64,000 nucleotides of DNA from Candidatus Latescibacterota bacterium (GTDB lineage Bacteria; Krumholzibacteriota; Krumholzibacteriia; WVZY01): NCBI GenBank assembly GCA_963791045.1, contig CAWBQK010000004.1, forward strand, positions 32,001 to 96,000. Direction: 5' to 3'. This document shows, one piece after another, positions 1 to 64,000 of the stretch. Each line of letters opens with the position of its first letter. Positions within the stretch are counted from its first letter, which is position 1. The translations under genes were made by a program, and so were the position numbers. Under the pieces are notes generated by a model. It was not told the origin of the DNA. It did no database searches and was given only the letters and a program-made list of their open reading frames with translations.

Positions 1-452
1 GCGAAAATATCGACCATCGCGTGATTCGGCGGCCAGAGTATATCACGGTTGAGATTGACTGATAGCTGAGGCGGCGTGGTGTCCTCCACAGTCACATAAA
101 CGGTGTCCGAGGCATCGAGCGTTCCGTCCGAGACCATGAGAACCACCATCGTACTTCCAAGATCGAAGCCGCCCGCGGTAACAGCCGTTGCCGGATTGTC
201 GAATATTACCCCGTCGGCCGACCACGAGTATGTCAACGCATCACCGTCAGGGTCGAAAGAGCCCGTTCCATCGAGTTGAACCGATGTTTTCCATTGTGAG
301 AAAAACGAACCCGCGCACTCGACGGTGGTATCCCGCCCGCCGTCAGCAACCGGCGGAGCGTTGAACGTTTGATCCTCCTCGGAAGATGCGTTGAACGCCA
401 AAATGATCGAACTCAACAGAAGACACACGACGGCAAATCCTCGGCGGCGCAT
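1..452 (-). CDS. Secreted PKD/Ig-like domain protein, partial (runs off left edge)
   Basis: Not in ORF track because it has no stop in the window. My translation: MRRRGFAVVCLLLSSIILAFNA (signal peptide), NAPPVADGG..VQLDGTGSFDPDGDALTYSW (PKD-type), VTVEDTTPP..LWPPNH. AGGAGG RBS upstream of ATG at 452. Confidence 0.85.
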   Translation of the reverse strand, partial: MRRRGFAVVCLLLSSIILAFNASSEEDQTFNAPPVADGGRDTTVECAGSFFSQWKTSVQLDGTGSFDPDGDALTYSWSADGVIFDNPATAVTAGGFDLGSTMVVLMVSDGTLDASDTVYVTVEDTTPPQLSVNLNRDILWPPNHAMVDIF

Positions 453-708
453 GTCACTCCTCCTCTCGCACTTTTCGATGTATGGTCGCAATCACGGGGT
501 ATGAACGAGACGCACCTGTGCCCGAACGCCGAAGTGCGGGCGCAGAAAATCGGCAAAAAATCTTCCTTGCTGAATCTGACCGTAGACCGGCCGCGGCGGG
601 ACCGCCGCTTCGAGCAGCGATTGGGTGCATTTCGATACCGTGATGTTCTATGGTTAACCGCGAATGATGCTGAATGCCCCACCGTCGCCATGGCGGCGAC
701 GGCGATGC

Positions 709-737
709 ATAATACCACAGATCGTCATATGCGTCAA
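709..737 (-). promoter_or_regulatory. Sigma70-type promoter TTGACG-17-TATTAT with extended -10 TG
   Basis: Near-consensus hexamers with 17-bp spacer, ~250 nt upstream of the CDS starting at 452. Confidence 0.55.
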
Positions 738-782
738 TATATTACCGGACTTACCTGCGAATCCACTCAAACACAATGCCGC

Positions 783-1151
783 CTAGCGGCCTTTCTTGAT
801 CACTCTTTTCACCTCAGAGAGCTGGGCCTTGTTCTCACGGTACTCGTGTTCGAGCCGTTCGAGCTTTTCGAGCTCATCGAGGATCGCCGTGTACCGCGCG
901 AAAAGGCTCTCGCCCTTGCTGCGTTTGTGGAGAATGACAACGCGTTTGCCAATCTTCTCATAGGTCTCGGTCATCTCGTGCTGGAGCGCCCGGTCGTTCC
1001 TCTGAAGCGAAATGAACTCCGGTGTATCCGACACTGCCTGCGACATCCGTCCGCCGACCTTTCGCGCCTCTTTCGTCGCGCGCTCGATTCCTTTGCGGAT
1101 TTGCTTGGACATCCTCGACTGCGCCGCTCCGGTCTTCTTGGGTTCCGCCAT
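783..1151 (-). CDS. Hypothetical basic coiled-coil protein (122 aa)
   Basis: AGGAGG RBS, ATG start, helical K/E/R-rich sequence, same orientation as the upstream dehydrogenase genes. Confidence 0.75.
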   Translation of the reverse strand: MAEPKKTGAAQSRMSKQIRKGIERATKEARKVGGRMSQAVSDTPEFISLQRNDRALQHEMTETYEKIGKRVVILHKRSKGESLFARYTAILDELEKLERLEHEYRENKAQLSEVKRVIKKGR

Positions 1152-1214
1152 GACAATACCTCCTATGTCACAAAATTAGGGTGTCGCGACAAGATATGCA
1201 AAACGTGTTTCGGT

Positions 1215-2375
1215 CTATTTCAATGCTTCCGTCGCGGAGAAATCACGATCGAGCCTGAAGCTCGCAAAAACATCCCCATCGGTCACCGGTTTGCCCGTCT
1301 GCATAATGCTCACGAGATCCTCGGCTAGACCGGGTCCGAGCATAAGACCCTGCCCGCATAGACCGACGGCGTAGTGGCAACCGGCGATTCCCTCGACGCT
1401 CCCGACTATCGGAGAAGCGTCGGGTGTCTGCGGGTAGCACCCGCGCCAGATCCGGCGCACACGGATGTTGGCAAGTTTGGGCAGAAGATCGACCATCTTT
1501 TGCGACACGATAGGAAGGAATGTTGCGGTCGAACTCCGGTCGGTGCCCGGGAAGATTGGATCAGGCGTCAAACAAAACACAATCTGATTCTCGTCGCCCT
1601 GGTAGAAATAACAGTTCTTCGAACCGGGAGTGGTTCGAATGTCCACGATCAGTGGATCGAACAAGCGCCCCACAGGTTCGGTGATTCCCGCTTCATGCGA
1701 GTCGGGATTAACCGGCAGATCGATCCCAACCAGATTGCCGATTTCACGCGCGTTCGCGCCCGCCGCGTTCAACACATGGGCGCACGCGTAATCGCCCTTG
1801 TCCGTCGACACCGACGTCACGCAGCCGCCGCTGGTATTGATCGCGGTCACCGTCTCGTTGAAACGATACTCGACGCCTTCGTTCTTCGACTTAAAATAGA
1901 ATGCCGTTGCACACTTCAAGGGCGACAAATTGCCGTCATCCGGCGAATAGGTGCCGCCGCGCAGATCTTTGCGACGAATCCCCGGAACGTGATCCACGAT
2001 TTCATCGGGACCGAGCCAGTCGATATTGAGGCCGTGCGATTTTTGGATGTCGAGAAGCCCTTTGAGTGTGGCCTCATCCTTCTCGTTATAAACGGGAAAC
2101 ATGTACCCGCCTTTGCGCCAGGCAAGGTCATCGCCTTCTATTTCCCGCCACTGCGAGAACACGTCGATCGACCGCAAGCACACACGGATCTTTGCCGGGT
2201 CGGAGTGCGTCGCCCGGATCCCGCCGATGGCCGCCTTGGCCTCCCCCTGCGCCGCCGACGGTCGTTTGTCGAGCACAAGCACCGACATTCCCGCGCGCCT
2301 CGCATAGAGCGCCACGGGAAGTCCGATCGAGCCCGCTCCGATAATCACCAGGTCGTATGTTTTTGACGCCGTCAT
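1215..2375 (-). CDS. FAD-dependent oxidoreductase, DAO family (sarcosine oxidase beta / proline dehydrogenase beta / HcnC-like)
   Basis: N-terminal VIIGAGSIG FAD motif, C-terminal TPDASPIVG..GLCGQGLMLGP. Overlaps upstream gene by ATGA. Confidence 0.9.
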   Translation of the reverse strand: MTASKTYDLVIIGAGSIGLPVALYARRAGMSVLVLDKRPSAAQGEAKAAIGGIRATHSDPAKIRVCLRSIDVFSQWREIEGDDLAWRKGGYMFPVYNEKDEATLKGLLDIQKSHGLNIDWLGPDEIVDHVPGIRRKDLRGGTYSPDDGNLSPLKCATAFYFKSKNEGVEYRFNETVTAINTSGGCVTSVSTDKGDYACAHVLNAAGANAREIGNLVGIDLPVNPDSHEAGITEPVGRLFDPLIVDIRTTPGSKNCYFYQGDENQIVFCLTPDPIFPGTDRSSTATFLPIVSQKMVDLLPKLANIRVRRIWRGCYPQTPDASPIVGSVEGIAGCHYAVGLCGQGLMLGPGLAEDLVSIMQTGKPVTDGDVFASFRLDRDFSATEALK

Positions 2376-4531
2376 TCGCCACCCACCTCCCCATCTCCCT
2401 CATCCACACCGGCAAAGAGCCCAAGCGGCACCTCGGTCATAAGCGGCCGCTCGTTAAAACCGGTCACCTCTTCGCGCGGGATTCCCTCCTGCCTGAAAAT
2501 AGATTGAATCAACGCGCCGCATGTCTTTCCTCCGCACGCGCCCATCCCAACCGTAAGCATCGCCTTCATCTGATTCATATCCCGCACACCCTGCCGGATT
2601 GCGTCGCGTATTGCGCCAAGTGTAATTCTCTCGCACCTGCACACGATCGTGTCATCATCAAGCCCAGGCGGCAGCACCGTCTCGATCGGCTGACACACCG
2701 CCTCGTCCTGTATCCGAAAGCCCGCGATCTTTGTCGCGAGATCGGCGTCGACCTCTATCTTAACAAGAGTCTTCTTCTGAACCAGCTCGGCAAAACCTTC
2801 AATACTGAATTCCGACGGACGAACGGCATTGTCCCCCAACGCGGGCATCCGCCGCGGGCTGAGCTTGACGATCGGCGCGTCGCAGATAAAGTCGCCTTTT
2901 CGGCCTACCGCTTTCACGATATCGCCCTTTTTGAAATCAACAATCAGCTCCAGCGGCACGGTCACATGCGCCTTGCCCTCGGGAACCCTCTTCTTCGAAC
3001 GGTCGACGAGGGTTATCGCCAGCGCCGGACACGCGATCACGCACTTCGCGCAGCCGTTGCACGCGCCGGTGTGCTCGGGCGGTTCGAGAATGCCGCCACC
3101 GAGAATCTTTATCGCACCCTCGCTGCAGACTTCCGCGCATGGGTTGCACGGAATCGATTCCGTGCACCACATCACCGGGTGGGTGTCGCCGTCCGTCTCG
3201 GGGATCACGACGTCGATGTTCTCGCGGCCGGGTTTTGATTTCAAAAGCTCGGTCATCGTCTCCCACTCTTTGGGAACGTCGACATCACGACCGTACTGTT
3301 TGGCAATCCGTCGCGCGACAAGGCGGCCCGAGAACATTGCCGCCGACGCCTCCGCAATCTCTTCGGCGTCTCCCGCCACGTGGGAATCGAGACCAAACTT
3401 GAGCGCAGCCCTGTGGAACTCGCTTATCGACTCGAGTCCGACGGCGATGAGAATCGTGTCGCACGCATAGGTCCGGTATGTGCCGGGTATGACGTTCCAC
3501 TTGTCGTCGACCTCGGCAACCGTTACCGATTCGACGGCGTCCTTGCCGTTTGCCGAAACAACCGTGGTCGATGTGTAAATCGGCACACCAAGACGCCGGA
3601 GCTTGTCGCCGTGAACCCAGTATCCGCCGATATCCGGCATCGCTTCGATGAGCCCTACAACGGCGATGCCCGCCTGGATGGCGTGATAGCCGGCAATCGT
3701 TCCGACGTTGCCGCCGCCGACAATAAAAAGTTTTTCCGATGGTCTTACGAGATCGCGATTGAGAAGCGTCTGAAACGCGCCCGCGCCATAGACGCCGGGC
3801 AGATCGCACCCGGGGAAGACGAGTGCTTTTTCGCGCGCGCCGGCGGCCACAAGAAGGCTCTTCGGTTTGATCAGTTTGTATTCGTCTCTGCTAACGACAC
3901 CGACCTTGCTCTCGGCGAACACACCGACAGCCATCGTGGATGACATGATGGTGATGTTGTCGCGCTGCATCACTTCATGAGCAAGAATCTTCGCGATGTC
4001 TATACCGCGTGTACCCGCGTAACAGTCTTTGACCGACCCAAAGAACGGGTGGGTCTGGAGAACGAGCTTGCCGCCGAGCGTGTCCTTGTCGTCGACGACA
4101 ATAACGGACATCCCCGCGTCGGCCGCCTCGATCGCGCCGCCAAGACCCGACGGTCCGCCACCTACGATGAGAAGATCGCACGAGAGTTCTTCAATGTCGT
4201 GGAGATCAACCGCTTCCCTGTCGAGATCGGGCAGCCCCGGGACACTGACGAGCGGCTGGACCTGCATTCCCTCTCTTACCGGCTCCATACACGCCTTGAC
4301 CGGTCGGCCATCGGCGATCACCAGGCACTGGGCGCACTGTCCGTTCGCGCAGAATATCCCCTGTGGGGCGCCGTCGTGCGGATGGAGCCCAAAGGTGCGG
4401 ATCCCATTGGCGAAGAGCGCGCTCGATACCATTTCTCCCTTACGGGCGGTGAGCGGCTTTCCCTGGAAGTGAAACGTAACTCTTTCGATTTCGGGAACTT
4501 GTATGACGGGGTGTTCTTCGACTCGCCTCAT
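2372..4531 (-). CDS. Multidomain 2Fe-2S / FAD-NAD / 4Fe-4S / BFD oxidoreductase (fused partner subunits of an amino-acid dehydrogenase)
   Basis: CANGQCAQC (2Fe-2S), GGGPSG and GGGNVG dinucleotide motifs, CNPCAEVC and CNGCAKCVIACP (4Fe-4S), C-terminal CRCE..CGGKTC (BFD-like). Confidence 0.9.
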   Translation of the reverse strand: MRRVEEHPVIQVPEIERVTFHFQGKPLTARKGEMVSSALFANGIRTFGLHPHDGAPQGIFCANGQCAQCLVIADGRPVKACMEPVREGMQVQPLVSVPGLPDLDREAVDLHDIEELSCDLLIVGGGPSGLGGAIEAADAGMSVIVVDDKDTLGGKLVLQTHPFFGSVKDCYAGTRGIDIAKILAHEVMQRDNITIMSSTMAVGVFAESKVGVVSRDEYKLIKPKSLLVAAGAREKALVFPGCDLPGVYGAGAFQTLLNRDLVRPSEKLFIVGGGNVGTIAGYHAIQAGIAVVGLIEAMPDIGGYWVHGDKLRRLGVPIYTSTTVVSANGKDAVESVTVAEVDDKWNVIPGTYRTYACDTILIAVGLESISEFHRAALKFGLDSHVAGDAEEIAEASAAMFSGRLVARRIAKQYGRDVDVPKEWETMTELLKSKPGRENIDVVIPETDGDTHPVMWCTESIPCNPCAEVCSEGAIKILGGGILEPPEHTGACNGCAKCVIACPALAITLVDRSKKRVPEGKAHVTVPLELIVDFKKGDIVKAVGRKGDFICDAPIVKLSPRRMPALGDNAVRPSEFSIEGFAELVQKKTLVKIEVDADLATKIAGFRIQDEAVCQPIETVLPPGLDDDTIVCRCERITLGAIRDAIRQGVRDMNQMKAMLTVGMGACGGKTCGALIQSIFRQEGIPREEVTGFNERPLMTEVPLGLFAGVDEGDGEVGGE

Positions 4532-4850
4532 TCAATCAACCTCTTCTGTCTCCCACCGACGCGTTGGCTGTCGTTGTATATTCCGCTAGTATGATTGCAG
4601 TTAGCGGTATTTTCAAGCAAAGATTTTGGTGGTTGGGCGCGCGGCGGCGCCGCCTGATACTGGACCCAACATAACACAAAATGACCTTGAATCCCATACC
4701 CTGCCATCAGCCGTGAGTGGTATAATCCGGCCTCAAAACAACAAGACACGATTTCCATGTGGAGGCGGACGACTTGTCGCAGTACGAAATTAGACTTTTT
4801 TCAACAGTCTGCTTGGGCATCGACACGCCAGCGGAAAGGGCGGGTAAAAA

Positions 4851-5792
4851 ATGTCTGTGTTTGTGACCCGATTTGCCCAATGGATTCAAGGATATTTGGA
4901 CCTGTCAATTCCCACTCTGGAACGGTTCGCCTGGACCTTTCTTGTTCTATTGATCTATCTTGTCCTGCGCTTGAGCGTATCCGCCATCCTTCACAGAAGA
5001 ATCAACGATACGTCCAAGAGATATCTTCTCATAAAATCCACGAACTACTTCCTGGGTTTTACGTTCGTGATTGTCGTGATGATCATATGGTTTGGCAACA
5101 TCACCGGTTGGGCGGCATACTTGGGAATTCTGTCCGCCGGGCTCGCAATCGCACTCCAGGATCCTGTGACGAACCTTGCTGGATGGGTTTTCATCGCCGC
5201 GCGCAAACCATTTGCGGTTGGAGACCGGATTCAAATTGGAGAGCACCGTGGCGATGTGATCGATATGCGGCTATTCCAGTTCACGATCGTCGAGATCGGT
5301 AACTGGGTTTCGGCGGATCAAAGTACGGGCCGGATCATTCACATTCCAAATGGGTGGGTTTTCAAAAGCAGCACCGCGAACTACACAGCCGGATTCAATT
5401 TCATATGGAACGAGCTGCCCATTACGGTCACATTCGAGAGCAACTGGGTGAAGGCCAAAGAAATCCTTAGTGAAATTGCTACCAAACACTCCGTTCTAAG
5501 AGGCAATGAGGCCCAGGACCAGGTTCGCAAGGCTGCCCGCAAGTATTTGATTCACTTCCAACACCTCACTCCCATCGTTTGGACTTCCGTGGTGGACATC
5601 GGTGTTACGCTGACGATTCGATATATATGTGACCCCCGCAAGCGCCGCTCGACAGAGGCCGCAATCTGGGAGGAAGTTCTCGAAGGGTTTGCTCGAGCCG
5701 AAGATATCGACTTCGCGTATCCTACAACGCGATTCTACAACAACGTTTCGGAGGGTAAACCGGAAGCACGAGCCACAACCAACGAGGGGTGA
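4851..5792 (+). CDS. mscS: Small-conductance mechanosensitive channel
   Basis: Three N-terminal TM segments, GLAIALQDPVTNLAG, KPFAVGDRIQIG, IHIPNG, DFAYP motifs. Confidence 0.9.
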   Translation: MSVFVTRFAQWIQGYLDLSIPTLERFAWTFLVLLIYLVLRLSVSAILHRRINDTSKRYLLIKSTNYFLGFTFVIVVMIIWFGNITGWAAYLGILSAGLAIALQDPVTNLAGWVFIAARKPFAVGDRIQIGEHRGDVIDMRLFQFTIVEIGNWVSADQSTGRIIHIPNGWVFKSSTANYTAGFNFIWNELPITVTFESNWVKAKEILSEIATKHSVLRGNEAQDQVRKAARKYLIHFQHLTPIVWTSVVDIGVTLTIRYICDPRKRRSTEAAIWEEVLEGFARAEDIDFAYPTTRFYNNVSEGKPEARATTNEG

Positions 5793-5839
5793 GCGACTCC
5801 TCTGAGGTAATCGCCACCCCATCGTGGTCTCTGACCTGA

Positions 5840-7360
5840 CTATAAGTATTCTCCCCTGCGCTTGAGGCTCAGTGTGATTCCACCGCCACCAAGACCCAAC
5901 ATGATCACGGACTGGACCATCGTCTTCCACTGAATCGTCTCCGACATGAAGATTGAATCAGCGAAGAACAAGACACCGGCAACCCCAAGTATCGCATAAA
6001 CCACGATCATGATCTTCCAGGCGTTGCGGTTTGTCTCCGGAGTGTCGTCGGCGAAGAATTTGTTGTAGAGAAGCATACCGAGAAAACAAACCACGCCGAG
6101 TACGGCAAAGATCCCCCAGAACAACCGAATATGCGAGAGAACATTTGCCTCGAGCGCCACGCCCGCCTGCACGAGGTCGGCAGGTGGAACCACCGGGATA
6201 AGAATCTTATCGTACATAATCGCGCCGAAGTTGGCGCCGAAGAGGCTGCCGATCACGCCGTAAAGGAACGCGTATCCCATATACACGGCCACGTTGTCCT
6301 TTGGCGCGACGAGCCCCACGTAACTGTAATATTTCGGATGCGCCGTCATCTCACCAACAGAGAACACGGCGATGCCGATGAGAAACCACCATGGACCGCT
6401 TGTTAACGCAAGAAGCAGGAATCCAAGTGCTCCAATCACAATTCCGGCGGACATCACCGGGAGCGGCTTAATATCCCTGCATATTCGACTGACGAGAATC
6501 ACACCGAGGATGATCGTCGCCGCGTTGACAATCGTGACGAACTCTGCATCGAAGGTGAAGAATTTGAGAACGGGAATGTGCGACATATATTCGGTAACGA
6601 CTGCTCGGTTGACGAAGTCCCGCAGGTACCAGAGTGCCGATCCGAACATCTGGAAGTAAAGAATCCAGAAGGTCGAATAAACCAGGATCATAAGCATGAA
6701 GCGCGAGTCGCCAAGAACCATGAGCGCCTCGTGCGCGGTGTCCCGCGCGCTCTTTGTGTTCTCTGGCTTTCCCGCGGGATCTTTGTAGAAGAACACCGTG
6801 GGGATGAGCATCAGGAAACACCAGATGGCCGAGTTCAAGAATACGTACTGCCAGCTGATTCCCTTAAGAACATTGACGATAAACGGTGCGATGAAAGCGC
6901 CCAGGTTGATGCACCAGTAGTAAACGCCGAAGCCGAATCCGCTGTTCTCTTTGGTTGTGGTCCGCGCCACAGTGCCGGTAATGATCGGCTTGAAGAGACC
7001 GCTACCCGCCGCCATAATGAGCAGGAAGAGGAAGACGAGACCGTACGAAGTGAAGTTCCCCGCCGCAAAATAACCGATGGACAGAAGCGAAAACGCGACG
7101 AGCAGCATCTTGCGGTAACCCAACCGTTCGGCAAGCGCGCCGCCGGCGATGGGCATGACATATGTCAGGGCGTAGACGAATCCCTGGAGGAATCCGACCG
7201 ACTCGACGCTGAACTTGAGATGATCATGGAGATAGACGGCGAGGATGGCGTTGAGACCGTAGTACGCCCCCCGCTCGAAAAACTCGAACATGTTGGCGAG
7301 CCAAAAAGTCCCCGGGAGGCCGCTCTTTCCCCCAGCCTTGGTCGTCACATCATCGCTCAT
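5840..7360 (-). CDS. MFS transporter, POT/peptide-transporter-like
   Basis: EFFERGAYYG (ExxER-like), GGALAERLGYRK motif A, GSGLFKP, 12+ TM segments. Confidence 0.9.
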   Translation of the reverse strand: MSDDVTTKAGGKSGLPGTFWLANMFEFFERGAYYGLNAILAVYLHDHLKFSVESVGFLQGFVYALTYVMPIAGGALAERLGYRKMLLVAFSLLSIGYFAAGNFTSYGLVFLFLLIMAAGSGLFKPIITGTVARTTTKENSGFGFGVYYWCINLGAFIAPFIVNVLKGISWQYVFLNSAIWCFLMLIPTVFFYKDPAGKPENTKSARDTAHEALMVLGDSRFMLMILVYSTFWILYFQMFGSALWYLRDFVNRAVVTEYMSHIPVLKFFTFDAEFVTIVNAATIILGVILVSRICRDIKPLPVMSAGIVIGALGFLLLALTSGPWWFLIGIAVFSVGEMTAHPKYYSYVGLVAPKDNVAVYMGYAFLYGVIGSLFGANFGAIMYDKILIPVVPPADLVQAGVALEANVLSHIRLFWGIFAVLGVVCFLGMLLYNKFFADDTPETNRNAWKIMIVVYAILGVAGVLFFADSIFMSETIQWKTMVQSVIMLGLGGGGITLSLKRRGEYL

Positions 7361-7551
7361 GCAGGACTCCTTCCACGGATTTTCGTCGTAAGAACTCGAA
7401 AGCGCCGGGCGTCTTCACCGACACCCGGCACATTCGATGATTTGCGCCATTTTAGTACGAACGGGCAATCCTCACAACCCGTTATTTTCAATCGGGATAA
7501 GGAAAGAGCCTTCCTTGAAATCAGTGGAACGCCCATCGACGGGCTGCAAAG

Positions 7552-9023
7552 CTACTCAACGCGTCCAAGAAGCTCCCCGGCGCGCGATGCCACAGCGTCG
7601 GCGATTTCGTCGTAGTTCGACATCACGGCGACAATGTACCCGCGTCGAGGTACATATCGAGCTTTGCGCTAATCCCCGAGAACCCGCCGCTGTGCCCCAC
7701 GACCTTCCCCAGGGAACCGTTATTGATTCCAAAACCAAACCCGTACCCCACTTCCGACTGCGGTGTCCACATGGTGTCGAGCGTCGCTTTGGAGACAAGT
7801 TTGCCGCTTTCGATGGCAAGCGCGAAACGGTGGAGATCGCCGACCGTGGAGAATCCGCCTCCGGCTGGCCCGCCCTTTATAACGTGCATGTACAGATTGT
7901 TTCGATAACCAAACTTCGTGTCGGAATCCGGCGTGTAACCGATCGCGAGATTCTCCACAGGGAGGTCCATCTCGTAGCTGTCCGAACGCGTCATCCCCGC
8001 GGGCGCGTAAATATTCTCGCGTATGTAGTCGAAGTAACTTCCTCCAGTAACCGATTCGATAACGACACCGAGGATCAACATTCCGGTGTTACTGTACTGG
8101 AACTCCGAACCGGGTTCGAAGGCAAGCGTCTCACCCTGTACGAGCGCCTTGAAATCATCCACATCGCGGAAGAGTGCGCGCGACCCTTTGACGTAAGCGT
8201 CATTGAAATAGCTGCCGAGCCCCGACGTGTGGCTGAGAAGATGACGGATTTTGATTTTCTTCGTCATCTCCAGCGGAAGCCAGGTTTCGTCAACGTATGC
8301 GCTTATTGCGTCGTCGTACGAGAGCTTGCCCTGTTCGACGAGTTGCGCGATGGCCGTCGAGGTAAACATCTTGTTCATCGACCCGAGATTGAATCGGGTC
8401 TCGATTGTGTTCGGTACGTGGAATCTTTTGCTCGCCTCTCCACACACATAAGTAAAGATAACGTCGTCGCCCCGGGCGACCAGCACCGTCCCACTAAAGA
8501 TATCTTTGCCGTTGAGCATCTCTACGAACTCCCTCAGTTCGTCTTTGAACCCAGCTTCAGAGAGCGGCGCTTCGACCGGGAGATTCGATGGCCGCCGTGC
8601 ATCCCCAAACCGGATTCCGGCAATCAGGTTTTTCCCGCCCTCATCGAATGACAACACGATACTGCGCCAGAATCCGATCTTCCGGTCTTTCAGGATGACG
8701 ACCGTCTGTCCCGCCCGCTCGGGCGTGTATGTCCGCACGCTGTGAAAATCGATACCACTGGTGTTGCCGAACACTTCGAGAAAGACATCGACGTGCTCCT
8801 CCATCGGGACCATCGACTTGAATTCATCGGTGCACTCGTTCTCGATAAAAGCGCGAATTCTTTCGGGATCTCCCGAGTTAACCACGTCAATCACCGAACG
8901 AATGCGTTCGCCGACCGCCCCTTCGGGTATTTTGCTGACATCCGCGTACTCCTCGGCCTGCGCCGTCACGGACACCACACACACGAGACACACCAAAAGA
9001 TAAAGCACGGCGAAGCGTTTCAT
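7552..9023 (-). CDS. Secreted serine hydrolase, beta-lactamase class C/PBP family; C-terminus frameshifted at ~7640
   Basis: Signal peptide MKRFAVLYLL with GGAGG RBS; SMNK (SxxK), LLSHTSG, YSN, HSGG. Adding one G at 7639-7641 restores DAGYIVAVMSN..GRVE* ending at 7552; the track ORF stops at 7623. Confidence 0.85.
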
Positions 9024-9084
9024 TCGACGACCTCCATTCAAACCAAAGTATTTATGCTTTGAACGCAATATCTGATTGTACGGT

Positions 9085-9113
9085 TTGACCGTCTCGCGGG
9101 TTCCACCTATAAT
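9085..9113 (+). promoter_or_regulatory. Sigma70 promoter TTGACC-17-TATAAT for the GH92-SSS operon
   Basis: Near-perfect consensus; implies the GH92 start is at 9151/9157 rather than 9076. Confidence 0.7.
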
Positions 9114-9156
9114 GAAGCCCACTTTTCATTCGAACACTACCAACGCGAGGATGGCC

Positions 9157-12100
9157 ATGCGACCCCTTTGTTTAATTTCGCTAATTATTCTCCTCTTTTT
9201 GCCGACGCCTGACGTCGTTGCCACATCAAAAAACGCCCCGGTCCCCGGTGTTGGGCCGGCGCCGTTCGACCTGGTCGACCCGTTTATTGGGACGGGTGGA
9301 TTTGGGCACACGTACCCCGGCGCCACGCTTCCCTTTGGGATGGTCCAGTTGAGCCCCGACACACGGACCTCGGGTTGGGAAAACTGTTCCGGGTATCACG
9401 CGTCAAACCCAACGATCCTCGGTTTCAGCCATACGCACTTGAGCGGCACAGGCGCCACCGACCTCGGAGATATTTTATTTATGCCCACAGTCGGCCCGCT
9501 TCAAACCGATCCCGGAGACGAGTCGGATCCTGGGACGGGTTACAGGTCGTCATTCAGCCATGATAGCGAGCACGCCGAGCCGGGCTACTACAAGGTCGTA
9601 CTCGACGATTACTTGACAGACGTCGAACTCACAACGACCGCACGGGTGGGATTTCACAAGTATACGTTCCCCACATCGGTCGAATCCCATGTCATCGTCG
9701 ATCTCACCCATGGGATCAGCGACCGCGTTATCGACTCCGGTATCGAGATCTTGAACGAGACGGAGATTACGGGATTCCGACGCTCACGCGGTTGGGCCCG
9801 CGATCACACGATCTATTTTGCCGCGGTGTTTTCGAAACCGTTTGCGTCGTGCGGCACCGTCGAAGACACCACTCTCACATTGAGCGGTCTCACGGCGCGG
9901 GGCACACGGGTGAAAGCGTTCTTTGACTTTGTCACTTCGGAGCATGAGCCAATCCTGGTCAAAGTGGGGATTTCACCGGTGAGTATTGACGGGGCGCGCA
10001 ACAATCTCGATACCGAGATTCCGCATTGGGAATTCGACGACGTGAGATCGAACGCCAGGACGGTGTGGAGCAAGGCGCTCTCAACGATCAAGGTCGAAGG
10101 CGGCAGTAAACACGAGAAGATCAATTTCTACACGGCGCTCTATCACACGCTGATCTGTCCGAACCTCTACACCGATGTCGACGGGCGTTACCGCGGTGTC
10201 GACGGGCAGATACACACCGCAAAGAATGGCCCCGTGTATACAGTCTTTTCGCTCTGGGATACATTCCGCGCGACACATCCTCTTTACACAATCATAGCGC
10301 CCGAGATGGACGCCGCGTTTGTTCGCTCGATGCTTCTAAAGTATGACGAGGGCGGACACCTTCCCGTGTGGGAGCTCCACGCAAACGAAACAAACTGCAT
10401 GATTGGATATCACTCGATACCCGTGATCGCCGACGCCTATGCCAAGGGTATCCGCGACTTCGATGCCGGGGGCGCTTTCTTCGCTATGAAGAAGAGCGCC
10501 GACCGCGATCACCGCGGCCTCGAGCCCTATCGCAAGTTCGGATACATTCCGAACAATCTCGAGAACGAGTCGGTGTCGAAAACCCTCGAGTACGCCTACG
10601 ACGATTGGTGTATCGCGGAGATGGCGCGCCTGATGGGCCGGTCGCGCGACCACGAACGCTACCGCCGCCGCGCAAAATACTACGCCAATGTCTTCGACGC
10701 ATCCACCGGGTTCATGCGCGCCAAACAAAACGGGAGCTGGGTCGCCCCCTTCGATCCCAACCAGGTGAGTTACATCTACACCGAGGCCACCGCGTGGCAG
10801 TACCGGTTTTTTGCCCCTCACGACATTGAAGGACTCATCGATCTTATGGGTGGCGACGAAGCGTTTGTTGCCGCGCTCGATAGTCTCTTCACCACCTCCC
10901 CGACGCTCACCGGCAACGATCAACCGGACATCAGCGGCCTCATCGGTCAGTACGCCCACGGGAACGAACCCAGCCATCACGTCGCCTATCTTTACAACTA
11001 CGCGGGTTCGCCGTGGAAGACACAGCGGCGCGTTCGCGAAATCATGGATGAGCTCTATAAGCCAACCACCACAGGGCTGTGCGGGAACGAGGACTGCGGC
11101 CAGATGTCCGCGTGGTACGTCTTCAGCGCGATGGGATTTTATCCGGTCTGTCCGGGGTCGGACCAGTACGCCATCGGAAGCCCTATTTTCGATCGTGTCG
11201 AAATCGATCTCGGCGGCGGACGGACATTCGCCGTCGCCGCTTCAAACGAAATGGACGACGGCGACGCTATAGGTGACGGGACACACCCCTATATTCACCG
11301 GGCTCGACTCAACAACAGACCTTACTCAAAGTCGTTTATCACACACGGCGATATAGTCCGGGGCGGAGTGCTAGAACTCGACATGGGCGCCGAACCCAAC
11401 ACCGAATGGGCTGCCGCCAAAGCCGGCCGGCCAACCTCCTCGGTCGGGCTCGATGTCGTGATGAACCCGTTCTTCACCGCTACCGCGCGGTCTTTCCGTG
11501 ACACGATGACCGTCGCCATCGGGTGTTATACGCCGGACGCGGAGATTTTTTATACAACAGACGGTCGCGACCCGTCGCGCCATTCGAACGCTTACGCGGG
11601 GCCGATCGTTCTCGAACAAACAACAACCCTCAAGGCCATCGCTTTCGGCACGAACATGGAACCGAGCATTATCGAGACGGCCGATTACATCCGCATACCC
11701 CACACCTACACCATTGAATACGATTCCCCCTACCACCGCGTGTACAACGCGGGCGGCGACAACGGGCTCCTGGACGGAATACGCGCGGAGGAGAGTTCTT
11801 TCGCCGACTGGCAGGGTTTTCTTGGTGTCGACCTGAGCGCGACAATCGACCTCGGAGAGGTTCGTTCGCTGCGCCGGATATCCGCGGGCTTTCTCCAGAA
11901 GTACTGGTCGTGGATTTTCCTGCCCTCCTCGGTCGAGTTTTCGATATCCGCCGACGGGAAAACATTCAAATCGCTGGGTGTGATTTCAAACGATGTACCG
12001 GTGGACTACACCGACACAATCGTCAAAGAGTTCACAAAAAAGGTTCGCCGCAAGCGCGCCCGTTATGTCAGAATCACGGCAACGAATATCGGCGTCAACC

Positions 12101-12165
12101 CGCCCCAGCACCCCGGCGCAGGACATGACGCGTTTATTTTCGCGGACGAAATCACCATCGAGTGA
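9157..12165 (+). CDS. GH92 alpha-mannosidase with C-terminal Fn3/CHB_HEX_C-like and F5/8-type domains
   Basis: VDPFIGTGG, PGATLPFGMVQLSPDT, FSHTHLSGTG, SLWDTFR, GNEPSHH, GNEDCGQMSAW; signal peptide. Confidence 0.93.
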   Translation: MRPLCLISLIILLFLPTPDVVATSKNAPVPGVGPAPFDLVDPFIGTGGFGHTYPGATLPFGMVQLSPDTRTSGWENCSGYHASNPTILGFSHTHLSGTGATDLGDILFMPTVGPLQTDPGDESDPGTGYRSSFSHDSEHAEPGYYKVVLDDYLTDVELTTTARVGFHKYTFPTSVESHVIVDLTHGISDRVIDSGIEILNETEITGFRRSRGWARDHTIYFAAVFSKPFASCGTVEDTTLTLSGLTARGTRVKAFFDFVTSEHEPILVKVGISPVSIDGARNNLDTEIPHWEFDDVRSNARTVWSKALSTIKVEGGSKHEKINFYTALYHTLICPNLYTDVDGRYRGVDGQIHTAKNGPVYTVFSLWDTFRATHPLYTIIAPEMDAAFVRSMLLKYDEGGHLPVWELHANETNCMIGYHSIPVIADAYAKGIRDFDAGGAFFAMKKSADRDHRGLEPYRKFGYIPNNLENESVSKTLEYAYDDWCIAEMARLMGRSRDHERYRRRAKYYANVFDASTGFMRAKQNGSWVAPFDPNQVSYIYTEATAWQYRFFAPHDIEGLIDLMGGDEAFVAALDSLFTTSPTLTGNDQPDISGLIGQYAHGNEPSHHVAYLYNYAGSPWKTQRRVREIMDELYKPTTTGLCGNEDCGQMSAWYVFSAMGFYPVCPGSDQYAIGSPIFDRVEIDLGGGRTFAVAASNEMDDGDAIGDGTHPYIHRARLNNRPYSKSFITHGDIVRGGVLELDMGAEPNTEWAAAKAGRPTSSVGLDVVMNPFFTATARSFRDTMTVAIGCYTPDAEIFYTTDGRDPSRHSNAYAGPIVLEQTTTLKAIAFGTNMEPSIIETADYIRIPHTYTIEYDSPYHRVYNAGGDNGLLDGIRAEESSFADWQGFLGVDLSATIDLGEVRSLRRISAGFLQKYWSWIFLPSSVEFSISADGKTFKSLGVISNDVPVDYTDTIVKEFTKKVRRKRARYVRITATNIGVNPPQHPGAGHDAFIFADEITIE

Positions 12166-12174
12166 GAGGCCACG

Positions 12175-14055
12175 ATGATCGAATTCACAATCCTCGACTG
12201 GGTGTGGATGATCCTGTACCTGCTGCTTATGATCGGGTGCGGGGCGCTGTTTTATCGCCTCGGTAAACGCTCCGAGGCCGATTTCTTTCTTGCCGGACGC
12301 GGTCTCCCCTGGTGGCTCCCGGCCACGTCGGTCTATGCGACGCACACCGCCACGGACACACCGATGTGGATTACCGGCGTTATCTACCAACATGGGATGC
12401 GCGGCCTCTGGTACACGTTCTTTTCGGCGTGGTGCGCGATCAGTGCGTTCGTCAGTTCGCGTATTTTCCGACGATCGCTCGCGTACAGCCAGGCCGAGTG
12501 GCAGAGCCTCAGGTTCGGCGGACTCGGCAGCGAGCTACTCCGCGGGTGGATGGCCGGGTGGATGGTCTTTTTGAACATGTTTATTCTGGGCTGGGTGGGG
12601 ATGGCAATGGGCAAGGTTTGTCACTTCGCCTTCGGGTGGCCCGAGTGGATCGGGCTTATCGTCTTCTCGAGCGTCTGTGCCATTTATGTCCTTGCCGCGG
12701 GTTACTGGGGCGTGGTGATGGCCGATTTCCAGCAAGGGATCATCGCCTTTGTCGCGATCCTCATTGTGAGCCTTTGGAGTATCCACGCGGCCGGCGGACC
12801 CGACACCATTGTCACCAAGCTTCATGAAATGGGTGAATCGTGGCGCCTAAACCCCTTTGGCTTCACAGGTTTCTTCTCTGGAGACTTTCCAGCCGCCTGG
12901 TTCCTCACTATGCTGGTCATTGCCGTGATTGGCGGGTTTGGTATGGGTACGGCGATCGACTGGTACTCGGAAGCCCAGCGCATCCAGTCGGCCAGGACGG
13001 TCCGTGACGCATCCTACTCGATCTGGGTGGGGACGGCGGTCGTGCTCAGCAGAAATGCTTTTTGGGCGGCGGCGATTCTCGCTTTTTATGTCATCTCGCC
13101 GGGACTCACCGATCGCTCCGAATACGAGCTGGGATGGTTCAAGATGGGTTTCGACTACCTCCCCGCCGGGATGCTCGGGCTATTCCTCGCGTCGATTGTG
13201 GCGATCCATCTGTCGACCATATCGACGCACCTGAACCTCGGCGCGGTATACGCGACGCGCGACCTCTACCACCACTATGCAAAACCAAAGGCAAGCGAAC
13301 GCGAACTCGTCTGGGTCGGCCGTATTTCGACCGTCGTCTTGCTCGTCGGTTCTTTTTTCTACGGCCTTATGATGGAAGAAATCACGAAGTGGCTTATCTT
13401 CGCGCTTTGGATCATGGCGGCGGGGGTGTGGCTCCCCAACATACTCCAGGTTGTGTGGTGGCGATTCAACTCGTGGGGTTATCTCGTCGCGTGGATGGCA
13501 AACCTGGGGCTCAGCTGGCTCGTCGTCTGGGTGCTTCCCGCTTTTGGAATCCTCCCCGGGCTCCCGGATTATCTGCAGTTCTGGATTCTGATGGGACTCG
13601 GCGCGCTTATTTACATCCCGGTGACGTACCTCACACCCAAAGAAAACATGGACCATCTGGTGAAGTACTACGTGATGTCGCGCCCGATCGGCTGGTGGGG
13701 GCCTGTGCGAAAAGAAGCGGAAGCCCGCGGCCTCGTCGCTGAGTCGAAGGTCGATCGATCGACGCCGATCAAACGCACGTGGAACGCCGCGGAAGCGGAT
13801 GAATGGACACGCGAGGATTGGCTCGCCATCATTCTATCCCCGCTTTCCTACATGGCGATTATGGTAGGGCTGGCGCTGGCGCTGCTAAAGATATGGATCG
13901 GTGTCCTCGCGCTTGTCTTCGGGCTTGCGTGCGCGGCGGCGATGTACTGGATCATCGATCCGAAATTGAAAGCGATATCCGCGGAGTACGAAACGAAACA
14001 GAAACATTATCTGGAAGAACTCGACAAGATCATGAAATGGGAGACGACGGAATGA
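12175..14055 (+). CDS. Sodium:solute symporter (SSS family), probable sugar importer
   Basis: DFFLAGRGLPWW motif, many TM segments, directly downstream of GH92. Confidence 0.9.
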   Translation: MIEFTILDWVWMILYLLLMIGCGALFYRLGKRSEADFFLAGRGLPWWLPATSVYATHTATDTPMWITGVIYQHGMRGLWYTFFSAWCAISAFVSSRIFRRSLAYSQAEWQSLRFGGLGSELLRGWMAGWMVFLNMFILGWVGMAMGKVCHFAFGWPEWIGLIVFSSVCAIYVLAAGYWGVVMADFQQGIIAFVAILIVSLWSIHAAGGPDTIVTKLHEMGESWRLNPFGFTGFFSGDFPAAWFLTMLVIAVIGGFGMGTAIDWYSEAQRIQSARTVRDASYSIWVGTAVVLSRNAFWAAAILAFYVISPGLTDRSEYELGWFKMGFDYLPAGMLGLFLASIVAIHLSTISTHLNLGAVYATRDLYHHYAKPKASERELVWVGRISTVVLLVGSFFYGLMMEEITKWLIFALWIMAAGVWLPNILQVVWWRFNSWGYLVAWMANLGLSWLVVWVLPAFGILPGLPDYLQFWILMGLGALIYIPVTYLTPKENMDHLVKYYVMSRPIGWWGPVRKEAEARGLVAESKVDRSTPIKRTWNAAEADEWTREDWLAIILSPLSYMAIMVGLALALLKIWIGVLALVFGLACAAAMYWIIDPKLKAISAEYETKQKHYLEELDKIMKWETTE

Positions 14056-14192
14056 ACGAAGGGTTGTCGGTACTTATAGGGATGTCGATCGCCTACGTGG
14101 CGTCTTTTCTGGGGATGGTGCTCGCTTACGTCTCTTATAAACGTCGCCAGAAGGAACGCGCATCAACGACGAAGCGAGATACCGATGTATAA
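14052..14192 (+). CDS. Small single-TM protein (46 aa)
   Basis: MNEGLSVLIGMSIAYVASFLGMVLAYVSYKRRQK..; ATGA overlap with the SSS stop codon. Confidence 0.7.
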   Translation: MNEGLSVLIGMSIAYVASFLGMVLAYVSYKRRQKERASTTKRDTDV

Positions 14193-14334
14193 ACTTTTTC
14201 TCATGGCCACGATCTTCGCCTCAAACCGCCCGGTGACACTCCTCTGGGGCATCATCGTTCCCGGCGTCCTCTTCGCGTTCGCCTTCTTCGTCACATGGGC
14301 CCTCTACCGCCGTTTCGCCCGCAAACCTGACTGA
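14185..14334 (+). CDS. Small membrane protein (49 aa)
   Basis: My translation MYKLFLMATIFASNRPVTLLWGIIVPGVLFAFAFFVTWALYRRFARKPD*; overlaps the previous ORF; below the ORF-track length cutoff. Confidence 0.65.
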   Translation: MYKLFLMATIFASNRPVTLLWGIIVPGVLFAFAFFVTWALYRRFARKPD

Positions 14335-14501
14335 ACACAGGCTCCTCCGAATGAATCTTTCGCCGATTGGCCCGCGCTTGCTCGCTTTTGCGAGCGTGGA
14401 TTCACGGGGAATGGCGACCTCTGCTTGCGCTCGCGAACGCTCGACGTGCGCGGGGGCCCCATCGGCGCCACCCGCGCCAACTTCTGTAGTCCCAATTGAG
14501 G

Positions 14502-14613
14502 CGGGGCGGTCTTTCCACTCGGCCCTTTCGCGGGAGCGAGCGAGGATCCACAGTCGGCGTAGCCGGCGGTTAGCCGAGCGAAGCGGAGCGAGGGCCGTAG
14601 AAAGACCGCCCCG
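14502..14613. repeat. Long inverted repeat / REP- or MITE-like element
   Basis: Perfect 14-bp arms CGGGGCGGTCTTTC / GAAAGACCGCCCCG, extended by CGGCCCT / AGGGCCG. Confidence 0.55.
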
Positions 14614-14616
14614 AAG

Positions 14617-14651
14617 AAAAAAACCGCCCGTCGGATTGACGAGCGGCTTTT
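14617..14651. terminator. Bidirectional intrinsic terminator between convergent operons
   Basis: A-run + CCGCCCGTC-loop-GACGAGCGG + T-run. Confidence 0.7.
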
Positions 14652-14677
14652 GTTAAACATAGTGGCTACGAACGATG

Positions 14678-15817
14678 CTACGACAGAATGTCGTGCGAAA
14701 TGACCAATCTTTGGATTTCGTTCGTACCTTCGTAGATCTGGAGAAGCTTCGCGTCGCGCATCAGCTTCTCAACCGGATAATCGCGCATATAACCGTAACC
14801 GCCGAGGATCTGAACGGCCTCGACTGTCGTTTTCATCGCGACATCGGACGAATAACATTTCGCCATCGCGGACTCGCGGCTTGCTTTCCTATCATTGTCA
14901 AGAAGCCAGGCCGAGTGCCGCACAAGGTGACGGGCGGCATCGATTTCCATGATCATATCGGCCATTTTGAAGCCAATATTCTGGAACGAACTGATCGGTT
15001 TACCGAACTGCCTACGCGACTTCGTGTACTCGATGCAGTACTCGTACGCTGCGCGTGCCACGCCGACACCGGCGGCGCCCACACTCGCGCGGGCCTTGTC
15101 GAGCGTCTTCATCGCGACGACAAATCCGAGACCCTCTTTTGCCAGGAGGTTCGACTGCGGGATTCGGACATCATCGAAAAACACTTCCGCCGTGTTCGAT
15201 GCGCGCTGACCCATCTTGTCCTCGATCTTGCCGATCTGGATGCCCGGCGTGTCGTTCGGAACAATAAACGCACTCATTCCACGGGTTCCCTTGCCCTTAT
15301 CCGTACTGGCGAACAGAACGTGAAGATCCGCGACACCACCGTTGGTGATAAAACATTTCGATCCGTTAATGATGTAGTCAGAACCGTCCTTGACGGCGGT
15401 CGTTTGGACTCCACCGGCGTCGGATCCCGCTTCCCTCTCAGTGAGACCGAAAGCGGCAAGCATCCGTTTCTGCGAGAACGGTGTCAAAAATTCTTTCTTC
15501 TGATCGTCGGTGCCAAAAAGAAGAATCGGAGTAAGGGCCAGTGAATTGGCCATAATACTTGTAAAGAGCCCCGCGCAGCCCGCAGCGAGTTCCTCGCTGA
15601 TGATCGAAGTATCCACCGCCCCAAGTCCTCCTCCGCCATACTCCGTGGGGATACTGCTGCCAAGGAATCCCGCCTGAAACGCCTTGTCCATCACGTCCCA
15701 TGCAAAATCTTTTGACTGATCGTACTTCGCCGCGACGGGCTTCATTTCGTTGTCAGCAAATTTCCTCGCCATGTCCTGAAGAGCTATCTGTTCTTCAGTG
15801 AGCTCAAAACCTATCAC
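14678..15817 (-). CDS. Acyl-CoA dehydrogenase (short/medium chain)
   Basis: FGLTEREAGSD, INGSKCFITNG, KMGQRAS, QILGGYGY, IYEGTNEIQR; AGGAGG RBS. Confidence 0.95.
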   Translation of the reverse strand: MIGFELTEEQIALQDMARKFADNEMKPVAAKYDQSKDFAWDVMDKAFQAGFLGSSIPTEYGGGGLGAVDTSIISEELAAGCAGLFTSIMANSLALTPILLFGTDDQKKEFLTPFSQKRMLAAFGLTEREAGSDAGGVQTTAVKDGSDYIINGSKCFITNGGVADLHVLFASTDKGKGTRGMSAFIVPNDTPGIQIGKIEDKMGQRASNTAEVFFDDVRIPQSNLLAKEGLGFVVAMKTLDKARASVGAAGVGVARAAYEYCIEYTKSRRQFGKPISSFQNIGFKMADMIMEIDAARHLVRHSAWLLDNDRKASRESAMAKCYSSDVAMKTTVEAVQILGGYGYMRDYPVEKLMRDAKLLQIYEGTNEIQRLVISHDILS

Positions 15818-15852
15818 ATCGAACCTCCTTTTTGCCGTTTAGCCGAAATCCA

Positions 15853-15881
15853 CTTATACAGGGCCGCGCCATATTTGTCAA
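15853..15881 (-). promoter_or_regulatory. Sigma70 promoter TTGACA-17-TATAAG
   Basis: Perfect -35 hexamer and 17-bp spacer just upstream of the acyl-CoA dehydrogenase. Confidence 0.65.
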
Positions 15882-15998
15882 TTGAAGAGCCCCCTGCGGC
15901 GAGGAGGCTCCCGAGATTCTCAAATTTGCCCGAGAAATCGACCAATCAGGGCCGGCAGGGCGATAAGGCTCGCCTAACATTATCGCGGCATCGCCCGC

Positions 15999-16943
15999 TT
16001 AATCGTCCAGAGTGCTCGAGTCGAAGAGATCGATCATGACGTCCGTAAGGCCCCGTGAACCCCGCACACCCGGTTGGACCAAATGGCGCTCGTAACAGAA
16101 CACGGGACCCACTGTCGGCGCGTAGATCACGCGTCCCGCGTCTATATTTCTGAAATAACCCTGTACGGTTCCAATTGGACCCGAAAGCGCCGTCACGCCA
16201 AAATCGATAATATAAAGACAGTCGATCGCCTTCTTGAATGTCCCAGCCTCTGTCTCCGCGGTCACGACCTTGTCCACCCGACAATAGAGGTAAACACCTT
16301 CAATGAAGCCCACACCCAATTGGAATTTGAACTCGTCGCCCGGGGACAAATCATCCGTAAGAAACTGCCATGCCGGGGACTGATTCAGATCACCGTATGT
16401 GACAATCTGGTTTTTAGTTTTCTGCCACTTGCCGCCGTGGACGAGAACTGGATAACTTATAAACGTTTCGGCAATCGGCGCATGAATCCTTTTCGAAATA
16501 TCCAGGCGTCCCGGACCGATTCCGTCCGGGGTTGCGATCCCACCCTCGATAACGTGCCGCTTAACCAGATTCTGTGTGATGATATCGCCAAACTTAGTCT
16601 CCCCATCGAACGCGAGGTGATAAGACCCGTCAATCGTCTTCACGGTATCTCCCGCACCGACCGGATCGCCGGCGAGAAGCGCTTTGATTTCCGCCCAGCT
16701 CGGCGTCGGCGTCGGAGGGACGTCCTCCCTGTTTTCGTACATGACCAGTTTGTCCCAATCCCCCCACTGCCTCATTTCGAAATTGTAATCCCATGATGTC
16801 GAATCGGCATTTGGCCATATATTATCGAGCGTCGCCCTGGGTGAAATTCCAATGACGGGACACGTGACACAAGTCGAATCATCGTCGCCGCAGCCTGCCA
16901 TCAACAACAGTCCGATCAGAAGGATGCAAAGAGCTGCTTTCAC
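15999..16943 (-). CDS. Hypothetical lipoprotein
   Basis: Lipobox-like LLLMAGC; GGAGG RBS; starts 12 bp after the CHAT gene stop. Confidence 0.8.
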   Translation of the reverse strand: MKAALCILLIGLLLMAGCGDDDSTCVTCPVIGISPRATLDNIWPNADSTSWDYNFEMRQWGDWDKLVMYENREDVPPTPTPSWAEIKALLAGDPVGAGDTVKTIDGSYHLAFDGETKFGDIITQNLVKRHVIEGGIATPDGIGPGRLDISKRIHAPIAETFISYPVLVHGGKWQKTKNQIVTYGDLNQSPAWQFLTDDLSPGDEFKFQLGVGFIEGVYLYCRVDKVVTAETEAGTFKKAIDCLYIIDFGVTALSGPIGTVQGYFRNIDAGRVIYAPTVGPVFCYERHLVQPGVRGSRGLTDVMIDLFDSSTLDD

Positions 16944-16955
16944 TTTCGACCTCCG

Positions 16956-19900
16956 TTACCAGGGGATCTTGGGTGTACCGATGACAACAAACGGCGACCA
17001 GTAAAACGGGTGTGCGAACGTCTCGCTCTGAATCAACTCGATTCGGGCGGCCCGGAGCGCCTCGCCGGCCGGCTTTTTGGACCCGGCCATTGTATCATAA
17101 AAGATGCTCATCAGTTCGGCCGTCGATTCGTCCGACACCGACCAGAGGCTCGCGACTACCCCGCGGGCCCCGGACCCTATAAATGCCCGGCTCAACCCCA
17201 CAACCCCTTCGCCGCGCCCCAGACGTCCCCTGCCCGACTCACACGCCGACAGCACCACAACACCACTCTCCACCGGCAGAGACAGGATTTCGAGCGTGTA
17301 GAGATAGCCATCCTCACCATTGGCCGCATCGGGTGCGAGAACCACGTTGGAAGACACAGGTTCAACCGGATCCACCAGGCCGTGGGTCGCCAGGTGCGTT
17401 ATTCGCGCGGCGCCCTCCCGGATCGACTCTTTGAATTGAGTCTCACTGGCGTCCGCTCCAAGAAATACACGCTTCTTTTTGGCATCGATGGGCGCCGAGA
17501 TTCTTTCAACTTCGTCTCGCGAACTGGGCAGCGGGTCGAGTGACGCGCCCGGTTCATCATCAAAAAGCGAATAGTCAGGAGCACCAAAAGCAAGAAGCTC
17601 GATGTCGTACTTCCTGCGCTTCTTCGCATCATCGAGTTTGACAAAAATAGAAGCCGAAGGGGCGTACACCGTTTCGAATGACCTGGTTATATACGGCAGG
17701 TCCCTCCAGTCGGTGCCGGGATCCGCGTCGGCTGTAAGAAGAGTTTCGAAGGGGATTTCAAAAAGAAAGCCATCCGGGACAATAAGGAGCCTGTCGGCTT
17801 TGCCGATGTGGAGCTCAGCGGGAAGGACCAGGGCCTGGTAAAGACCGCGCGCCGTTTCTCTCAGCACGGCGTCCCCGGCGCCGGGTCGGCGGATTGCATC
17901 CCTGAATCGTTCCACATCGGTTTCGAGCGCGGCGCGGTTGGGAATCTCAAAAACACGGGCATTCTTTTTGTCGATCACCCAGAGAAGCGAGGCTGTATCG
18001 CCGAGCGCGTACTCGAGCATCACCGTATTCTTTGGCAGCCGTTTTTGCACATCAACGAGAGTGGTCACCGACCCGTGCGGATCGATTGCCCCCATCGATC
18101 CGCGCACACGGGCGTCGCGGAGCTCTGAGTAACGCGACTCAAGACGCCGGGACCGCTCTTCCGCCTCAGGCGTATCGTCCGTGATCGCGTAGAGCGAGTC
18201 CAGGACCGCTTCTTCCGCGGGGCTAGACCGCGCCAGAATGTTGCCGCTCCATTAAGTCAAGAAGTCCTCGGGATTTTGCCCGCTCTATTGTATGGAATGA
18301 GCGTGACACCCATGGATCGCCCTTTTCCCCGGACGACAACGACGCATAGAACCTGGCGACCTCTTCGTAAAACAAGCGTCGTTCACCGGAAAGAAAACCG
18401 GTTCTTGTTTCAGCTCCGCCGATGCGCGCGCGTGACTCTTCAATCTTCGACAGTGCTTTCTCATAGTGGTAGGACGCGCTATCCGTATTCGATCTCTCGA
18501 ATGTGTGGGCTATTCCGAAATGAGCCGCAATTCGCAGATCATCGCGCTCGGCGGCCACCACCAGCGGCAGGAGCTCATAAAAACTCTCACGTGCTTCTTC
18601 GGTTTGCCCCAGGGCCGCACGATAGGACGCGATTCCCACTCTATCCTCGAGAATATTTCCCGTCGCGCCATCAGCAGTATTTTGTTCCAGCGCGAGCCGT
18701 CGAAAAGATATTGCCGCCACATAGTTTCTCCGCCACATTTCCGCATCAGCCGCCACCACACAAGCCGTCATGTATTCCCTCGGGTATCCGGCCTCTTCGG
18801 CCATCGCCTGGGACTCGCGCGCCATTTCAAGGGCCCGGTCATAAGCGCCGAACTCGATATAGAGCCATCCCAGTACATTCCGAGTTTCGATTTGATAATA
18901 TGGATCCTCGAGCTCACGTGATTTTTCCAACGCGGCGAGAAGGTCATCTCGCGCACTGTCGAGTTCGCCCGTCTGACGGAAAGTCTCGGCCCGTGTGGTG
19001 TGATAAAGAACGGTCTTCTCGGGTTCGGGTTGTCTGCGAAGTAACGCGGGGACTTCATCCAGAAAAGTCATGGCCTCATTGCAGCGACCTTGTTCGTTGA
19101 GGTTGCCTGCCAGATTGATGCGACACGACGCTTCATCCTGGGGACTGTCCACCGTCGAAGCAATTTCGATCGCCCTGAGATAGGTCTCATTCGCGCGGTC
19201 CATCTGACCCATCTCCGAATCGATACTCGCCATACTGTTGAGAACCTCGATCATTTGTCCCGGGCTCCCGTGTTTCTCGAGAACCTCAAACGCTTCGTTG
19301 AGGTTCACTCGCGCGTCGTAGAACCGACTCTGTTGATAGAAAACATTCGCCCGGTACGTGAGGGAGATTCCAAGTCCTCCGAAGTCTCCGGTTTCGCGCC
19401 GCAGCGCGGCCGCTTCGCCGAAGTAGTGAGCGGCTTGTTCGTAATCCCCCTTTCTGAAGTTTATCGAACCCAGGCCGTTAAGGGTCTTCCCCTCGAGTAT
19501 CCTGTCCTCTATCGCGCGTCTCTCGGCGAGCGCTTTCGTGTAATTCTCAACCACAGCGTCATTGTCGCCCCGGTACCAGTCAACGACCCCCAGACTCCCC
19601 CATGTCACCGCAATGGTTCGCCGGTCCCCGATAGACTCGGCGAGTTCGATAACGTTTGAAACATTTCGGCGGCTTTGTCGTAGTCACGGGCATTGCGAAC
19701 GTCGAATGCTTCCGCTTCGACCGTCTTCGCCTGCGCCCTCACCCCACGTTCCTCATCCGTCCATCCCTTGTAGATGCGTACCTGTTCCAGCGGTGTTCCC
19801 GTCCCGCCGTTTTGCGCGTACAGGGCCGCCACACGTTCGGCGAACTCCACATTCTCGGCCTCGGCGCTTCTGTCGCCACCCTGCCCCGTCTCGAACGCCA

Positions 19901-20123
19901 CGTCGAGAAGTTGCCCCACAACGGCGCCGACAATAATTCCGCGCTCAATCACATACGGGGTGAGAGCCGCGTCACCAGCCGCCCGGGCGAGCGAGTCCGC
20001 TTTGACAATAAAATCTGTAACGGGATCGGCGGCGGCGAAGCCGTCCGCGACAAAAACGAAAGAGAAACAAAACAGGATAGCGAGAGGAATAAAAAAGAGA
20101 CGGAGCTTCTCACACCGAGCCAT
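16956..20123 (-). CDS. Signal-peptide TPR-CHAT (caspase-like) protease, ~1055 aa, split into three ORFs by two indels
   Basis: Track ORFs 19605-20129, 18223-19608 and 16956-18107 join at ~19656 (missing A: FQNVIELAESIGDRR) and ~18246. TPRs, then ERAKSRGLLD, LIVPDG, HLATHG (His), VLSACESG (Cys), SLWSV, HPFYWSPF. Confidence 0.85.
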
Positions 20124-20202
20124 GGGCACACTCCCCCGGGACGAGTTGACGGACGATCGAGGTGTCCGGGAGCCGTCCGGAGACGGCCCCCGCCCGAATC
20201 GT

Positions 20203-23200
20203 CTATTTCAAAAGCACCATCTTCTTTGTAAGCGTTTTGTTGCCTGCTTGCAACCTGTAAAAGTAGACACCCGAACTGACGGGGCTTCCCGCCGCGCTCT
20301 GTCCGTTCCAGCTGACCTGTTTGAATCCAACGTCCATGACACGGTCGACGAGCGTGGCTACACGCTGACCCTGGACATTGTAAACGATGAGTGTCACCTG
20401 CTGTTTTTGCGGCACGGTGAACGCTATCGTCGTGGTCGGGTTGAACGGGTTCGGATAGTTCTGTTTAAGGGCAAGCCTGATCGATCTTGTCTTAACCTCC
20501 ACAGCCGCCGACAGCACTTCGTTGCCGTCGCTGAGTACAATTCCCATTGAGTACAAATAGTCTTCACCCGGACGCGCGCCCTGGTCGAGAAATTCGCGTT
20601 TCTCGACGGCGATGAGTCCCTCGGTGTTCGCGATTGAGACGGCGGATGTCTTAACATCCCGCCGGTAGATCTTGTAGCCGGCGACCTCTTCATCGGAGAT
20701 CACATCCCATGCGAGGTGAACGCCCACGTCGATCGCCTCGGCGACAAAGCTCTGGATAAATACGGGTACCGGCGCGTCAATCACTACGCGCACCGTATCG
20801 AGCTTGACCAGGTTCGGCACTTCGACCGGGGATACTCGATAAATGATCAACTGTTCGAGATGATCTCGAATCGCTGGGATGACCAGATACGCCGGAGGCG
20901 GCGCGAACGAGTCCCCCGGCGCCAATACCGGAGTGATACCGCCAAGCGATGTCGCGTCAGCCGCGATCATTGCCGCGGGAGACGCGGCGAGAATCCCGCC
21001 ATCCGATCTCAATGCGGGTGGAACGGTTTCCGACAACGTGGCGGGTCCGACCGTCGACACCTCATAGGTGAACGAATAGTCCCTGCCCGATACGTTTTTC
21101 ATCTCGAAGCCGCCGAGATCGAGAAACGGCACCTGCGAAAACGCCGGGATGGTCAAAAGATCGGCAATAAACTCGATCTCGACAAACGACGTATTGAGGA
21201 GCGTGACCGTCTTCGGCCCGGAGTTCGTCACGACGGCGGTACCGGTTCCCCTCGGGTCAAATACGAGTACCTCGGGATCCTCGCCCGCGTACACCGAGTC
21301 GACAACCTCCCAGGTGACCTGGAACGGAGGCAACGTCGACTCGTCGAGCGGAGATACCCCAATCGCGCCCTGGATATCGATTTCGATCACTTCAATGACG
21401 TCGTTTTCTTCCTGGATGAGATAAAGAAGCGTTCCGTCGGGATTGATCGTGACTGACTTGGTCTTGCTGCCGCCGCGGACGGTCGCAACGACCGTGTTCT
21501 CGTTCGCGCTGTTCGGAACGATGTCGACGATCAGCACGTCGCCGTCGGTTGTCAAAATGATCAGGAGCGATCCGTCGGGATTGATAGTCATGCTCTTTGA
21601 CGACTTGCCCGTCTTGACCGACGCGACCACGCTGTAACTAAGATCGCCCGCATTCAATACAACGTAACCCTCGTCGGTGCCCGTGTAGAGCAAGCTCCCG
21701 TCGGGGTTAATGGTCACGCTCTTCGTTCCCTTGCCCGATCCCACACTCGCCACCACTGCATGGTGGTTTGAGCTTTGCGAGTCGGCATCGATAATGTCCA
21801 CATTCTTTGTGAAATCAGACCCCGCGTTCACGCAGTACACCCACGAACCATCCGGGCTGACAACCACGTCCGTTGGGAAAGCGCCCACGACGAGCGTCTC
21901 CACGACCTGGTTGTAGAAAACCGACAGTGGATCCACATCGATTATCGACAGCGTTCCCGATTCAAAGTTCGGCACATATACGAATGTCCCTTCGGGATGC
22001 ACGTCAATCGAGATGGGATGGTCCCCCACGGTTATGCCCGGAAGCGACGTAGCGGTGGTCATGTCCACGGGAATCACCATGTCCCCTTCGGGGCTTACCG
22101 TGTACGCCCGCGTTCCGTCGGGTGTCACCACGGCGCTATTGGTCGCCGTGCCCGTCCCAATCGTAGCTACAACCTCGTCGGATGTCACCGGATTCGGGAC
22201 CAGAACGCTGAACGCGACCGCATTGGACGTGTCGGCGCCGTTATACACGCGGAGCGAGTTCTCTCCCCCGTCAACACTCACTGGAATGGTGACATTGAGA
22301 TAGTCGTATCCCCCTTCGCTGGGGATCGCCTCGACCGAATTGAAGAACACCTTGTTTTGCGCCGCCGTGGGGTTAAAACCAACCCCGCCCAGGACAATTG
22401 TAACCGCCGACGTGGCGCTCGGCGGACTGACCGAGCTCAAATTGAACGGAGGCGCCGCTTCCGTGGTAAATACCTTGGTCGACGGATTATTGAGCGCCCC
22501 GGTGTTGATGTCCTCCACGCCGCTTGTCACTTCGAGTGTATACGACGTGCTGAACTCGAGTTGAGTGTGTGGTGTGATCGACACCAGGCGTGAATCGTCG
22601 GTGAACCCGAACTCGCCCTTGACCGCCGCCGTATCACCCGTTTTATGCAGATAAACAGTGTGTGTGTCAATCGTGGCGGTCGCCACACCGCGACTAAAAG
22701 TCAATGCCACGGTGGTTGTCACGGCTACTCCCGATGCACCATCGGCCGGCTGCACATCGACCAATTGCAGCGGAAGCGTCTGGGGATCGACAACCCCATC
22801 GGCTGTAAATGTCAGCGGTGATCCCACCAGGCCCTGCGCGGTCGCCGTTACCGACTGCGCGCCTACCGTCGAACCTAATGTCCAGCTGACTTCGGCGTAC
22901 CCCGATGAATTTGTTACCGCCACCTGCGTCGTGGTGTTGGTTGTCGTGAACTTACCCCGCCGGTCACGACGTCGAATGTCACCGCGACTCCGGAGGCCGG
23001 TCCGTTGGTTCCAACGACCTGGACTCTCAGCTTTGCCGGAAGAGACTGGTCGATGGTGCCTGTTTGTGCGTCACCGGAGACTTTCACAATCGTGTCCGCT
23101 ACCGCATAGTCGAATACCTGAAGAAGGTTGTCATCCCCACTCACGGCATAGAGCCGTCTGCCGTCGATGCTGTACTCCTGATCGACATTCCCGCCCGTAA

Positions 23201-26200
23201 AGAACGGCGTATCGAACAGCTGATAGGATTCGAAAATAGCATCATCGAAGTGGAACGAGCAGAGTCCCGATCCCGATTGATGGAACACAATTCGTTTCTC
23301 GTTTGGCGACACGTCGATATTTTGACCGTTGAGAGTCGGCGGCGCCCCGGAGATCCCAAAACCATAGGTGTGTTCCTTGTTGTATATCAGGGTATCCGGC
23401 CTGTCGATCTCGATGAGATACACATAGTGATAGTCGTTGACCTCATCGTCGGTCAGGACAAAACAATTGCTTCCGTCGGGCACGACCGAAATGGACAACG
23501 GCTGATTCCGGAAATCAGGAAGGGGCGGTACTTCCGGCGAGGGAAGCAACAGGGTATGCACGCGTTGCCCGAAGCTGACGCTTGTGGAATCCACGTCCAA
23601 GACTGTTACAGAATGCGCGCCGCCAAGAGTCGCGTAGGCATGGGACCCATCGGGGTTGAACACGATATCGGTCACGGCATTGACATGGAATGTATCAACA
23701 ACCGCATTTTCCGCCGGGCCGCCGGCGTAAGTGTTCACATGCAGAATCACGCTGCTGCTCGCATCATTGACGAGAAGCATCTCGCCGTCGGGGCTCATCG
23801 CCATCTCCTGCGGAGAATTGAACATCCAGAAAACCGTCGACACGTCTCCAATAACCGTCCCGTACCCCGGACTTGACCGATCGATATCTATCACTTTCAC
23901 CGAGTTGTCCAGCGGAACGCTCGCGTACGCCCTCTTGCCGTCGGGGCGAATAACGATGTCATACGCGGGGTCGGCGCCCCAGGACGCTTCCGCCACCAGC
24001 TGGTTGAACGACGAGCTGGCAGGATCGGTATCGACAATCGCCACCGTGCCCACGTCCGTGCCGACGACGAGTTGGTCACTCGTCGGTGACATGGCCATCG
24101 CAGCCCCCAGGTTCTTGTCCGTGTACAACTGCGTTGAAGAAGCGGATCGCAGCAGTTGCGTTTCCAGCAAGGTGGGCAGGACCTCGATGCTCACGATATT
24201 CGTCGCTTCGTCGCCGAGAGCGCTGACCTTCCTTATAAACATCGAGCCATTTCCAACGTTTGCCGAATACGGGATGCGGAAACTGACCGCCCTGCCGGTG
24301 GTCCGGATGGGTGCGTAGTTGTACCCGTTTCCTATCGCGTCGACAAACCGGCAAACAAGAGAGTCGGTGTAAACACCGAACCCTTCTCCCGCGGCGACAA
24401 TAATGGCGCCCGCGACGCCGGCATCGTGCGAGAGCGTCTTGATGACGGGTCCAGAGCCAATTCCCAGAACGACGAGGCGCTGAGTGTCCTCCTCGAGGGC
24501 ATAGGCGTACTGGCCGTCGGACGATACTTTCACATCAACAGGGTTCACGCCCGTCGGTATTGTTGATGCGACCGTCCGATATGTCGGGCTTCCGTCTATG
24601 AGATCGATTACATCGATGAAGTTGAGCTGCCTGTTGGCCGCGAACATATAAGACCCGGCGGGATTGATATCCCCGCCGCGGAGCGATCCGCTTGTGTTGA
24701 TATCATAGACTTTTGTGAATGTGCCGATCGCAACGATGGTCACCTGGCCGCTCGCGTCGGTCACATACACCCGTTGTCCCGCCGCGTCGACGACCACGTC
24801 TCTGGGATCGGCGCCGACACCGACATCGACAAGGAACGAATCGGGACCGGCATGAAATACGATTACCTTACCCGCACCCGAGGGTACCATCAGGTATTGG
24901 CCGGCCGGGTCGAACGCCCCTCCCCTTCGAAGGTTCGCATCGGGCGAAGCTATTCCGCCGATCTGTTTTCCGTAGGTGCTGCTTCCCAATTTCACATCCC
25001 ACACTTGCACCTCGCCCCCGGCGGTTGGAACGTACGCCCTGTTTCCCGAGGGTCGAACAATCACACCGCGCGGTACGCCGTGAACGTCGAACTGGTTGAC
25101 GACGGTATTTGTCGCGATATCGATGACATAAACGGTGCTGTCGAGTTCGCTCGCCCCATAGACTCTCAATCCGTCCGGGCTGATCGCCACCTCGTTGAGA
25201 CCACCGGATATGGGGATCGGCGTTGTATTCAAGAATCCGGCGAGCGCCGGATCGACTTCGACCGCCATCGCGCCCGCGCTTGTCGCCACGTAGGCAACAT
25301 CCCCGTCGGGGGTAACGGCTACATCCCTCGGCACCGCGCCCGTAACCGCCGAACCCAACGAGTACCCGCGTGGAACACCCGTATCCTCTAAGACGACAAA
25401 GCTCACAGTATTGCTCGAGCCTGATTCGGTCGTCACATACACGTCGCCCGTCCCGGCCCCGGCCGGGACATTTGCGACCAACTGCGTGGCCGTCGCGCTC
25501 GTCGCGACCACACTAACTGTCCCGGTTCCCGCAGCGTCGGTAAAGATCACCACATTGTTCACGAGTGTCGACGAGAAACCATACCCGTTCACAACAACCA
25601 CGGAACCCGGCACACCCTTGTTGGCGACAAGACTCGTCAGCGCGAGCGACGGCGCCGCTTCCGTTTCAAAGAAGAACTCATAGCCGGAGCTCATCGGATT
25701 ACCGTATTTGTCGGTGATACCCGTCCTCAGCGTACACAGATAGGTCGTCGCATAGTTGAACAACCCCGTCGGCGTAAAAGACAGTACCTTCCCGTCCGGG
25801 CTTACCACACCGCTTCCACCCACACCCTGGAACAACGTGTTGTCGTATACCCGGAAATTCCCGGAGACGGAATTGTGGTCGATCGGCTCATCGAACTGAA
25901 TCACAACAGCCGCGTCGGCGGAAACGTCTGACTCCGACATATTTGGGCTGTGGCTCACGACGCTCGGTCCGGTCGTATCCACATTTGTAACGACGACAAA
26001 TCCGGACACGGGCCCGGCGATATTGATTGGAGCGCGGATCAGCGGATCCTCACTGGAATTGTCTCCCGTGTTCCAGTACTCGCCCGGGAAATTCGTCACC
26101 GCCGTTGTTTCAACAAGCGCATTGACATAATCGGGGAGCATATATCCGATGGAGGATGATCCGTCCAACGGTTGAATTGACAACCAGTAAACGCCCGGTG

Positions 26201-29200
26201 GGACGCCGACAAACTGAAACCCGCCGTCGGGCAGCGAAAAGTCCGACGCAACCATTTCGACGCTTGTAGTGTCCGTCAGAAATACCGCGACACCCGGCAC
26301 GCCGGCACCGAGGTAGTTTTCCACGCGGCCTTCGAGCCGGTTGGCGAGTCCGGCCCATCCGCCGGCATAATACGCTTTCTGGAAGATCGTTTTGTCTTCG
26401 GTTTTTAGCGTTCGTGCCTCAATCCCCGATGGAAGCACATAGAACATTGTCGAGTTTATATTCGGCGAATGCGAGATGCCGTACATGTGCCCCGCTTCGT
26501 GTGTCGCGACGCTTTCGAGATCCACATCCCCACCAGTCCCAGTGGTCGAAAATGTCTTCGCGGGGTTGAATATCATATCGGCGTCTATAATCTGTCCCGG
26601 CCGATATAACCGGTTGTTGACCATCGTCGGTTCTATCGCTGAAGTGGCGATGCCTACGGCCAGAGTATGCGCACCAAAGTCGTAGTCGAAATCACTGAAC
26701 GTCACGAAGTTCTTGCCGTCCCCGGCGACAGCCACATCCCAGTCAACCGTGCCACTGTACAGCGGGCTCATCTCCGTCCCGATCCCCGGAATCACACTCC
26801 ACGTCGCCATGGCGTTCAAAATCGCCGAAAAGTCGGTGCCGTCACCAATATTGGGCGCCCCGTCCAGATGAATGTAATACCGAAGCGTATCGTTGGGTCC
26901 CCAGTATTCGATATGCCGCGCGCCGAGATAGTCATCGAGACAGCCGTCGCCGTCGCGATCAAAGAACGAAGCGTCTACCAGGGGACAGCTGTCGAACGCG
27001 TAGTAAACGCCGTCACCGTCCGCGTCCGGTTCATCGAGGGAAACCACCCATGCGGCGCCGTTGTCGTCGCTCGCATTGTCGTCACCTCGATGCCCGATCA
27101 GCAGATCGTCTATTCCATCCAGATCGGTATCCCAGAGCTGCGTGAGAGATGAACCGAAATCATTTTCGTCTCCAAGCGTGCCCCCGAATCCGCCGCTTGT
27201 CGCGCTAATCTTCCCGCGCGACTTGACAACACCTGTTGAATCGAGCAAAAGAATATACACCGCGCCAACGTCAGTCCCTCCGTCATCGTCATTTATCGCG
27301 GTAACCGCGAGTTCGTTTACCCCGTCGCCATCCATATCTTCGAGGGCGGCAGCCGCGTATCCAAACGCCGCGGACGCTTCCAGCGTGACCCCGAACAGAC
27401 CGTCAAAGGAACTGATCTTTTGTTGATCGTCCACCCATCGGTCGTCCCGCAGCATCAGAATCCACACGGCGCCGGCATCCGTATTGCCATCGTCGTCGCC
27501 GATGCAACCCACGGCCAGGTCATTGATGCCGTCACCGTTGATATCCCCGAGATTCGCGAGCGACGTCCCGAAGTAGTCATTGTCATCGAGGACACCGGCG
27601 AACCCGCCGCTGGTCTCGTTGGTTTTTGACGCCGAATCCACCTCGATGTCATCCAACGACAGAATCCACACGGCGCCGTGGCTGTTTCCGTTGTCGTTGT
27701 CGTTTATCGCGCCCACGGCCAGTTCCTCGGTGCCGTCCCCATCGAGATCCCCCAGGTGTGCGAGAGAATATCCAAAGAAGTCACCGTCATCGAGTGTGCT
27801 TTCAAACCCGCCAGTAGAGGTCGCAATCTTGTAATGGGATTTGACCGTGCCGTCCCTGTTGAGAAAGAGTATCCACACGGCGCCCCTGTTGGCGTTTGGC
27901 GGCGTGCCGCCGTCATCGTCGAGGGGCGCTCCGACGGCAATATCCGAGACGCCATCGCTATCAAGATCCCCCATATCCGTCACGGATATTCCAAACTGGT
28001 CAAACGGGTCGAGGGCTCCCGTGAACCCACCGGCATTGACGCCGATCTTCTGGTGCCAGGCCACCGTTCCGTCCGGATTCATAAAACAAATCCAGACAGC
28101 CCCGACCGAGGCTCCTCCCACCTCGTCACCCGACGCGCCAATTGCGAGATCGGGAATATCGTCGCCATTGAGGTCGCCGAGATTTGCCATCGACGAACCC
28201 AGAGCCACCGTGTCGAGAATCAAGTCATTGAATCCGCCTTCGGTATCGCTGATTTTCTGGTGCGACCCAACCAGCTGCGACGCGTCCATAAAGAGAACCC
28301 ACGTCGCGCCGCGATCTGTGCCGCCATCGTCGTCCTGTTCGGCGCACACGATAAAATCATTGTACGTGTCGCCGTTTAGATCGCCGACCATCGCCACGCC
28401 ACTGCCAAACCAATCGATGACGTCCAGCGACCCCGCAAACCCGCCTATGCCTTCGCCGATTTCCTGTTGTCCGGCCACCGTCCCGTCGTCCGCAAGATAG
28501 ACAATCCATACCGAACCGTTTTGCGCCCCCGACGCACTGTGTGCCCCCACGAGGATGTCCTCGACACCATCGGTGTTGTAGTCACCAATCGCTGTCACGG
28601 CGTTTCCAAAATAATCGACGATCGAAAGGGTGCCCCCAAAGCCACCATCCAAAGCACTTATCTTCTGCTCGGACAACACGGTGCCGTTATCGTTCATAAA
28701 CAGAATCCATACCGCTCCGGCCCAATCAGCACCATCGTCGTCATATTTGGCCCCGACGGCGAGTTCCGTTACGAGATCGCCATCAAGATCGCCAATCGCC
28801 GTCAACCGATGCATCCAAAAAGTCTTCCGAGTCGAGCACGCCACCAAACCCCCATCCGTCGAACTGATCTTCTGTTGCGCCGACACCTGTCCGGTTGAAT
28901 CCAAAAACAGCACCCATATCGCCCCAGCATCTATGCCCCCATCATCGTCTTGTGCCGCCCCGACGACGATATCTTCGAAGGTGTCCCCGTTGAGATCTCC
29001 AATTCCGCAGACCGAGTACCCAAAAAAGTCCCGGTCCAAAAGCGTTCCCGCGAAACCGCCATCCGTCGCGCTGATCTTCTGATGCGACTTAACCGTACCG
29101 TCCGTACGCAAAAAGAGAAGATAAACCGCACCCTTTGCGTCTCCGCCATCGTCATCGAACGGAGCGCCGACTACGAGATCCTGGACCCCGTCGTTGTCGA

Positions 29201-29639
29201 TATCTCCGGGACTCCCGACCGAATACCCAAACCCATCATAGTCGCCAAGAACAACGGTAAACCCGCCTCGCTCGCTCGCAATCATCTGGCGGTATTTCAC
29301 GGTTCCGTCCGAGTTGAGAAAAAGAATCCAAACGGCCCCGCGCCCATCCCCACCAAACGTATCCCGTCTCGAACCGACCGCCACATCGTCAATTCCGTCA
29401 CCATCGAGATCGCCCAGCGACGTGATCGCATTGCCCATGCGATCGCCGTCATCGAGGGTTTCCTGAAATGAGGCCAGAGTGCCGTCGAGTTTGAACTCGG
29501 CTTTTACCTGGGCATCGGCGACACCGGAAAACAGAACCGAAGCGCTCAGCAACACCATGACACACCGTGCGCCAAACTCGGATGATGGGCGCTCGGCAAG
29601 CATCACTTTTTTAATTAGCTTACTCAGCATCGTTCCCAC
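20203..29639 (-). CDS. Giant secreted FG-GAP / matrixin (M10-like) metallopeptidase / Ig / YVTN beta-propeller protein with FlgD-Ig (T9SS-like) tail, ~3145 aa; frameshift at ~22956
   Basis: Track ORFs 22914-29639 and 20203-22923 join by one G (TGGGKFTTTNTTTQVAVTN). 12 FG-GAP repeats, HEAGHMYGISH + STM Met-turn, Big_5- and IPT/TIG-like segments, YVTN-type blades, NYPNPFNP tail. Confidence 0.85.
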
Positions 29640-29642
29640 TCC

Positions 29643-30203
29643 CTATTTGCGCCCCAGCGCGTCGTTGATGAATTTATCGAGTGGCGTTCTGTTCGCCTGC
29701 AGAGCCGGTCCGCCGTCCATTTGCGACGGCGCTCCTAACACCTCCGCACCCTCGATCATCGGCCGTTTGACAAACGCTTCGCCCGAATCGGGATCGCGTT
29801 CTATTTCGAATTTGCCTTGCGAAAATCCGGCGACACGAAAATCACCGGTATCCATCCGATCAAGAAAGAGCAGAACCTCCTCACCATCCCGCCACGAGAG
29901 CGACCCATGAACGTGCATCCTTATCGTCCCCACGTCACCGCCAAGCTGGAGAACCCGGATTGTGCCACCACCCTGCCCCTTGTAGGTTTCATCGAGCACA
30001 ACTGTCGTCTCGGTAAAAATCTTGGTGCGCCCTTCGTTCCAGAACGACCTCACTTCCGATACCTTGCCGCGCGCGACCAGCGCCGACTCGTCACCCATCT
30101 GTCGAGAACTCACGAACTCTAACTGAGTGGCCATGACAATTGGCGCTGCCATGGCGACCAGGACTATGGCTGCTACAAACACGATTGTTGATTTCATGAT
30201 CAA
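29643..30203 (-). CDS. Secreted hypothetical protein, OB-fold/TIMP-like candidate
   Basis: Signal peptide MKSTIVFVAAIVLVAMA (ATG at 30197 is an alternative start); LVARGKV..IFT..V..TYKG..GG..GEEVLLFL pattern; 3 bp upstream of the giant gene. Confidence 0.75.
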   Translation of the reverse strand: MIMKSTIVFVAAIVLVAMAAPIVMATQLEFVSSRQMGDESALVARGKVSEVRSFWNEGRTKIFTETTVVLDETYKGQGGGTIRVLQLGGDVGTIRMHVHGSLSWRDGEEVLLFLDRMDTGDFRVAGFSQGKFEIERDPDSGEAFVKRPMIEGAEVLGAPSQMDGGPALQANRTPLDKFINDALGRK

Positions 30204-30437
30204 TGTCCTCTCCTGACGAGCCTATACGGCATTCGCGGCGAACCGGATTCGGCCCGGGTCGCCGACAAACAACAAATTCTTTGACGCGATGATGTTTCTA
30301 TTTGAGCGGAAGTTGGACGAGGAAAACCCATTAGCGCAAGACCGCGCTTATCGCTCGACGAAAGCAGATATGACGAGGATGCCGACAGCTCGCCGGACAT
30401 TACTCGGACCCCCCTGGATACGTAATGTTAATGTCCT

Positions 30438-30466
30438 ATTATACCGCACAAACTAAAACGTGTAAA
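30438..30466 (-). promoter_or_regulatory. Sigma70 promoter TTTACA-17-TATAAT for the secreted-protease operon
   Basis: Perfect -10, 5/6 -35, 17-bp spacer. Confidence 0.7.
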
Positions 30467-30508
30467 GCACAATGTAATTTGAACTTAACCGACAGCCCGC
30501 CAACAATT

Positions 30509-30539
30509 TGGCCCCGCGGATTCATCACCCGCGGGGCCA
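30509..30539 (-). terminator. GC-rich hairpin downstream of transketolase, probable terminator
   Basis: 11-bp perfect stem TGGCCCCGCGG / CCGCGGGGCCA; U-tract is weak. Confidence 0.5.
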
Positions 30540-30599
30540 TCACCAACCAAAGTGTCAAAAAAACCTTACACCGGACCCACGCCCGGGCAACGCTCTCGA

Positions 30600-32960
30600 C
30601 TACTTCCCTTTAACGTATTTGACCACACCTTTGAAGAGGCTTTCCCCGTCAAGACCCGCTTCGGCGATCACCTTATCGGCCTGACCGCTGCCGAGGAAGT
30701 GTCCCTTCTCGAACGGATACCTGGTGTGCTTGCGGCCGTGTTCCGAACGAATCCACCGATACATCGTCGGCAGCGTGAAGCCGGTGATCCCCATAGCTTC
30801 TTCCTGAAGCGCGACGGGGAAAATCGCTTCCTGCTCGTCCGCGGATAGCGAGTCGAACAGTTCCGCACTGGCCACATAGTACACGTTGATATCGATCCCC
30901 TCTTTTGCGAGCATGGGGAGTGTCTCCTCAATAAAGGCGAACGTTATCCCGCTTCCCTGGAGGACCACCGTTCCGTCGCCCTTGCCGCTTGCTGCGCGCA
31001 GTTTGTAGACACCCGTCGCGGCGGCCGACACAGGGGCGAGTCCGAGCGCCTCGCGGTCAAGAACCGGCTCGTTTGGACGCGTGACGAACGGCGCGATCAC
31101 GCACGGGCGCTTCGCCAGCGTTTCCGAAACAACGGTGAACATCTCCTGTGGATCCCACGGGGTAAGCGTCATCACGGTACCCTTCGGAAAGTTTTCCTGG
31201 AGGAGCTGGAGCGCCTGCGGATCGGCGTGCGTCGGGCCGTCTTCTCCCGTCTTGACACCCGCGTGGGCGCAGATCAAGAAGTACGGGTTGTACGGTTCGC
31301 CCGGTACGATCGCGTCACGCGCCTGACCGCCGATCGCGTGAAGACGCGAGGCAATGTGGCCGAGCGCCGCGATAAACGCGCCGTAGGACGATCCCGCGCC
31401 GATGTGGCGGCCGTAGGACGACAACCCGGCGAGAATACCGGTCATGGCGTCCTCACAGATTCCGCCTATCGAGTAGATCCGCGACCCAGGGTTGGTCACC
31501 GCGTTGTAGTACCCTTCCGGGAACCCTTTGCCAGCGGTAAGAACGCTTGTCGAACCGAGAAGATCGGCGGCCGCGGCAAAAATGGCCCCACCGCTCGCCT
31601 TGTTGTAATAGTTGAGTACTTTCCCAAGTTCTCCGCGCAGGGTCGTCTTGCCCCCTGCTTCGAGTTTGAGTTCCTTGGGAATCCCGCCTCTTTCTGCCTC
31701 AGCCGTCTTGTAGATCGCTGTGACATCCGGCGCTTTGTCGCGCGGCTTGCGTTCGAGGCAATTCAGGCGCTCGCGTGAATCCTTCAAGCGCTGAGCGAAC
31801 ATATCGACGTTTACGAATTTCTCGTCGAAGGTCTTCCTCACAACGAGAAGCGCATCCCAGAAGCACTGCTCCATCACATCGGCGTCCGCCCCCCCACCGC
31901 ACCGCTGGCAGTTCTCCTCGCAAGAATCGAACTTCGCGCCCGTCAACTCGAGAAGCGGCGCTACCGCATCGTAGAAACCGTCCGTGCAGAGTTTATGTCC
32001 CGCGCCGTGCGACGCGCGTCCCTCGATCCCATACTTCCAACCCTTGGTCGTGCGGTACACGATTGCAGTCGGCTGACCGTTGTCGATCGTCCGCGCTTTT
32101 CTCTGCGCGGCCACGATCTGTTGAAAATTCCGGCCATCCTCGACATAAATCACATTCCAGTCGTGGAGGTACGCGAACTCCATCGGCGTCCACTGAACGT
32201 AATCGCCGGGTTCCTTGCCGTCGCGGCATACATGGTTGGAATCGATCGAAGCCTGGTTCCAGTCGATGTGCATGATCGCGTTGGCAAGAGACGCCGTCCC
32301 AACCGCCGCCATGGCCTCACCGACACGCCCGGGTGTCATCCCGCCTTCGCCCTCGACGATGTGGACCCGCGGAGCTTTTGCGCCGTAGTAGTCGGCGGCG
32401 CCATAGGCAAGACCCATCGAAGTCGCAACACCGACACCCGACGCTCCCGTCGACAGACGCACAAACGGCGTCGCCGGTGTGGGATGTCCATCGAGCGGTT
32501 TGGAATTAAACTTCTTAAAGAGCGGTGTATTCGTGATCGGATTGCGCCGGAAACCAAGAAGGTCCTCGAGACGCAGCTGCATCTTCACATTTGAAGGAAG
32601 CAGATCGGAAGCGCCCGCCCGCACAACTTCGTTCCTGAGCGCCCACATGGCATAAAGTCCCAGGGCCTTGTGTCCCGCCGCATATGAAATCTGATCCGCA
32701 TCCCCACGATCAGGATCGGACACGTCATAATCCATCGCGTCGAACAAAATAGCTTCGACAAAACGCCCCGACGAAATCGATCCGCCCGGATGACCGGACA
32801 TGGGAACATAATTGTACATCACGGCGCACAGCGATCTGTAAACGCTGTCAAATGTCTCGAATGAAGTGAGTTCTTCATCCGAGAGCGGGTTGCCGACTTT
32901 TTTGAGCTCTTCGCTGATATCTATATAGACTGCTCTTCTCGGTCCAAACGCGAATGCCAT
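30600..32960 (-). CDS. tkt: Transketolase-family ThDP enzyme (long, atypical)
   Basis: GHPGG, AGHK, DGHP, GEG..DWN, SHG, ADLLGS, GICEDAM, GEDGPTH, TRP motifs. Confidence 0.88.
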   Translation of the reverse strand: MAFAFGPRRAVYIDISEELKKVGNPLSDEELTSFETFDSVYRSLCAVMYNYVPMSGHPGGSISSGRFVEAILFDAMDYDVSDPDRGDADQISYAAGHKALGLYAMWALRNEVVRAGASDLLPSNVKMQLRLEDLLGFRRNPITNTPLFKKFNSKPLDGHPTPATPFVRLSTGASGVGVATSMGLAYGAADYYGAKAPRVHIVEGEGGMTPGRVGEAMAAVGTASLANAIMHIDWNQASIDSNHVCRDGKEPGDYVQWTPMEFAYLHDWNVIYVEDGRNFQQIVAAQRKARTIDNGQPTAIVYRTTKGWKYGIEGRASHGAGHKLCTDGFYDAVAPLLELTGAKFDSCEENCQRCGGGADADVMEQCFWDALLVVRKTFDEKFVNVDMFAQRLKDSRERLNCLERKPRDKAPDVTAIYKTAEAERGGIPKELKLEAGGKTTLRGELGKVLNYYNKASGGAIFAAAADLLGSTSVLTAGKGFPEGYYNAVTNPGSRIYSIGGICEDAMTGILAGLSSYGRHIGAGSSYGAFIAALGHIASRLHAIGGQARDAIVPGEPYNPYFLICAHAGVKTGEDGPTHADPQALQLLQENFPKGTVMTLTPWDPQEMFTVVSETLAKRPCVIAPFVTRPNEPVLDREALGLAPVSAAATGVYKLRAASGKGDGTVVLQGSGITFAFIEETLPMLAKEGIDINVYYVASAELFDSLSADEQEAIFPVALQEEAMGITGFTLPTMYRWIRSEHGRKHTRYPFEKGHFLGSGQADKVIAEAGLDGESLFKGVVKYVKGK

Positions 32961-32993
32961 CGTACGCTCCTTTCGCGAGCGGTTACCTCATAC

Positions 32994-34292
32994 TTAATAG
33001 AGATGCTCTCCAGCTTCAAAGAACCGCTTGAAGCCATCCTTGTCGAGGCTCGCCGCCTCGATCCTCCGCACACCCTCCTTGAGCGATTCCATATCGGTCG
33101 CCGTCGAGAGCCGCAAGAAATGCTTTCCCTCACTCCCTATCGCGCCGAACGACCGTCTGTCCATCGTGGCAACGCCATGCTCGTAGAGTGCAAACATCTG
33201 GAACATCGTCGACGGACTCGTCACCTTCTTTGTTTTGGCGTCCAGCGATTCGTACATCTCGATCATGCCGAGTTTTCTGCAAGCGCCGCCAATATTGGGG
33301 AATACGTAGAAAGCGCCTTCGGGCTTGTTGCACGAGACACCATCGATCGCGTTGAGCGCGTCGACAACCATATCCCGACGCTCCTGGAATTCGGTAGTCA
33401 TCGATGCGACAATGCCGCGGTTCTCATCACCATCGAGCGCCTGCTTACCGGCTTCCTGGATGAACGGTGGCGTGCACGAAATAATGTTGATGTTGAACTG
33501 CCGGAAGACCATCGCCTCTTCGACCGTGGGAAGCACGGCATAACCGAGCCGCCAGCCCGTCATCGCATACGACTTGGAGTGCCCGCTCACGAGAACGGTC
33601 TTCTCCGCCATACCCGGGAACGACACGATGCTCCGGTGTTTGTTTCCGTCAAAAATGATGTCCTCGTAGACTTCGTCCGAGTACACCCGGATGTCGGGGC
33701 TCGCCTTGTCGTTGATAACCCGCGCGATTTCCGTGAGGTCGGCTTCGGTGAGAACGCCTCCGGTCGGGTTCGAGGGCGAGTTGATTATCAGCACTTTTGT
33801 TTTTGGCGTGATCAAACGCTCAATATCGGACGCGTCAAAACGGAAGTTCTTCTCTTCCTCGAGATGGAGAGGCACCGGTTTCGCTCCGAGGAACGTCACC
33901 CACGATTCGTAGATTGGAAAGCCGGGGCTCGGATAGATGACTTCGTCGCCGGGATTGACAAAAGCCATCATCGTGTACGATATAGGCGGCTTCGCGCCGG
34001 TTGTAACGACGACTCTCTGTGGGTCGACGTCGATTCCCCGCGTCCGCTTAACCTGGGCCGCGATACTTTCCCGAAATTTGATGATCCCCTGCGGATCCGT
34101 GTAGTGTGAATTGCCGGCGTTGATATTCTTGATGCCGACATCATTGATATTCTGCGCGCTGTCAAAATCCGGCTCGCCGAGGTTGAGCTTGATGATCTTC
34201 ATCCCCTTCGCCTCGCACCGCTTGATATCATCACCGATTTTGAATGCGTTTTCCGTTCCGAGATTCAATACTCGATCAGCGAACACGCCCAT
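32994..34292 (-). CDS. PLP-dependent aminotransferase class I/II
   Basis: GEPDF, NSPSNPTG, SDEVY, SKSYAMTGWRLG (PLP lysine), GAFYVFP; likely start MGVFADRV at 34292. Confidence 0.93.
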   Translation of the reverse strand: MGVFADRVLNLGTENAFKIGDDIKRCEAKGMKIIKLNLGEPDFDSAQNINDVGIKNINAGNSHYTDPQGIIKFRESIAAQVKRTRGIDVDPQRVVVTTGAKPPISYTMMAFVNPGDEVIYPSPGFPIYESWVTFLGAKPVPLHLEEEKNFRFDASDIERLITPKTKVLIINSPSNPTGGVLTEADLTEIARVINDKASPDIRVYSDEVYEDIIFDGNKHRSIVSFPGMAEKTVLVSGHSKSYAMTGWRLGYAVLPTVEEAMVFRQFNINIISCTPPFIQEAGKQALDGDENRGIVASMTTEFQERRDMVVDALNAIDGVSCNKPEGAFYVFPNIGGACRKLGMIEMYESLDAKTKKVTSPSTMFQMFALYEHGVATMDRRSFGAIGSEGKHFLRLSTATDMESLKEGVRRIEAASLDKDGFKRFFEAGEHLY

Positions 34293-34336
34293 GGGAGCAC
34301 CCCCGCGAAAAAATACAAAATTAGGTCCCAACACTT

Positions 34337-34370
34337 AAAACAAAAGGGGCAGAATATACATTCCGCCCCT
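34337..34370 (-). terminator. Riboswitch expression-platform terminator
   Basis: Minus strand AGGGGCGGAAT-GTAT-ATTCTGCCCCT-TTTGTTTT; its 5' arm overlaps the 3' strand of aptamer-2 P1. Confidence 0.8.
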
Positions 34371-34551
34371 GTCCTTGTTACCTGTGAGATTATCCTCTTT
34401 ACGAGGACTTACTCCTTCGGTGTCCAGGCTCACGGCCTGGCGCTTTCCAGGAGACTCCGAAACTCCAGTCCTTTTGCCTGAGAGTTTCGATCGGCCGCGG
34501 CCGTTCTTGCCCCTTCGGCGCCCGCTTTTCGCGAGTCTCTCCTGTGAGCCC
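34366..34551 (-). ncRNA. Tandem glycine riboswitch (two aptamers)
   Basis: Aptamer 1 (34551-34460): CAGGAGAGAC..CGCCGAAGGGGCAA..AAACTCTCAGGCAAAAGGACTG. Aptamer 2 (34454-34366): CTGGAAAG..CACCGAAGGAGTAA..AATCTCACAGGTAACAAGGACAG. Both carry the hallmark glycine-aptamer segments and a pairable P1. Confidence 0.92.
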
Positions 34552-34844
34552 GGTATGATTAAAAGCGATTCTTGCATATTGGTTAACCAAAGGCAACAGA
34601 AAACGACGACTGGTCAGGGGCCCGAAATCCTGCCGCTTTTTGACATCTAACGGCCTCGAAATTGACAAATATCAAATGAAAAAGTGACCTGTTGTCCATT
34701 GCTGCCCGGCGGGTCAACACCGCCCCATTCACGCCACCACCAAAATCGCTACCCGAACAAGAACGAAGATTCTTTTAGCCGGCAATCTTCAACTAAATTT
34801 GCCGCGCGGGTTGTATTATCAGCGTTCTGTGCTATGTTTAGACC

Positions 34845-34961
34845 ACAGGATTTTCGCGAAACAAGTTTCAACCTGCCGGACGTTCTCGACTGGGTTCGGG
34901 GCCACTCTTTTGTGTCCGCGAATGATTGAGAAAGACGCACGTTCGGCAGGTTGTTTTTTTC
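34845..34961 (+). ncRNA. Candidate small RNA (long hairpin ending in a T-run)
   Basis: Arms CAACCTGCCGGACGT (34869-34883) / ACGTTCGGCAGGTTG (34939-34953), followed by T8; upstream TTGTAT-16-TATGTT. Confidence 0.35.
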
Positions 34962-34978
34962 AAGCGCCACCTTCCCCC

Positions 34979-35419
34979 TCAAGCGAAAACCTTTCTCACA
35001 ACAATCAACCCGATAATGAGCAACAACTCCACACCCGCAAGGAGGATTCCGCCTTTTTTAACGCGCTTTCCGAGATCCAACTTGTCCCGCCCCAGCTTAC
35101 GAATGGCTTTTTTAAGCCGAGCATTCTCCTGATCGAGCCTCGCTTCGGTTTTTGCAAATATCATCGAACTCTTTATCGCTTTTCCCGAGCGGGACGCCTT
35201 GAGGGAATCGGGGATTTCACTGATCGCTTGCCCTTCCTTCGCAATGTCCTCACGCAGCTTTGCCTTCTCGTCGAACACGCGCGATTGCTTTTGCTGATTC
35301 TCGACTATGGACGTTCCGACTTTTCGAAGCTCGACAACATCTTTGGAGATCACCACGCCGCCGATGATACCGCCAATGACGATCAGGACACCCAACGTGA
35401 CGCTCAATACACGTTTCAT
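34979..35419 (-). CDS. Hypothetical two-TM coiled-coil membrane protein
   Basis: N- and C-terminal hydrophobic helices flanking a K-rich coiled coil; last gene of the operon. Confidence 0.75.
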   Translation of the reverse strand: MKRVLSVTLGVLIVIGGIIGGVVISKDVVELRKVGTSIVENQQKQSRVFDEKAKLREDIAKEGQAISEIPDSLKASRSGKAIKSSMIFAKTEARLDQENARLKKAIRKLGRDKLDLGKRVKKGGILLAGVELLLIIGLIVVRKVFA

Positions 35420-35440
35420 CTATTCACTCCGTATTTGATT

Positions 35441-37114
35441 TCATTGTGATCCATCGAAAACCACTTCGCCGCCGACCACAGTGTGGGTCACAGCGAGGTC
35501 GTGGAGATCGCTTTTCGGCACTTTGAACGGGTCAGAGGCCATAACCGTAAGGTCCGCTAACATACCCACTTGCACGCACCCCTTAATGCTTTCCATAAAT
35601 CCGGCGTACGCCGCCTCCCGTGTAAATCCGCTCACGGCCTCCTCCACAGTCATGCACTCTTGCGAATACCATCCCGATTCCGGCCAGCCCTCGGCGTCCT
35701 GCCGTGTGGCGGCCGCGTAGATACCCCACAATGGGTTCGCGCCTTCTACCGGGAAGTCCGATCCGCAGCAGATCACCGCACCGGTGTTCAATAATTTTCG
35801 CCACGCGTAAGCGCCCACAAGCCGCTCGCTCCCCAATCTGTCGACGGCCCAGTACATGTCGGATGTCGCGTGCGTCGGCTGCATCGACGCGATCACGCTG
35901 AGCTCTTTGAAACGGCCGATGTCTCCCGGCGCCAAAATTTGAGCGTGTTCGATCCTGAGCCGATAGTCCCCTTCTCCCGCTTCGTCCATTGCCTCTTTGT
36001 ACACATCGAGCATCAAACGGTTCGCGCCATCTCCGATCGCGTGCGTACAAACTTGAAACCCATTCTCGATCGCCAGCGTCGTCCAGCGTAGAAGCTCATC
36101 ACGTGTGTGCATCAAAAGCCCCGCGTTTCCCGGCTCATCCGAGTACGGCGCGAGGAGAGCCGCACCACGCGATCCCAACGCACCGTCCGCGTAGATCTTC
36201 AACGCCCGAATGGTGAGGTAGTGGTCGGGATCGAGCTCAGGCCCGTTCCGCATGAATTCTTCGGCAAAGGATTCCTCATCGGATTCGAGCATCCCGTATA
36301 CACGAAAGTTGAGTTCACCGTGTTCGACCAGATAGCGGAGCGCTTCGAGATCCTTCGCCCCGATACCCGCGTCATGGATACCCGTCAGTCCATAGCGGTG
36401 GCATTCGTCGATCGCCGTACGGTAGCGCTCGACCCGCTCCTCGAACGACGGCTCGGGTTTGACACTCGTCACGAGATTCTTTGCGTTGTCGATTAAAACA
36501 CCGGTCGGATTACCCGACTCATCCCTGATAATTCTCCCGCCATCGGGATCCTTCGTGTCTTTCGTGATTCCACACAACTCCATTGCGCGCTTATTGAGCC
36601 ACCCGGCATGACCGTCGACCCGCCGCAAATATACCGGGTTTGCATCGGTGCCGTCGAGATCGGCGAACGTGGGAAATTCCTTCACCGGCCAGTCGTTCTG
36701 GTCCCAACCGCGTCCCTCTATCCAGTCTCCCGGCGGCATCGTTTTCTGCCTGGCAAGAACCCGTTCGCGCGCGGCCACAGCCGAATCCGTACCTACGAGA
36801 TCCACCTGCCGTAGCGCCTTCCCCAGTCCGCTCAAATGGGCGTGGGCATCAACAAGCCCCGGCAGCACCGTCTTGCCCGTGACATCGAGCACGCGTGTAC
36901 CCGATCCCTTGAAGCGTTCCGCCTCCTCCCTGCTCCCCGTGAACACGATGTACTGGCCCCTGATGGCCACGGCTTCAACCCGCGGCTGTTCGGGGTTGAG
37001 AGTGTGGATGGTGTCGCCCACGACAATCAAATCGGCCTGTTGGGTCGAGCACGACATCATCGGAATGGCAAAAACAGCCAACAACACGACCAACAACACA
37101 TGGAAGTTCTTCAC
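35441..37114 (-). CDS. Amidohydrolase (Amidohydro_3/YtcJ-like), probable lipoprotein
   Basis: PGLVDAHAH, KIYADGALGSRGA, HAIGD, RIEHAQ, GSDFPV; N-terminal MMSC lipobox-like. Confidence 0.92.
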   Translation of the reverse strand: MKNFHVLLVVLLAVFAIPMMSCSTQQADLIVVGDTIHTLNPEQPRVEAVAIRGQYIVFTGSREEAERFKGSGTRVLDVTGKTVLPGLVDAHAHLSGLGKALRQVDLVGTDSAVAARERVLARQKTMPPGDWIEGRGWDQNDWPVKEFPTFADLDGTDANPVYLRRVDGHAGWLNKRAMELCGITKDTKDPDGGRIIRDESGNPTGVLIDNAKNLVTSVKPEPSFEERVERYRTAIDECHRYGLTGIHDAGIGAKDLEALRYLVEHGELNFRVYGMLESDEESFAEEFMRNGPELDPDHYLTIRALKIYADGALGSRGAALLAPYSDEPGNAGLLMHTRDELLRWTTLAIENGFQVCTHAIGDGANRLMLDVYKEAMDEAGEGDYRLRIEHAQILAPGDIGRFKELSVIASMQPTHATSDMYWAVDRLGSERLVGAYAWRKLLNTGAVICCGSDFPVEGANPLWGIYAAATRQDAEGWPESGWYSQECMTVEEAVSGFTREAAYAGFMESIKGCVQVGMLADLTVMASDPFKVPKSDLHDLAVTHTVVGGEVVFDGSQ

Positions 37115-37129
37115 GATTCTGGTCCTTTT

Positions 37130-37714
37130 CTAAGGCCGCTCTTTTTGTGAATTTCTGAAGAAGATAGAGAGACCGATTGTAATCTCGTGTTCGTTGAAAT
37201 CCGCCACGGGATCGTTCAACACGCGTCTGTAGCCGTATTCTACACGGAAACCGGCGCGCCGGCCAACAAGCGATCGCATACCAATTCCAAAGCCGACAGG
37301 ATAGCGGCCGTGACTGAAACTTCCGACTTCCTCCTGCCGCCATCCAGCGACCAGCGACACATATGGATAGTTGCCACTCCGTCCCCATTTCTTGCCCCAA
37401 CTGACCGCGGCGGACAGATCGAATCTGTCCAGGGAGCTCACGTGCGAATAGCCCGCACCCACCTCGGCGCCCACCAGACCGTTTAGCCGTTCGGCAAACA
37501 TCCCTGTACGCACCCGCAGTGTGCCGGTTTGAATCCCCTCGACGTTCGTAAGCGCCCCGGCGACACCCAACTCGATGGCGCCCGTGTTGATCGACACCGC
37601 TTCGGCCGAATCGATTTCGGTTTCGGTCTGCGCGTACGCAAACGTCGAGGTCACCACAACAAACATGGCGATCCAAAGCCCCAAGCCTGCGACCATTCTA
37701 ACGAATCCACGCAT
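37130..37714 (-). CDS. Outer-membrane beta-barrel protein (putative)
   Basis: AAGGAG RBS before MRGFVRMV; signal peptide ending AYA; alternating beta-strands; near-terminal ITIGLSIFF. Confidence 0.7.
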   Translation of the reverse strand: MRGFVRMVAGLGLWIAMFVVVTSTFAYAQTETEIDSAEAVSINTGAIELGVAGALTNVEGIQTGTLRVRTGMFAERLNGLVGAEVGAGYSHVSSLDRFDLSAAVSWGKKWGRSGNYPYVSLVAGWRQEEVGSFSHGRYPVGFGIGMRSLVGRRAGFRVEYGYRRVLNDPVADFNEHEITIGLSIFFRNSQKERP

Positions 37715-38752
37715 CGACGAGCTCCTTTTCCGCGGGCTTGTTTTTTGGCGTGAAGTCAATGCTCTCATCGCCGCTCGAAACGGCGAGCCAGTTCCACCAG
37801 AGCACACCGCGAACCCAGGGGTTTTCCGCGAGGGCCTCGAGCGTTCCCCAGTAGAGGTCCGCCTGCTCGTCGAAATCGACGTTCGCCTCTCTTTGGAAAT
37901 CATTGGGATACATTCCTGCGCCATCAATACTCCTGTATCCAATCTCGGTGATGAGTACGTCGCGACCGGCTTTTTTGTGGAGCAGGCGAAGCCGCTCGAT
38001 CCACGGCTGCCAGGCCGTGAGAATTTCGAAACGGCCGGTGTCGAGACGCCCGGTCAGGGGCGCGTAGAAATTCACACCGACGATGTCGAGGTCTTTCCAG
38101 AACGGGACGAGGGGCGCTTCGTCCCACGAAGCCGCGTAGGTGATTTCACCATCATAAACGCTCCTTATATCGGCGATGAGTTCTCTCCAGAGGGACTCGT
38201 GCTCGAGCGTGCCGGCAAGCTCCGTTCCGATAACGAACTGCTCCACATCCATCGCGACGGCCAGCTCGACCCACTCGAACAAAAAAGCACGGTACGATTC
38301 GAACCACGCTGCGGGATTCGACGGCGAAATCTCGGCGCGCCACGTGCCGTCTTCGAGATCGATATGAGGCTTGATCGTGACCGCCATGGGGAAACTAAGA
38401 GACTTTGCCCGCACGATCGCGTTTGCGACCGCCTGCGTCGACGGCGTCCGGGAGGGGTCGACGCGGACCTCGACGGAGGCGGCCCCATCCTGATATGCCG
38501 TCACCACGAATGCGATCGAGTTCGCGCCCGTCTGTGACACATCGCCGACGGACTCCAACCCTTCGGCGCCCCCGTACCCGTCTCGTGTCCAATCCACAAG
38601 CGTTATGCCCCTCGTGACCATACCGGAGGCGTCCGCCGGACCGGACGGCAGGTCGGAGCAACTCGGCAACACGGCGGCCACAAACGTACCGACACAGCCG
38701 ATACAAACGAGTGCCAAAAAATGAATGTTGCTTGAATGTTTGAAGCGGACAC
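37698..38752 (-). CDS. Glycoside hydrolase family 113-like TIM-barrel enzyme; start uncertain
   Basis: KPHID, WFESY, IGTEL and ITEIGY (two catalytic Glu candidates), ITYAASWD; possible missing T in the homopolymer at ~38716-38721. Confidence 0.75.
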
Positions 38753-38814
38753 CTCTCGGGCGGCTATGCCGACACCGGCGCCGCCGACAAGAACGCCGCC
38801 GCCGTGCGGATGAT

Positions 38815-40974
38815 TCAACCTCCGTACTGGAGATCGAACTCGGTGAGCAATTTGCGGAACGTTTCGGACTCTCTAATACCGTCAAAATCGGGATCGCCTT
38901 CGATCCACTCGCGAACGTTTTTGTATCCGCTGCTCAGTGTTTTGCCCAGACACTCGCACGCTTTGTTTTCGTCTCCGAGCAGCGCATACGTCGCGGCACA
39001 GTTGTAAAGTACCAGCCCGTCCTTCGGGTTCAAATCGAGAATCCGCCCAAGGGCGTCATACGCTTTTTCCCGATCTCCAAAGAGGGTGTAAATCACACAA
39101 AAACGGCTGAGGGTCAATGGATCGTCCGGGATGATTTGAAGTGTCTTGAGACCAACCTCAAGAAATCTTTTGGCCGAATCGTTCGCTGCGGTGACGTCAC
39201 CCCGCCGCCGATGCGTCATATTGATATAAAGCCAGGGCTCGACACTACACGGTTTGATCTCGGCGCTTTCTTTATACCTTGCGAGCGCCGTGTCGAAGTC
39301 GCCCGTTACATCCGCGACGATACCCAGCCAGCGGTAGGCTTCGTAACACCGAGGCTTCTCCTGTGTAATGCGTTCGAAAGCTTCACGCGCTTCGGTGTAT
39401 TGCTTGCGGTAAAAACAAACAACGCCGAGACTGAAACGGGCAAGCGCAAGCCCGGGGTCGAGATCGAGCGCCCGTTGCGCGGCCTCGGACACACGGTCGA
39501 GCCAGAAATCGGACCCGTCGTAGTACGCGTACATATCCGTGTAAGCTTCGGCAAGATTCGCGAGCGAGAGCGCGAACGACGGATCGCTCGCCGCCGCGAA
39601 TTCATACATTCGGATTGCAGCTTCAGCGTTTTGAACGCCACCCGTCGACATAAACTCTCTGCCCCGCATGTAAAAATCGTATGCAACGGGATCGGTTGTC
39701 GGGTGTTTCGAGAAAACCTCCCGTTCCGCGTCACTGACGTGAAAACAGAGAGCATCAACCACTTCCGACGCCAGCGTCATTTGCAGCTCGATAATGTTGT
39801 CGAGTGTTCCATCGAACCGGGAGTTCCAGGTTTCGACACCGGTATTCACATCTATGATCTGAGCGTCTACTCGAATTTCATCACCCGACGTCCGTACCGA
39901 CCCCCGCAAGACAGAATCAACTCCCATGCACCGGCCCAGCTCGCGCGGATCGACATCCCTGCCGCGACACGTAAGCGAGTCGTGTTTTGACGCGAGTATG
40001 AGTTCATCGAAGCCCGACAGTCTGGATATCAAGTTCTCGGTCAGTCCCGTCGCAAGGTAGCTCTTGTCCGGGTCGCTACCCGCACAGGCAAGGTAAAGAA
40101 CCATCAGCGAAACCCGCGTCACCGTTTCCTCGGCGTTCAAAAACCCGTCGCGGGGACTGTCATCGGTTGGGCCCTCCGGACCCACACCCGCCACCACCCC
40201 GCCGGTTTCTGATTTCAAACGCTCTACGACATCGGCGACCGACCCGGGACGGTCGGAAGGATTTTTGTTCAATAGCTCGTTGGAAAGTTGAGCGAGGGAG
40301 AGTTCGTCGCCGCTGCGAACTCCCGCGGGAACCGGTGGCCTCGCATTGAACACATCGTGCGCGAGCGTTGCAGGATCTTGTCCCCGGAATGGAAGCGAGC
40401 CGGTGAGCCACTCGTATAGAATCACGCCTACCGACCACAGATCTGAGCGTTCATCGATCTCGCGTCCCTGAATCGCTTCGGGCGACATGTACGCAAGATC
40501 ATATATCGAATGTGCCAGTGCCGGTGTGCCATGCATAAAGCGTCCCATGCCAAACCAGTACACCTTCAGCCCCCCACTTTCCGTCCGTGAAATCACCCGC
40601 GGGCAGAGGCCTCCGTGCAACACGCCATTTTCATACGCCGCGCCGAGCCCGGCGAGCAGCTCTTCGAGATCGCCAACAGGTTCTTCCCCGCCATCGATAG
40701 GGACCCCGTACGCCTCGCATGAGACGAGCACATGGTCATCCGCCTCTTCCACGCCGTACACCGCCGCGACATTTCGATGGCTCATCGCGGAAATGGTCAA
40801 CATGTCCCTGATGAATTGCTGTTTGTCATTCTCGGTAAGAAAAACAGAGGTGGGAATCAAACGGAGCGTCACCGCCCTGCCGTCGGACACGTCTGTCGCA
40901 CGACGGACTGAACCTGCGTAGTCCTTGTAGATCTCTTGTTCGAGTTGAAAGTGAGAGAGTCTCTCACCGGTCAT
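38815..40974 (-). CDS. Ser/Thr kinase-like (pseudokinase) + TolB_N-like + TPR protein
   Basis: YMSPE, RSDLWSVGVILYE (kinase C-lobe); YLATGLTENLI..LRGSVR (TolB_N-like); TPRs; C-terminal YNCAATYA..DPDFDGIR. Confidence 0.85.
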   Translation of the reverse strand: MTGERLSHFQLEQEIYKDYAGSVRRATDVSDGRAVTLRLIPTSVFLTENDKQQFIRDMLTISAMSHRNVAAVYGVEEADDHVLVSCEAYGVPIDGGEEPVGDLEELLAGLGAAYENGVLHGGLCPRVISRTESGGLKVYWFGMGRFMHGTPALAHSIYDLAYMSPEAIQGREIDERSDLWSVGVILYEWLTGSLPFRGQDPATLAHDVFNARPPVPAGVRSGDELSLAQLSNELLNKNPSDRPGSVADVVERLKSETGGVVAGVGPEGPTDDSPRDGFLNAEETVTRVSLMVLYLACAGSDPDKSYLATGLTENLISRLSGFDELILASKHDSLTCRGRDVDPRELGRCMGVDSVLRGSVRTSGDEIRVDAQIIDVNTGVETWNSRFDGTLDNIIELQMTLASEVVDALCFHVSDAEREVFSKHPTTDPVAYDFYMRGREFMSTGGVQNAEAAIRMYEFAAASDPSFALSLANLAEAYTDMYAYYDGSDFWLDRVSEAAQRALDLDPGLALARFSLGVVCFYRKQYTEAREAFERITQEKPRCYEAYRWLGIVADVTGDFDTALARYKESAEIKPCSVEPWLYINMTHRRRGDVTAANDSAKRFLEVGLKTLQIIPDDPLTLSRFCVIYTLFGDREKAYDALGRILDLNPKDGLVLYNCAATYALLGDENKACECLGKTLSSGYKNVREWIEGDPDFDGIRESETFRKLLTEFDLQYGG

Positions 40975-42332
40975 GATTCGACCCGCTTGATAACAACGAG
41001 AGTGAGGTCATCGGCCTGAGGGGCATCCCCCGCAAACTCCTGGACGGCCTCGACGATGTGCTCGATAATGGCGACCGCCGGCTCCGTCTTGTGCTTTTCG
41101 ATTACGTCTTCCAGCCGGTTCTCGCCAAATTGATTTTCATTGATGTCGAACGCTTCCGTGATCCCATCGGAGAAGATTACGAGAAGGTCGCCCGAGCCAA
41201 TCGGCACGATTTCCTCTTCGAAGGGAAAGTTGTCGACGACTCCAAGAACGGTTCCGCCGGTGGAAAGGCGACTATCCCCGTTTTGAAGCGTGTTCAAATA
41301 CGGATTTTCATGCCCGGCGTTGGAGAACGTTAGGTTGTGTTGGTCGAGATCGAGCACGCCATAAAAGAGGGTGGCGAATTTCTCGGGGTCGGTACTCCGG
41401 TACAGCAATTCATTCGCGCGGTTCATCCTCAGGCTTACCGGCACGTCATGGAGGGTTTGCCCACGCAGCGTCGCCTGCAGGTTGGCCATCAAAAGAGACG
41501 CCGGCAATCCCTTGCCCGACACGTCGCCGAGACACAACGCCAACTTATTATCGGACATCGGAATAAAATCGAAATAATCGCCGCCCACCATCTGTGCCGG
41601 GATGCTCCTGCCGGAGATGTCGTAACCATCGATCTGAGGGGCCGAATCGGGCAAGAGATCGAGCTGGATTCTCGAGGCAAGTCTGACCTCTTCCTGCATT
41701 CTGATGTAAGCCTGTTGTTCCTCGTAGAGCCTGGCATTCTCGATTACCTGCGCGGATTGCATTGCGATAATCGCCAACAACCTCTGGTCTTCCTCGGTGA
41801 AACCACCGCCGCCCTTTTTGTTGTAGGCCGTCAGAACACCTTTGAGTTCCGATTTGACCATGAGCGGAACGCAAAGAATCGAGTTAATCGATTCGTCCCA
41901 AGTAATTCCGCGAAACCGCTCGTCGGCGCCGGGCGAGTTGGAAAGAAGCGCCTTTTTGTTCAGATGCATCCACCCGAGCAGGTTCTGGCTAAGATGGAAC
42001 TGCTCATGCTCCGACGATGTAACCATCGCCCGCACTAGTGTTTTCATGGGTTCGAGCGACTGCTCGCTGACCATCGTGATCACGGCCTGTTCGGCGTAGA
42101 CCGATTTCAACGACCGGCGGATAATCCGATCCATGATCCCCTGCGAGTCCCGGGACGCTCCGATCTCGCGGGCCAGCTCGTTGAGCATTGAGAGCTCTTC
42201 CAGGGCACGCGTCAACCGGATGTTTTCCTGTTTGAGGGCCTCGACGGCGGCGGGAATCACCGGCGCATCCGCGGTATCAGGCTTGGATGAAAACGCCTGG
42301 GATATTTGCCCAAAAAACCTCTTCTTCGCCAT
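40971..42332 (-). CDS. GAF + SpoIIE/PP2C phosphatase (RsbU-like)
   Basis: ILCVPL..FTEED GAF motifs; VGGDYFD, GDVSGKG, NAGH, FSDGITEA, DDLT; likely start MAKKRFF. Confidence 0.92.
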   Translation of the reverse strand: MAKKRFFGQISQAFSSKPDTADAPVIPAAVEALKQENIRLTRALEELSMLNELAREIGASRDSQGIMDRIIRRSLKSVYAEQAVITMVSEQSLEPMKTLVRAMVTSSEHEQFHLSQNLLGWMHLNKKALLSNSPGADERFRGITWDESINSILCVPLMVKSELKGVLTAYNKKGGGGFTEEDQRLLAIIAMQSAQVIENARLYEEQQAYIRMQEEVRLASRIQLDLLPDSAPQIDGYDISGRSIPAQMVGGDYFDFIPMSDNKLALCLGDVSGKGLPASLLMANLQATLRGQTLHDVPVSLRMNRANELLYRSTDPEKFATLFYGVLDLDQHNLTFSNAGHENPYLNTLQNGDSRLSTGGTVLGVVDNFPFEEEIVPIGSGDLLVIFSDGITEAFDINENQFGENRLEDVIEKHKTEPAVAIIEHIVEAVQEFAGDAPQADDLTLVVIKRVES

Positions 42333-42693
42333 GATCCCCCGATTCAACTCGTTGTCATTTAATTTGTGGATAAAGACTTGCCGGCATTGTGCCGGAACGT
42401 CGCACGTCAATCCTACCGGAACACCTCGATCTGGTCAACCCGGTAAGCACAAGGTGGCATATGTGCCGTAATTCAAGATAGTTAAGGAGCCGTCCCTGGG
42501 GCAATTGTTTTTGACCGCGATCAAAAATCAAATTGCCACAGACGACGTATCTCCTTTAATATCTGACGCCTAACTACACAGCGACCCGATCGCCCCAAAC
42601 TCGCCCCCCCGTGGGGCTGGACCCTTGGTGCGAACTTTGCGTCTCAAAGGCTTGTGTTTGTCCTATTTGTAACCGATTTCGAATAGTTTATTC

Positions 42694-43677
42694 ATGAAAC
42701 GTAAGCTCCTCATCGGGTCGATTGTCAGCGGATTCTTCCTCTATCTCGCAATGCGGGACATCGAGTGGGGCGTCCTGTGGGGTGTGCTCGAACAGACACG
42801 CCCGTTGTACCTGATTCCCGCCGTGGTATTCACGCTGCTCGGGCACTATTTCCGAGCGTACCGCTGGAAGTTTATGCTGCTCCCCATCAAATCGATCAGC
42901 ACGTGGAATCTTTTCTCCGCCACCTCTATCGGTTTTATGGCGAACAACCTGCTCCCCGCGCGTCTTGGCGAGATCGTCCGTGCCTACACGGTGGGGCGCC
43001 GGGAACAGATAAGCATTTCCGCCGCTTTTGCGACGATCGTGTACGAACGCATCGTCGATGTTTTTTCTCTCATCGTTTGTTTGTGGGTGACCCTCTCGAA
43101 GGTCCCCGGACCCGAGTGGCTTCGGACCAGCGCCATGTGGCTGATCGTTCTCAATGTCGCGCTCTTCGTCGTCATGTTTTTGATGGAACGCTACCAGCAC
43201 CTCGTAAAAACCATTGTGACGAGAATCGCGAGACCACTGCCGGAACGTTGGCAGTCGAAGATTCACAGGTGGACCGAGGCATTTCTCGGCGGGCTCGCCG
43301 TGATGAGCAAGGCACACACGCTGATTCCAATAACGCTTGCGTCTTTCCCCGTGTGGATCTTCGCGATGCTCGGGATCTATTTCAGCTTTGGCGCGCTAAA
43401 CATGGAGGTCCCGCTTTTCGCGAGCCTCACACTCATCGTTCTCGTCGCGATGGGATCCATGATTCCTTCCGCGCCCGCTTATCTGGGAACCACCCAGTAC
43501 GCGTGTATTGTGGGCCTGAGTTTTTACGGGATAGCCAAGAGCGAAGCGCTCGCCTTATCGCTTCTGTATCATGCGACGCAATTCTTCCCGATTACACTCG
43601 TCGGTTTTTACTTTTTATGGAAATCAGAAATCAAGTTCGGAGATATATCGAAAGGCGGCCGCAAGGACGATGCGTGA
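42694..43677 (+). CDS. Flippase-like membrane protein (lysylphosphatidylglycerol synthase TM family)
   Basis: RAYRW, NNLLPARLGE, ERIVD, PSAPAYLG. Confidence 0.85.
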   Translation: MKRKLLIGSIVSGFFLYLAMRDIEWGVLWGVLEQTRPLYLIPAVVFTLLGHYFRAYRWKFMLLPIKSISTWNLFSATSIGFMANNLLPARLGEIVRAYTVGRREQISISAAFATIVYERIVDVFSLIVCLWVTLSKVPGPEWLRTSAMWLIVLNVALFVVMFLMERYQHLVKTIVTRIARPLPERWQSKIHRWTEAFLGGLAVMSKAHTLIPITLASFPVWIFAMLGIYFSFGALNMEVPLFASLTLIVLVAMGSMIPSAPAYLGTTQYACIVGLSFYGIAKSEALALSLLYHATQFFPITLVGFYFLWKSEIKFGDISKGGRKDDA

Positions 43678-44464
43678 TTTTTCACTGGATATGTTAAGGG
43701 AGCTCCTTCTCGCGTTCAAACGCGAGGGGTATAAATTTGTTCGCTTCGAACACTACTGGAATAACAAGGCAACGTTTGATGCGGCCGACAAAACCGTGTT
43801 GTTCAGGCACGACGTCGATCGCTTCCCCGGTACGGCGCTTGCCACGGCAAAGGTCGAGTCGGAGATCGGCATCGCGGGTACCTATTTTTTTCGTGTCAAA
43901 CCACACACGTTCGACGAATCGATCATGAAGGAAATCGCCACCCTGGGTCATGAAATCGGCTACCACTACGAGAATCTCGCCGACGCCGGCGGCGACTTTG
44001 ACCAGGCGCGCGTTCTTTTTGAAGATTGTCTTGGCCGTCTCCGCGCGGTCTATCCCGTCGTGTCTGCATCGATGCACTCACGGGCGTTGTCGAAATGGGA
44101 CAACAGAACATTTTGGGACAAGTTTTCACTCGACGAGTTCGGTCTCGGCGGAGAATCCTACCGGTCCATCGACCACAATCATTATATGTATCTGGCCGAT
44201 TCGGGGAGGGACTGGAACGCGGATCGAAACGTTGTCTGGGACACCGTCGACGGCATTCAACCGCCGCGAATGGAACGGGGAACCCGCGGTCTCATTGACG
44301 AGATATCCACAAACCAGCGAATCGGAAGCGCGCAGCTTCTCATTCATCCCAACAGGTGGCCCGGCTCTTACTCCGGATATCTCGCACAGACCGGAATGGA
44401 CGCGATGATAAATATCGCCAAGACAATCATCAAATCATTAAGACGACCGGGAGAGAGGAAATAA
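43670..44464 (+). CDS. Polysaccharide deacetylase-like protein
   Basis: FRHDVD, GHEIGYHYE, YLADSG, LIHP; start MRDFSL overlaps the upstream stop. Confidence 0.75.
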   Translation: MRDFSLDMLRELLLAFKREGYKFVRFEHYWNNKATFDAADKTVLFRHDVDRFPGTALATAKVESEIGIAGTYFFRVKPHTFDESIMKEIATLGHEIGYHYENLADAGGDFDQARVLFEDCLGRLRAVYPVVSASMHSRALSKWDNRTFWDKFSLDEFGLGGESYRSIDHNHYMYLADSGRDWNADRNVVWDTVDGIQPPRMERGTRGLIDEISTNQRIGSAQLLIHPNRWPGSYSGYLAQTGMDAMINIAKTIIKSLRRPGERK

Positions 44465-44467
44465 GAA

Positions 44468-45574
44468 ATGGAATACCGGGAGTACCGTCAGGGGGACGAG
44501 GGTGAACTGAACGATTTGTATAATATCGTGTTTGAGCGCGACCGTACAATCGACCAGTGGAAATGGGAATACATCGACACACCGGGACGTCCGTCGAAGA
44601 TCGTTGTCGTCGAAGATGAAGGCAAAGTAATCGCACATGAGGCGATGATCCCGATGCTGTTTCACGTATTCGATCGCGAAGTTCTTGGCGGCAAGATAGA
44701 AGACGCATACATCGACAAGAAATATCGCGGGCAAAAGCTTTTTGGCCCGCTCACCGAATACTGTATCGATGTCAGCGTCAAGGACGGTTACGAAATCACA
44801 TTCGGCCTCACCGCCCGCCCCGTAAATTACCAGCTTCATGTGACCCGCGGGTATCACCACATCTGCTCGCTCAACGCGTTTTTTGCCGTATTCGCCCCGG
44901 GCGCCGTCACGGATGACATTTCGCGTGTCATTGGTGCGTCATCGCTCAAAAAAACCGCCATGCGCACAGTTCTGAGTGTGCTGTCCAAAAGATTTAAAAC
45001 CAGGATCGCCCAGAATGCGGACAAACCCGACAGCTGTCGTATCGAACGAATTGAAAGGTTCGACGAACGATTTGACAGATTGTGGGAGGAGTTCATCGCC
45101 GCGAAAAAGACAATCACGCTCAAACGATCAAGCGATTTCCTCAACTGGCGATACGTGGACATTCCATACCGCGACTACGCAATATTTGCCGCGGTCGAAG
45201 GCGAGCGCGTCCTCGGATACCTCATAGCCGGCGCAGTCAACCGGCCGGACGAAGGAATCGAGGTTTTACTCGGAACAACGCCTGATTTTCTGGTCCTCCC
45301 GGGACACGAATCGGTGTACGAGCCTCTGGTCCGTCACGCCGTCGAATACTGGCGCTCGCAGAACGTTTCAATGGTCATTAGCTGGGTCCACCGCGACAGC
45401 GAGTTCGCGCGGCCGCTCGTCAGTGAACTCAAACGTATCGGATTGGTTTCATCCTTCGGACGTTATGACATTCCGGTTCTCGTCTTGAGACTCGCAGGTG
45501 ATTTCGATAAAGAGTCGTTTTACGCTGAAAGCGGCTGGCACGTGACCCAGGCTTTTGGAGGGTGTTGGGTGTGA
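44468..45574 (+). CDS. GNAT-family N-acetyltransferase
   Basis: WKWEY..P, YRGQKLF acetyl-CoA loop, FLNWRY..P. Confidence 0.8.
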   Translation: MEYREYRQGDEGELNDLYNIVFERDRTIDQWKWEYIDTPGRPSKIVVVEDEGKVIAHEAMIPMLFHVFDREVLGGKIEDAYIDKKYRGQKLFGPLTEYCIDVSVKDGYEITFGLTARPVNYQLHVTRGYHHICSLNAFFAVFAPGAVTDDISRVIGASSLKKTAMRTVLSVLSKRFKTRIAQNADKPDSCRIERIERFDERFDRLWEEFIAAKKTITLKRSSDFLNWRYVDIPYRDYAIFAAVEGERVLGYLIAGAVNRPDEGIEVLLGTTPDFLVLPGHESVYEPLVRHAVEYWRSQNVSMVISWVHRDSEFARPLVSELKRIGLVSSFGRYDIPVLVLRLAGDFDKESFYAESGWHVTQAFGGCWV

Positions 45575-46470
45575 GACCCTGGTTCAGATATCTTGTCTAC
45601 GCCTCACTGGCATTCCTCGTCGTCGCGCTTTACAAGTCCGACTACCTGGTCATGCCTCGGATACACTCGTTCCCCGCTCTCATCGCGTCTTTTTTGTTGT
45701 TGTTCGGCGGCTTTGTCGCGGACGCATTCTCGTGGCGATCGATCCTCGGCCGCACCGGTTATCCGGTATCCCCGCGATCAAGTCTCGCGGCCGTGGGACT
45801 CTCTTCTTTCGCCAAATACATTCCCGGAAAAGTCTGGGCGCTAATGGGCCGTGCCGGCTACGTCGCGGGAAAATACGCCTATCCGCTCGCCACCGTCACT
45901 TCGGCAACGGTTACGTGGCAACTGATCATACTGTGGCTGGGGCTTGTTTTCGGCGCGACCGGACTCTACATCCTCAATTCCCCAATTTTGTGGAGTTGGC
46001 CGATCCTTCTTATGTGGGTGGGTCTCTCGATCGTGATTTTTAGCGACACGGCCCAAAATGTCGCTCAACGCTTGTTGACGCGCATCCTCCGCAAGGAAAT
46101 TCTGATTCCGCGGCTCTCGATGGCCTCCACCCTCAGCGCGCTCCCGTGGTTCGTGATCACCTGGGGCCTGATGATGGCGGGTTTTCACTTGCTCGTCGTC
46201 GCGCTCACCAGCGCCGATGTGCCCTTCAGTGTCGGGCTCGGCTTTCCGTTGTCTATTATTATGGGTATTCTTGCCATAGTCATTCCGGGTGGGCTTGGCG
46301 TACGTGAAGGCGCGATGGTTGGTTACCTGACGCTCGCCGGAGTGCCCATACAGGAAGCAACGGCCATCTCGATCGCCGCGCGTCTGTGGTTTCTGATTGC
46401 CGAGGTGTTCATTTTCCTGGTGGGAATCGCCGCGGATCCAAAGAGTTTCTCCAACCGGCCCCGATTGTAG
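45571..46470 (+). CDS. Flippase-like membrane protein (lysylphosphatidylglycerol synthase domain)
   Basis: KYIPGKVW, PGGLGVRE; GTGA overlap with the GNAT stop. Confidence 0.85.
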   Translation: MRPWFRYLVYASLAFLVVALYKSDYLVMPRIHSFPALIASFLLLFGGFVADAFSWRSILGRTGYPVSPRSSLAAVGLSSFAKYIPGKVWALMGRAGYVAGKYAYPLATVTSATVTWQLIILWLGLVFGATGLYILNSPILWSWPILLMWVGLSIVIFSDTAQNVAQRLLTRILRKEILIPRLSMASTLSALPWFVITWGLMMAGFHLLVVALTSADVPFSVGLGFPLSIIMGILAIVIPGGLGVREGAMVGYLTLAGVPIQEATAISIAARLWFLIAEVFIFLVGIAADPKSFSNRPRL

Positions 46471-46488
46471 CACCGCTCATCACAAATA

Positions 46489-47437
46489 CTAATCGTTGCG
46501 CTGGCGGTTGTAATCCATATCCATCCAGATGGCAAACAGGATCGACTGGAAAGTCGTTATGAGCAGAAATACGAGGAGGATCATCGTCGTCCGCGGCGCC
46601 ACTCCTTCTATCGAGTACATATAGAAGAACCTGACGATAAGCGGAATGATCAGGAAGAAAATATTAAAAACAGCAAAAAGATAAAACAGTACCAGCGGGT
46701 GAAAATCGCGAACGACGTATCGATGCCACAACCGCCGGAAAAACAGTTTGAACAAGAGCCAACTCGTTTTTGGGATGTACTTCCACAGCTTGATCTTGCT
46801 CTTCTCGCGACCGTAAACCGGTCGAACCTCGACATCCGACACCGAGAACCCGCGGATATTCAGCATGGTCAGAATATCGGCATTATATCCGTACCCTTTT
46901 GTCATCTGGGCAATCGGGATATTTCTGAGCACTGAATTCTTTATCACCGTGTATCCGCACTGCGGGTCCATAAGCGAATAGTATCCCGTCGCGAACTTGG
47001 TGAGAATTGTCAGAATGGCGTTGCCGAAAAACCGGTACTTGGGCATAAAATCGATGTTCTGGTGGAGCAGCCGGTTGCCTTTGACATAATCCGAGCCACG
47101 ATCGATCACCTTGTCTGAGAAGTATCGACAGATCGTCGGGGTGCATCTGGTTGTCACCGGCCATTACGGCGGTAATATCGACATCGGACTCCGCACTCGC
47201 CAGGTAACCATCGATGAGTGACTGCCCAAGTCCCTTGTTCTTTTCGTGGTGGATCGGGACCACCCGGGGGTCCTTAAGCGCCTGTTCGTCGAGGAGTTCT
47301 CGTGTCTTATCCTTACTGGCATCGTTGATCACAAAGATTTTGTCGACATAGTCCGGCATCGTGGTCAACGTATCGAGAATCAAAAGCTCCTCGTTGTACG
47401 CCGGCACCACGATTCCGATTTTATGATCCTTGTACAT
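46489..47437 (-). CDS. Glycosyltransferase family 2 (polyprenol-phosphate sugar synthase-like); frameshift at ~47116
   Basis: VVPAYNE, NDASKD, AGDNQM in one frame; KGNR, DPQCGY and C-terminal TM helices in another. Removing one base joins LLDKVID. Confidence 0.85.
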
Positions 47438-47445
47438 ACCAAGCC

Positions 47446-48405
47446 CTACTTTTTCTCGAAGTAATCTCTCGCCCAATCGACGGTCATCTCGAGCCCTTTG
47501 CGGAAGTCCGTGAGAAATTCCATGCCGAGATCTCTCTTGATCTTGGTGTTGTCGATATTGAACACCTTGATGTCACCAACCATCCAGTCATCATAGTTTA
47601 TGACCGGATCCTTCACACCAAGGATATCCGCGACCATATCGGCGAGCTCGGTAATCGTGACCGTGATACCCGACGCACAGTTGTACACTTCACCCGTAGC
47701 GGCCGGGGTTACGGCGGCGAGAAGGTTTGCCCTCACGACATCCTTGACCCAGGTAAACGTCCTCTGCTGGGTCCCGTCGCCATAGATCGTGATCGGTCTT
47801 CCCTCGATCAAACGCCGCGTAAAGATCGACACAACACCGCCTACATCGCTCGACTCCTGCCGCGGACCGTACACGTGAAAGTAGCGGAGTACCGTGGTGT
47901 CGAGGTCATAGAGCAGATTGAAACACTTCGCGTACTTTTCACCGGCGAGTTTGCTCACGCCATAGTACGAAGTCGGCACCAGGGGATGCTTCTCGTCCTG
48001 CGGATAGTACTGCGCCTCGCCGTACACCGAACCGGTCGATATATGGACGAACTTTTTGATCCCGTGATCCCGTGCAAGCTCGAGAAGGTGAAACGTGCCC
48101 TCGGCATTGATTGCGAGATCCCGAGGCGGGTTGCTCAGACAAATAGTCTTCTTCGACGCCGCCTGGTGAAAAATTACTTCCACACCGGGAATGAGTTTTT
48201 CAAGCCCCGCCCTGTCGGTGACGTCGCATTTTTCTTCATGGAAATTCGGATAACTCTTGAGAGCCGCGAGGTTCTCTGGTTTACCGGCAAAATAATCATC
48301 AACACTGATCGTCTCGACGCCCATTTTGACGAGTTCCTCGACGACATGGCTTCCAATAAAACCCGCGCCGCCCGTTACCAGTGCCTTTTTGAACGGAAAA
48401 TCCAT
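47446..48405 (-). CDS. NAD-dependent nucleotide-sugar epimerase/dehydratase
   Basis: TGGAGFIG, YGVSK, YGPRQ, GDGTQQR; GGAGG RBS before MDFPFKK. Confidence 0.92.
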   Translation of the reverse strand: MDFPFKKALVTGGAGFIGSHVVEELVKMGVETISVDDYFAGKPENLAALKSYPNFHEEKCDVTDRAGLEKLIPGVEVIFHQAASKKTICLSNPPRDLAINAEGTFHLLELARDHGIKKFVHISTGSVYGEAQYYPQDEKHPLVPTSYYGVSKLAGEKYAKCFNLLYDLDTTVLRYFHVYGPRQESSDVGGVVSIFTRRLIEGRPITIYGDGTQQRTFTWVKDVVRANLLAAVTPAATGEVYNCASGITVTITELADMVADILGVKDPVINYDDWMVGDIKVFNIDNTKIKRDLGMEFLTDFRKGLEMTVDWARDYFEKK

Positions 48406-48461
48406 TCGACCCTCCACAGATCATGTATGTGCAGCACGGGGCCTCCCGTGCTTTCAAATAA

Positions 48462-49601
48462 TTAACTCGTAAACTCAACGATGGCGTCGACAACCTCACC
48501 AATCATCTCGTCGGTCAGTTCCGGATAGATCGGAACGGCGAGCGTTTCACGCGCGGCGGCCTCACTGTGCGGAAAGTCGCCTTCTTTGTAACCAAGATCG
48601 GCGAAACATTCCTGCATGTGAAACGGAACCGGGTAATAGACCTCGTTCCCGATTCCCTTATCTTTGAGAAAGCCGCGAATATCGTCACGCTTGTCGACAC
48701 GAATAACAAACTGATTGTAAATATGGCGGCGCTCGGGCATCAACTCGGGAAGCACGACACCTTTGACACCGTTCATTTCCTGAAGTCCAACCACGACGCC
48801 CGCGTCCTGGAATTTTTTACGATAAATATCAGCGTTCTTTTGCCGGCCCTCCGTCCATGCGTCGAGACGCGCAAGCTTTACCATCAGCACGGCGGCCTGG
48901 ATGGCGTCCAGTCTGAAGTTGCCCCCGATCATGCTGTGATAGTATTTGGGCTTCCCACCGTGACCACGCATGATCCTGAGTTTATCGGCACGTTCATCGT
49001 CATTCATAACAACCATCCCACCGTCCCCGATTCCACCAAGGTTTTTTGACGGGAAAAAGCTGAAACAGCCGTAATGCCCAATCGAACCGGCACGCCGGCC
49101 CTTGTATTCGGCACCGATCGCCTGGGCGCCGTCCTCGATGACGGCGAGATTGTGTTCCGATGCGATCTTCATAATCGGATCCATCTCCGCCACCTGGCCA
49201 TAGAGATGCACGGGGATGATCGCGCGCGTCTTATCGGTGATCGCCGCTTCAATACCGGCGGGATCGATATTGAACGACATCGGATCGATATCTACAAAGA
49301 CGGGTCGCGCACCGGTGCGGCTTACACAGCCGGCCGTCGCAAAAAACGAGTACGGGGTCGTGATCACTTCGTCACCCTCCCCGATCCCCTCGGTCATGAG
49401 CGAAATCAAAAGCGCGTCCGTCCCTGAGGACACGCCCACTGCGTGCTTACTTTTTGAATATTCGGCAACCGCTTCCTCGAGCTCTTTCACCTTCGGCCCC
49501 AGTATGAAGTACTGGGAAACCATCACATCGTCCACCGCCGCCATGACCTCTTCACGAATCGTGGCGTACTGTGCTTTCAGATCCAGCAGAGGTACACTCA
49601 T
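48462..49601 (-). CDS. DegT/DnrJ/EryC1/StrS sugar aminotransferase (WbpE-like)
   Basis: SGTDAL, PVHLYGQ, EDGAQAIG, SFFPSKNLG, NFRLDAIQA. Confidence 0.93.
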   Translation of the reverse strand: MSVPLLDLKAQYATIREEVMAAVDDVMVSQYFILGPKVKELEEAVAEYSKSKHAVGVSSGTDALLISLMTEGIGEGDEVITTPYSFFATAGCVSRTGARPVFVDIDPMSFNIDPAGIEAAITDKTRAIIPVHLYGQVAEMDPIMKIASEHNLAVIEDGAQAIGAEYKGRRAGSIGHYGCFSFFPSKNLGGIGDGGMVVMNDDERADKLRIMRGHGGKPKYYHSMIGGNFRLDAIQAAVLMVKLARLDAWTEGRQKNADIYRKKFQDAGVVVGLQEMNGVKGVVLPELMPERRHIYNQFVIRVDKRDDIRGFLKDKGIGNEVYYPVPFHMQECFADLGYKEGDFPHSEAAARETLAVPIYPELTDEMIGEVVDAIVEFTS

Positions 49602-49679
49602 TTTCTCTTCCTTTTGGAGTTTCTGATTCCGCCGCGTGCAACCGACCGGGCGGATGGGTTTTCGTCAGACAGGCTTTTC

Positions 49680-51359
49680 TTATTCGGGAGTCAAATGATC
49701 CCCGTGTACAAGGTCGTCATAATACACGCCGCCGACTCTCATGTCATCCGGCAACTGATCTTCCTCGCCAATATCAAGACAGCGCAGAACGCCCGGCTCG
49801 ACCTCCTGGTACCGGAGTTTACTCTCCGGACAAGTGTATACGCCTTCTTTGTCCGGGTCCCTCAGCGGAAGCCCGTGCCGGCTCACCCAACCAGCCTGCT
49901 TCGCCGGTACGCCCATCATAAGCGCGTAATCCGGGACATCCTTCGCCACGACCGCGCCGGCACTGACAAACGCGTAACGGCCCACCGTTATGCCGCACAC
50001 CACCGTCGCGTTCGCGCCGATCGTACAGCCCCGCTTGAGGATCGTCGTTTCGTACAAGCCACGGCGAACCACCTGACTCCTTGGATTCGTCACGTTTGTC
50101 AGCACGCATGACGGGCCGAGGAATACGTCGTCCTCGATTATCGACCCGGTGTAGATCGATACGTTGTTCTGTACTTTGACGTTGTTTCCGATCACAACAC
50201 CGCGTTCAACGGTGCTGTTCTGACCGAAGATACAACCCCGGCCAATTTTTGCGTTTTTCATGATGTGGCAGAAATGCCAGATCTTTGTGCCGTCACCGAT
50301 CTCGCACGGCAAATCGACCACGGCGGTCGGATGCGCCGTATAGCCTTCGCCGGCTTTGCCGAGACTGCTTGCCCCATCCTGGTAGGCAAGCGGCTTTCCC
50401 CCGCCGTCGAGCGATACCTGGCACAGCGTGAGAATACGAAGAACACGCAAACCCTCTTCCCCATCGGTTATCGGCTGACGCCGCTTCTCAACGCATTCCA
50501 GAAAATGACGGCACTCATTCTTGAGCGGTTCCGCCGCGGGTAAATCAACGACCTCGAGATCGGCCTTGACGGCGGTGGGAACGCGGTTTTTCCATTCGAC
50601 TTTGTGCGGATATAAAACGAGTTTATCCTTGGCCGTGTCGTCGAATACGGCCATCTTTTCCGATCCGACAACAACGAGACGCTGCTCTTTGAACGGATGC
50701 AACCAGCTGACAAAGATATGACCGCGCACGCCGCTCGGAAAACGGAATTCGCTCAAGGTCACATCCACAACGCCCTTATTGAGATAATCTTCGCCGCGAC
50801 AGGACAACGACGTGGGCTCCTCGTTGAGAAGCGCCAGCATCACGGAGATGTCGTGCGGCGCAAAGCTCCACAGAATATTTTCTTCGGTTCTTATTTTTCC
50901 GATATTCAGACGATTGGAGTAGAAATACTGAACGCGACCGAGTTCGCCCGACGAAATCAGACGGGAGAGCGTTTCGACGGCGGGATGATACCGCAGAATA
51001 TGCCCCACCATGAGGATTCGCCCATGCTCGCTCGCAAGACGAACAAGCTCTTCACCATCGGGGAGGTTCGTCGCCAGTGGTTTCTCGACGTAGACATCCT
51101 TCCCCGCCTCAAGCGCCGATTTCGCAAGCATATGATGAGTTACCGCGGGAGCGCCGATGGCCACCGCTTGAATCGAGTCATCGCCCAGAACATCATCGAA
51201 ATTCGTCGTAAATCCGACATCCGGGTATGATTCTTCAATGGTCGATCGCGGGGTCTCGTCAGAGTCGCACACTACCTTTAGCGCCCCGAGCTCGTGAAAA
51301 TTCCGAACCAGGTTCCGCCCCCAATATCCCATACCGACTACGGCGACTTTGACGCTCAT
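49680..51359 (-). CDS. Gfo/Idh/MocA oxidoreductase fused to hexapeptide N-acetyltransferase (WbpB-WbpD-like fusion)
   Basis: VGMGYWG, VEKP, PHD; then IWHFCH, KVQNNVSIY, VFLGPSCVLTN, IGANATVVCG. Confidence 0.9.
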   Translation of the reverse strand: MSVKVAVVGMGYWGRNLVRNFHELGALKVVCDSDETPRSTIEESYPDVGFTTNFDDVLGDDSIQAVAIGAPAVTHHMLAKSALEAGKDVYVEKPLATNLPDGEELVRLASEHGRILMVGHILRYHPAVETLSRLISSGELGRVQYFYSNRLNIGKIRTEENILWSFAPHDISVMLALLNEEPTSLSCRGEDYLNKGVVDVTLSEFRFPSGVRGHIFVSWLHPFKEQRLVVVGSEKMAVFDDTAKDKLVLYPHKVEWKNRVPTAVKADLEVVDLPAAEPLKNECRHFLECVEKRRQPITDGEEGLRVLRILTLCQVSLDGGGKPLAYQDGASSLGKAGEGYTAHPTAVVDLPCEIGDGTKIWHFCHIMKNAKIGRGCIFGQNSTVERGVVIGNNVKVQNNVSIYTGSIIEDDVFLGPSCVLTNVTNPRSQVVRRGLYETTILKRGCTIGANATVVCGITVGRYAFVSAGAVVAKDVPDYALMMGVPAKQAGWVSRHGLPLRDPDKEGVYTCPESKLRYQEVEPGVLRCLDIGEEDQLPDDMRVGGVYYDDLVHGDHLTPE

Positions 51360-51693
51360 TTCATTCCCTTCGCTATGGCGACATCCTGGCAACGATGTCT
51401 CTCCAAGTTGCACTCCCAACCACCCGGCACGACGCGGAAATTGCACGTGGAAATGCGGTTTTTCAGCGGCGGCACCAATAAAGTAATCTATTCTAACACA
51501 TGAGGATATGCATGTCGACACGGTTGTCGACCGGCCCGATTCGCCCCACATCCACGAGGCGCTCGCACAAGACCTTGCAACCACCGGGCCAGCAAACAGA
51601 GCCGGTGCCTTCCGAACATGCTTTTTTTATGGAATTTACGACGGTATCCCTCTCACCGTTCCCCCAACCCACAGTTGTCGTCAAGAAATCATA

Positions 51694-52902
51694 TCACGGC
51701 CACAAGCCAATACGTATCCCAATCACATACAATAACTTACGAATCTGCCGCCGTCTGCGTGCGAACCCTGAACCCTGATATTCCCTGAGAAAGTCTACCA
51801 GGTAGGCACCGCCTGAATATCCGCCCCGATCTCCGCTCTGGATGAACTGGGTCCCCAGTCGGCTCAACTTGCCTGGATCGCCGCCGGGTTGGTTGCGGAT
51901 TGTATCGCTCTCGGGCGCCCGCACGGCGACCCCCGCGAAGATCGAGCGCGCCACGTCGAATGACTCTTCGTTGTAACCACCGCCGGGAAATATAAAATAT
52001 TTCGGCTCAGAGCCAAGCCTGTCCTTGATGATACGCCGAGATTCGACAAGCTCCAACTCATAACGCTGACGCCTGCCATCAGGCGATTCGTACGCCCCCG
52101 CCGCCGGGGTTTGTTTCCGCATCCGTTCGACCTCTTTGAAGAGGATCTCACGCCAGTCGGACTGCGCGAAAAAAGCGTCGCCATGCCGATGGTTTACAAA
52201 GGCACAAAGACGGGAAGCTTCATTGGCGTCGGGGAAATAACGAGTCGACTCGAGCGACTTTCCGTGCTCATACACCGGTGTGCCCCACGGGACCCGCGAC
52301 CACGCGGGCCCTTCATCGCGAATACGATCGAGATAAAGCGGTTTGTCCTCCGGGTGCGCGTTCCAGTCGAGCCAGTGATAACCGTCACCCGGGTGATGAA
52401 AATCGACTATTTTCGGACCGGTCGGGTACCAGGTGTGTGTTAACGCGTGGCATTGAACCGAAAGAACGCCGGTTTCCATTACTTTCCTAAGTTCGCTCCA
52501 CGACATAAAACCGCGCGCATCGGCGAGTGGCCGGTTGAGCGCATCGGGGCCCAGATCTCCGAGCGCCGGTCGAACACCGTCCCGCGGATCGACAAACTCC
52601 GGAGACACGAATACCGTCCCCGTAAATCCATGCCGCTCGAGGAGCGGAGCAACATAAATCCAGTTGTCCAGATACCCGTCGTCAAACGTGAGAGAAACAC
52701 TATTGGCCGGGAGAGCCGTGTCACCGGCAATATGGGCTCGAATGTCGTCGAGCGTCGCCGACCGGTACCCCGCCCTTCGCAGGTGCCGCAATTGATCGTC
52801 GAATACGCGAGCGGGCAGCGTAAACGACGGCGACTTCCACCCATCGATCGCGTGGCCGACACTGTGATACATAAGAACCGGGATTGCCGTGCCCTGTACC
52901 AT
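51694..52902 (-). CDS. Polysaccharide deacetylase (CE4-like)
   Basis: PVLMYH, LTFDDGY, FMSWSEL, HALTH, FPGG; GAGGAG RBS before MVQG. Confidence 0.85.
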   Translation of the reverse strand: MVQGTAIPVLMYHSVGHAIDGWKSPSFTLPARVFDDQLRHLRRAGYRSATLDDIRAHIAGDTALPANSVSLTFDDGYLDNWIYVAPLLERHGFTGTVFVSPEFVDPRDGVRPALGDLGPDALNRPLADARGFMSWSELRKVMETGVLSVQCHALTHTWYPTGPKIVDFHHPGDGYHWLDWNAHPEDKPLYLDRIRDEGPAWSRVPWGTPVYEHGKSLESTRYFPDANEASRLCAFVNHRHGDAFFAQSDWREILFKEVERMRKQTPAAGAYESPDGRRQRYELELVESRRIIKDRLGSEPKYFIFPGGGYNEESFDVARSIFAGVAVRAPESDTIRNQPGGDPGKLSRLGTQFIQSGDRGGYSGGAYLVDFLREYQGSGFARRRRQIRKLLYVIGIRIGLWP

Positions 52903-53020
52903 TCTCTCCTCAATTCGATCTATACGACCCGAATTTGTCGCCCGCCATGGCTCTCCGGCGGGATGTATTGTACCAGACCTGTGGATTTCATGACAGAAGT
53001 CATGATACAATCCCGGCTCG

Positions 53021-53578
53021 ATGACAGTAAACGACAACAATCATAACGAACCAACCCTGTTCGTCGATCTGGATGGAACTCTTATTTCCGGGGATACGCT
53101 TGTGATTTCGCTCCGCGAACTCGCGCGCCACCGGCCCTGGTCGATCCTGCTGCTTCCCTTTTTTGTACTTCGAGGCCGCGCGGCATTCAAAGCCCACGTG
53201 GCCGATCGCGTCACGCTCGATCCCGCCAAACTTCCCTACCGTCACGATGTCCTGGAATTTTTGAAGGAGGAGAAAACAAGAGGCCGTACTCTGATTCTCG
53301 CCACGGCCGCTCACAGATCGATCGGAGAACCGGTCGCGGCTTACCTCGGCATATTTGACGATGTCATGACGAGCGATCGCGTTCAAAATCTCAAAGGACG
53401 GGGCAAGCTCGATGCAATACTCGAGAGAGTGGACAACGGATCCTTCGACTACATGGGCGACAGCACGGCCGATATCCCGCTGTTCGAAAAAGCGCGCGAG
53501 TCATTGCTGGTAAATCCCACCCCGGCGCTTCTGGCACGCGTCAAGCAAACGTGCCGAGTCGGACGCGTATTCGACTAA
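53021..53578 (+). CDS. HAD-family hydrolase
   Basis: VDLDGTL, LATA, NLKG..K, YMGDSTAD. Confidence 0.85.
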   Translation: MTVNDNNHNEPTLFVDLDGTLISGDTLVISLRELARHRPWSILLLPFFVLRGRAAFKAHVADRVTLDPAKLPYRHDVLEFLKEEKTRGRTLILATAAHRSIGEPVAAYLGIFDDVMTSDRVQNLKGRGKLDAILERVDNGSFDYMGDSTADIPLFEKARESLLVNPTPALLARVKQTCRVGRVFD

Positions 53579-53626
53579 ACCGACCGCACGCCCGACACTT
53601 TCAACCCGACAAACATAACGCCGGCG

Positions 53627-54640
53627 TTACCACGGAATTGACATCAAATCGGAGAATGACTGAATTGACGGCGGAAACGCGCGATACAAAACGGGCACAT
53701 CTACGAACAACAGGGCGCCAATGACGATAGTACAAGCGACGATCGACACCATCAGATAGGGTTCGCGATACAGTTTTTCGGGAGCTTGCGCGGCGCTGTG
53801 TTCTTTGAAGGAAATGGACAGGTATGTCGCCATCACCCAGGCGACCATCGGGAACGCCAACACCAGCTCGAGCCGGTAGCGGACTATAAAGGCGCCGAAG
53901 AAGAGCATCGCGACCGAGGCATAAAACATGATCGCGACTATCAGCCGCTGCTCGTTGTATACGCCGAATGATTTCCTGTAACTTTCGGCCACTCCGGAAT
54001 CGTTGATTTCCCTGTATTCAGCGTACCGTTTTATACCCATGAAGTAACTCCCCACCATCCAGTAGCTAAGCAGAAGAGACAAGGGCGGAACGGTCGTCGG
54101 ACCGACGATAAACCAACCGAGAAGAAAACGAATCGGATTGTTCACTGCCTCGGAAAGAACATCGATGTAAGGCTTGTCTTTGGATCTAATGGGAGGGACA
54201 TTGTAGACAATTCCCATCACCCACAACGCCAAAACGGCGACAACAAACGACGTCGATATCATCGAGCCCACCGCGGCGCCCAGGCCCATCAGGACCAGCC
54301 ACTGCACATATCCGAGCGGAATGTTCACCTGCCCCGCCGGGACGGGCCGGTTTTTCTTTATGGGATGCTGACGATCGAAAGGCGCGTCGAGAATCTCGTT
54401 GAGAACATAATTGCTCGAAGCAATCAACCCCGTCGACAGCAATCCAAGAATCGCCCGAATGACGAGCGACGCCGCATCGAGGTTCTCGGGCTGCATACTG
54501 ACGGCGACGATGATACCCGGCAACACAAACACGTTTTTGATCCAGTGATCGAAACGGGCAATCCGAAGATGCCCCGCCAACGAGGGCCGCGCCGTTTTTG
54601 GTTCAACTTTTTTTGGTAGCGTTCGTCCGCGTCCGTTCAT
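53627..54640 (-). CDS. UbiA-family prenyltransferase (polyprenyl-phosphate phosphoribosyltransferase-like)
   Basis: HWIKNVFV, YVLNEILD..D..HP.K..RP, KRYAE; multi-TM. Confidence 0.88.
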   Translation of the reverse strand: MNGRGRTLPKKVEPKTARPSLAGHLRIARFDHWIKNVFVLPGIIVAVSMQPENLDAASLVIRAILGLLSTGLIASSNYVLNEILDAPFDRQHPIKKNRPVPAGQVNIPLGYVQWLVLMGLGAAVGSMISTSFVVAVLALWVMGIVYNVPPIRSKDKPYIDVLSEAVNNPIRFLLGWFIVGPTTVPPLSLLLSYWMVGSYFMGIKRYAEYREINDSGVAESYRKSFGVYNEQRLIVAIMFYASVAMLFFGAFIVRYRLELVLAFPMVAWVMATYLSISFKEHSAAQAPEKLYREPYLMVSIVACTIVIGALLFVDVPVLYRAFPPSIQSFSDLMSIPW

Positions 54641-55085
54641 TCGCCCCGTCCGTTTCTTTTCTTTTCTATGTTTTATGAATCAAAGAGAAAATCGATTCCG
54701 CACACCGGAACAAGATCGGTCAATTCGCCAACCCGCGCAATCACGAAATCACCTTCATCACGATTTAAGCAGAAATGGCACAGATTGTGTACATACACTA
54801 AGTTACGTGGTTGTTCGTTACAGTGTACAATTTACATCATGCCACAAAACCAGAGAGGATGAGCATTGTATTCATTTGTTATCATTATCGTTAGCTCGCA
54901 TGATTCGCCGACGGGCACGGCTCATCCCGCCGGTATAAGTTCACCGGGTACCGCGAAAATACGCGGTGTTAGACCCAGAAGGTTCGGAAGATGACCCAGT
55001 TATCCACATCGCGGACCCCGAACCCGATGGAGCCCAAATTATATGAAATCTCCCGTTTTGGAAAGCGGGACGGAGGCAAACACTA

Positions 55086-55310
55086 ATGGACAATATAGTA
55101 GAAACGGTCGTGTGGGTCGCGTTGGTGGCAGGGACCGCCGCCGTTTTGCTCATTGAGCTTCCGCGCATCTGTATATGGTGTCTTGAAATCGTCGAACGGA
55201 CTCAAAACGTCCGGATTCACAAAAGGCTCCTGCATCGCAAACCAACTAAGGATGAACCTCAGAGCACACCAGATAAAGTTGAAATCATGTACCGGAGCCC
55301 CCCGCAATAA
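55086..55310 (+). CDS. Small hypothetical membrane protein
   Basis: GGAGG RBS, N-terminal TM segment. Confidence 0.45.
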   Translation: MDNIVETVVWVALVAGTAAVLLIELPRICIWCLEIVERTQNVRIHKRLLHRKPTKDEPQSTPDKVEIMYRSPPQ

Positions 55311-55367
55311 ATTGTATCTTTGTATGTCGAGCGCTCACCGGTTCGCGCTCATTCGAGCAGGTCTATT

Positions 55368-55574
55368 ATGCGTTACCTCGTATTTCTTGTCGGATTAGGA
55401 TGCGCCATCATAGGTATTTCCAGCCGATTCGAGGGAATCCTGTTTTCCTTCAATTTTGGCGCCGAACTCATGTCGATTGGCAGCGCCTACTTCAGGAACG
55501 ACACGCTGCTTATGCTTTGTGGCGCCGTGCTGATGCTCCTGTCGATTGCGGCGACACGCCCAAACAGGGTGTAA
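55368..55574 (+). CDS. Small two-TM hypothetical protein
   Basis: MRYLVFLVGLGCAIIG..LLMLCGAVLMLLSIA. Confidence 0.5.
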   Translation: MRYLVFLVGLGCAIIGISSRFEGILFSFNFGAELMSIGSAYFRNDTLLMLCGAVLMLLSIAATRPNRV

Positions 55575-55756
55575 AGCGTTTCGACCGTGGCGCACACATA
55601 TTTGCCTTGCTGAATCCTCTTCTTGTGCCGTGAAGGCCAAACCGCTATCCTCTTGTCCATTCTCATTGCGTACGAAATTTTCTCACAGCCATCCTGGAGT
55701 CATCGCGTATAACGCAGCCAGCGCGGCGGCGCCAGACCGCCGACAAACCGGGAGGA

Positions 55757-57211
55757 ATGATGTCCGACTCGACGACACCCGAAAACCCAGCGGAAGAAAC
55801 CACCGAACCCAGGGGCATCCCCAACCCCTTTACAGAACTCATCAATTCTTTCAAAGAGTTAAGAGACGCCCCTCCGGCATTCTGGCACACCAACATGGCG
55901 TACTGGCTCGACGGCGTGTCCTATTTCGGGATGATCACCCTTCTCACGATGTTCTTTCATGATGTGGCGGGTTTGTCCGACGGCACCGGGCACAAGCTGG
56001 TATCGATCTACACGGGGCTCATCACCGGCTCGATGCTTTTATTTGGGCCGATATCCGACAAACTTGGCGTCCGTAAATCCCTCATCGTCTCCGTCGTTTT
56101 GTACATCATCGGCCGTGCGGCGCTTCCGCTCGCGCCGGAGTTCCTCACACCGGGTTCGATCTCGATCATTGTCGTCTCCGCCATCGCCCTCATCATTGCG
56201 GCCGCCGGCAACGGCTTTATGCAGCCGTCGTGTTATGCCGGTGTGAGAAAATTTACCGACGAGAAAACGGCGGCGATGGGTTACGGACTTCTCTATGCGG
56301 GGATGAATCTCGGCATAGTGGTCATCGGTTTGATCTCGCCGCGGATTCGCACTGGAATCCACATCAAGGGCCTTGTTGATTTTGACGGGTTTGGCATTAC
56401 CGGCGTGTTCTGGTTTTGTGTGCTGGTAAACCTTTTGATGCTTCTCTTATTGATCTTTTTCTTTACGCCCAAAGTTGAACGGGAAGGTGAAAAGATCGGT
56501 GCGGCACCCGCTGATGACGCGAAGACGGAGGGCGGCAGCGAAGGCAGGAGCTTTGTCCGGGATCCCATCGGCGCCACCGTCGCGTGGTTCAAGGGCAATC
56601 CCCTCTCCAACTCGCGCTTTGCCTTTTTTATTTTTATTTTGTTTCCGGTCCAGTCCTTGTTCGCATACCAATGGCTCGTGATGCCCCAGTACGTGACGCG
56701 GGCGTTCTCAGAGATTGTGGCGAACAACATGGAAAGCATCATCAACGTCGCGAATCCACTTATTGTTGTTCTCGGCGTTCCAATAATCACTGCGATGACA
56801 CGCAAAGTCTCCGTTTATAAAATGATGGTTATCGGCGCACTGGTTTCCGCCGCTCCGTCGCTGCTCTTCATTCTCGGCCCCCACTTTCCCCTGCTAATGA
56901 CCTACATTATTCTGTTCTCCATCGGAGAAGCGATGTGGCAACCACGGTTTCTTCAGTTTGCCGCTGAGCTCGCTCCGAAGGGAAAAACCGGGGCCTACAT
57001 AGCATACGCGAACATCCCGTGGTTTCTCGTCAAATCCCTCGCCGGTCTTTATACGGGGAGAATGATGGAGAGATACTGTCCAGACGGTGGCCCGTTCAAC
57101 ACTGAAATGATGTGGCTCATTTATGGGGCTGCCGCGCTAATCAGTCCGATTGGACTCATTGTCGCGCGAAAATGGGTTGAGAAGGGACTCCCGAAGACAC
57201 AGCCCAATTAG
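55757..57211 (+). CDS. MFS transporter (POT-like)
   Basis: GPISDKLGVRK motif A, GNGFMQP, IGEAMWQP, ~12 TM segments; GGAGG RBS. Confidence 0.9.
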   Translation: MMSDSTTPENPAEETTEPRGIPNPFTELINSFKELRDAPPAFWHTNMAYWLDGVSYFGMITLLTMFFHDVAGLSDGTGHKLVSIYTGLITGSMLLFGPISDKLGVRKSLIVSVVLYIIGRAALPLAPEFLTPGSISIIVVSAIALIIAAAGNGFMQPSCYAGVRKFTDEKTAAMGYGLLYAGMNLGIVVIGLISPRIRTGIHIKGLVDFDGFGITGVFWFCVLVNLLMLLLLIFFFTPKVEREGEKIGAAPADDAKTEGGSEGRSFVRDPIGATVAWFKGNPLSNSRFAFFIFILFPVQSLFAYQWLVMPQYVTRAFSEIVANNMESIINVANPLIVVLGVPIITAMTRKVSVYKMMVIGALVSAAPSLLFILGPHFPLLMTYIILFSIGEAMWQPRFLQFAAELAPKGKTGAYIAYANIPWFLVKSLAGLYTGRMMERYCPDGGPFNTEMMWLIYGAAALISPIGLIVARKWVEKGLPKTQPN

Positions 57212-57224
57212 CACCCGCCCCAAT

Positions 57225-57274
57225 AAAAACAAAAGCCCGGCGTCTGAGTCTCCGATGACCCAAACGACGGGCTT
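57225..57274 (-). terminator. Intrinsic terminator
   Basis: Minus strand AAGCCCGTCGTTTGGGTC-loop-GACTCAGACGCCGGGCTT-TTGTTTT. Confidence 0.65.
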
Positions 57275-57305
57275 ATCATTAACGCGTGACTTCAGAACGG
57301 CCGTA

Positions 57306-60300
57306 TCACTTCAGGAACACCATCTTTTTGGTCAACGTCTCGCTCCCCGCGTGGAGCCTGTAGAAATATACACCGCTTGCCACGGCATCTCCGTGTGTAT
57401 CGCGCCCATTCCAACTTTCCGAATACATACCAGGCGCCATTATCCGGTCGACGAGTGTGCGGACTTTACGACCCGACACGTCATATACGATGAGGGTGAC
57501 GATATCAGGCTGACCGACAGTGAACCCGATAGTCGTAACGGGATTGAATGGATTTGGAACGTTCTGTCCAAGCGTAAGAGCAAGGGCCGGTGTACCGTCA
57601 CCAATTCCGGTGAGGTCACCGACAACATGGACCGTCTTGTTAGCCGCGTCCGTCTCCACGATCCCGGAAGCGGACGCCGTGACAATCGCCACACCATTCG
57701 CGATAGGATCGAACGCCACTCCCCCACTCGTTACGGTGCCCGCGGACTGGTACGTGCCGACAGGTATCGTTACACTTACTGTGTCATCGGTTTCGAGTGT
57801 CGTGACAAAACCGGCGATCGCATCGTCCGAACTCGCGATCTGTGCCACCTTCGCGACCCCACCCGCGCGAACGGATTGGAGCTGGGCGAGGCCCGACAAG
57901 TCGTTCTCGGGAATACCCACCTGAACAATAAACTCGACGTCTCCTTCCACAATATCGACTGAATCCGGCAGCGATGTGATCTGTATAGCCGGCGCAACTA
58001 TGTCCATCGCCATCACGCCATCGTTGAACGTCGGCACACTTGCCGTCAGAGTTACCGTACCCGTGGTGTCGTCGATTCCATGGATGTAGAAAGTTGCATC
58101 GGTTTGGCCCGCGGTCACCGGCACATCGATGACGGCAGTACCGGGCGTTGCGGCGCCCGACGCGACAAGCAAGATCCCTGCGTCGCTGCTTTCGATATGA
58201 ATCGTCACTCCACCGTGATCGGATACTCCGAGCCGAGCCGTGACCACCCCGCTCTGGAGACCCGCGCCGACCGCAGACGGCGCACCGAGGTACGTGATGC
58301 TCTGATTCGTCACATCGACAACCCGGGTTCCGTCACCGGTCAGTACAAAACCGGGGATCGTCGCCGACACAATCGTTTGACCAACAGCCAGGCCCCGGAT
58401 CGCAACGCCTCCCTCGGCAACCGTGGCGGGCGAACCTGAATTTCCACCGTATATATCAACGGCGACCGTACCACTCGTGTCGGAAAGCGTCACGACCTCG
58501 GCAGTCCCGGAGACCGAACTCACCACGGTCGCAACCAGCGGCGGCGCTCCGACTCGCCGTTTCTGAAGCGTGTTCACGCGTGTAAATGCCGCGTCGCCAA
58601 GCCCGACGTTTATCGTAATAGCATCGGGTGGATCGGATACATCAACCGACGCCCCAATGTCTCGTATGTCCAGCGCCGGCTGAACCACATCAATAATTTC
58701 ACTACTTGATTCGAAACCTGGAACCGTCGCCATGATTGTGACCGAGCCGGTCGTGTCGTCAATGCCGTGCGCGTAAAAGTTGACCAGGGTCGACCCATCG
58801 AGGACCTCGACATCGACATAGACCTCACCCGTATCTTCTTCCGCCGCTGAGACGAGTACAATGTCCGGATCGGTGGATTCGATACGAACCGTCACACCGC
58901 CATGATTGGAAACGCTTAACACCGCCCGCAAACTCGCCGTCTGCAAACCCGACCCCACATCGCCGGGGAGTCCAATCCAGCTGATCGTCGGTGCGGTCAC
59001 GGTCACGTTTTGTGCTGCCGAAGTCATCGGGAGGAACCCGGCGGCTGACACGGACACCGTTGTCACGCCCGGCGAAAGCCCGTTGAATTCGACGCCGCCA
59101 TTGGCCACGGTGGTCGGCGACCTGGACTCACCGGCGGCCACGCTCGTCGTTACCGTTCCACTCGAGTCGGTGAGTGTTTGCAGAATTCCGATCGCCGCAT
59201 TGGAATTCGTCGCCGTCACCGTCACACCCGGCGACCCGGGACGCACTTCCATCGCGGAAACCGTCGCGTTTCCGCCGGCAGGCACGCCAACGCTCACCTG
59301 AAAAGGATCGGGCGGATCAAGTGTATCGATTGTCGTTCTAAGCGAAGAGCTGTACAAACAAATCCCCGGAGTAACAATATCGACGGTGGTCGTTTCCGGC
59401 GTAAAACCGGGCGCTGTTGTCGTCAGCATTACCGTCCCAGTGGTGTCTTCGATTCCATGAATATAGAAGTAAGCAAGGTACTGTCCGTTGGCCATCGGGA
59501 TATCGACTGACGCTTCCCCGACACTGTCACCGTGAACCGAAACCAGCCCGATATCCGTATCGTCGACTTCGACATGAACCGTGACGCCCCCATGCTGCGA
59601 CGCGCCAAGTTGTACACGCGAAGACCCCGATCGAAGTCCAGCCCCCACTTCCGCCGGCACTTGATAAATGAGTTCCGGCTGCGTCACCTCAACGTCCACA
59701 TACGCCGCCGTCGTCGGAAGGAAATTCGGAATTGATGCCGAAACCGTCGTGGTGCCCAACCCGATACCATCGAAGGCAATGCCGCCCGTCGACACGGTCC
59801 CCGCAGTCTGGTATTCGACCGGTGAGATCGTCACCGTCACGGTGTGACTTGTATCGGTCAAAGTCACCAATTGGCCCACCGTCGACTCCGAACTCACTAC
59901 CGTCGCCGTAATACCCGGTCCGCCCGCGCGGGCCCGTTGTGTTTGATAAACCAAAGACAGGTCCGTCGCAGGAATTCCGACACGGACAACAAAAACATCT
60001 TCCGCGTCAAATACATCAATCGATGTGGGAAGTCCATGAATCTGGTACGCCGGGGTCACGATCTCAGCCGCTTCGGCGTCAGGGGCAAATCCCGGAGCGC
60101 TGACAGATATCACAACAATCCCTGTTGTATCCTCGAGCCCCTGGACGTAAAAAGGCACACCAATTTGTCCATCAGCGGCGAAGATATCGAGCGAACCGTG
60201 TCCGCCGTTGGTGTACGCGTCCGCCACCAGGGCCAACGATGAATCGCCGGATTCTATATGTACCATGACACCGCCGTGCGCCCCTCCGCTCAGCGTCGCG

Positions 60301-61139
60301 CTCACCGCGCCGGTTTGAAGTCCGGCGCCTATCTCGCCGGGAAGTGACGTAATGGTTATTTTGGGCGCCTCAACCGTCACCGTCATTGTCGCGGTGTCCG
60401 TCGTGATGAAACCCGGTATGGTCGCCGTTACGTCGGTTGTCCCCGCCGCAAGACCATCGAACCCCACACCGCCCCCACTCACCGTGGACGGAGTCTGTTT
60501 TTCCCCCGCCGCAATCTCGGCGGTGACAACTTGTCCCGTGGCAGGCGTCGTCACAAGTTCCGCCGCCGTCGCATTGGTGTTGGTTATAGTCGCTGTGAGT
60601 CCCGGACCGCCGGAGCGTACTTTATTGGTCGACACAAGATAAGCGCCACCTCCGCCCACAATTCCCACCTGGACCAGAAACTCGTCCACGGGGTCAAATA
60701 CATCGTTAGACGCTGCAAGATTCCAAACCTGGACACCGGGCTGTACAATATCGCACGCCTGATTGACTTCGGCAAAACCCGGAGCGGTTGCCGTAATAGT
60801 CACCGTCCCGGTCGTGTCTTCCAACCCCTGCACGACAAATATTGCATTTATCGAGCCGTTTGGAACATACACGTCCACGTACCTGGCGCCCGCCGTAGTC
60901 TCACCCGGGGACACCAATGAAAGTGTCGTATCGCTGGTTTCGATACGCACGGTAACGCCGCCATGCTGACTGTCACTCAAACGTGCGTATATGGTGCCCG
61001 ACTGCAGGCCCGATCCGACTTCAGAATCGAAATATATGAATGAAATTGACTGAGCTGTTGCGGAAGATGAGAGAAAAACGACAAGCATGAGGCCGAGAAT
61101 ACAGATAACCGCCCTCTTAGCACCGACTGCCGAGATCAT
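57306..61139 (-). CDS. Secreted protein with five ~229-aa tandem repeats and FlgD-Ig/T9SS-like C-terminal domain
   Basis: Signal peptide; five copies of (V/I)G(S/A)GL(Q/R)..HGGV; NVPNPFNP..ASGVYFYRL..KKMVFLK tail. Confidence 0.88.
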   Translation of the reverse strand: MISAVGAKRAVICILGLMLVVFLSSSATAQSISFIYFDSEVGSGLQSGTIYARLSDSQHGGVTVRIETSDTTLSLVSPGETTAGARYVDVYVPNGSINAIFVVQGLEDTTGTVTITATAPGFAEVNQACDIVQPGVQVWNLAASNDVFDPVDEFLVQVGIVGGGGAYLVSTNKVRSGGPGLTATITNTNATAAELVTTPATGQVVTAEIAAGEKQTPSTVSGGGVGFDGLAAGTTDVTATIPGFITTDTATMTVTVEAPKITITSLPGEIGAGLQTGAVSATLSGGAHGGVMVHIESGDSSLALVADAYTNGGHGSLDIFAADGQIGVPFYVQGLEDTTGIVVISVSAPGFAPDAEAAEIVTPAYQIHGLPTSIDVFDAEDVFVVRVGIPATDLSLVYQTQRARAGGPGITATVVSSESTVGQLVTLTDTSHTVTVTISPVEYQTAGTVSTGGIAFDGIGLGTTTVSASIPNFLPTTAAYVDVEVTQPELIYQVPAEVGAGLRSGSSRVQLGASQHGGVTVHVEVDDTDIGLVSVHGDSVGEASVDIPMANGQYLAYFYIHGIEDTTGTVMLTTTAPGFTPETTTVDIVTPGICLYSSSLRTTIDTLDPPDPFQVSVGVPAGGNATVSAMEVRPGSPGVTVTATNSNAAIGILQTLTDSSGTVTTSVAAGESRSPTTVANGGVEFNGLSPGVTTVSVSAAGFLPMTSAAQNVTVTAPTISWIGLPGDVGSGLQTASLRAVLSVSNHGGVTVRIESTDPDIVLVSAAEEDTGEVYVDVEVLDGSTLVNFYAHGIDDTTGSVTIMATVPGFESSSEIIDVVQPALDIRDIGASVDVSDPPDAITINVGLGDAAFTRVNTLQKRRVGAPPLVATVVSSVSGTAEVVTLSDTSGTVAVDIYGGNSGSPATVAEGGVAIRGLAVGQTIVSATIPGFVLTGDGTRVVDVTNQSITYLGAPSAVGAGLQSGVVTARLGVSDHGGVTIHIESSDAGILLVASGAATPGTAVIDVPVTAGQTDATFYIHGIDDTTGTVTLTASVPTFNDGVMAMDIVAPAIQITSLPDSVDIVEGDVEFIVQVGIPENDLSGLAQLQSVRAGGVAKVAQIASSDDAIAGFVTTLETDDTVSVTIPVGTYQSAGTVTSGGVAFDPIANGVAIVTASASGIVETDAANKTVHVVGDLTGIGDGTPALALTLGQNVPNPFNPVTTIGFTVGQPDIVTLIVYDVSGRKVRTLVDRIMAPGMYSESWNGRDTHGDAVASGVYFYRLHAGSETLTKKMVFLK

Positions 61140-61188
61140 GGCGCCCCCCCCTTGCGTGCATGTGAAGTGCAACTGGTTTAGCTATATA

Positions 61189-61218
61189 ATTATATCACGA
61201 CAAGCCGCGGGACGTCCA
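61189..61218 (-). promoter_or_regulatory. Sigma70-type promoter TGGACG-18-TATAAT with extended -10
   Basis: TGaTATAAT ~50 nt upstream of the repeat-protein start. Confidence 0.5.
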
Positions 61219-61248
61219 TCCTTGTGACGCACACCTTTGCGGTTCAGT

Positions 61249-62046
61249 TTACACTTTGAGATCTTTTTTATTGAAAGCAAAAACCGCAGCGGAGACAAGA
61301 AGGGTCAGCAATCCAATGAGCAGCGCCATCGATCCGGCCTGGACCTCTTGCCCGATGGGATTTGTTTGTCCGTAGTAGTGAAAAAGCGAGAATTTGAGCC
61401 AGGGATGAACCGCGTCGGTCAGCGGACCAAGCACGTACATAAAATAAGAAGAGACGAGTATGACAATCGCGATCCCCGACGCTGGTCTTTTTTTGTGAAA
61501 CACACAGGACCCCACCAAAGAGATTGCGCCGAACACAAAAATGACCGGGACCATGTTAAATGTCGCCCAAATCAATCGGGAAATGCTGGCGTCGAGACCG
61601 GTTATGAGAATCCCCGCGACGACACCCAATGCTATCACTATGTCCATCAAAACTACCGCCGTCGCAATCGCAGCAAACTTCTCGAGGAGGATACGCCAAC
61701 GCCTGACCGGATTGGCCATGAGAAGATCGATCGTGCCATTCTCCTCCTCACCGGCAATCGCACCTGCTCCCTGCAGAATCGCGAATATCGAAAGAATGAT
61801 CGGGAGCCACGAATCAAACAATTTCATATTGAGGAATTCTTCCGGAATGCTGAGTCCCGACTGACCGCCCACCAGTTTTTGCATGGCCGGCGGCAAAGAT
61901 TTGACGAACCCGTCCAGGTCCGCCATGTGCTGGAACGACGGGTAGATCAATATCGTCAAGCAGGTCATCGCCCCGAGCCCGATTCCCCAGCCGAGTACCT
62001 GCCCACGGAGATCGCGGAGGGTTTTTGTAAACACGCTACCGAGCAT
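61249..62046 (-). CDS. ABC-2 type exporter permease
   Basis: IAGEEENGTIDLLMANPVRR, six TM segments, FNKKDL; start MLGSVF overlaps the ATPase gene. Confidence 0.9.
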   Translation of the reverse strand: MLGSVFTKTLRDLRGQVLGWGIGLGAMTCLTILIYPSFQHMADLDGFVKSLPPAMQKLVGGQSGLSIPEEFLNMKLFDSWLPIILSIFAILQGAGAIAGEEENGTIDLLMANPVRRWRILLEKFAAIATAVVLMDIVIALGVVAGILITGLDASISRLIWATFNMVPVIFVFGAISLVGSCVFHKKRPASGIAIVILVSSYFMYVLGPLTDAVHPWLKFSLFHYYGQTNPIGQEVQAGSMALLIGLLTLLVSAAVFAFNKKDLKV

Positions 62047-62938
62047 CTTCCCCTCCTCCGTAGAGCGCGAGAAAGACCTCTTCAAGACTCGGCTCGTGGC
62101 TGATGAAATCAACCACCTCGAAACGCGCCAGTGCTTTCACCAGCGGGTCAATCGAACCCTGCACACTACACCGAAGACGTCTCGCGGAAACATCGACCTC
62201 ACTGATCGGGAGGGTCGCAAAATCCTCCACTGTTACATCCGAACCAAATGTCACTTCGATCCGGCGAACTGCCTTGTCCTTGATCGCCGCCACGTCTTCT
62301 ACAGCGACCAACTCGCCCTCGCGAACGATACCGACCCGGTCGCACACACGTTCCACTTCGGGCAGCACGTGCGACGAGAGAAACACCGTTCTTCCCGCGG
62401 CGCGCATCTCATCGACGAGCCGGTAAAATTCCTGTTGAACAAGGGGATCGAGCCCCGAAGTCGGTTCGTCGAGAATGAGAAGCTCGGGGTCGCTCATAAA
62501 CGCCTGCACGAGGCCGATCTTCTGTTTGCTACCGTGCGACAGGTCGTTGAGCGGCCGAGACAGGTCGCTTCCCAGTCGCTCCGCGAGTTCTTCCACTCGC
62601 GAACCGTCAACGCCGTGTCTCAATGAGGCGAAATACTCGAGAAATTCACGGCCGGTCAAATGATCGTAAAACAGGAATTCACCTGGGAGGTAACCGGTTC
62701 GCCGCCGAATCGCGACGCTTTCCTTTCGTGAATCCAAACCAAAAAGAGTGGCGCGCCCGGACGACGGGCGTATCAGATCGAGAAGAAGGCGGATCGTCGT
62801 GGTCTTTCCGGCCCCGTTCGGCCCGAGAAAACCAAACACCTCGCCCGATCTGATTTCGAGGTTCAGACCCGAAACCCCACGGCTGTGACCGTAGAATTTC
62901 GTGAGGTTTTCAGTTATGACAATTGCTTCGCCCATCAC
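62036..62938 (-). CDS. ABC transporter ATP-binding protein
   Basis: GPNGAGKTT, LSHG signature variant, ILDEPTSGLD, SSH. Confidence 0.95.
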   Translation of the reverse strand: MMGEAIVITENLTKFYGHSRGVSGLNLEIRSGEVFGFLGPNGAGKTTTIRLLLDLIRPSSGRATLFGLDSRKESVAIRRRTGYLPGEFLFYDHLTGREFLEYFASLRHGVDGSRVEELAERLGSDLSRPLNDLSHGSKQKIGLVQAFMSDPELLILDEPTSGLDPLVQQEFYRLVDEMRAAGRTVFLSSHVLPEVERVCDRVGIVREGELVAVEDVAAIKDKAVRRIEVTFGSDVTVEDFATLPISEVDVSARRLRCSVQGSIDPLVKALARFEVVDFISHEPSLEEVFLALYGGGEDAR

Positions 62939-63008
62939 CGTTCCTGTTATTCATGCTATAATGAGATTTCAATTTATCATCACACGCGCCAGGGAGGGCG
63001 TCAAGCGA

Positions 63009-64000
63009 ATGCGAAATCTGTGGGTCTGGTCGTTATTGATGGTGTTTATATGCTGCGCCGGACCCGTCTTCGGTCAATTCGGACCCGGCGGCGATGTGGT
63101 TTTTGATAGCGGCGACAAAGCGCTCGCCATCCCCTTCGAACTCAATAGCGACAAGATATATCTCCAGGTTGAGATCAACAATGCCGGCCCATTCTGGCTC
63201 GTACTCGACACCGGATCGCCGGGGATGATTCTCGACACGCGGGTCGGAGACGAACTCGGCGTGACAACCGGCGAAGAATTCGAAGCGGGCGGGGCGGGAG
63301 AAAACCCTTTTGTTCTCGCCCCCGCGGACAGCATATTTGATGGGTCACTCCCCGGTATAACACTCCTCGACCAGCCCGCTTTTGTCGGCGGGATCGATGC
63401 CATCGTCGGCCCCTATGAGGGGCGGCGGCTCGACGGCGTTCTCGGCGGGTACAACATCTTTGCCAATTTCATCGTTGAAATCGACTACAACAAACAAATC
63501 ATCGACATATACAAACGTGACGGATATACCCAACGCGATGGCGGGACCGTCGTCCCAATCCACATTGAAGGCGGACACTCGGCCATAGAGGCACAATCCG
63601 TTCTCGCAAACGGCGACACCCTCGCCGGCGAATTTATGCTCGATACGGGGCTCAGGGGCACGGTTGTTTTTAATACGCCGTTTGTCAACAAACATGAACT
63701 CATCACAGCGCTCTCCCCCACCATTTACACCACGACGGGCGGCGGTCTCGGCGGCCAGGTAAAGACCCACGTCGGACGTCTCGCCGACTTTGTGTTTGGC
63801 GGATTCCCGCTCGGACCCATTCCAGCCGGGCTCTCCCAACTCACACGCGGGGCCTTTGCCGGTGACTATGTCGCGGGGATCATCGGATCCGCCGTCTTGC
63901 AGCATTTTTATGTGGTTTTCGACTACGCCGGCGAAAGGCTGATCTTGTACGAAAACACATACAACGCCGGCCGTCTCGACTTCGACAAGAGCGGAACGTT
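63009..64000 (+). CDS. Secreted retropepsin-like aspartyl protease with two DTG motifs, partial (runs off right edge)
   Basis: Not in ORF track. My translation: MRNLWVWSLLMVFICCAGPVFG..LVLDTGS..GVLG..FMLDTGL..GIIG..VVFDY. GGAGG RBS; upstream TGcTATAAT at 62954-62962. Confidence 0.85.
   Translation, partial: MRNLWVWSLLMVFICCAGPVFGQFGPGGDVVFDSGDKALAIPFELNSDKIYLQVEINNAGPFWLVLDTGSPGMILDTRVGDELGVTTGEEFEAGGAGENPFVLAPADSIFDGSLPGITLLDQPAFVGGIDAIVGPYEGRRLDGVLGGYNIFANFIVEIDYNKQIIDIYKRDGYTQRDGGTVVPIHIEGGHSAIEAQSVLANGDTLAGEFMLDTGLRGTVVFNTPFVNKHELITALSPTIYTTTGGGLGGQVKTHVGRLADFVFGGFPLGPIPAGLSQLTRGAFAGDYVAGIIGSAVLQHFYVVFDYAGERLILYENTYNAGRLDFDKSGT

Follow-up and report, generated by a model that had tools for sequence, protein, structure and literature searches.

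A tandem glycine riboswitch upstream of an aminotransferase–transketolase-like gene pair in a Latescibacterota bacterium, with a possible link to glycine breakdown

The window analysed here is a 64,000-nucleotide stretch of contig CAWBQK010000004.1 (positions 32,001 to 96,000) from a Candidatus Latescibacterota bacterium. It contains a leader with two glycine aptamers followed by two genes on the minus strand, with the following features (coordinates of the window):

34568..34596, minus strand: candidate promoter (TTGCCT and AAGAAT, 17 nt apart), read from the sequence, some 14 nt upstream from aptamer 1
34457..34554, minus strand: glycine riboswitch aptamer 1 (RF00504, 63.7 bits)
34359..34460, minus strand: glycine riboswitch aptamer 2 (RF00504, 38.8 bits), conserved in relatives with compensatory pairs
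34337..34370, minus strand: intrinsic terminator (expression platform), 11-bp stem AGGGGCGGAAU/AUUCUGCCCCU followed by UUUUGUUUU, the 5' arm overlapping the 3' strand of aptamer 2 P1
32994..34292, minus strand: class-I (AspAT-like) PLP aminotransferase (AT), 432 aa from the ATG at 34292 (PF00155, 204 bits)
30600..32960, minus strand: long transketolase-like (TK-like) ThDP enzyme, 786 aa, with weak Pfam matches to Transketolase_N, Transket_pyr and Transketolase_C_1
30510..30587, minus strand: two closing hairpins, a small one with U7 (30587-30557) and a 12-bp GC-rich one (30538-30510)

Both minus-strand aptamers, which had been proposed in an earlier note on this DNA, exceed the RF00504 gathering score of 32 bits. 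Aptamer 1 matches the full model (positions 1-94) in the Rfam scan with E = 7e-11; aptamer 2, with the core GGAAAG versus the consensus GGAGAG, is absent from the Rfam listings for the whole window and for a 451-nt segment, and was recovered when positions 34335-34462 were scanned alone and in the whole-genome search. The P1 stem of aptamer 2 is CUCCUG/CAGGGG, and its 3' strand (34371-34366) shares AGGGG with the 5' arm of the terminator, in agreement with the overlap described in the earlier note. The terminator scan identifies an 11-pair stem with 6 G-C pairs at 34370..34345, followed by TTTTGTTTT ending at 34337; its minimum free energy is -21.1 kcal/mol (z = -3.8), and none of 200 shuffled sequences folds equally well. 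In relatives, this stem is kept with G-C to G-U and A-U changes; across six homologous leaders, including that of a distant deltaproteobacterial MAG, the overlap is retained and 13 of the 59 pairs are changed on both sides. Judged from its sequence, the leader is a standard tandem glycine riboswitch of predicted ON design, in which P1 and the terminator would be mutually exclusive; the glycine-ON architecture postulated previously is upheld by this overlap and by the conservation of the design with compensatory changes. The candidate promoter scores 8/12, under the threshold of the promoter scan, and its blocks TTTTCTGTTGCC and AGAA are conserved in all four aligned relatives. The RF00504 search of the genome detected no glycine riboswitch other than the tandem in front of the AT gene; the gcvT-PA-PB genes, located on contig C15, have none.

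The AT gene starts at the ATG at 34292, which is 44 nt past the U-tract (about 45 nt in the earlier note) and is preceded by GGGGG 7 nt upstream; the listed GTG at 34334 is an unlikely start given its position inside the terminator tail. The AT stop at 32994 and the ATG of the TK-like gene at 32960 are separated by the expected 33-bp gap, which contains AAAGGAG as a ribosome-binding site and in which the scan between the genes found no promoter-like or terminator-like site. A weak promoter-like site (9/12) is located within the AT gene at 34110-34081. Strong hairpins follow the TK-like stop at 30600, where a hairpin was seen in the earlier note, all the coordinates and distances of which are correct; the 116-nt region past this stop folds with -59 kcal/mol (z = -5.6), a value equalled in 0 of 200 shuffles. 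A promoter-like site with a score of 11/12 beyond these hairpins (30466..30438, minus strand) would serve the next gene. This layout suggests that the AT and TK-like genes form one co-transcribed unit. The stretch is contained in none of the sequencing runs recorded as RNA, which speaks neither for nor against expression.

The top NCBIfam match of the AT is aspartate transaminase (281.8 bits versus a cut-off of 617), and the relatives that it has in PDB are Asp/aromatic/prephenate aminotransferases from archaea and bacteria (E = 6e-71). By sequence, the protein is AspAT-like, unlike the known class V serine:glyoxylate enzymes, and homology of this kind does not reveal the substrate. A paralogue with 46% identity is encoded elsewhere in the genome, and relatives at 67-72% identity occur without a TK-like gene or a riboswitch.

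The TK-like protein scores 133 bits against the NCBIfam transketolase model, for which the cut-off is 488. The top Foldseek matches of its AF2 model (pLDDT 86) are bacterial transketolases (TM 0.76-0.79, about 20% identity); all the Foldseek matches listed are transketolases, and only transketolase chains are among the matches listed in the PDB sequence searches. In an alignment with the canonical transketolase of the same genome, all residues of the latter that take part in catalysis or phosphate binding are kept (H57, H97, H159, H318, R442, S470, E503, H566, D574, H578 and R628); in the same order, we take these to correspond to H26, H66, H100, H261, R358, S385, E411, H461, D469, H473 and R520 of the E. 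coli enzyme. The His pair that holds the CH2OH group of the donor (H159 and H578), the sugar-phosphate site and D574 are invariant. Published work on transketolases describes S385 as a phosphate contact (PMC5073344) and hydroxypyruvate as a substrate used with release of CO2 (PMC5573996). The retained His pair and phosphate site would fit hydroxypyruvate or a ketose as the donor and a phospho-aldose as the acceptor. The transketolase of the earlier note is not the housekeeping enzyme: a separate canonical tkt gene (475 bits) is located elsewhere in the genome, and the TK-like protein scores far under the curated cut-offs. Canonical dxs is present as well. We assign the protein to a conserved, uncharacterised long subfamily that is distinct from canonical transketolase and is found in at least 583 places in species genomes.

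Comparison of TK-like loci reveals a widespread pairing with the AT. The AT gene is present within 44 of 117 loci and absent from the other 73, and most loci also lack a riboswitch; at 36 loci, it is adjacent to the TK-like gene on the same strand (24 upstream, 12 downstream), and the two genes remain neighbours, in either order, in many phyla. The surroundings of most loci are variable and housekeeping-like, and no conserved neighbours besides the AT were found among 118 loci. Glycine riboswitches were detected in only 9 of the 99 distinct TK-bearing genomes, and in 6 of these 9 the riboswitch sits elsewhere, at gcvT where examined. The riboswitch-AT-TK order is shared by L002, L051, L053, L204, L214 and L223 (with tight spacing in L002, L051, L204, L214 and L223). 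The AT subfamily is encoded by the first gene after a glycine riboswitch in at least nine contigs; this arrangement, which involves tandem riboswitches in several lineages, is seen in contigs that are Latescibacterota-like or belong to Krumholzibacteriia or Thermodesulfobacteriota, where it is followed by a TK-like gene, a glyoxylate/hydroxypyruvate-reductase-like dehydrogenase gene, and/or glycine-cleavage and lipoylation genes. In particular, one deltaproteobacterial MAG has the order riboswitch-AT-GcvH/PA-GcvPB-lipoate ligase-Lpd-LipA-TK, L224 has TK-riboswitch-AT-lipoate ligase-GcvH, and L140 has Lpd-GcvH-TK-(epimerase family)-Kbl. In L215, L218 and L226, the riboswitch and AT are followed by a 2-hydroxyacid dehydrogenase whose nearest matches are GhrB and glyoxylate reductase (357-414 bits against a cut-off of 455); in one case, L127, the dehydrogenase after the AT is accompanied by a TK-like gene. 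The characterised relatives of this dehydrogenase accept both glyoxylate and hydroxypyruvate, so that its presence does not separate the two possible routes. For the first time, these related genomes link the widespread AT-TK pair to glycine breakdown.

The explanation that we favour, with a probability of about one half, is a glycine-induced operon in which the AT would make hydroxypyruvate and the TK-like enzyme would consume it by decarboxylating ketol transfer to a sugar phosphate. Upon glycine binding, P1 of aptamer 2 would form and sequester the AGGGG required by the terminator, and RNA polymerase would read through into the AT gene and then into the TK-like gene 33 bp behind. Glycine would be converted to serine via the glycine cleavage system and serine hydroxymethyltransferase (the latter was not found in the 81%-complete genome). 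The AT most likely would convert serine to hydroxypyruvate, with 2-oxoglutarate or pyruvate as the acceptor, the conversion of glycine to glyoxylate being less likely; the TK-like enzyme would then decarboxylate the oxo acid in an irreversible ThDP-dependent reaction and pass the glycolaldehyde unit to an aldose phosphate, which would bring carbon from amino acids straight into the pentose-phosphate pool. In related operons with a dehydrogenase after the AT, the pathway might run from glycine via serine and hydroxypyruvate to glycerate, in a photorespiration-like manner. The glycine/serine 2-oxo-acid route of the earlier note receives comparative support from the riboswitch-AT arrangement followed by TK-like or dehydrogenase genes, often together with glycine-cleavage genes. 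The analysis shows the RNA elements, the gene order, their conservation, the fold and the active-site residues, from which we infer the ligand response, co-transcription and the substrates of the two enzymes.

A glyoxylate route, in which the AT would be a glycine:2-oxoacid aminotransferase and the TK-like enzyme would pull this unfavourable reaction forward, either by decarboxylating glyoxylate and placing C1 onto an aldose phosphate or by using glyoxylate as the acceptor of a ketose-phosphate ketol, appears unlikely. The switch senses glycine itself and has the AT as its first gene in the contigs mentioned above, glyoxylate reductase is the top-scoring match of the dehydrogenase encoded behind this AT in other operons, and the search of the genome revealed no malate synthase, so that another glyoxylate sink would be needed. 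However, glyoxylate lacks the CH2OH group that the invariant H159 and H578 hold in the ketol donor; its use as an acceptor would yield a C4 oxo acid requiring more dedicated enzymes, and there is no third conserved neighbour. Moreover, the AT is strung together with glycine cleavage genes in several operons, which better fits a sequential glycine-to-serine conversion than two competing sinks. Somewhat more doubtful is the possibility that the two proteins are ordinary isozymes, a sugar-phosphate transketolase (Xu5P + R5P/E4P) and a general aspartate/glutamate aminotransferase, with no common oxo-acid intermediate, which would be co-induced at amino-acid plenty to redistribute nitrogen and supply pentoses. 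The transketolase fold and complete set of active-site residues, the aspartate aminotransferase family matches of the AT and the variable surroundings of most TK-like loci are all compatible with such roles, but the genome already encodes a canonical transketolase and an AT paralogue, the adjacency persists in both orders in many phyla, and other operons with a glycine riboswitch place the same AT beside a glyoxylate/hydroxypyruvate-reductase-like gene, pointing to a common 2-oxo acid.

In L140, the TK-like gene comes immediately behind Lpd-GcvH, and in L107 it closes the string GcvH/P-lipoate ligase-Lpd-LipA. Along with a weak PF22613 match of the protein, these positions could be taken to indicate an E1-like component that decarboxylates the 2-oxo acid produced by the AT and carries out the reductive acylation of lipoyl-GcvH, with re-oxidation by Lpd, that is, a 2-oxo-acid dehydrogenase without E2. 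This is very improbable considering the invariant transketolase sugar-phosphate site and D574, the exclusively transketolase matches listed in the structural and PDB sequence searches, the lack of a lipoyl-protein gene in the operon of the window, and the presence of GcvT in all five genomes checked, where the Gcv genes in the vicinity are as expected for an ordinary glycine cleavage system. We consider it equally improbable that the switch acts on the AT alone or not at all, with the TK-like gene expressed independently: co-transcription is deduced from sequence and the AT gene contains the weak 9/12 site, but the intergenic gap has no terminator-like site, and the riboswitch-AT-TK order recurs with tight spacing in the five loci listed above.

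Among known systems, the leader resembles the gcvT-type tandem glycine riboswitch of B. subtilis, a transcriptional ON switch in which the 3' strand of the second-aptamer P1 overlaps the terminator; both have two adjacent aptamers with conserved cores and the P1/terminator overlap, and the genes under control would in both cases serve glycine catabolism. Unlike the B. subtilis switch, the one described here precedes an AspAT-like AT and a long TK-like gene rather than gcvT-gcvPA-gcvPB, and the gcv genes of the genome itself are without a riboswitch. The regulon members named in the published surveys consulted on glycine riboswitches include glycine metabolism genes, transporters, sdaA, serA, serC and glcB. 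With transketolases (EC 2.2.1.1; E. coli TktA, yeast Tkl1, human TKT), the TK-like protein shares the three-domain fold, the cofactor-activating Glu, all of the active-site His residues and, besides the Asp, the Arg/Ser/His phosphate site; in contrast to them, it is about 120 residues longer at about 20% identity, carries inserts in front of H159 and behind N235 as well as a helical linker of about 120 residues, and contains GEGG in place of GDG and P210 where the canonical transketolase of the genome has Glu. Engineered transaminase-transketolase cascades in biocatalysis, which use serine-derived hydroxypyruvate, pair enzymes of these two kinds via the intermediate proposed here; these cascades are artificial, and no description of a natural co-regulated pair was found in the literature searched.

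The lower half of the photorespiratory and serine cycles consists of glycine decarboxylase with serine hydroxymethyltransferase, serine aminotransferase, hydroxypyruvate reductase and glycerate kinase. The L215 operon, which joins the riboswitch, AT, reductase-like dehydrogenase and glycine-cleavage genes, matches this order of reactions. The differences are that the AT belongs to class I rather than to the class V serine:glyoxylate type, and that in the window a ThDP enzyme occupies the slot of the reductase and would yield CO2 and a ketose phosphate instead of glycerate. Finally, sdaA is reported in glycine-riboswitch regulons of beta-proteobacteria and mycobacteria, where serine removal is induced together with the cleavage system (PMC3766115). 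The AT-TK module would similarly provide a serine-removing step under glycine induction, with the distinct chemistry of PLP transamination and ThDP-dependent transfer; since a serine dehydratase (sdaA) is also encoded in the genome, the module would add to this enzyme and is not its simple replacement.

The operon that encodes the 432-aa class-I aminotransferase (AT) and the 786-aa transketolase-like protein (TK-like) is preceded on the minus strand by two glycine aptamers, as the earlier note had described, and the Rfam scan with RF00504 that this note had called for matches the full model above the gathering score at both. The features of the leader and of the region downstream of the operon are the following (window coordinates):

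34554..34457, minus strand: glycine riboswitch aptamer 1 (RF00504, 63.7 bits against a gathering score of 32, model positions 1-94)
34460..34359, minus strand: glycine riboswitch aptamer 2 (RF00504, 38.8 bits against a gathering score of 32, model positions 1-94)
34370..34345, minus strand: intrinsic terminator from a terminator scan, an 11-pair stem followed by TTTTGTTTT
34596-34568, minus strand: predicted candidate promoter TTGCCT-17-AAGAAT, conserved in four aligned leaders
within 29643-30466, minus strand: promoter-like, near-consensus TTTACA-17-TATAAT (11/12) for the next gene

Aptamer 2 is masked in joint scans (of the whole window or of 451 nt) and is listed when 34335-34462 is scanned alone and in the whole-genome search. 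Its closing helix P1 in the Rfam alignment is CUCCUG/CAGGGG, and AGGGG, five of the six nucleotides of the 3' strand, is also the base of the terminator 5' arm (fold of -21.1 kcal/mol, z = -3.8), so that the dual use of this strand, which had been proposed previously, is seen here as well. Because AGGGG is common to both structures, P1 and the terminator are mutually exclusive, which is a glycine-ON design; the same overlap is present in a homologous locus (L185). Bound glycine would stabilize P1 of aptamer 2 and block the terminator, and transcription would then run through both genes. Among six homologous leaders, a small sample of related sequences, 13/59 predicted pairs are changed on both sides. 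The riboswitch belongs to a known class, and the RNA switch itself is ordinary.

The AT gene extends from an ATG at 34292, which is 44 nt past the U-tract, to a stop at 32994; the TK-like ATG follows at 32960 after a 33-bp gap containing AAAGGAG, and 3' of the TK-like stop there are two hairpins, a small one with U7 and a GC-rich one of 12 bp (region z = -5.6). The leader spacing (previously put at ~45 nt), the intergenic gap and the closing hairpin had thus all been read correctly. The flanking genes are unrelated to the operon: the upstream one encodes an amidohydrolase, and the downstream one a 2241-aa FG-GAP/Big_5 surface protein (20203-29639, minus strand). Besides FG-GAP repeats and Big_5, this surface protein has beta-propellers and an M10 peptidase domain; after it comes a Big_5 protein of 906 aa that carries a Por secretion (T9SS) sorting tail. 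A 186-aa ORF without a Pfam family is found ~235 nt downstream of the 11/12 promoter.

The earlier identification of the second gene as a transketolase holds for the fold and for the catalytic and phosphate-binding residues, but not for the family assignment. The Pfam transketolase-domain matches are weak (58.6, 40.2 and 22.3 bits) and those to the NCBIfam transketolase families TIGR00232 and NF004559 are below the cut-offs (133.2 versus 488 bits and 98.5 versus 682 bits, respectively); TK-like falls outside the curated transketolase equivalog, and the same genome holds a separate canonical tkt (475 bits, N domain) along with a canonical dxs. Given that both of these genes are present, the idea that TK-like stands in for DXP synthase or for the housekeeping transketolase was rejected. 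An AF2 model built with 24 homologues (pLDDT 86.1, pTM 0.89) contains the three-domain transketolase fold, and its best PDB folds in a Foldseek search are bacterial transketolases (target-normalized TM 0.76-0.79, ~20% identity, E = 3e-32).

The ThDP/Mg motif GDG-X(25-30)-N reads GEGG...DWNQ in TK-like (E205, N235), with the Asp to Glu replacement shared by nearly all family members. Further residues align with the canonical tkt, namely H57, H97, H159, H318, R442, S470, E503, H566, D574, H578 and R628, which we take to be the equivalents of E. coli H26, H66, H100, H261, R358, S385, E411, H461, D469, H473 and R520. These presumably comprise the cofactor-activating Glu, active-site His, the Asp that reads the acceptor 2-OH and the Arg/Ser/His phosphate site. 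All 11 are invariant in 24 family members, and all but H318 in a 10-sequence alignment. A contact of S385 with phosphate is described in PMC5073344. Compared with the canonical tkt, the protein has GEGG for GDG, P210 for a Glu, two inserts and a ~120-residue helical linker. With these residues kept, the predicted active site looks like that of a ketol transferase that binds sugar phosphates. The window genome encodes another long TK-like paralogue (814 aa; contig C13:204116-206560, or L039:1039-3483 in the fetched locus), whose gene overlaps that of a polyprenyl synthase at the end of the latter. GEGG and the transketolase histidines are present in this paralogue too, and it may represent a functionally distinct branch among the long transketolases.

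A protein search lists more than 100 relatives of TK-like of ~785 aa with 68-88% identity, annotated publicly as 'hypothetical protein' or 'transketolase'; the few named ones come from Latescibacterota, Krumholzibacteriota, Planctomycetota, Deltaproteobacteria and others. In a profile scan over one genome per species, the subfamily was confirmed at no fewer than 583 places in many, mostly uncultured, phyla, with MAGs of Opitutaceae, Gemmatimonadetes, Cyclobacteriaceae and Chitinophagaceae among the carriers; it is highly conserved (50-88% identity across phyla), and nearly all of its members come from genome assemblies of uncultured bacteria. As far as our searches reach, this long subfamily is uncharacterized. 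By tblastn, AT is present within 44/117 TK-like loci and is adjacent on the same strand in 36/117, upstream in 24 (52-82% identity to the window AT) and downstream in 12 (35-46%); L037, where AT precedes a TK fragment, is under the TK threshold and was left out of this count. All-against-all ORF clustering over 118 loci revealed no other real conserved neighbour of the TK-like gene (the many 'conserved' antisense ORFs inside the TK gene are false and were ignored). Four loci of Zixibacteria/Ignavibacteria (L016, L017, L029 and L031) share the order tryptophanase-family lyase (654.8 bits, above the subfamily cut-off), TK-like, AT, alanine racemase and NlpC/P60, which is another amino-acid-catabolic setting for the pair.

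The AT itself is a class-I PLP enzyme (PF00155, 204 bits versus a cut-off of 19.7). Its top curated matches are aspartate aminotransferases, the best being NF004769 with 281.8 bits against an equivalog cut-off of 617, and its solved-structure relatives are Asp, aromatic and prephenate aminotransferases. Judging from these matches, the predicted product is a class-I aminotransferase without an assignable named specificity.

Conservation of the riboswitch with orthologous gene pairs, a check suggested in the earlier note, is partial: the switch is kept with the pair in L002, L204, L214 and L223, and among the first 37 TK loci, scanned with Rfam, it is detected within 6 kb in L002 alone. (A strict aptamer regex, which matched the window and L002 alone, was replaced by these scans.) The riboswitch is present in all three of the closest metagenome relatives with upstream sequence (L051, L052 and L053; AT identity 79-82%), and in relatives whose AT identity is 67-72% both the riboswitch and the TK-like gene are missing. 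Whole-genome RF00504 searches identify a glycine riboswitch in 9/99 distinct TK-bearing genomes; the lack of the switch at the majority of TK loci is thus explained in large part by lineages in which glycine riboswitches are not used. The sole tandem riboswitch stands before AT in the window genome, G005, G049 and G051; the riboswitch is found before gcvT in G002, G003 and G033, and before a 2-hydroxyacid dehydrogenase in G035; for the remaining six of the nine riboswitch genomes, the TK-like gene is on another contig in 5/5 searched. The chromosome of a Latescibacterota MAG (G049, with loci L001 and L186/L206) carries the riboswitch and AT residues 5-117 at ~0.90 Mb, and AT residues 163-446 with the TK-like gene at ~2.57 Mb; this AT gene is split by rearrangement or assembly error.

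The link to glycine cleavage is apparent from several contexts. In the deltaproteobacterial MAG G005, one strand encodes, with short gaps, riboswitch, AT (51-60% identity, spread over two HSPs whose frames differ), an ORF of 608 aa containing GCV_H and GDC-P domains, GcvPB, lipoate-protein ligase, Lpd, LipA and TK-like. L140 has the order Lpd, GcvH, TK-like, an epimerase-family gene and Kbl (656 bits versus a cut-off of 460), and GcvPA-GcvPB are found a few kb upstream of TK-AT in L118 and L147. A pattern for the aptamer-2 variant, applied to genome contigs, yielded 29 loci; this selects one variant, so that the fractions are not general frequencies. Aptamer 1 was confirmed with Rfam beside the pattern in 9/9 sources checked. 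By tblastn, the first gene that follows the switch is AT in 9/29 of these loci (L204, L206 from G049, L214, L215, L218, L219, which is the L002 contig, L223, L224 and L226), with TK-like directly after AT in L204, L214, L219 and L223, and L224 has the order TK, riboswitch, AT, lipoate ligase, GcvH. Gcv genes are located downstream in 20/29 and nothing in two. Substitution of TK-like for the T-protein was considered and rejected, with GcvT present in 5/5 genomes checked. A conserved 140-aa ORF lies between the tandem riboswitch and gcvH in three Thermodesulfobacteriota contigs (L207:5692-6114, with a weak ParB_N match, L213:1566-1988 and L221:519-941), and L226 contains two tandem glycine riboswitches on the same strand 3.2 kb apart (3846-4043 and 7075-7271).

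The gene after AT in L215, L218 and L226 encodes a D-2-hydroxyacid dehydrogenase, and in the window operon TK-like holds this position. Among curated families the dehydrogenase scores highest with glyoxylate reductase (357-414 bits, where the cut-off is 455) and GhrB, and lower with phosphoglycerate dehydrogenase. Close homologues are found beside the riboswitch/gcv cluster in L210, L213, L220, L229 and L230, and in L127 one is directly after the TK-like gene. Taken together, these contexts indicate that AT pairs with a glyoxylate/hydroxypyruvate-reducing family, with TK-like or, as in L127, with both, and this pairing is the strongest pointer to the AT product. In L218 (6543-7999, Syntrophorhabdus MAG) the riboswitch, AT and reductase-like gene are followed by genes for a B12-binding protein and an MtmB-family methyltransferase, a hint that methylated amines or glycine betaine may feed into glycine here.

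It is highly probable that the AT/TK-like pair is glycine-induced and part of glycine/serine catabolism. The riboswitch, the glycine-cleavage and lipoylation genes and the reductase-like gene narrow the predicted role of TK-like to the 2-oxo acids of this catabolism. AT would convert glycine-derived serine to hydroxypyruvate by transamination, and TK-like would transfer the ketol unit of hydroxypyruvate to a phospho-aldose acceptor, releasing CO2; we put the probability of this full reading, glycine induction included, at about 0.5. Transketolases use hydroxypyruvate with CO2 loss according to PMC5573996, and a hydroxypyruvate-donor role for TK-like would fit the invariant histidines predicted to bind the donor CH2OH, as well as the phosphate site. 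The lack of a third conserved gene also fits the hydroxypyruvate route because both products are central metabolites. On the opposite side, SHMT was not found in the 81%-complete window genome, sdaA is present there, and phosphoketolase does not co-occur, all of which count against this reading. Of the sequencing runs listed as sharing sequence with 30400-34700, none is recorded as RNA, and the best DNA runs have no more than 0.14 of its words. Two related proposals were dropped: a module standing in for serine dehydratase (21/52 TK-bearing genomes have PF03313, including the window genome and G005, with no depletion), and coupling to phosphoketolase in the order hydroxypyruvate, Xu5P, acetyl-phosphate (strong XFP_N in 14/52 genomes, none in the window genome).

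The reductase family, with its glyoxylate and hydroxypyruvate activities, bears on a glyoxylate route for the AT/TK-like pair too; we regard that route as unlikely, the gene string riboswitch-AT-reductase-like-gcv having the order glycine-serine-hydroxypyruvate-glycerate, which favours serine to hydroxypyruvate for AT. The resemblance of AT to aspartate aminotransferases counts against the main reading. That the two proteins are plain isozymes co-induced with amino-acid catabolism is quite improbable in our estimate; a 46%-identical AT paralogue is encoded elsewhere in the same genome. Most TK-like loci are without AT and without a riboswitch, which also counts against the main reading. Independent expression of the TK-like gene, here placed directly behind AT, would be very surprising. 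An E1-like enzyme acting on lipoyl-GcvH, for which the lipoylation genes in the neighbourhood could be cited, is highly improbable, as all 35 sequence and 41 profile PDB matches are transketolase chains; every Foldseek match listed is a transketolase, with no E1 fold among them.

The AT/TK-like pair is absent from the accessible parts of the glycine-regulon surveys PMC2211319 and PMC3766115, and full-text literature searches found no paper describing a riboswitch-AT-TK-like operon, in agreement with the earlier view that this is not a described regulon. The finding has a testable chance of being a new pathway step, and the value of the riboswitch is that of a label, in that it ties a gene pair publicly annotated without function to glycine as its signal. 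If the hydroxypyruvate reading is true, the 'laboratory trick' of supplying transketolase with hydroxypyruvate would be a physiological pathway step, TK-like would be the first transketolase with hydroxypyruvate as physiological donor, amino-acid carbon would enter the pentose phosphates directly, and a natural enzyme pair would be at hand for transaminase-transketolase cascades. More tentatively, the pair might constitute a natural, unrecognized hydroxypyruvate shunt in which a dedicated decarboxylating transketolase loads C2 onto an aldose phosphate. The riboswitch-AT-reductase-like-gcv gene string mirrors the order of the photorespiratory and serine-cycle reactions, whereas in the proposed shunt the hydroxypyruvate reductase and glycerate kinase steps of a photorespiration-like route would be replaced.
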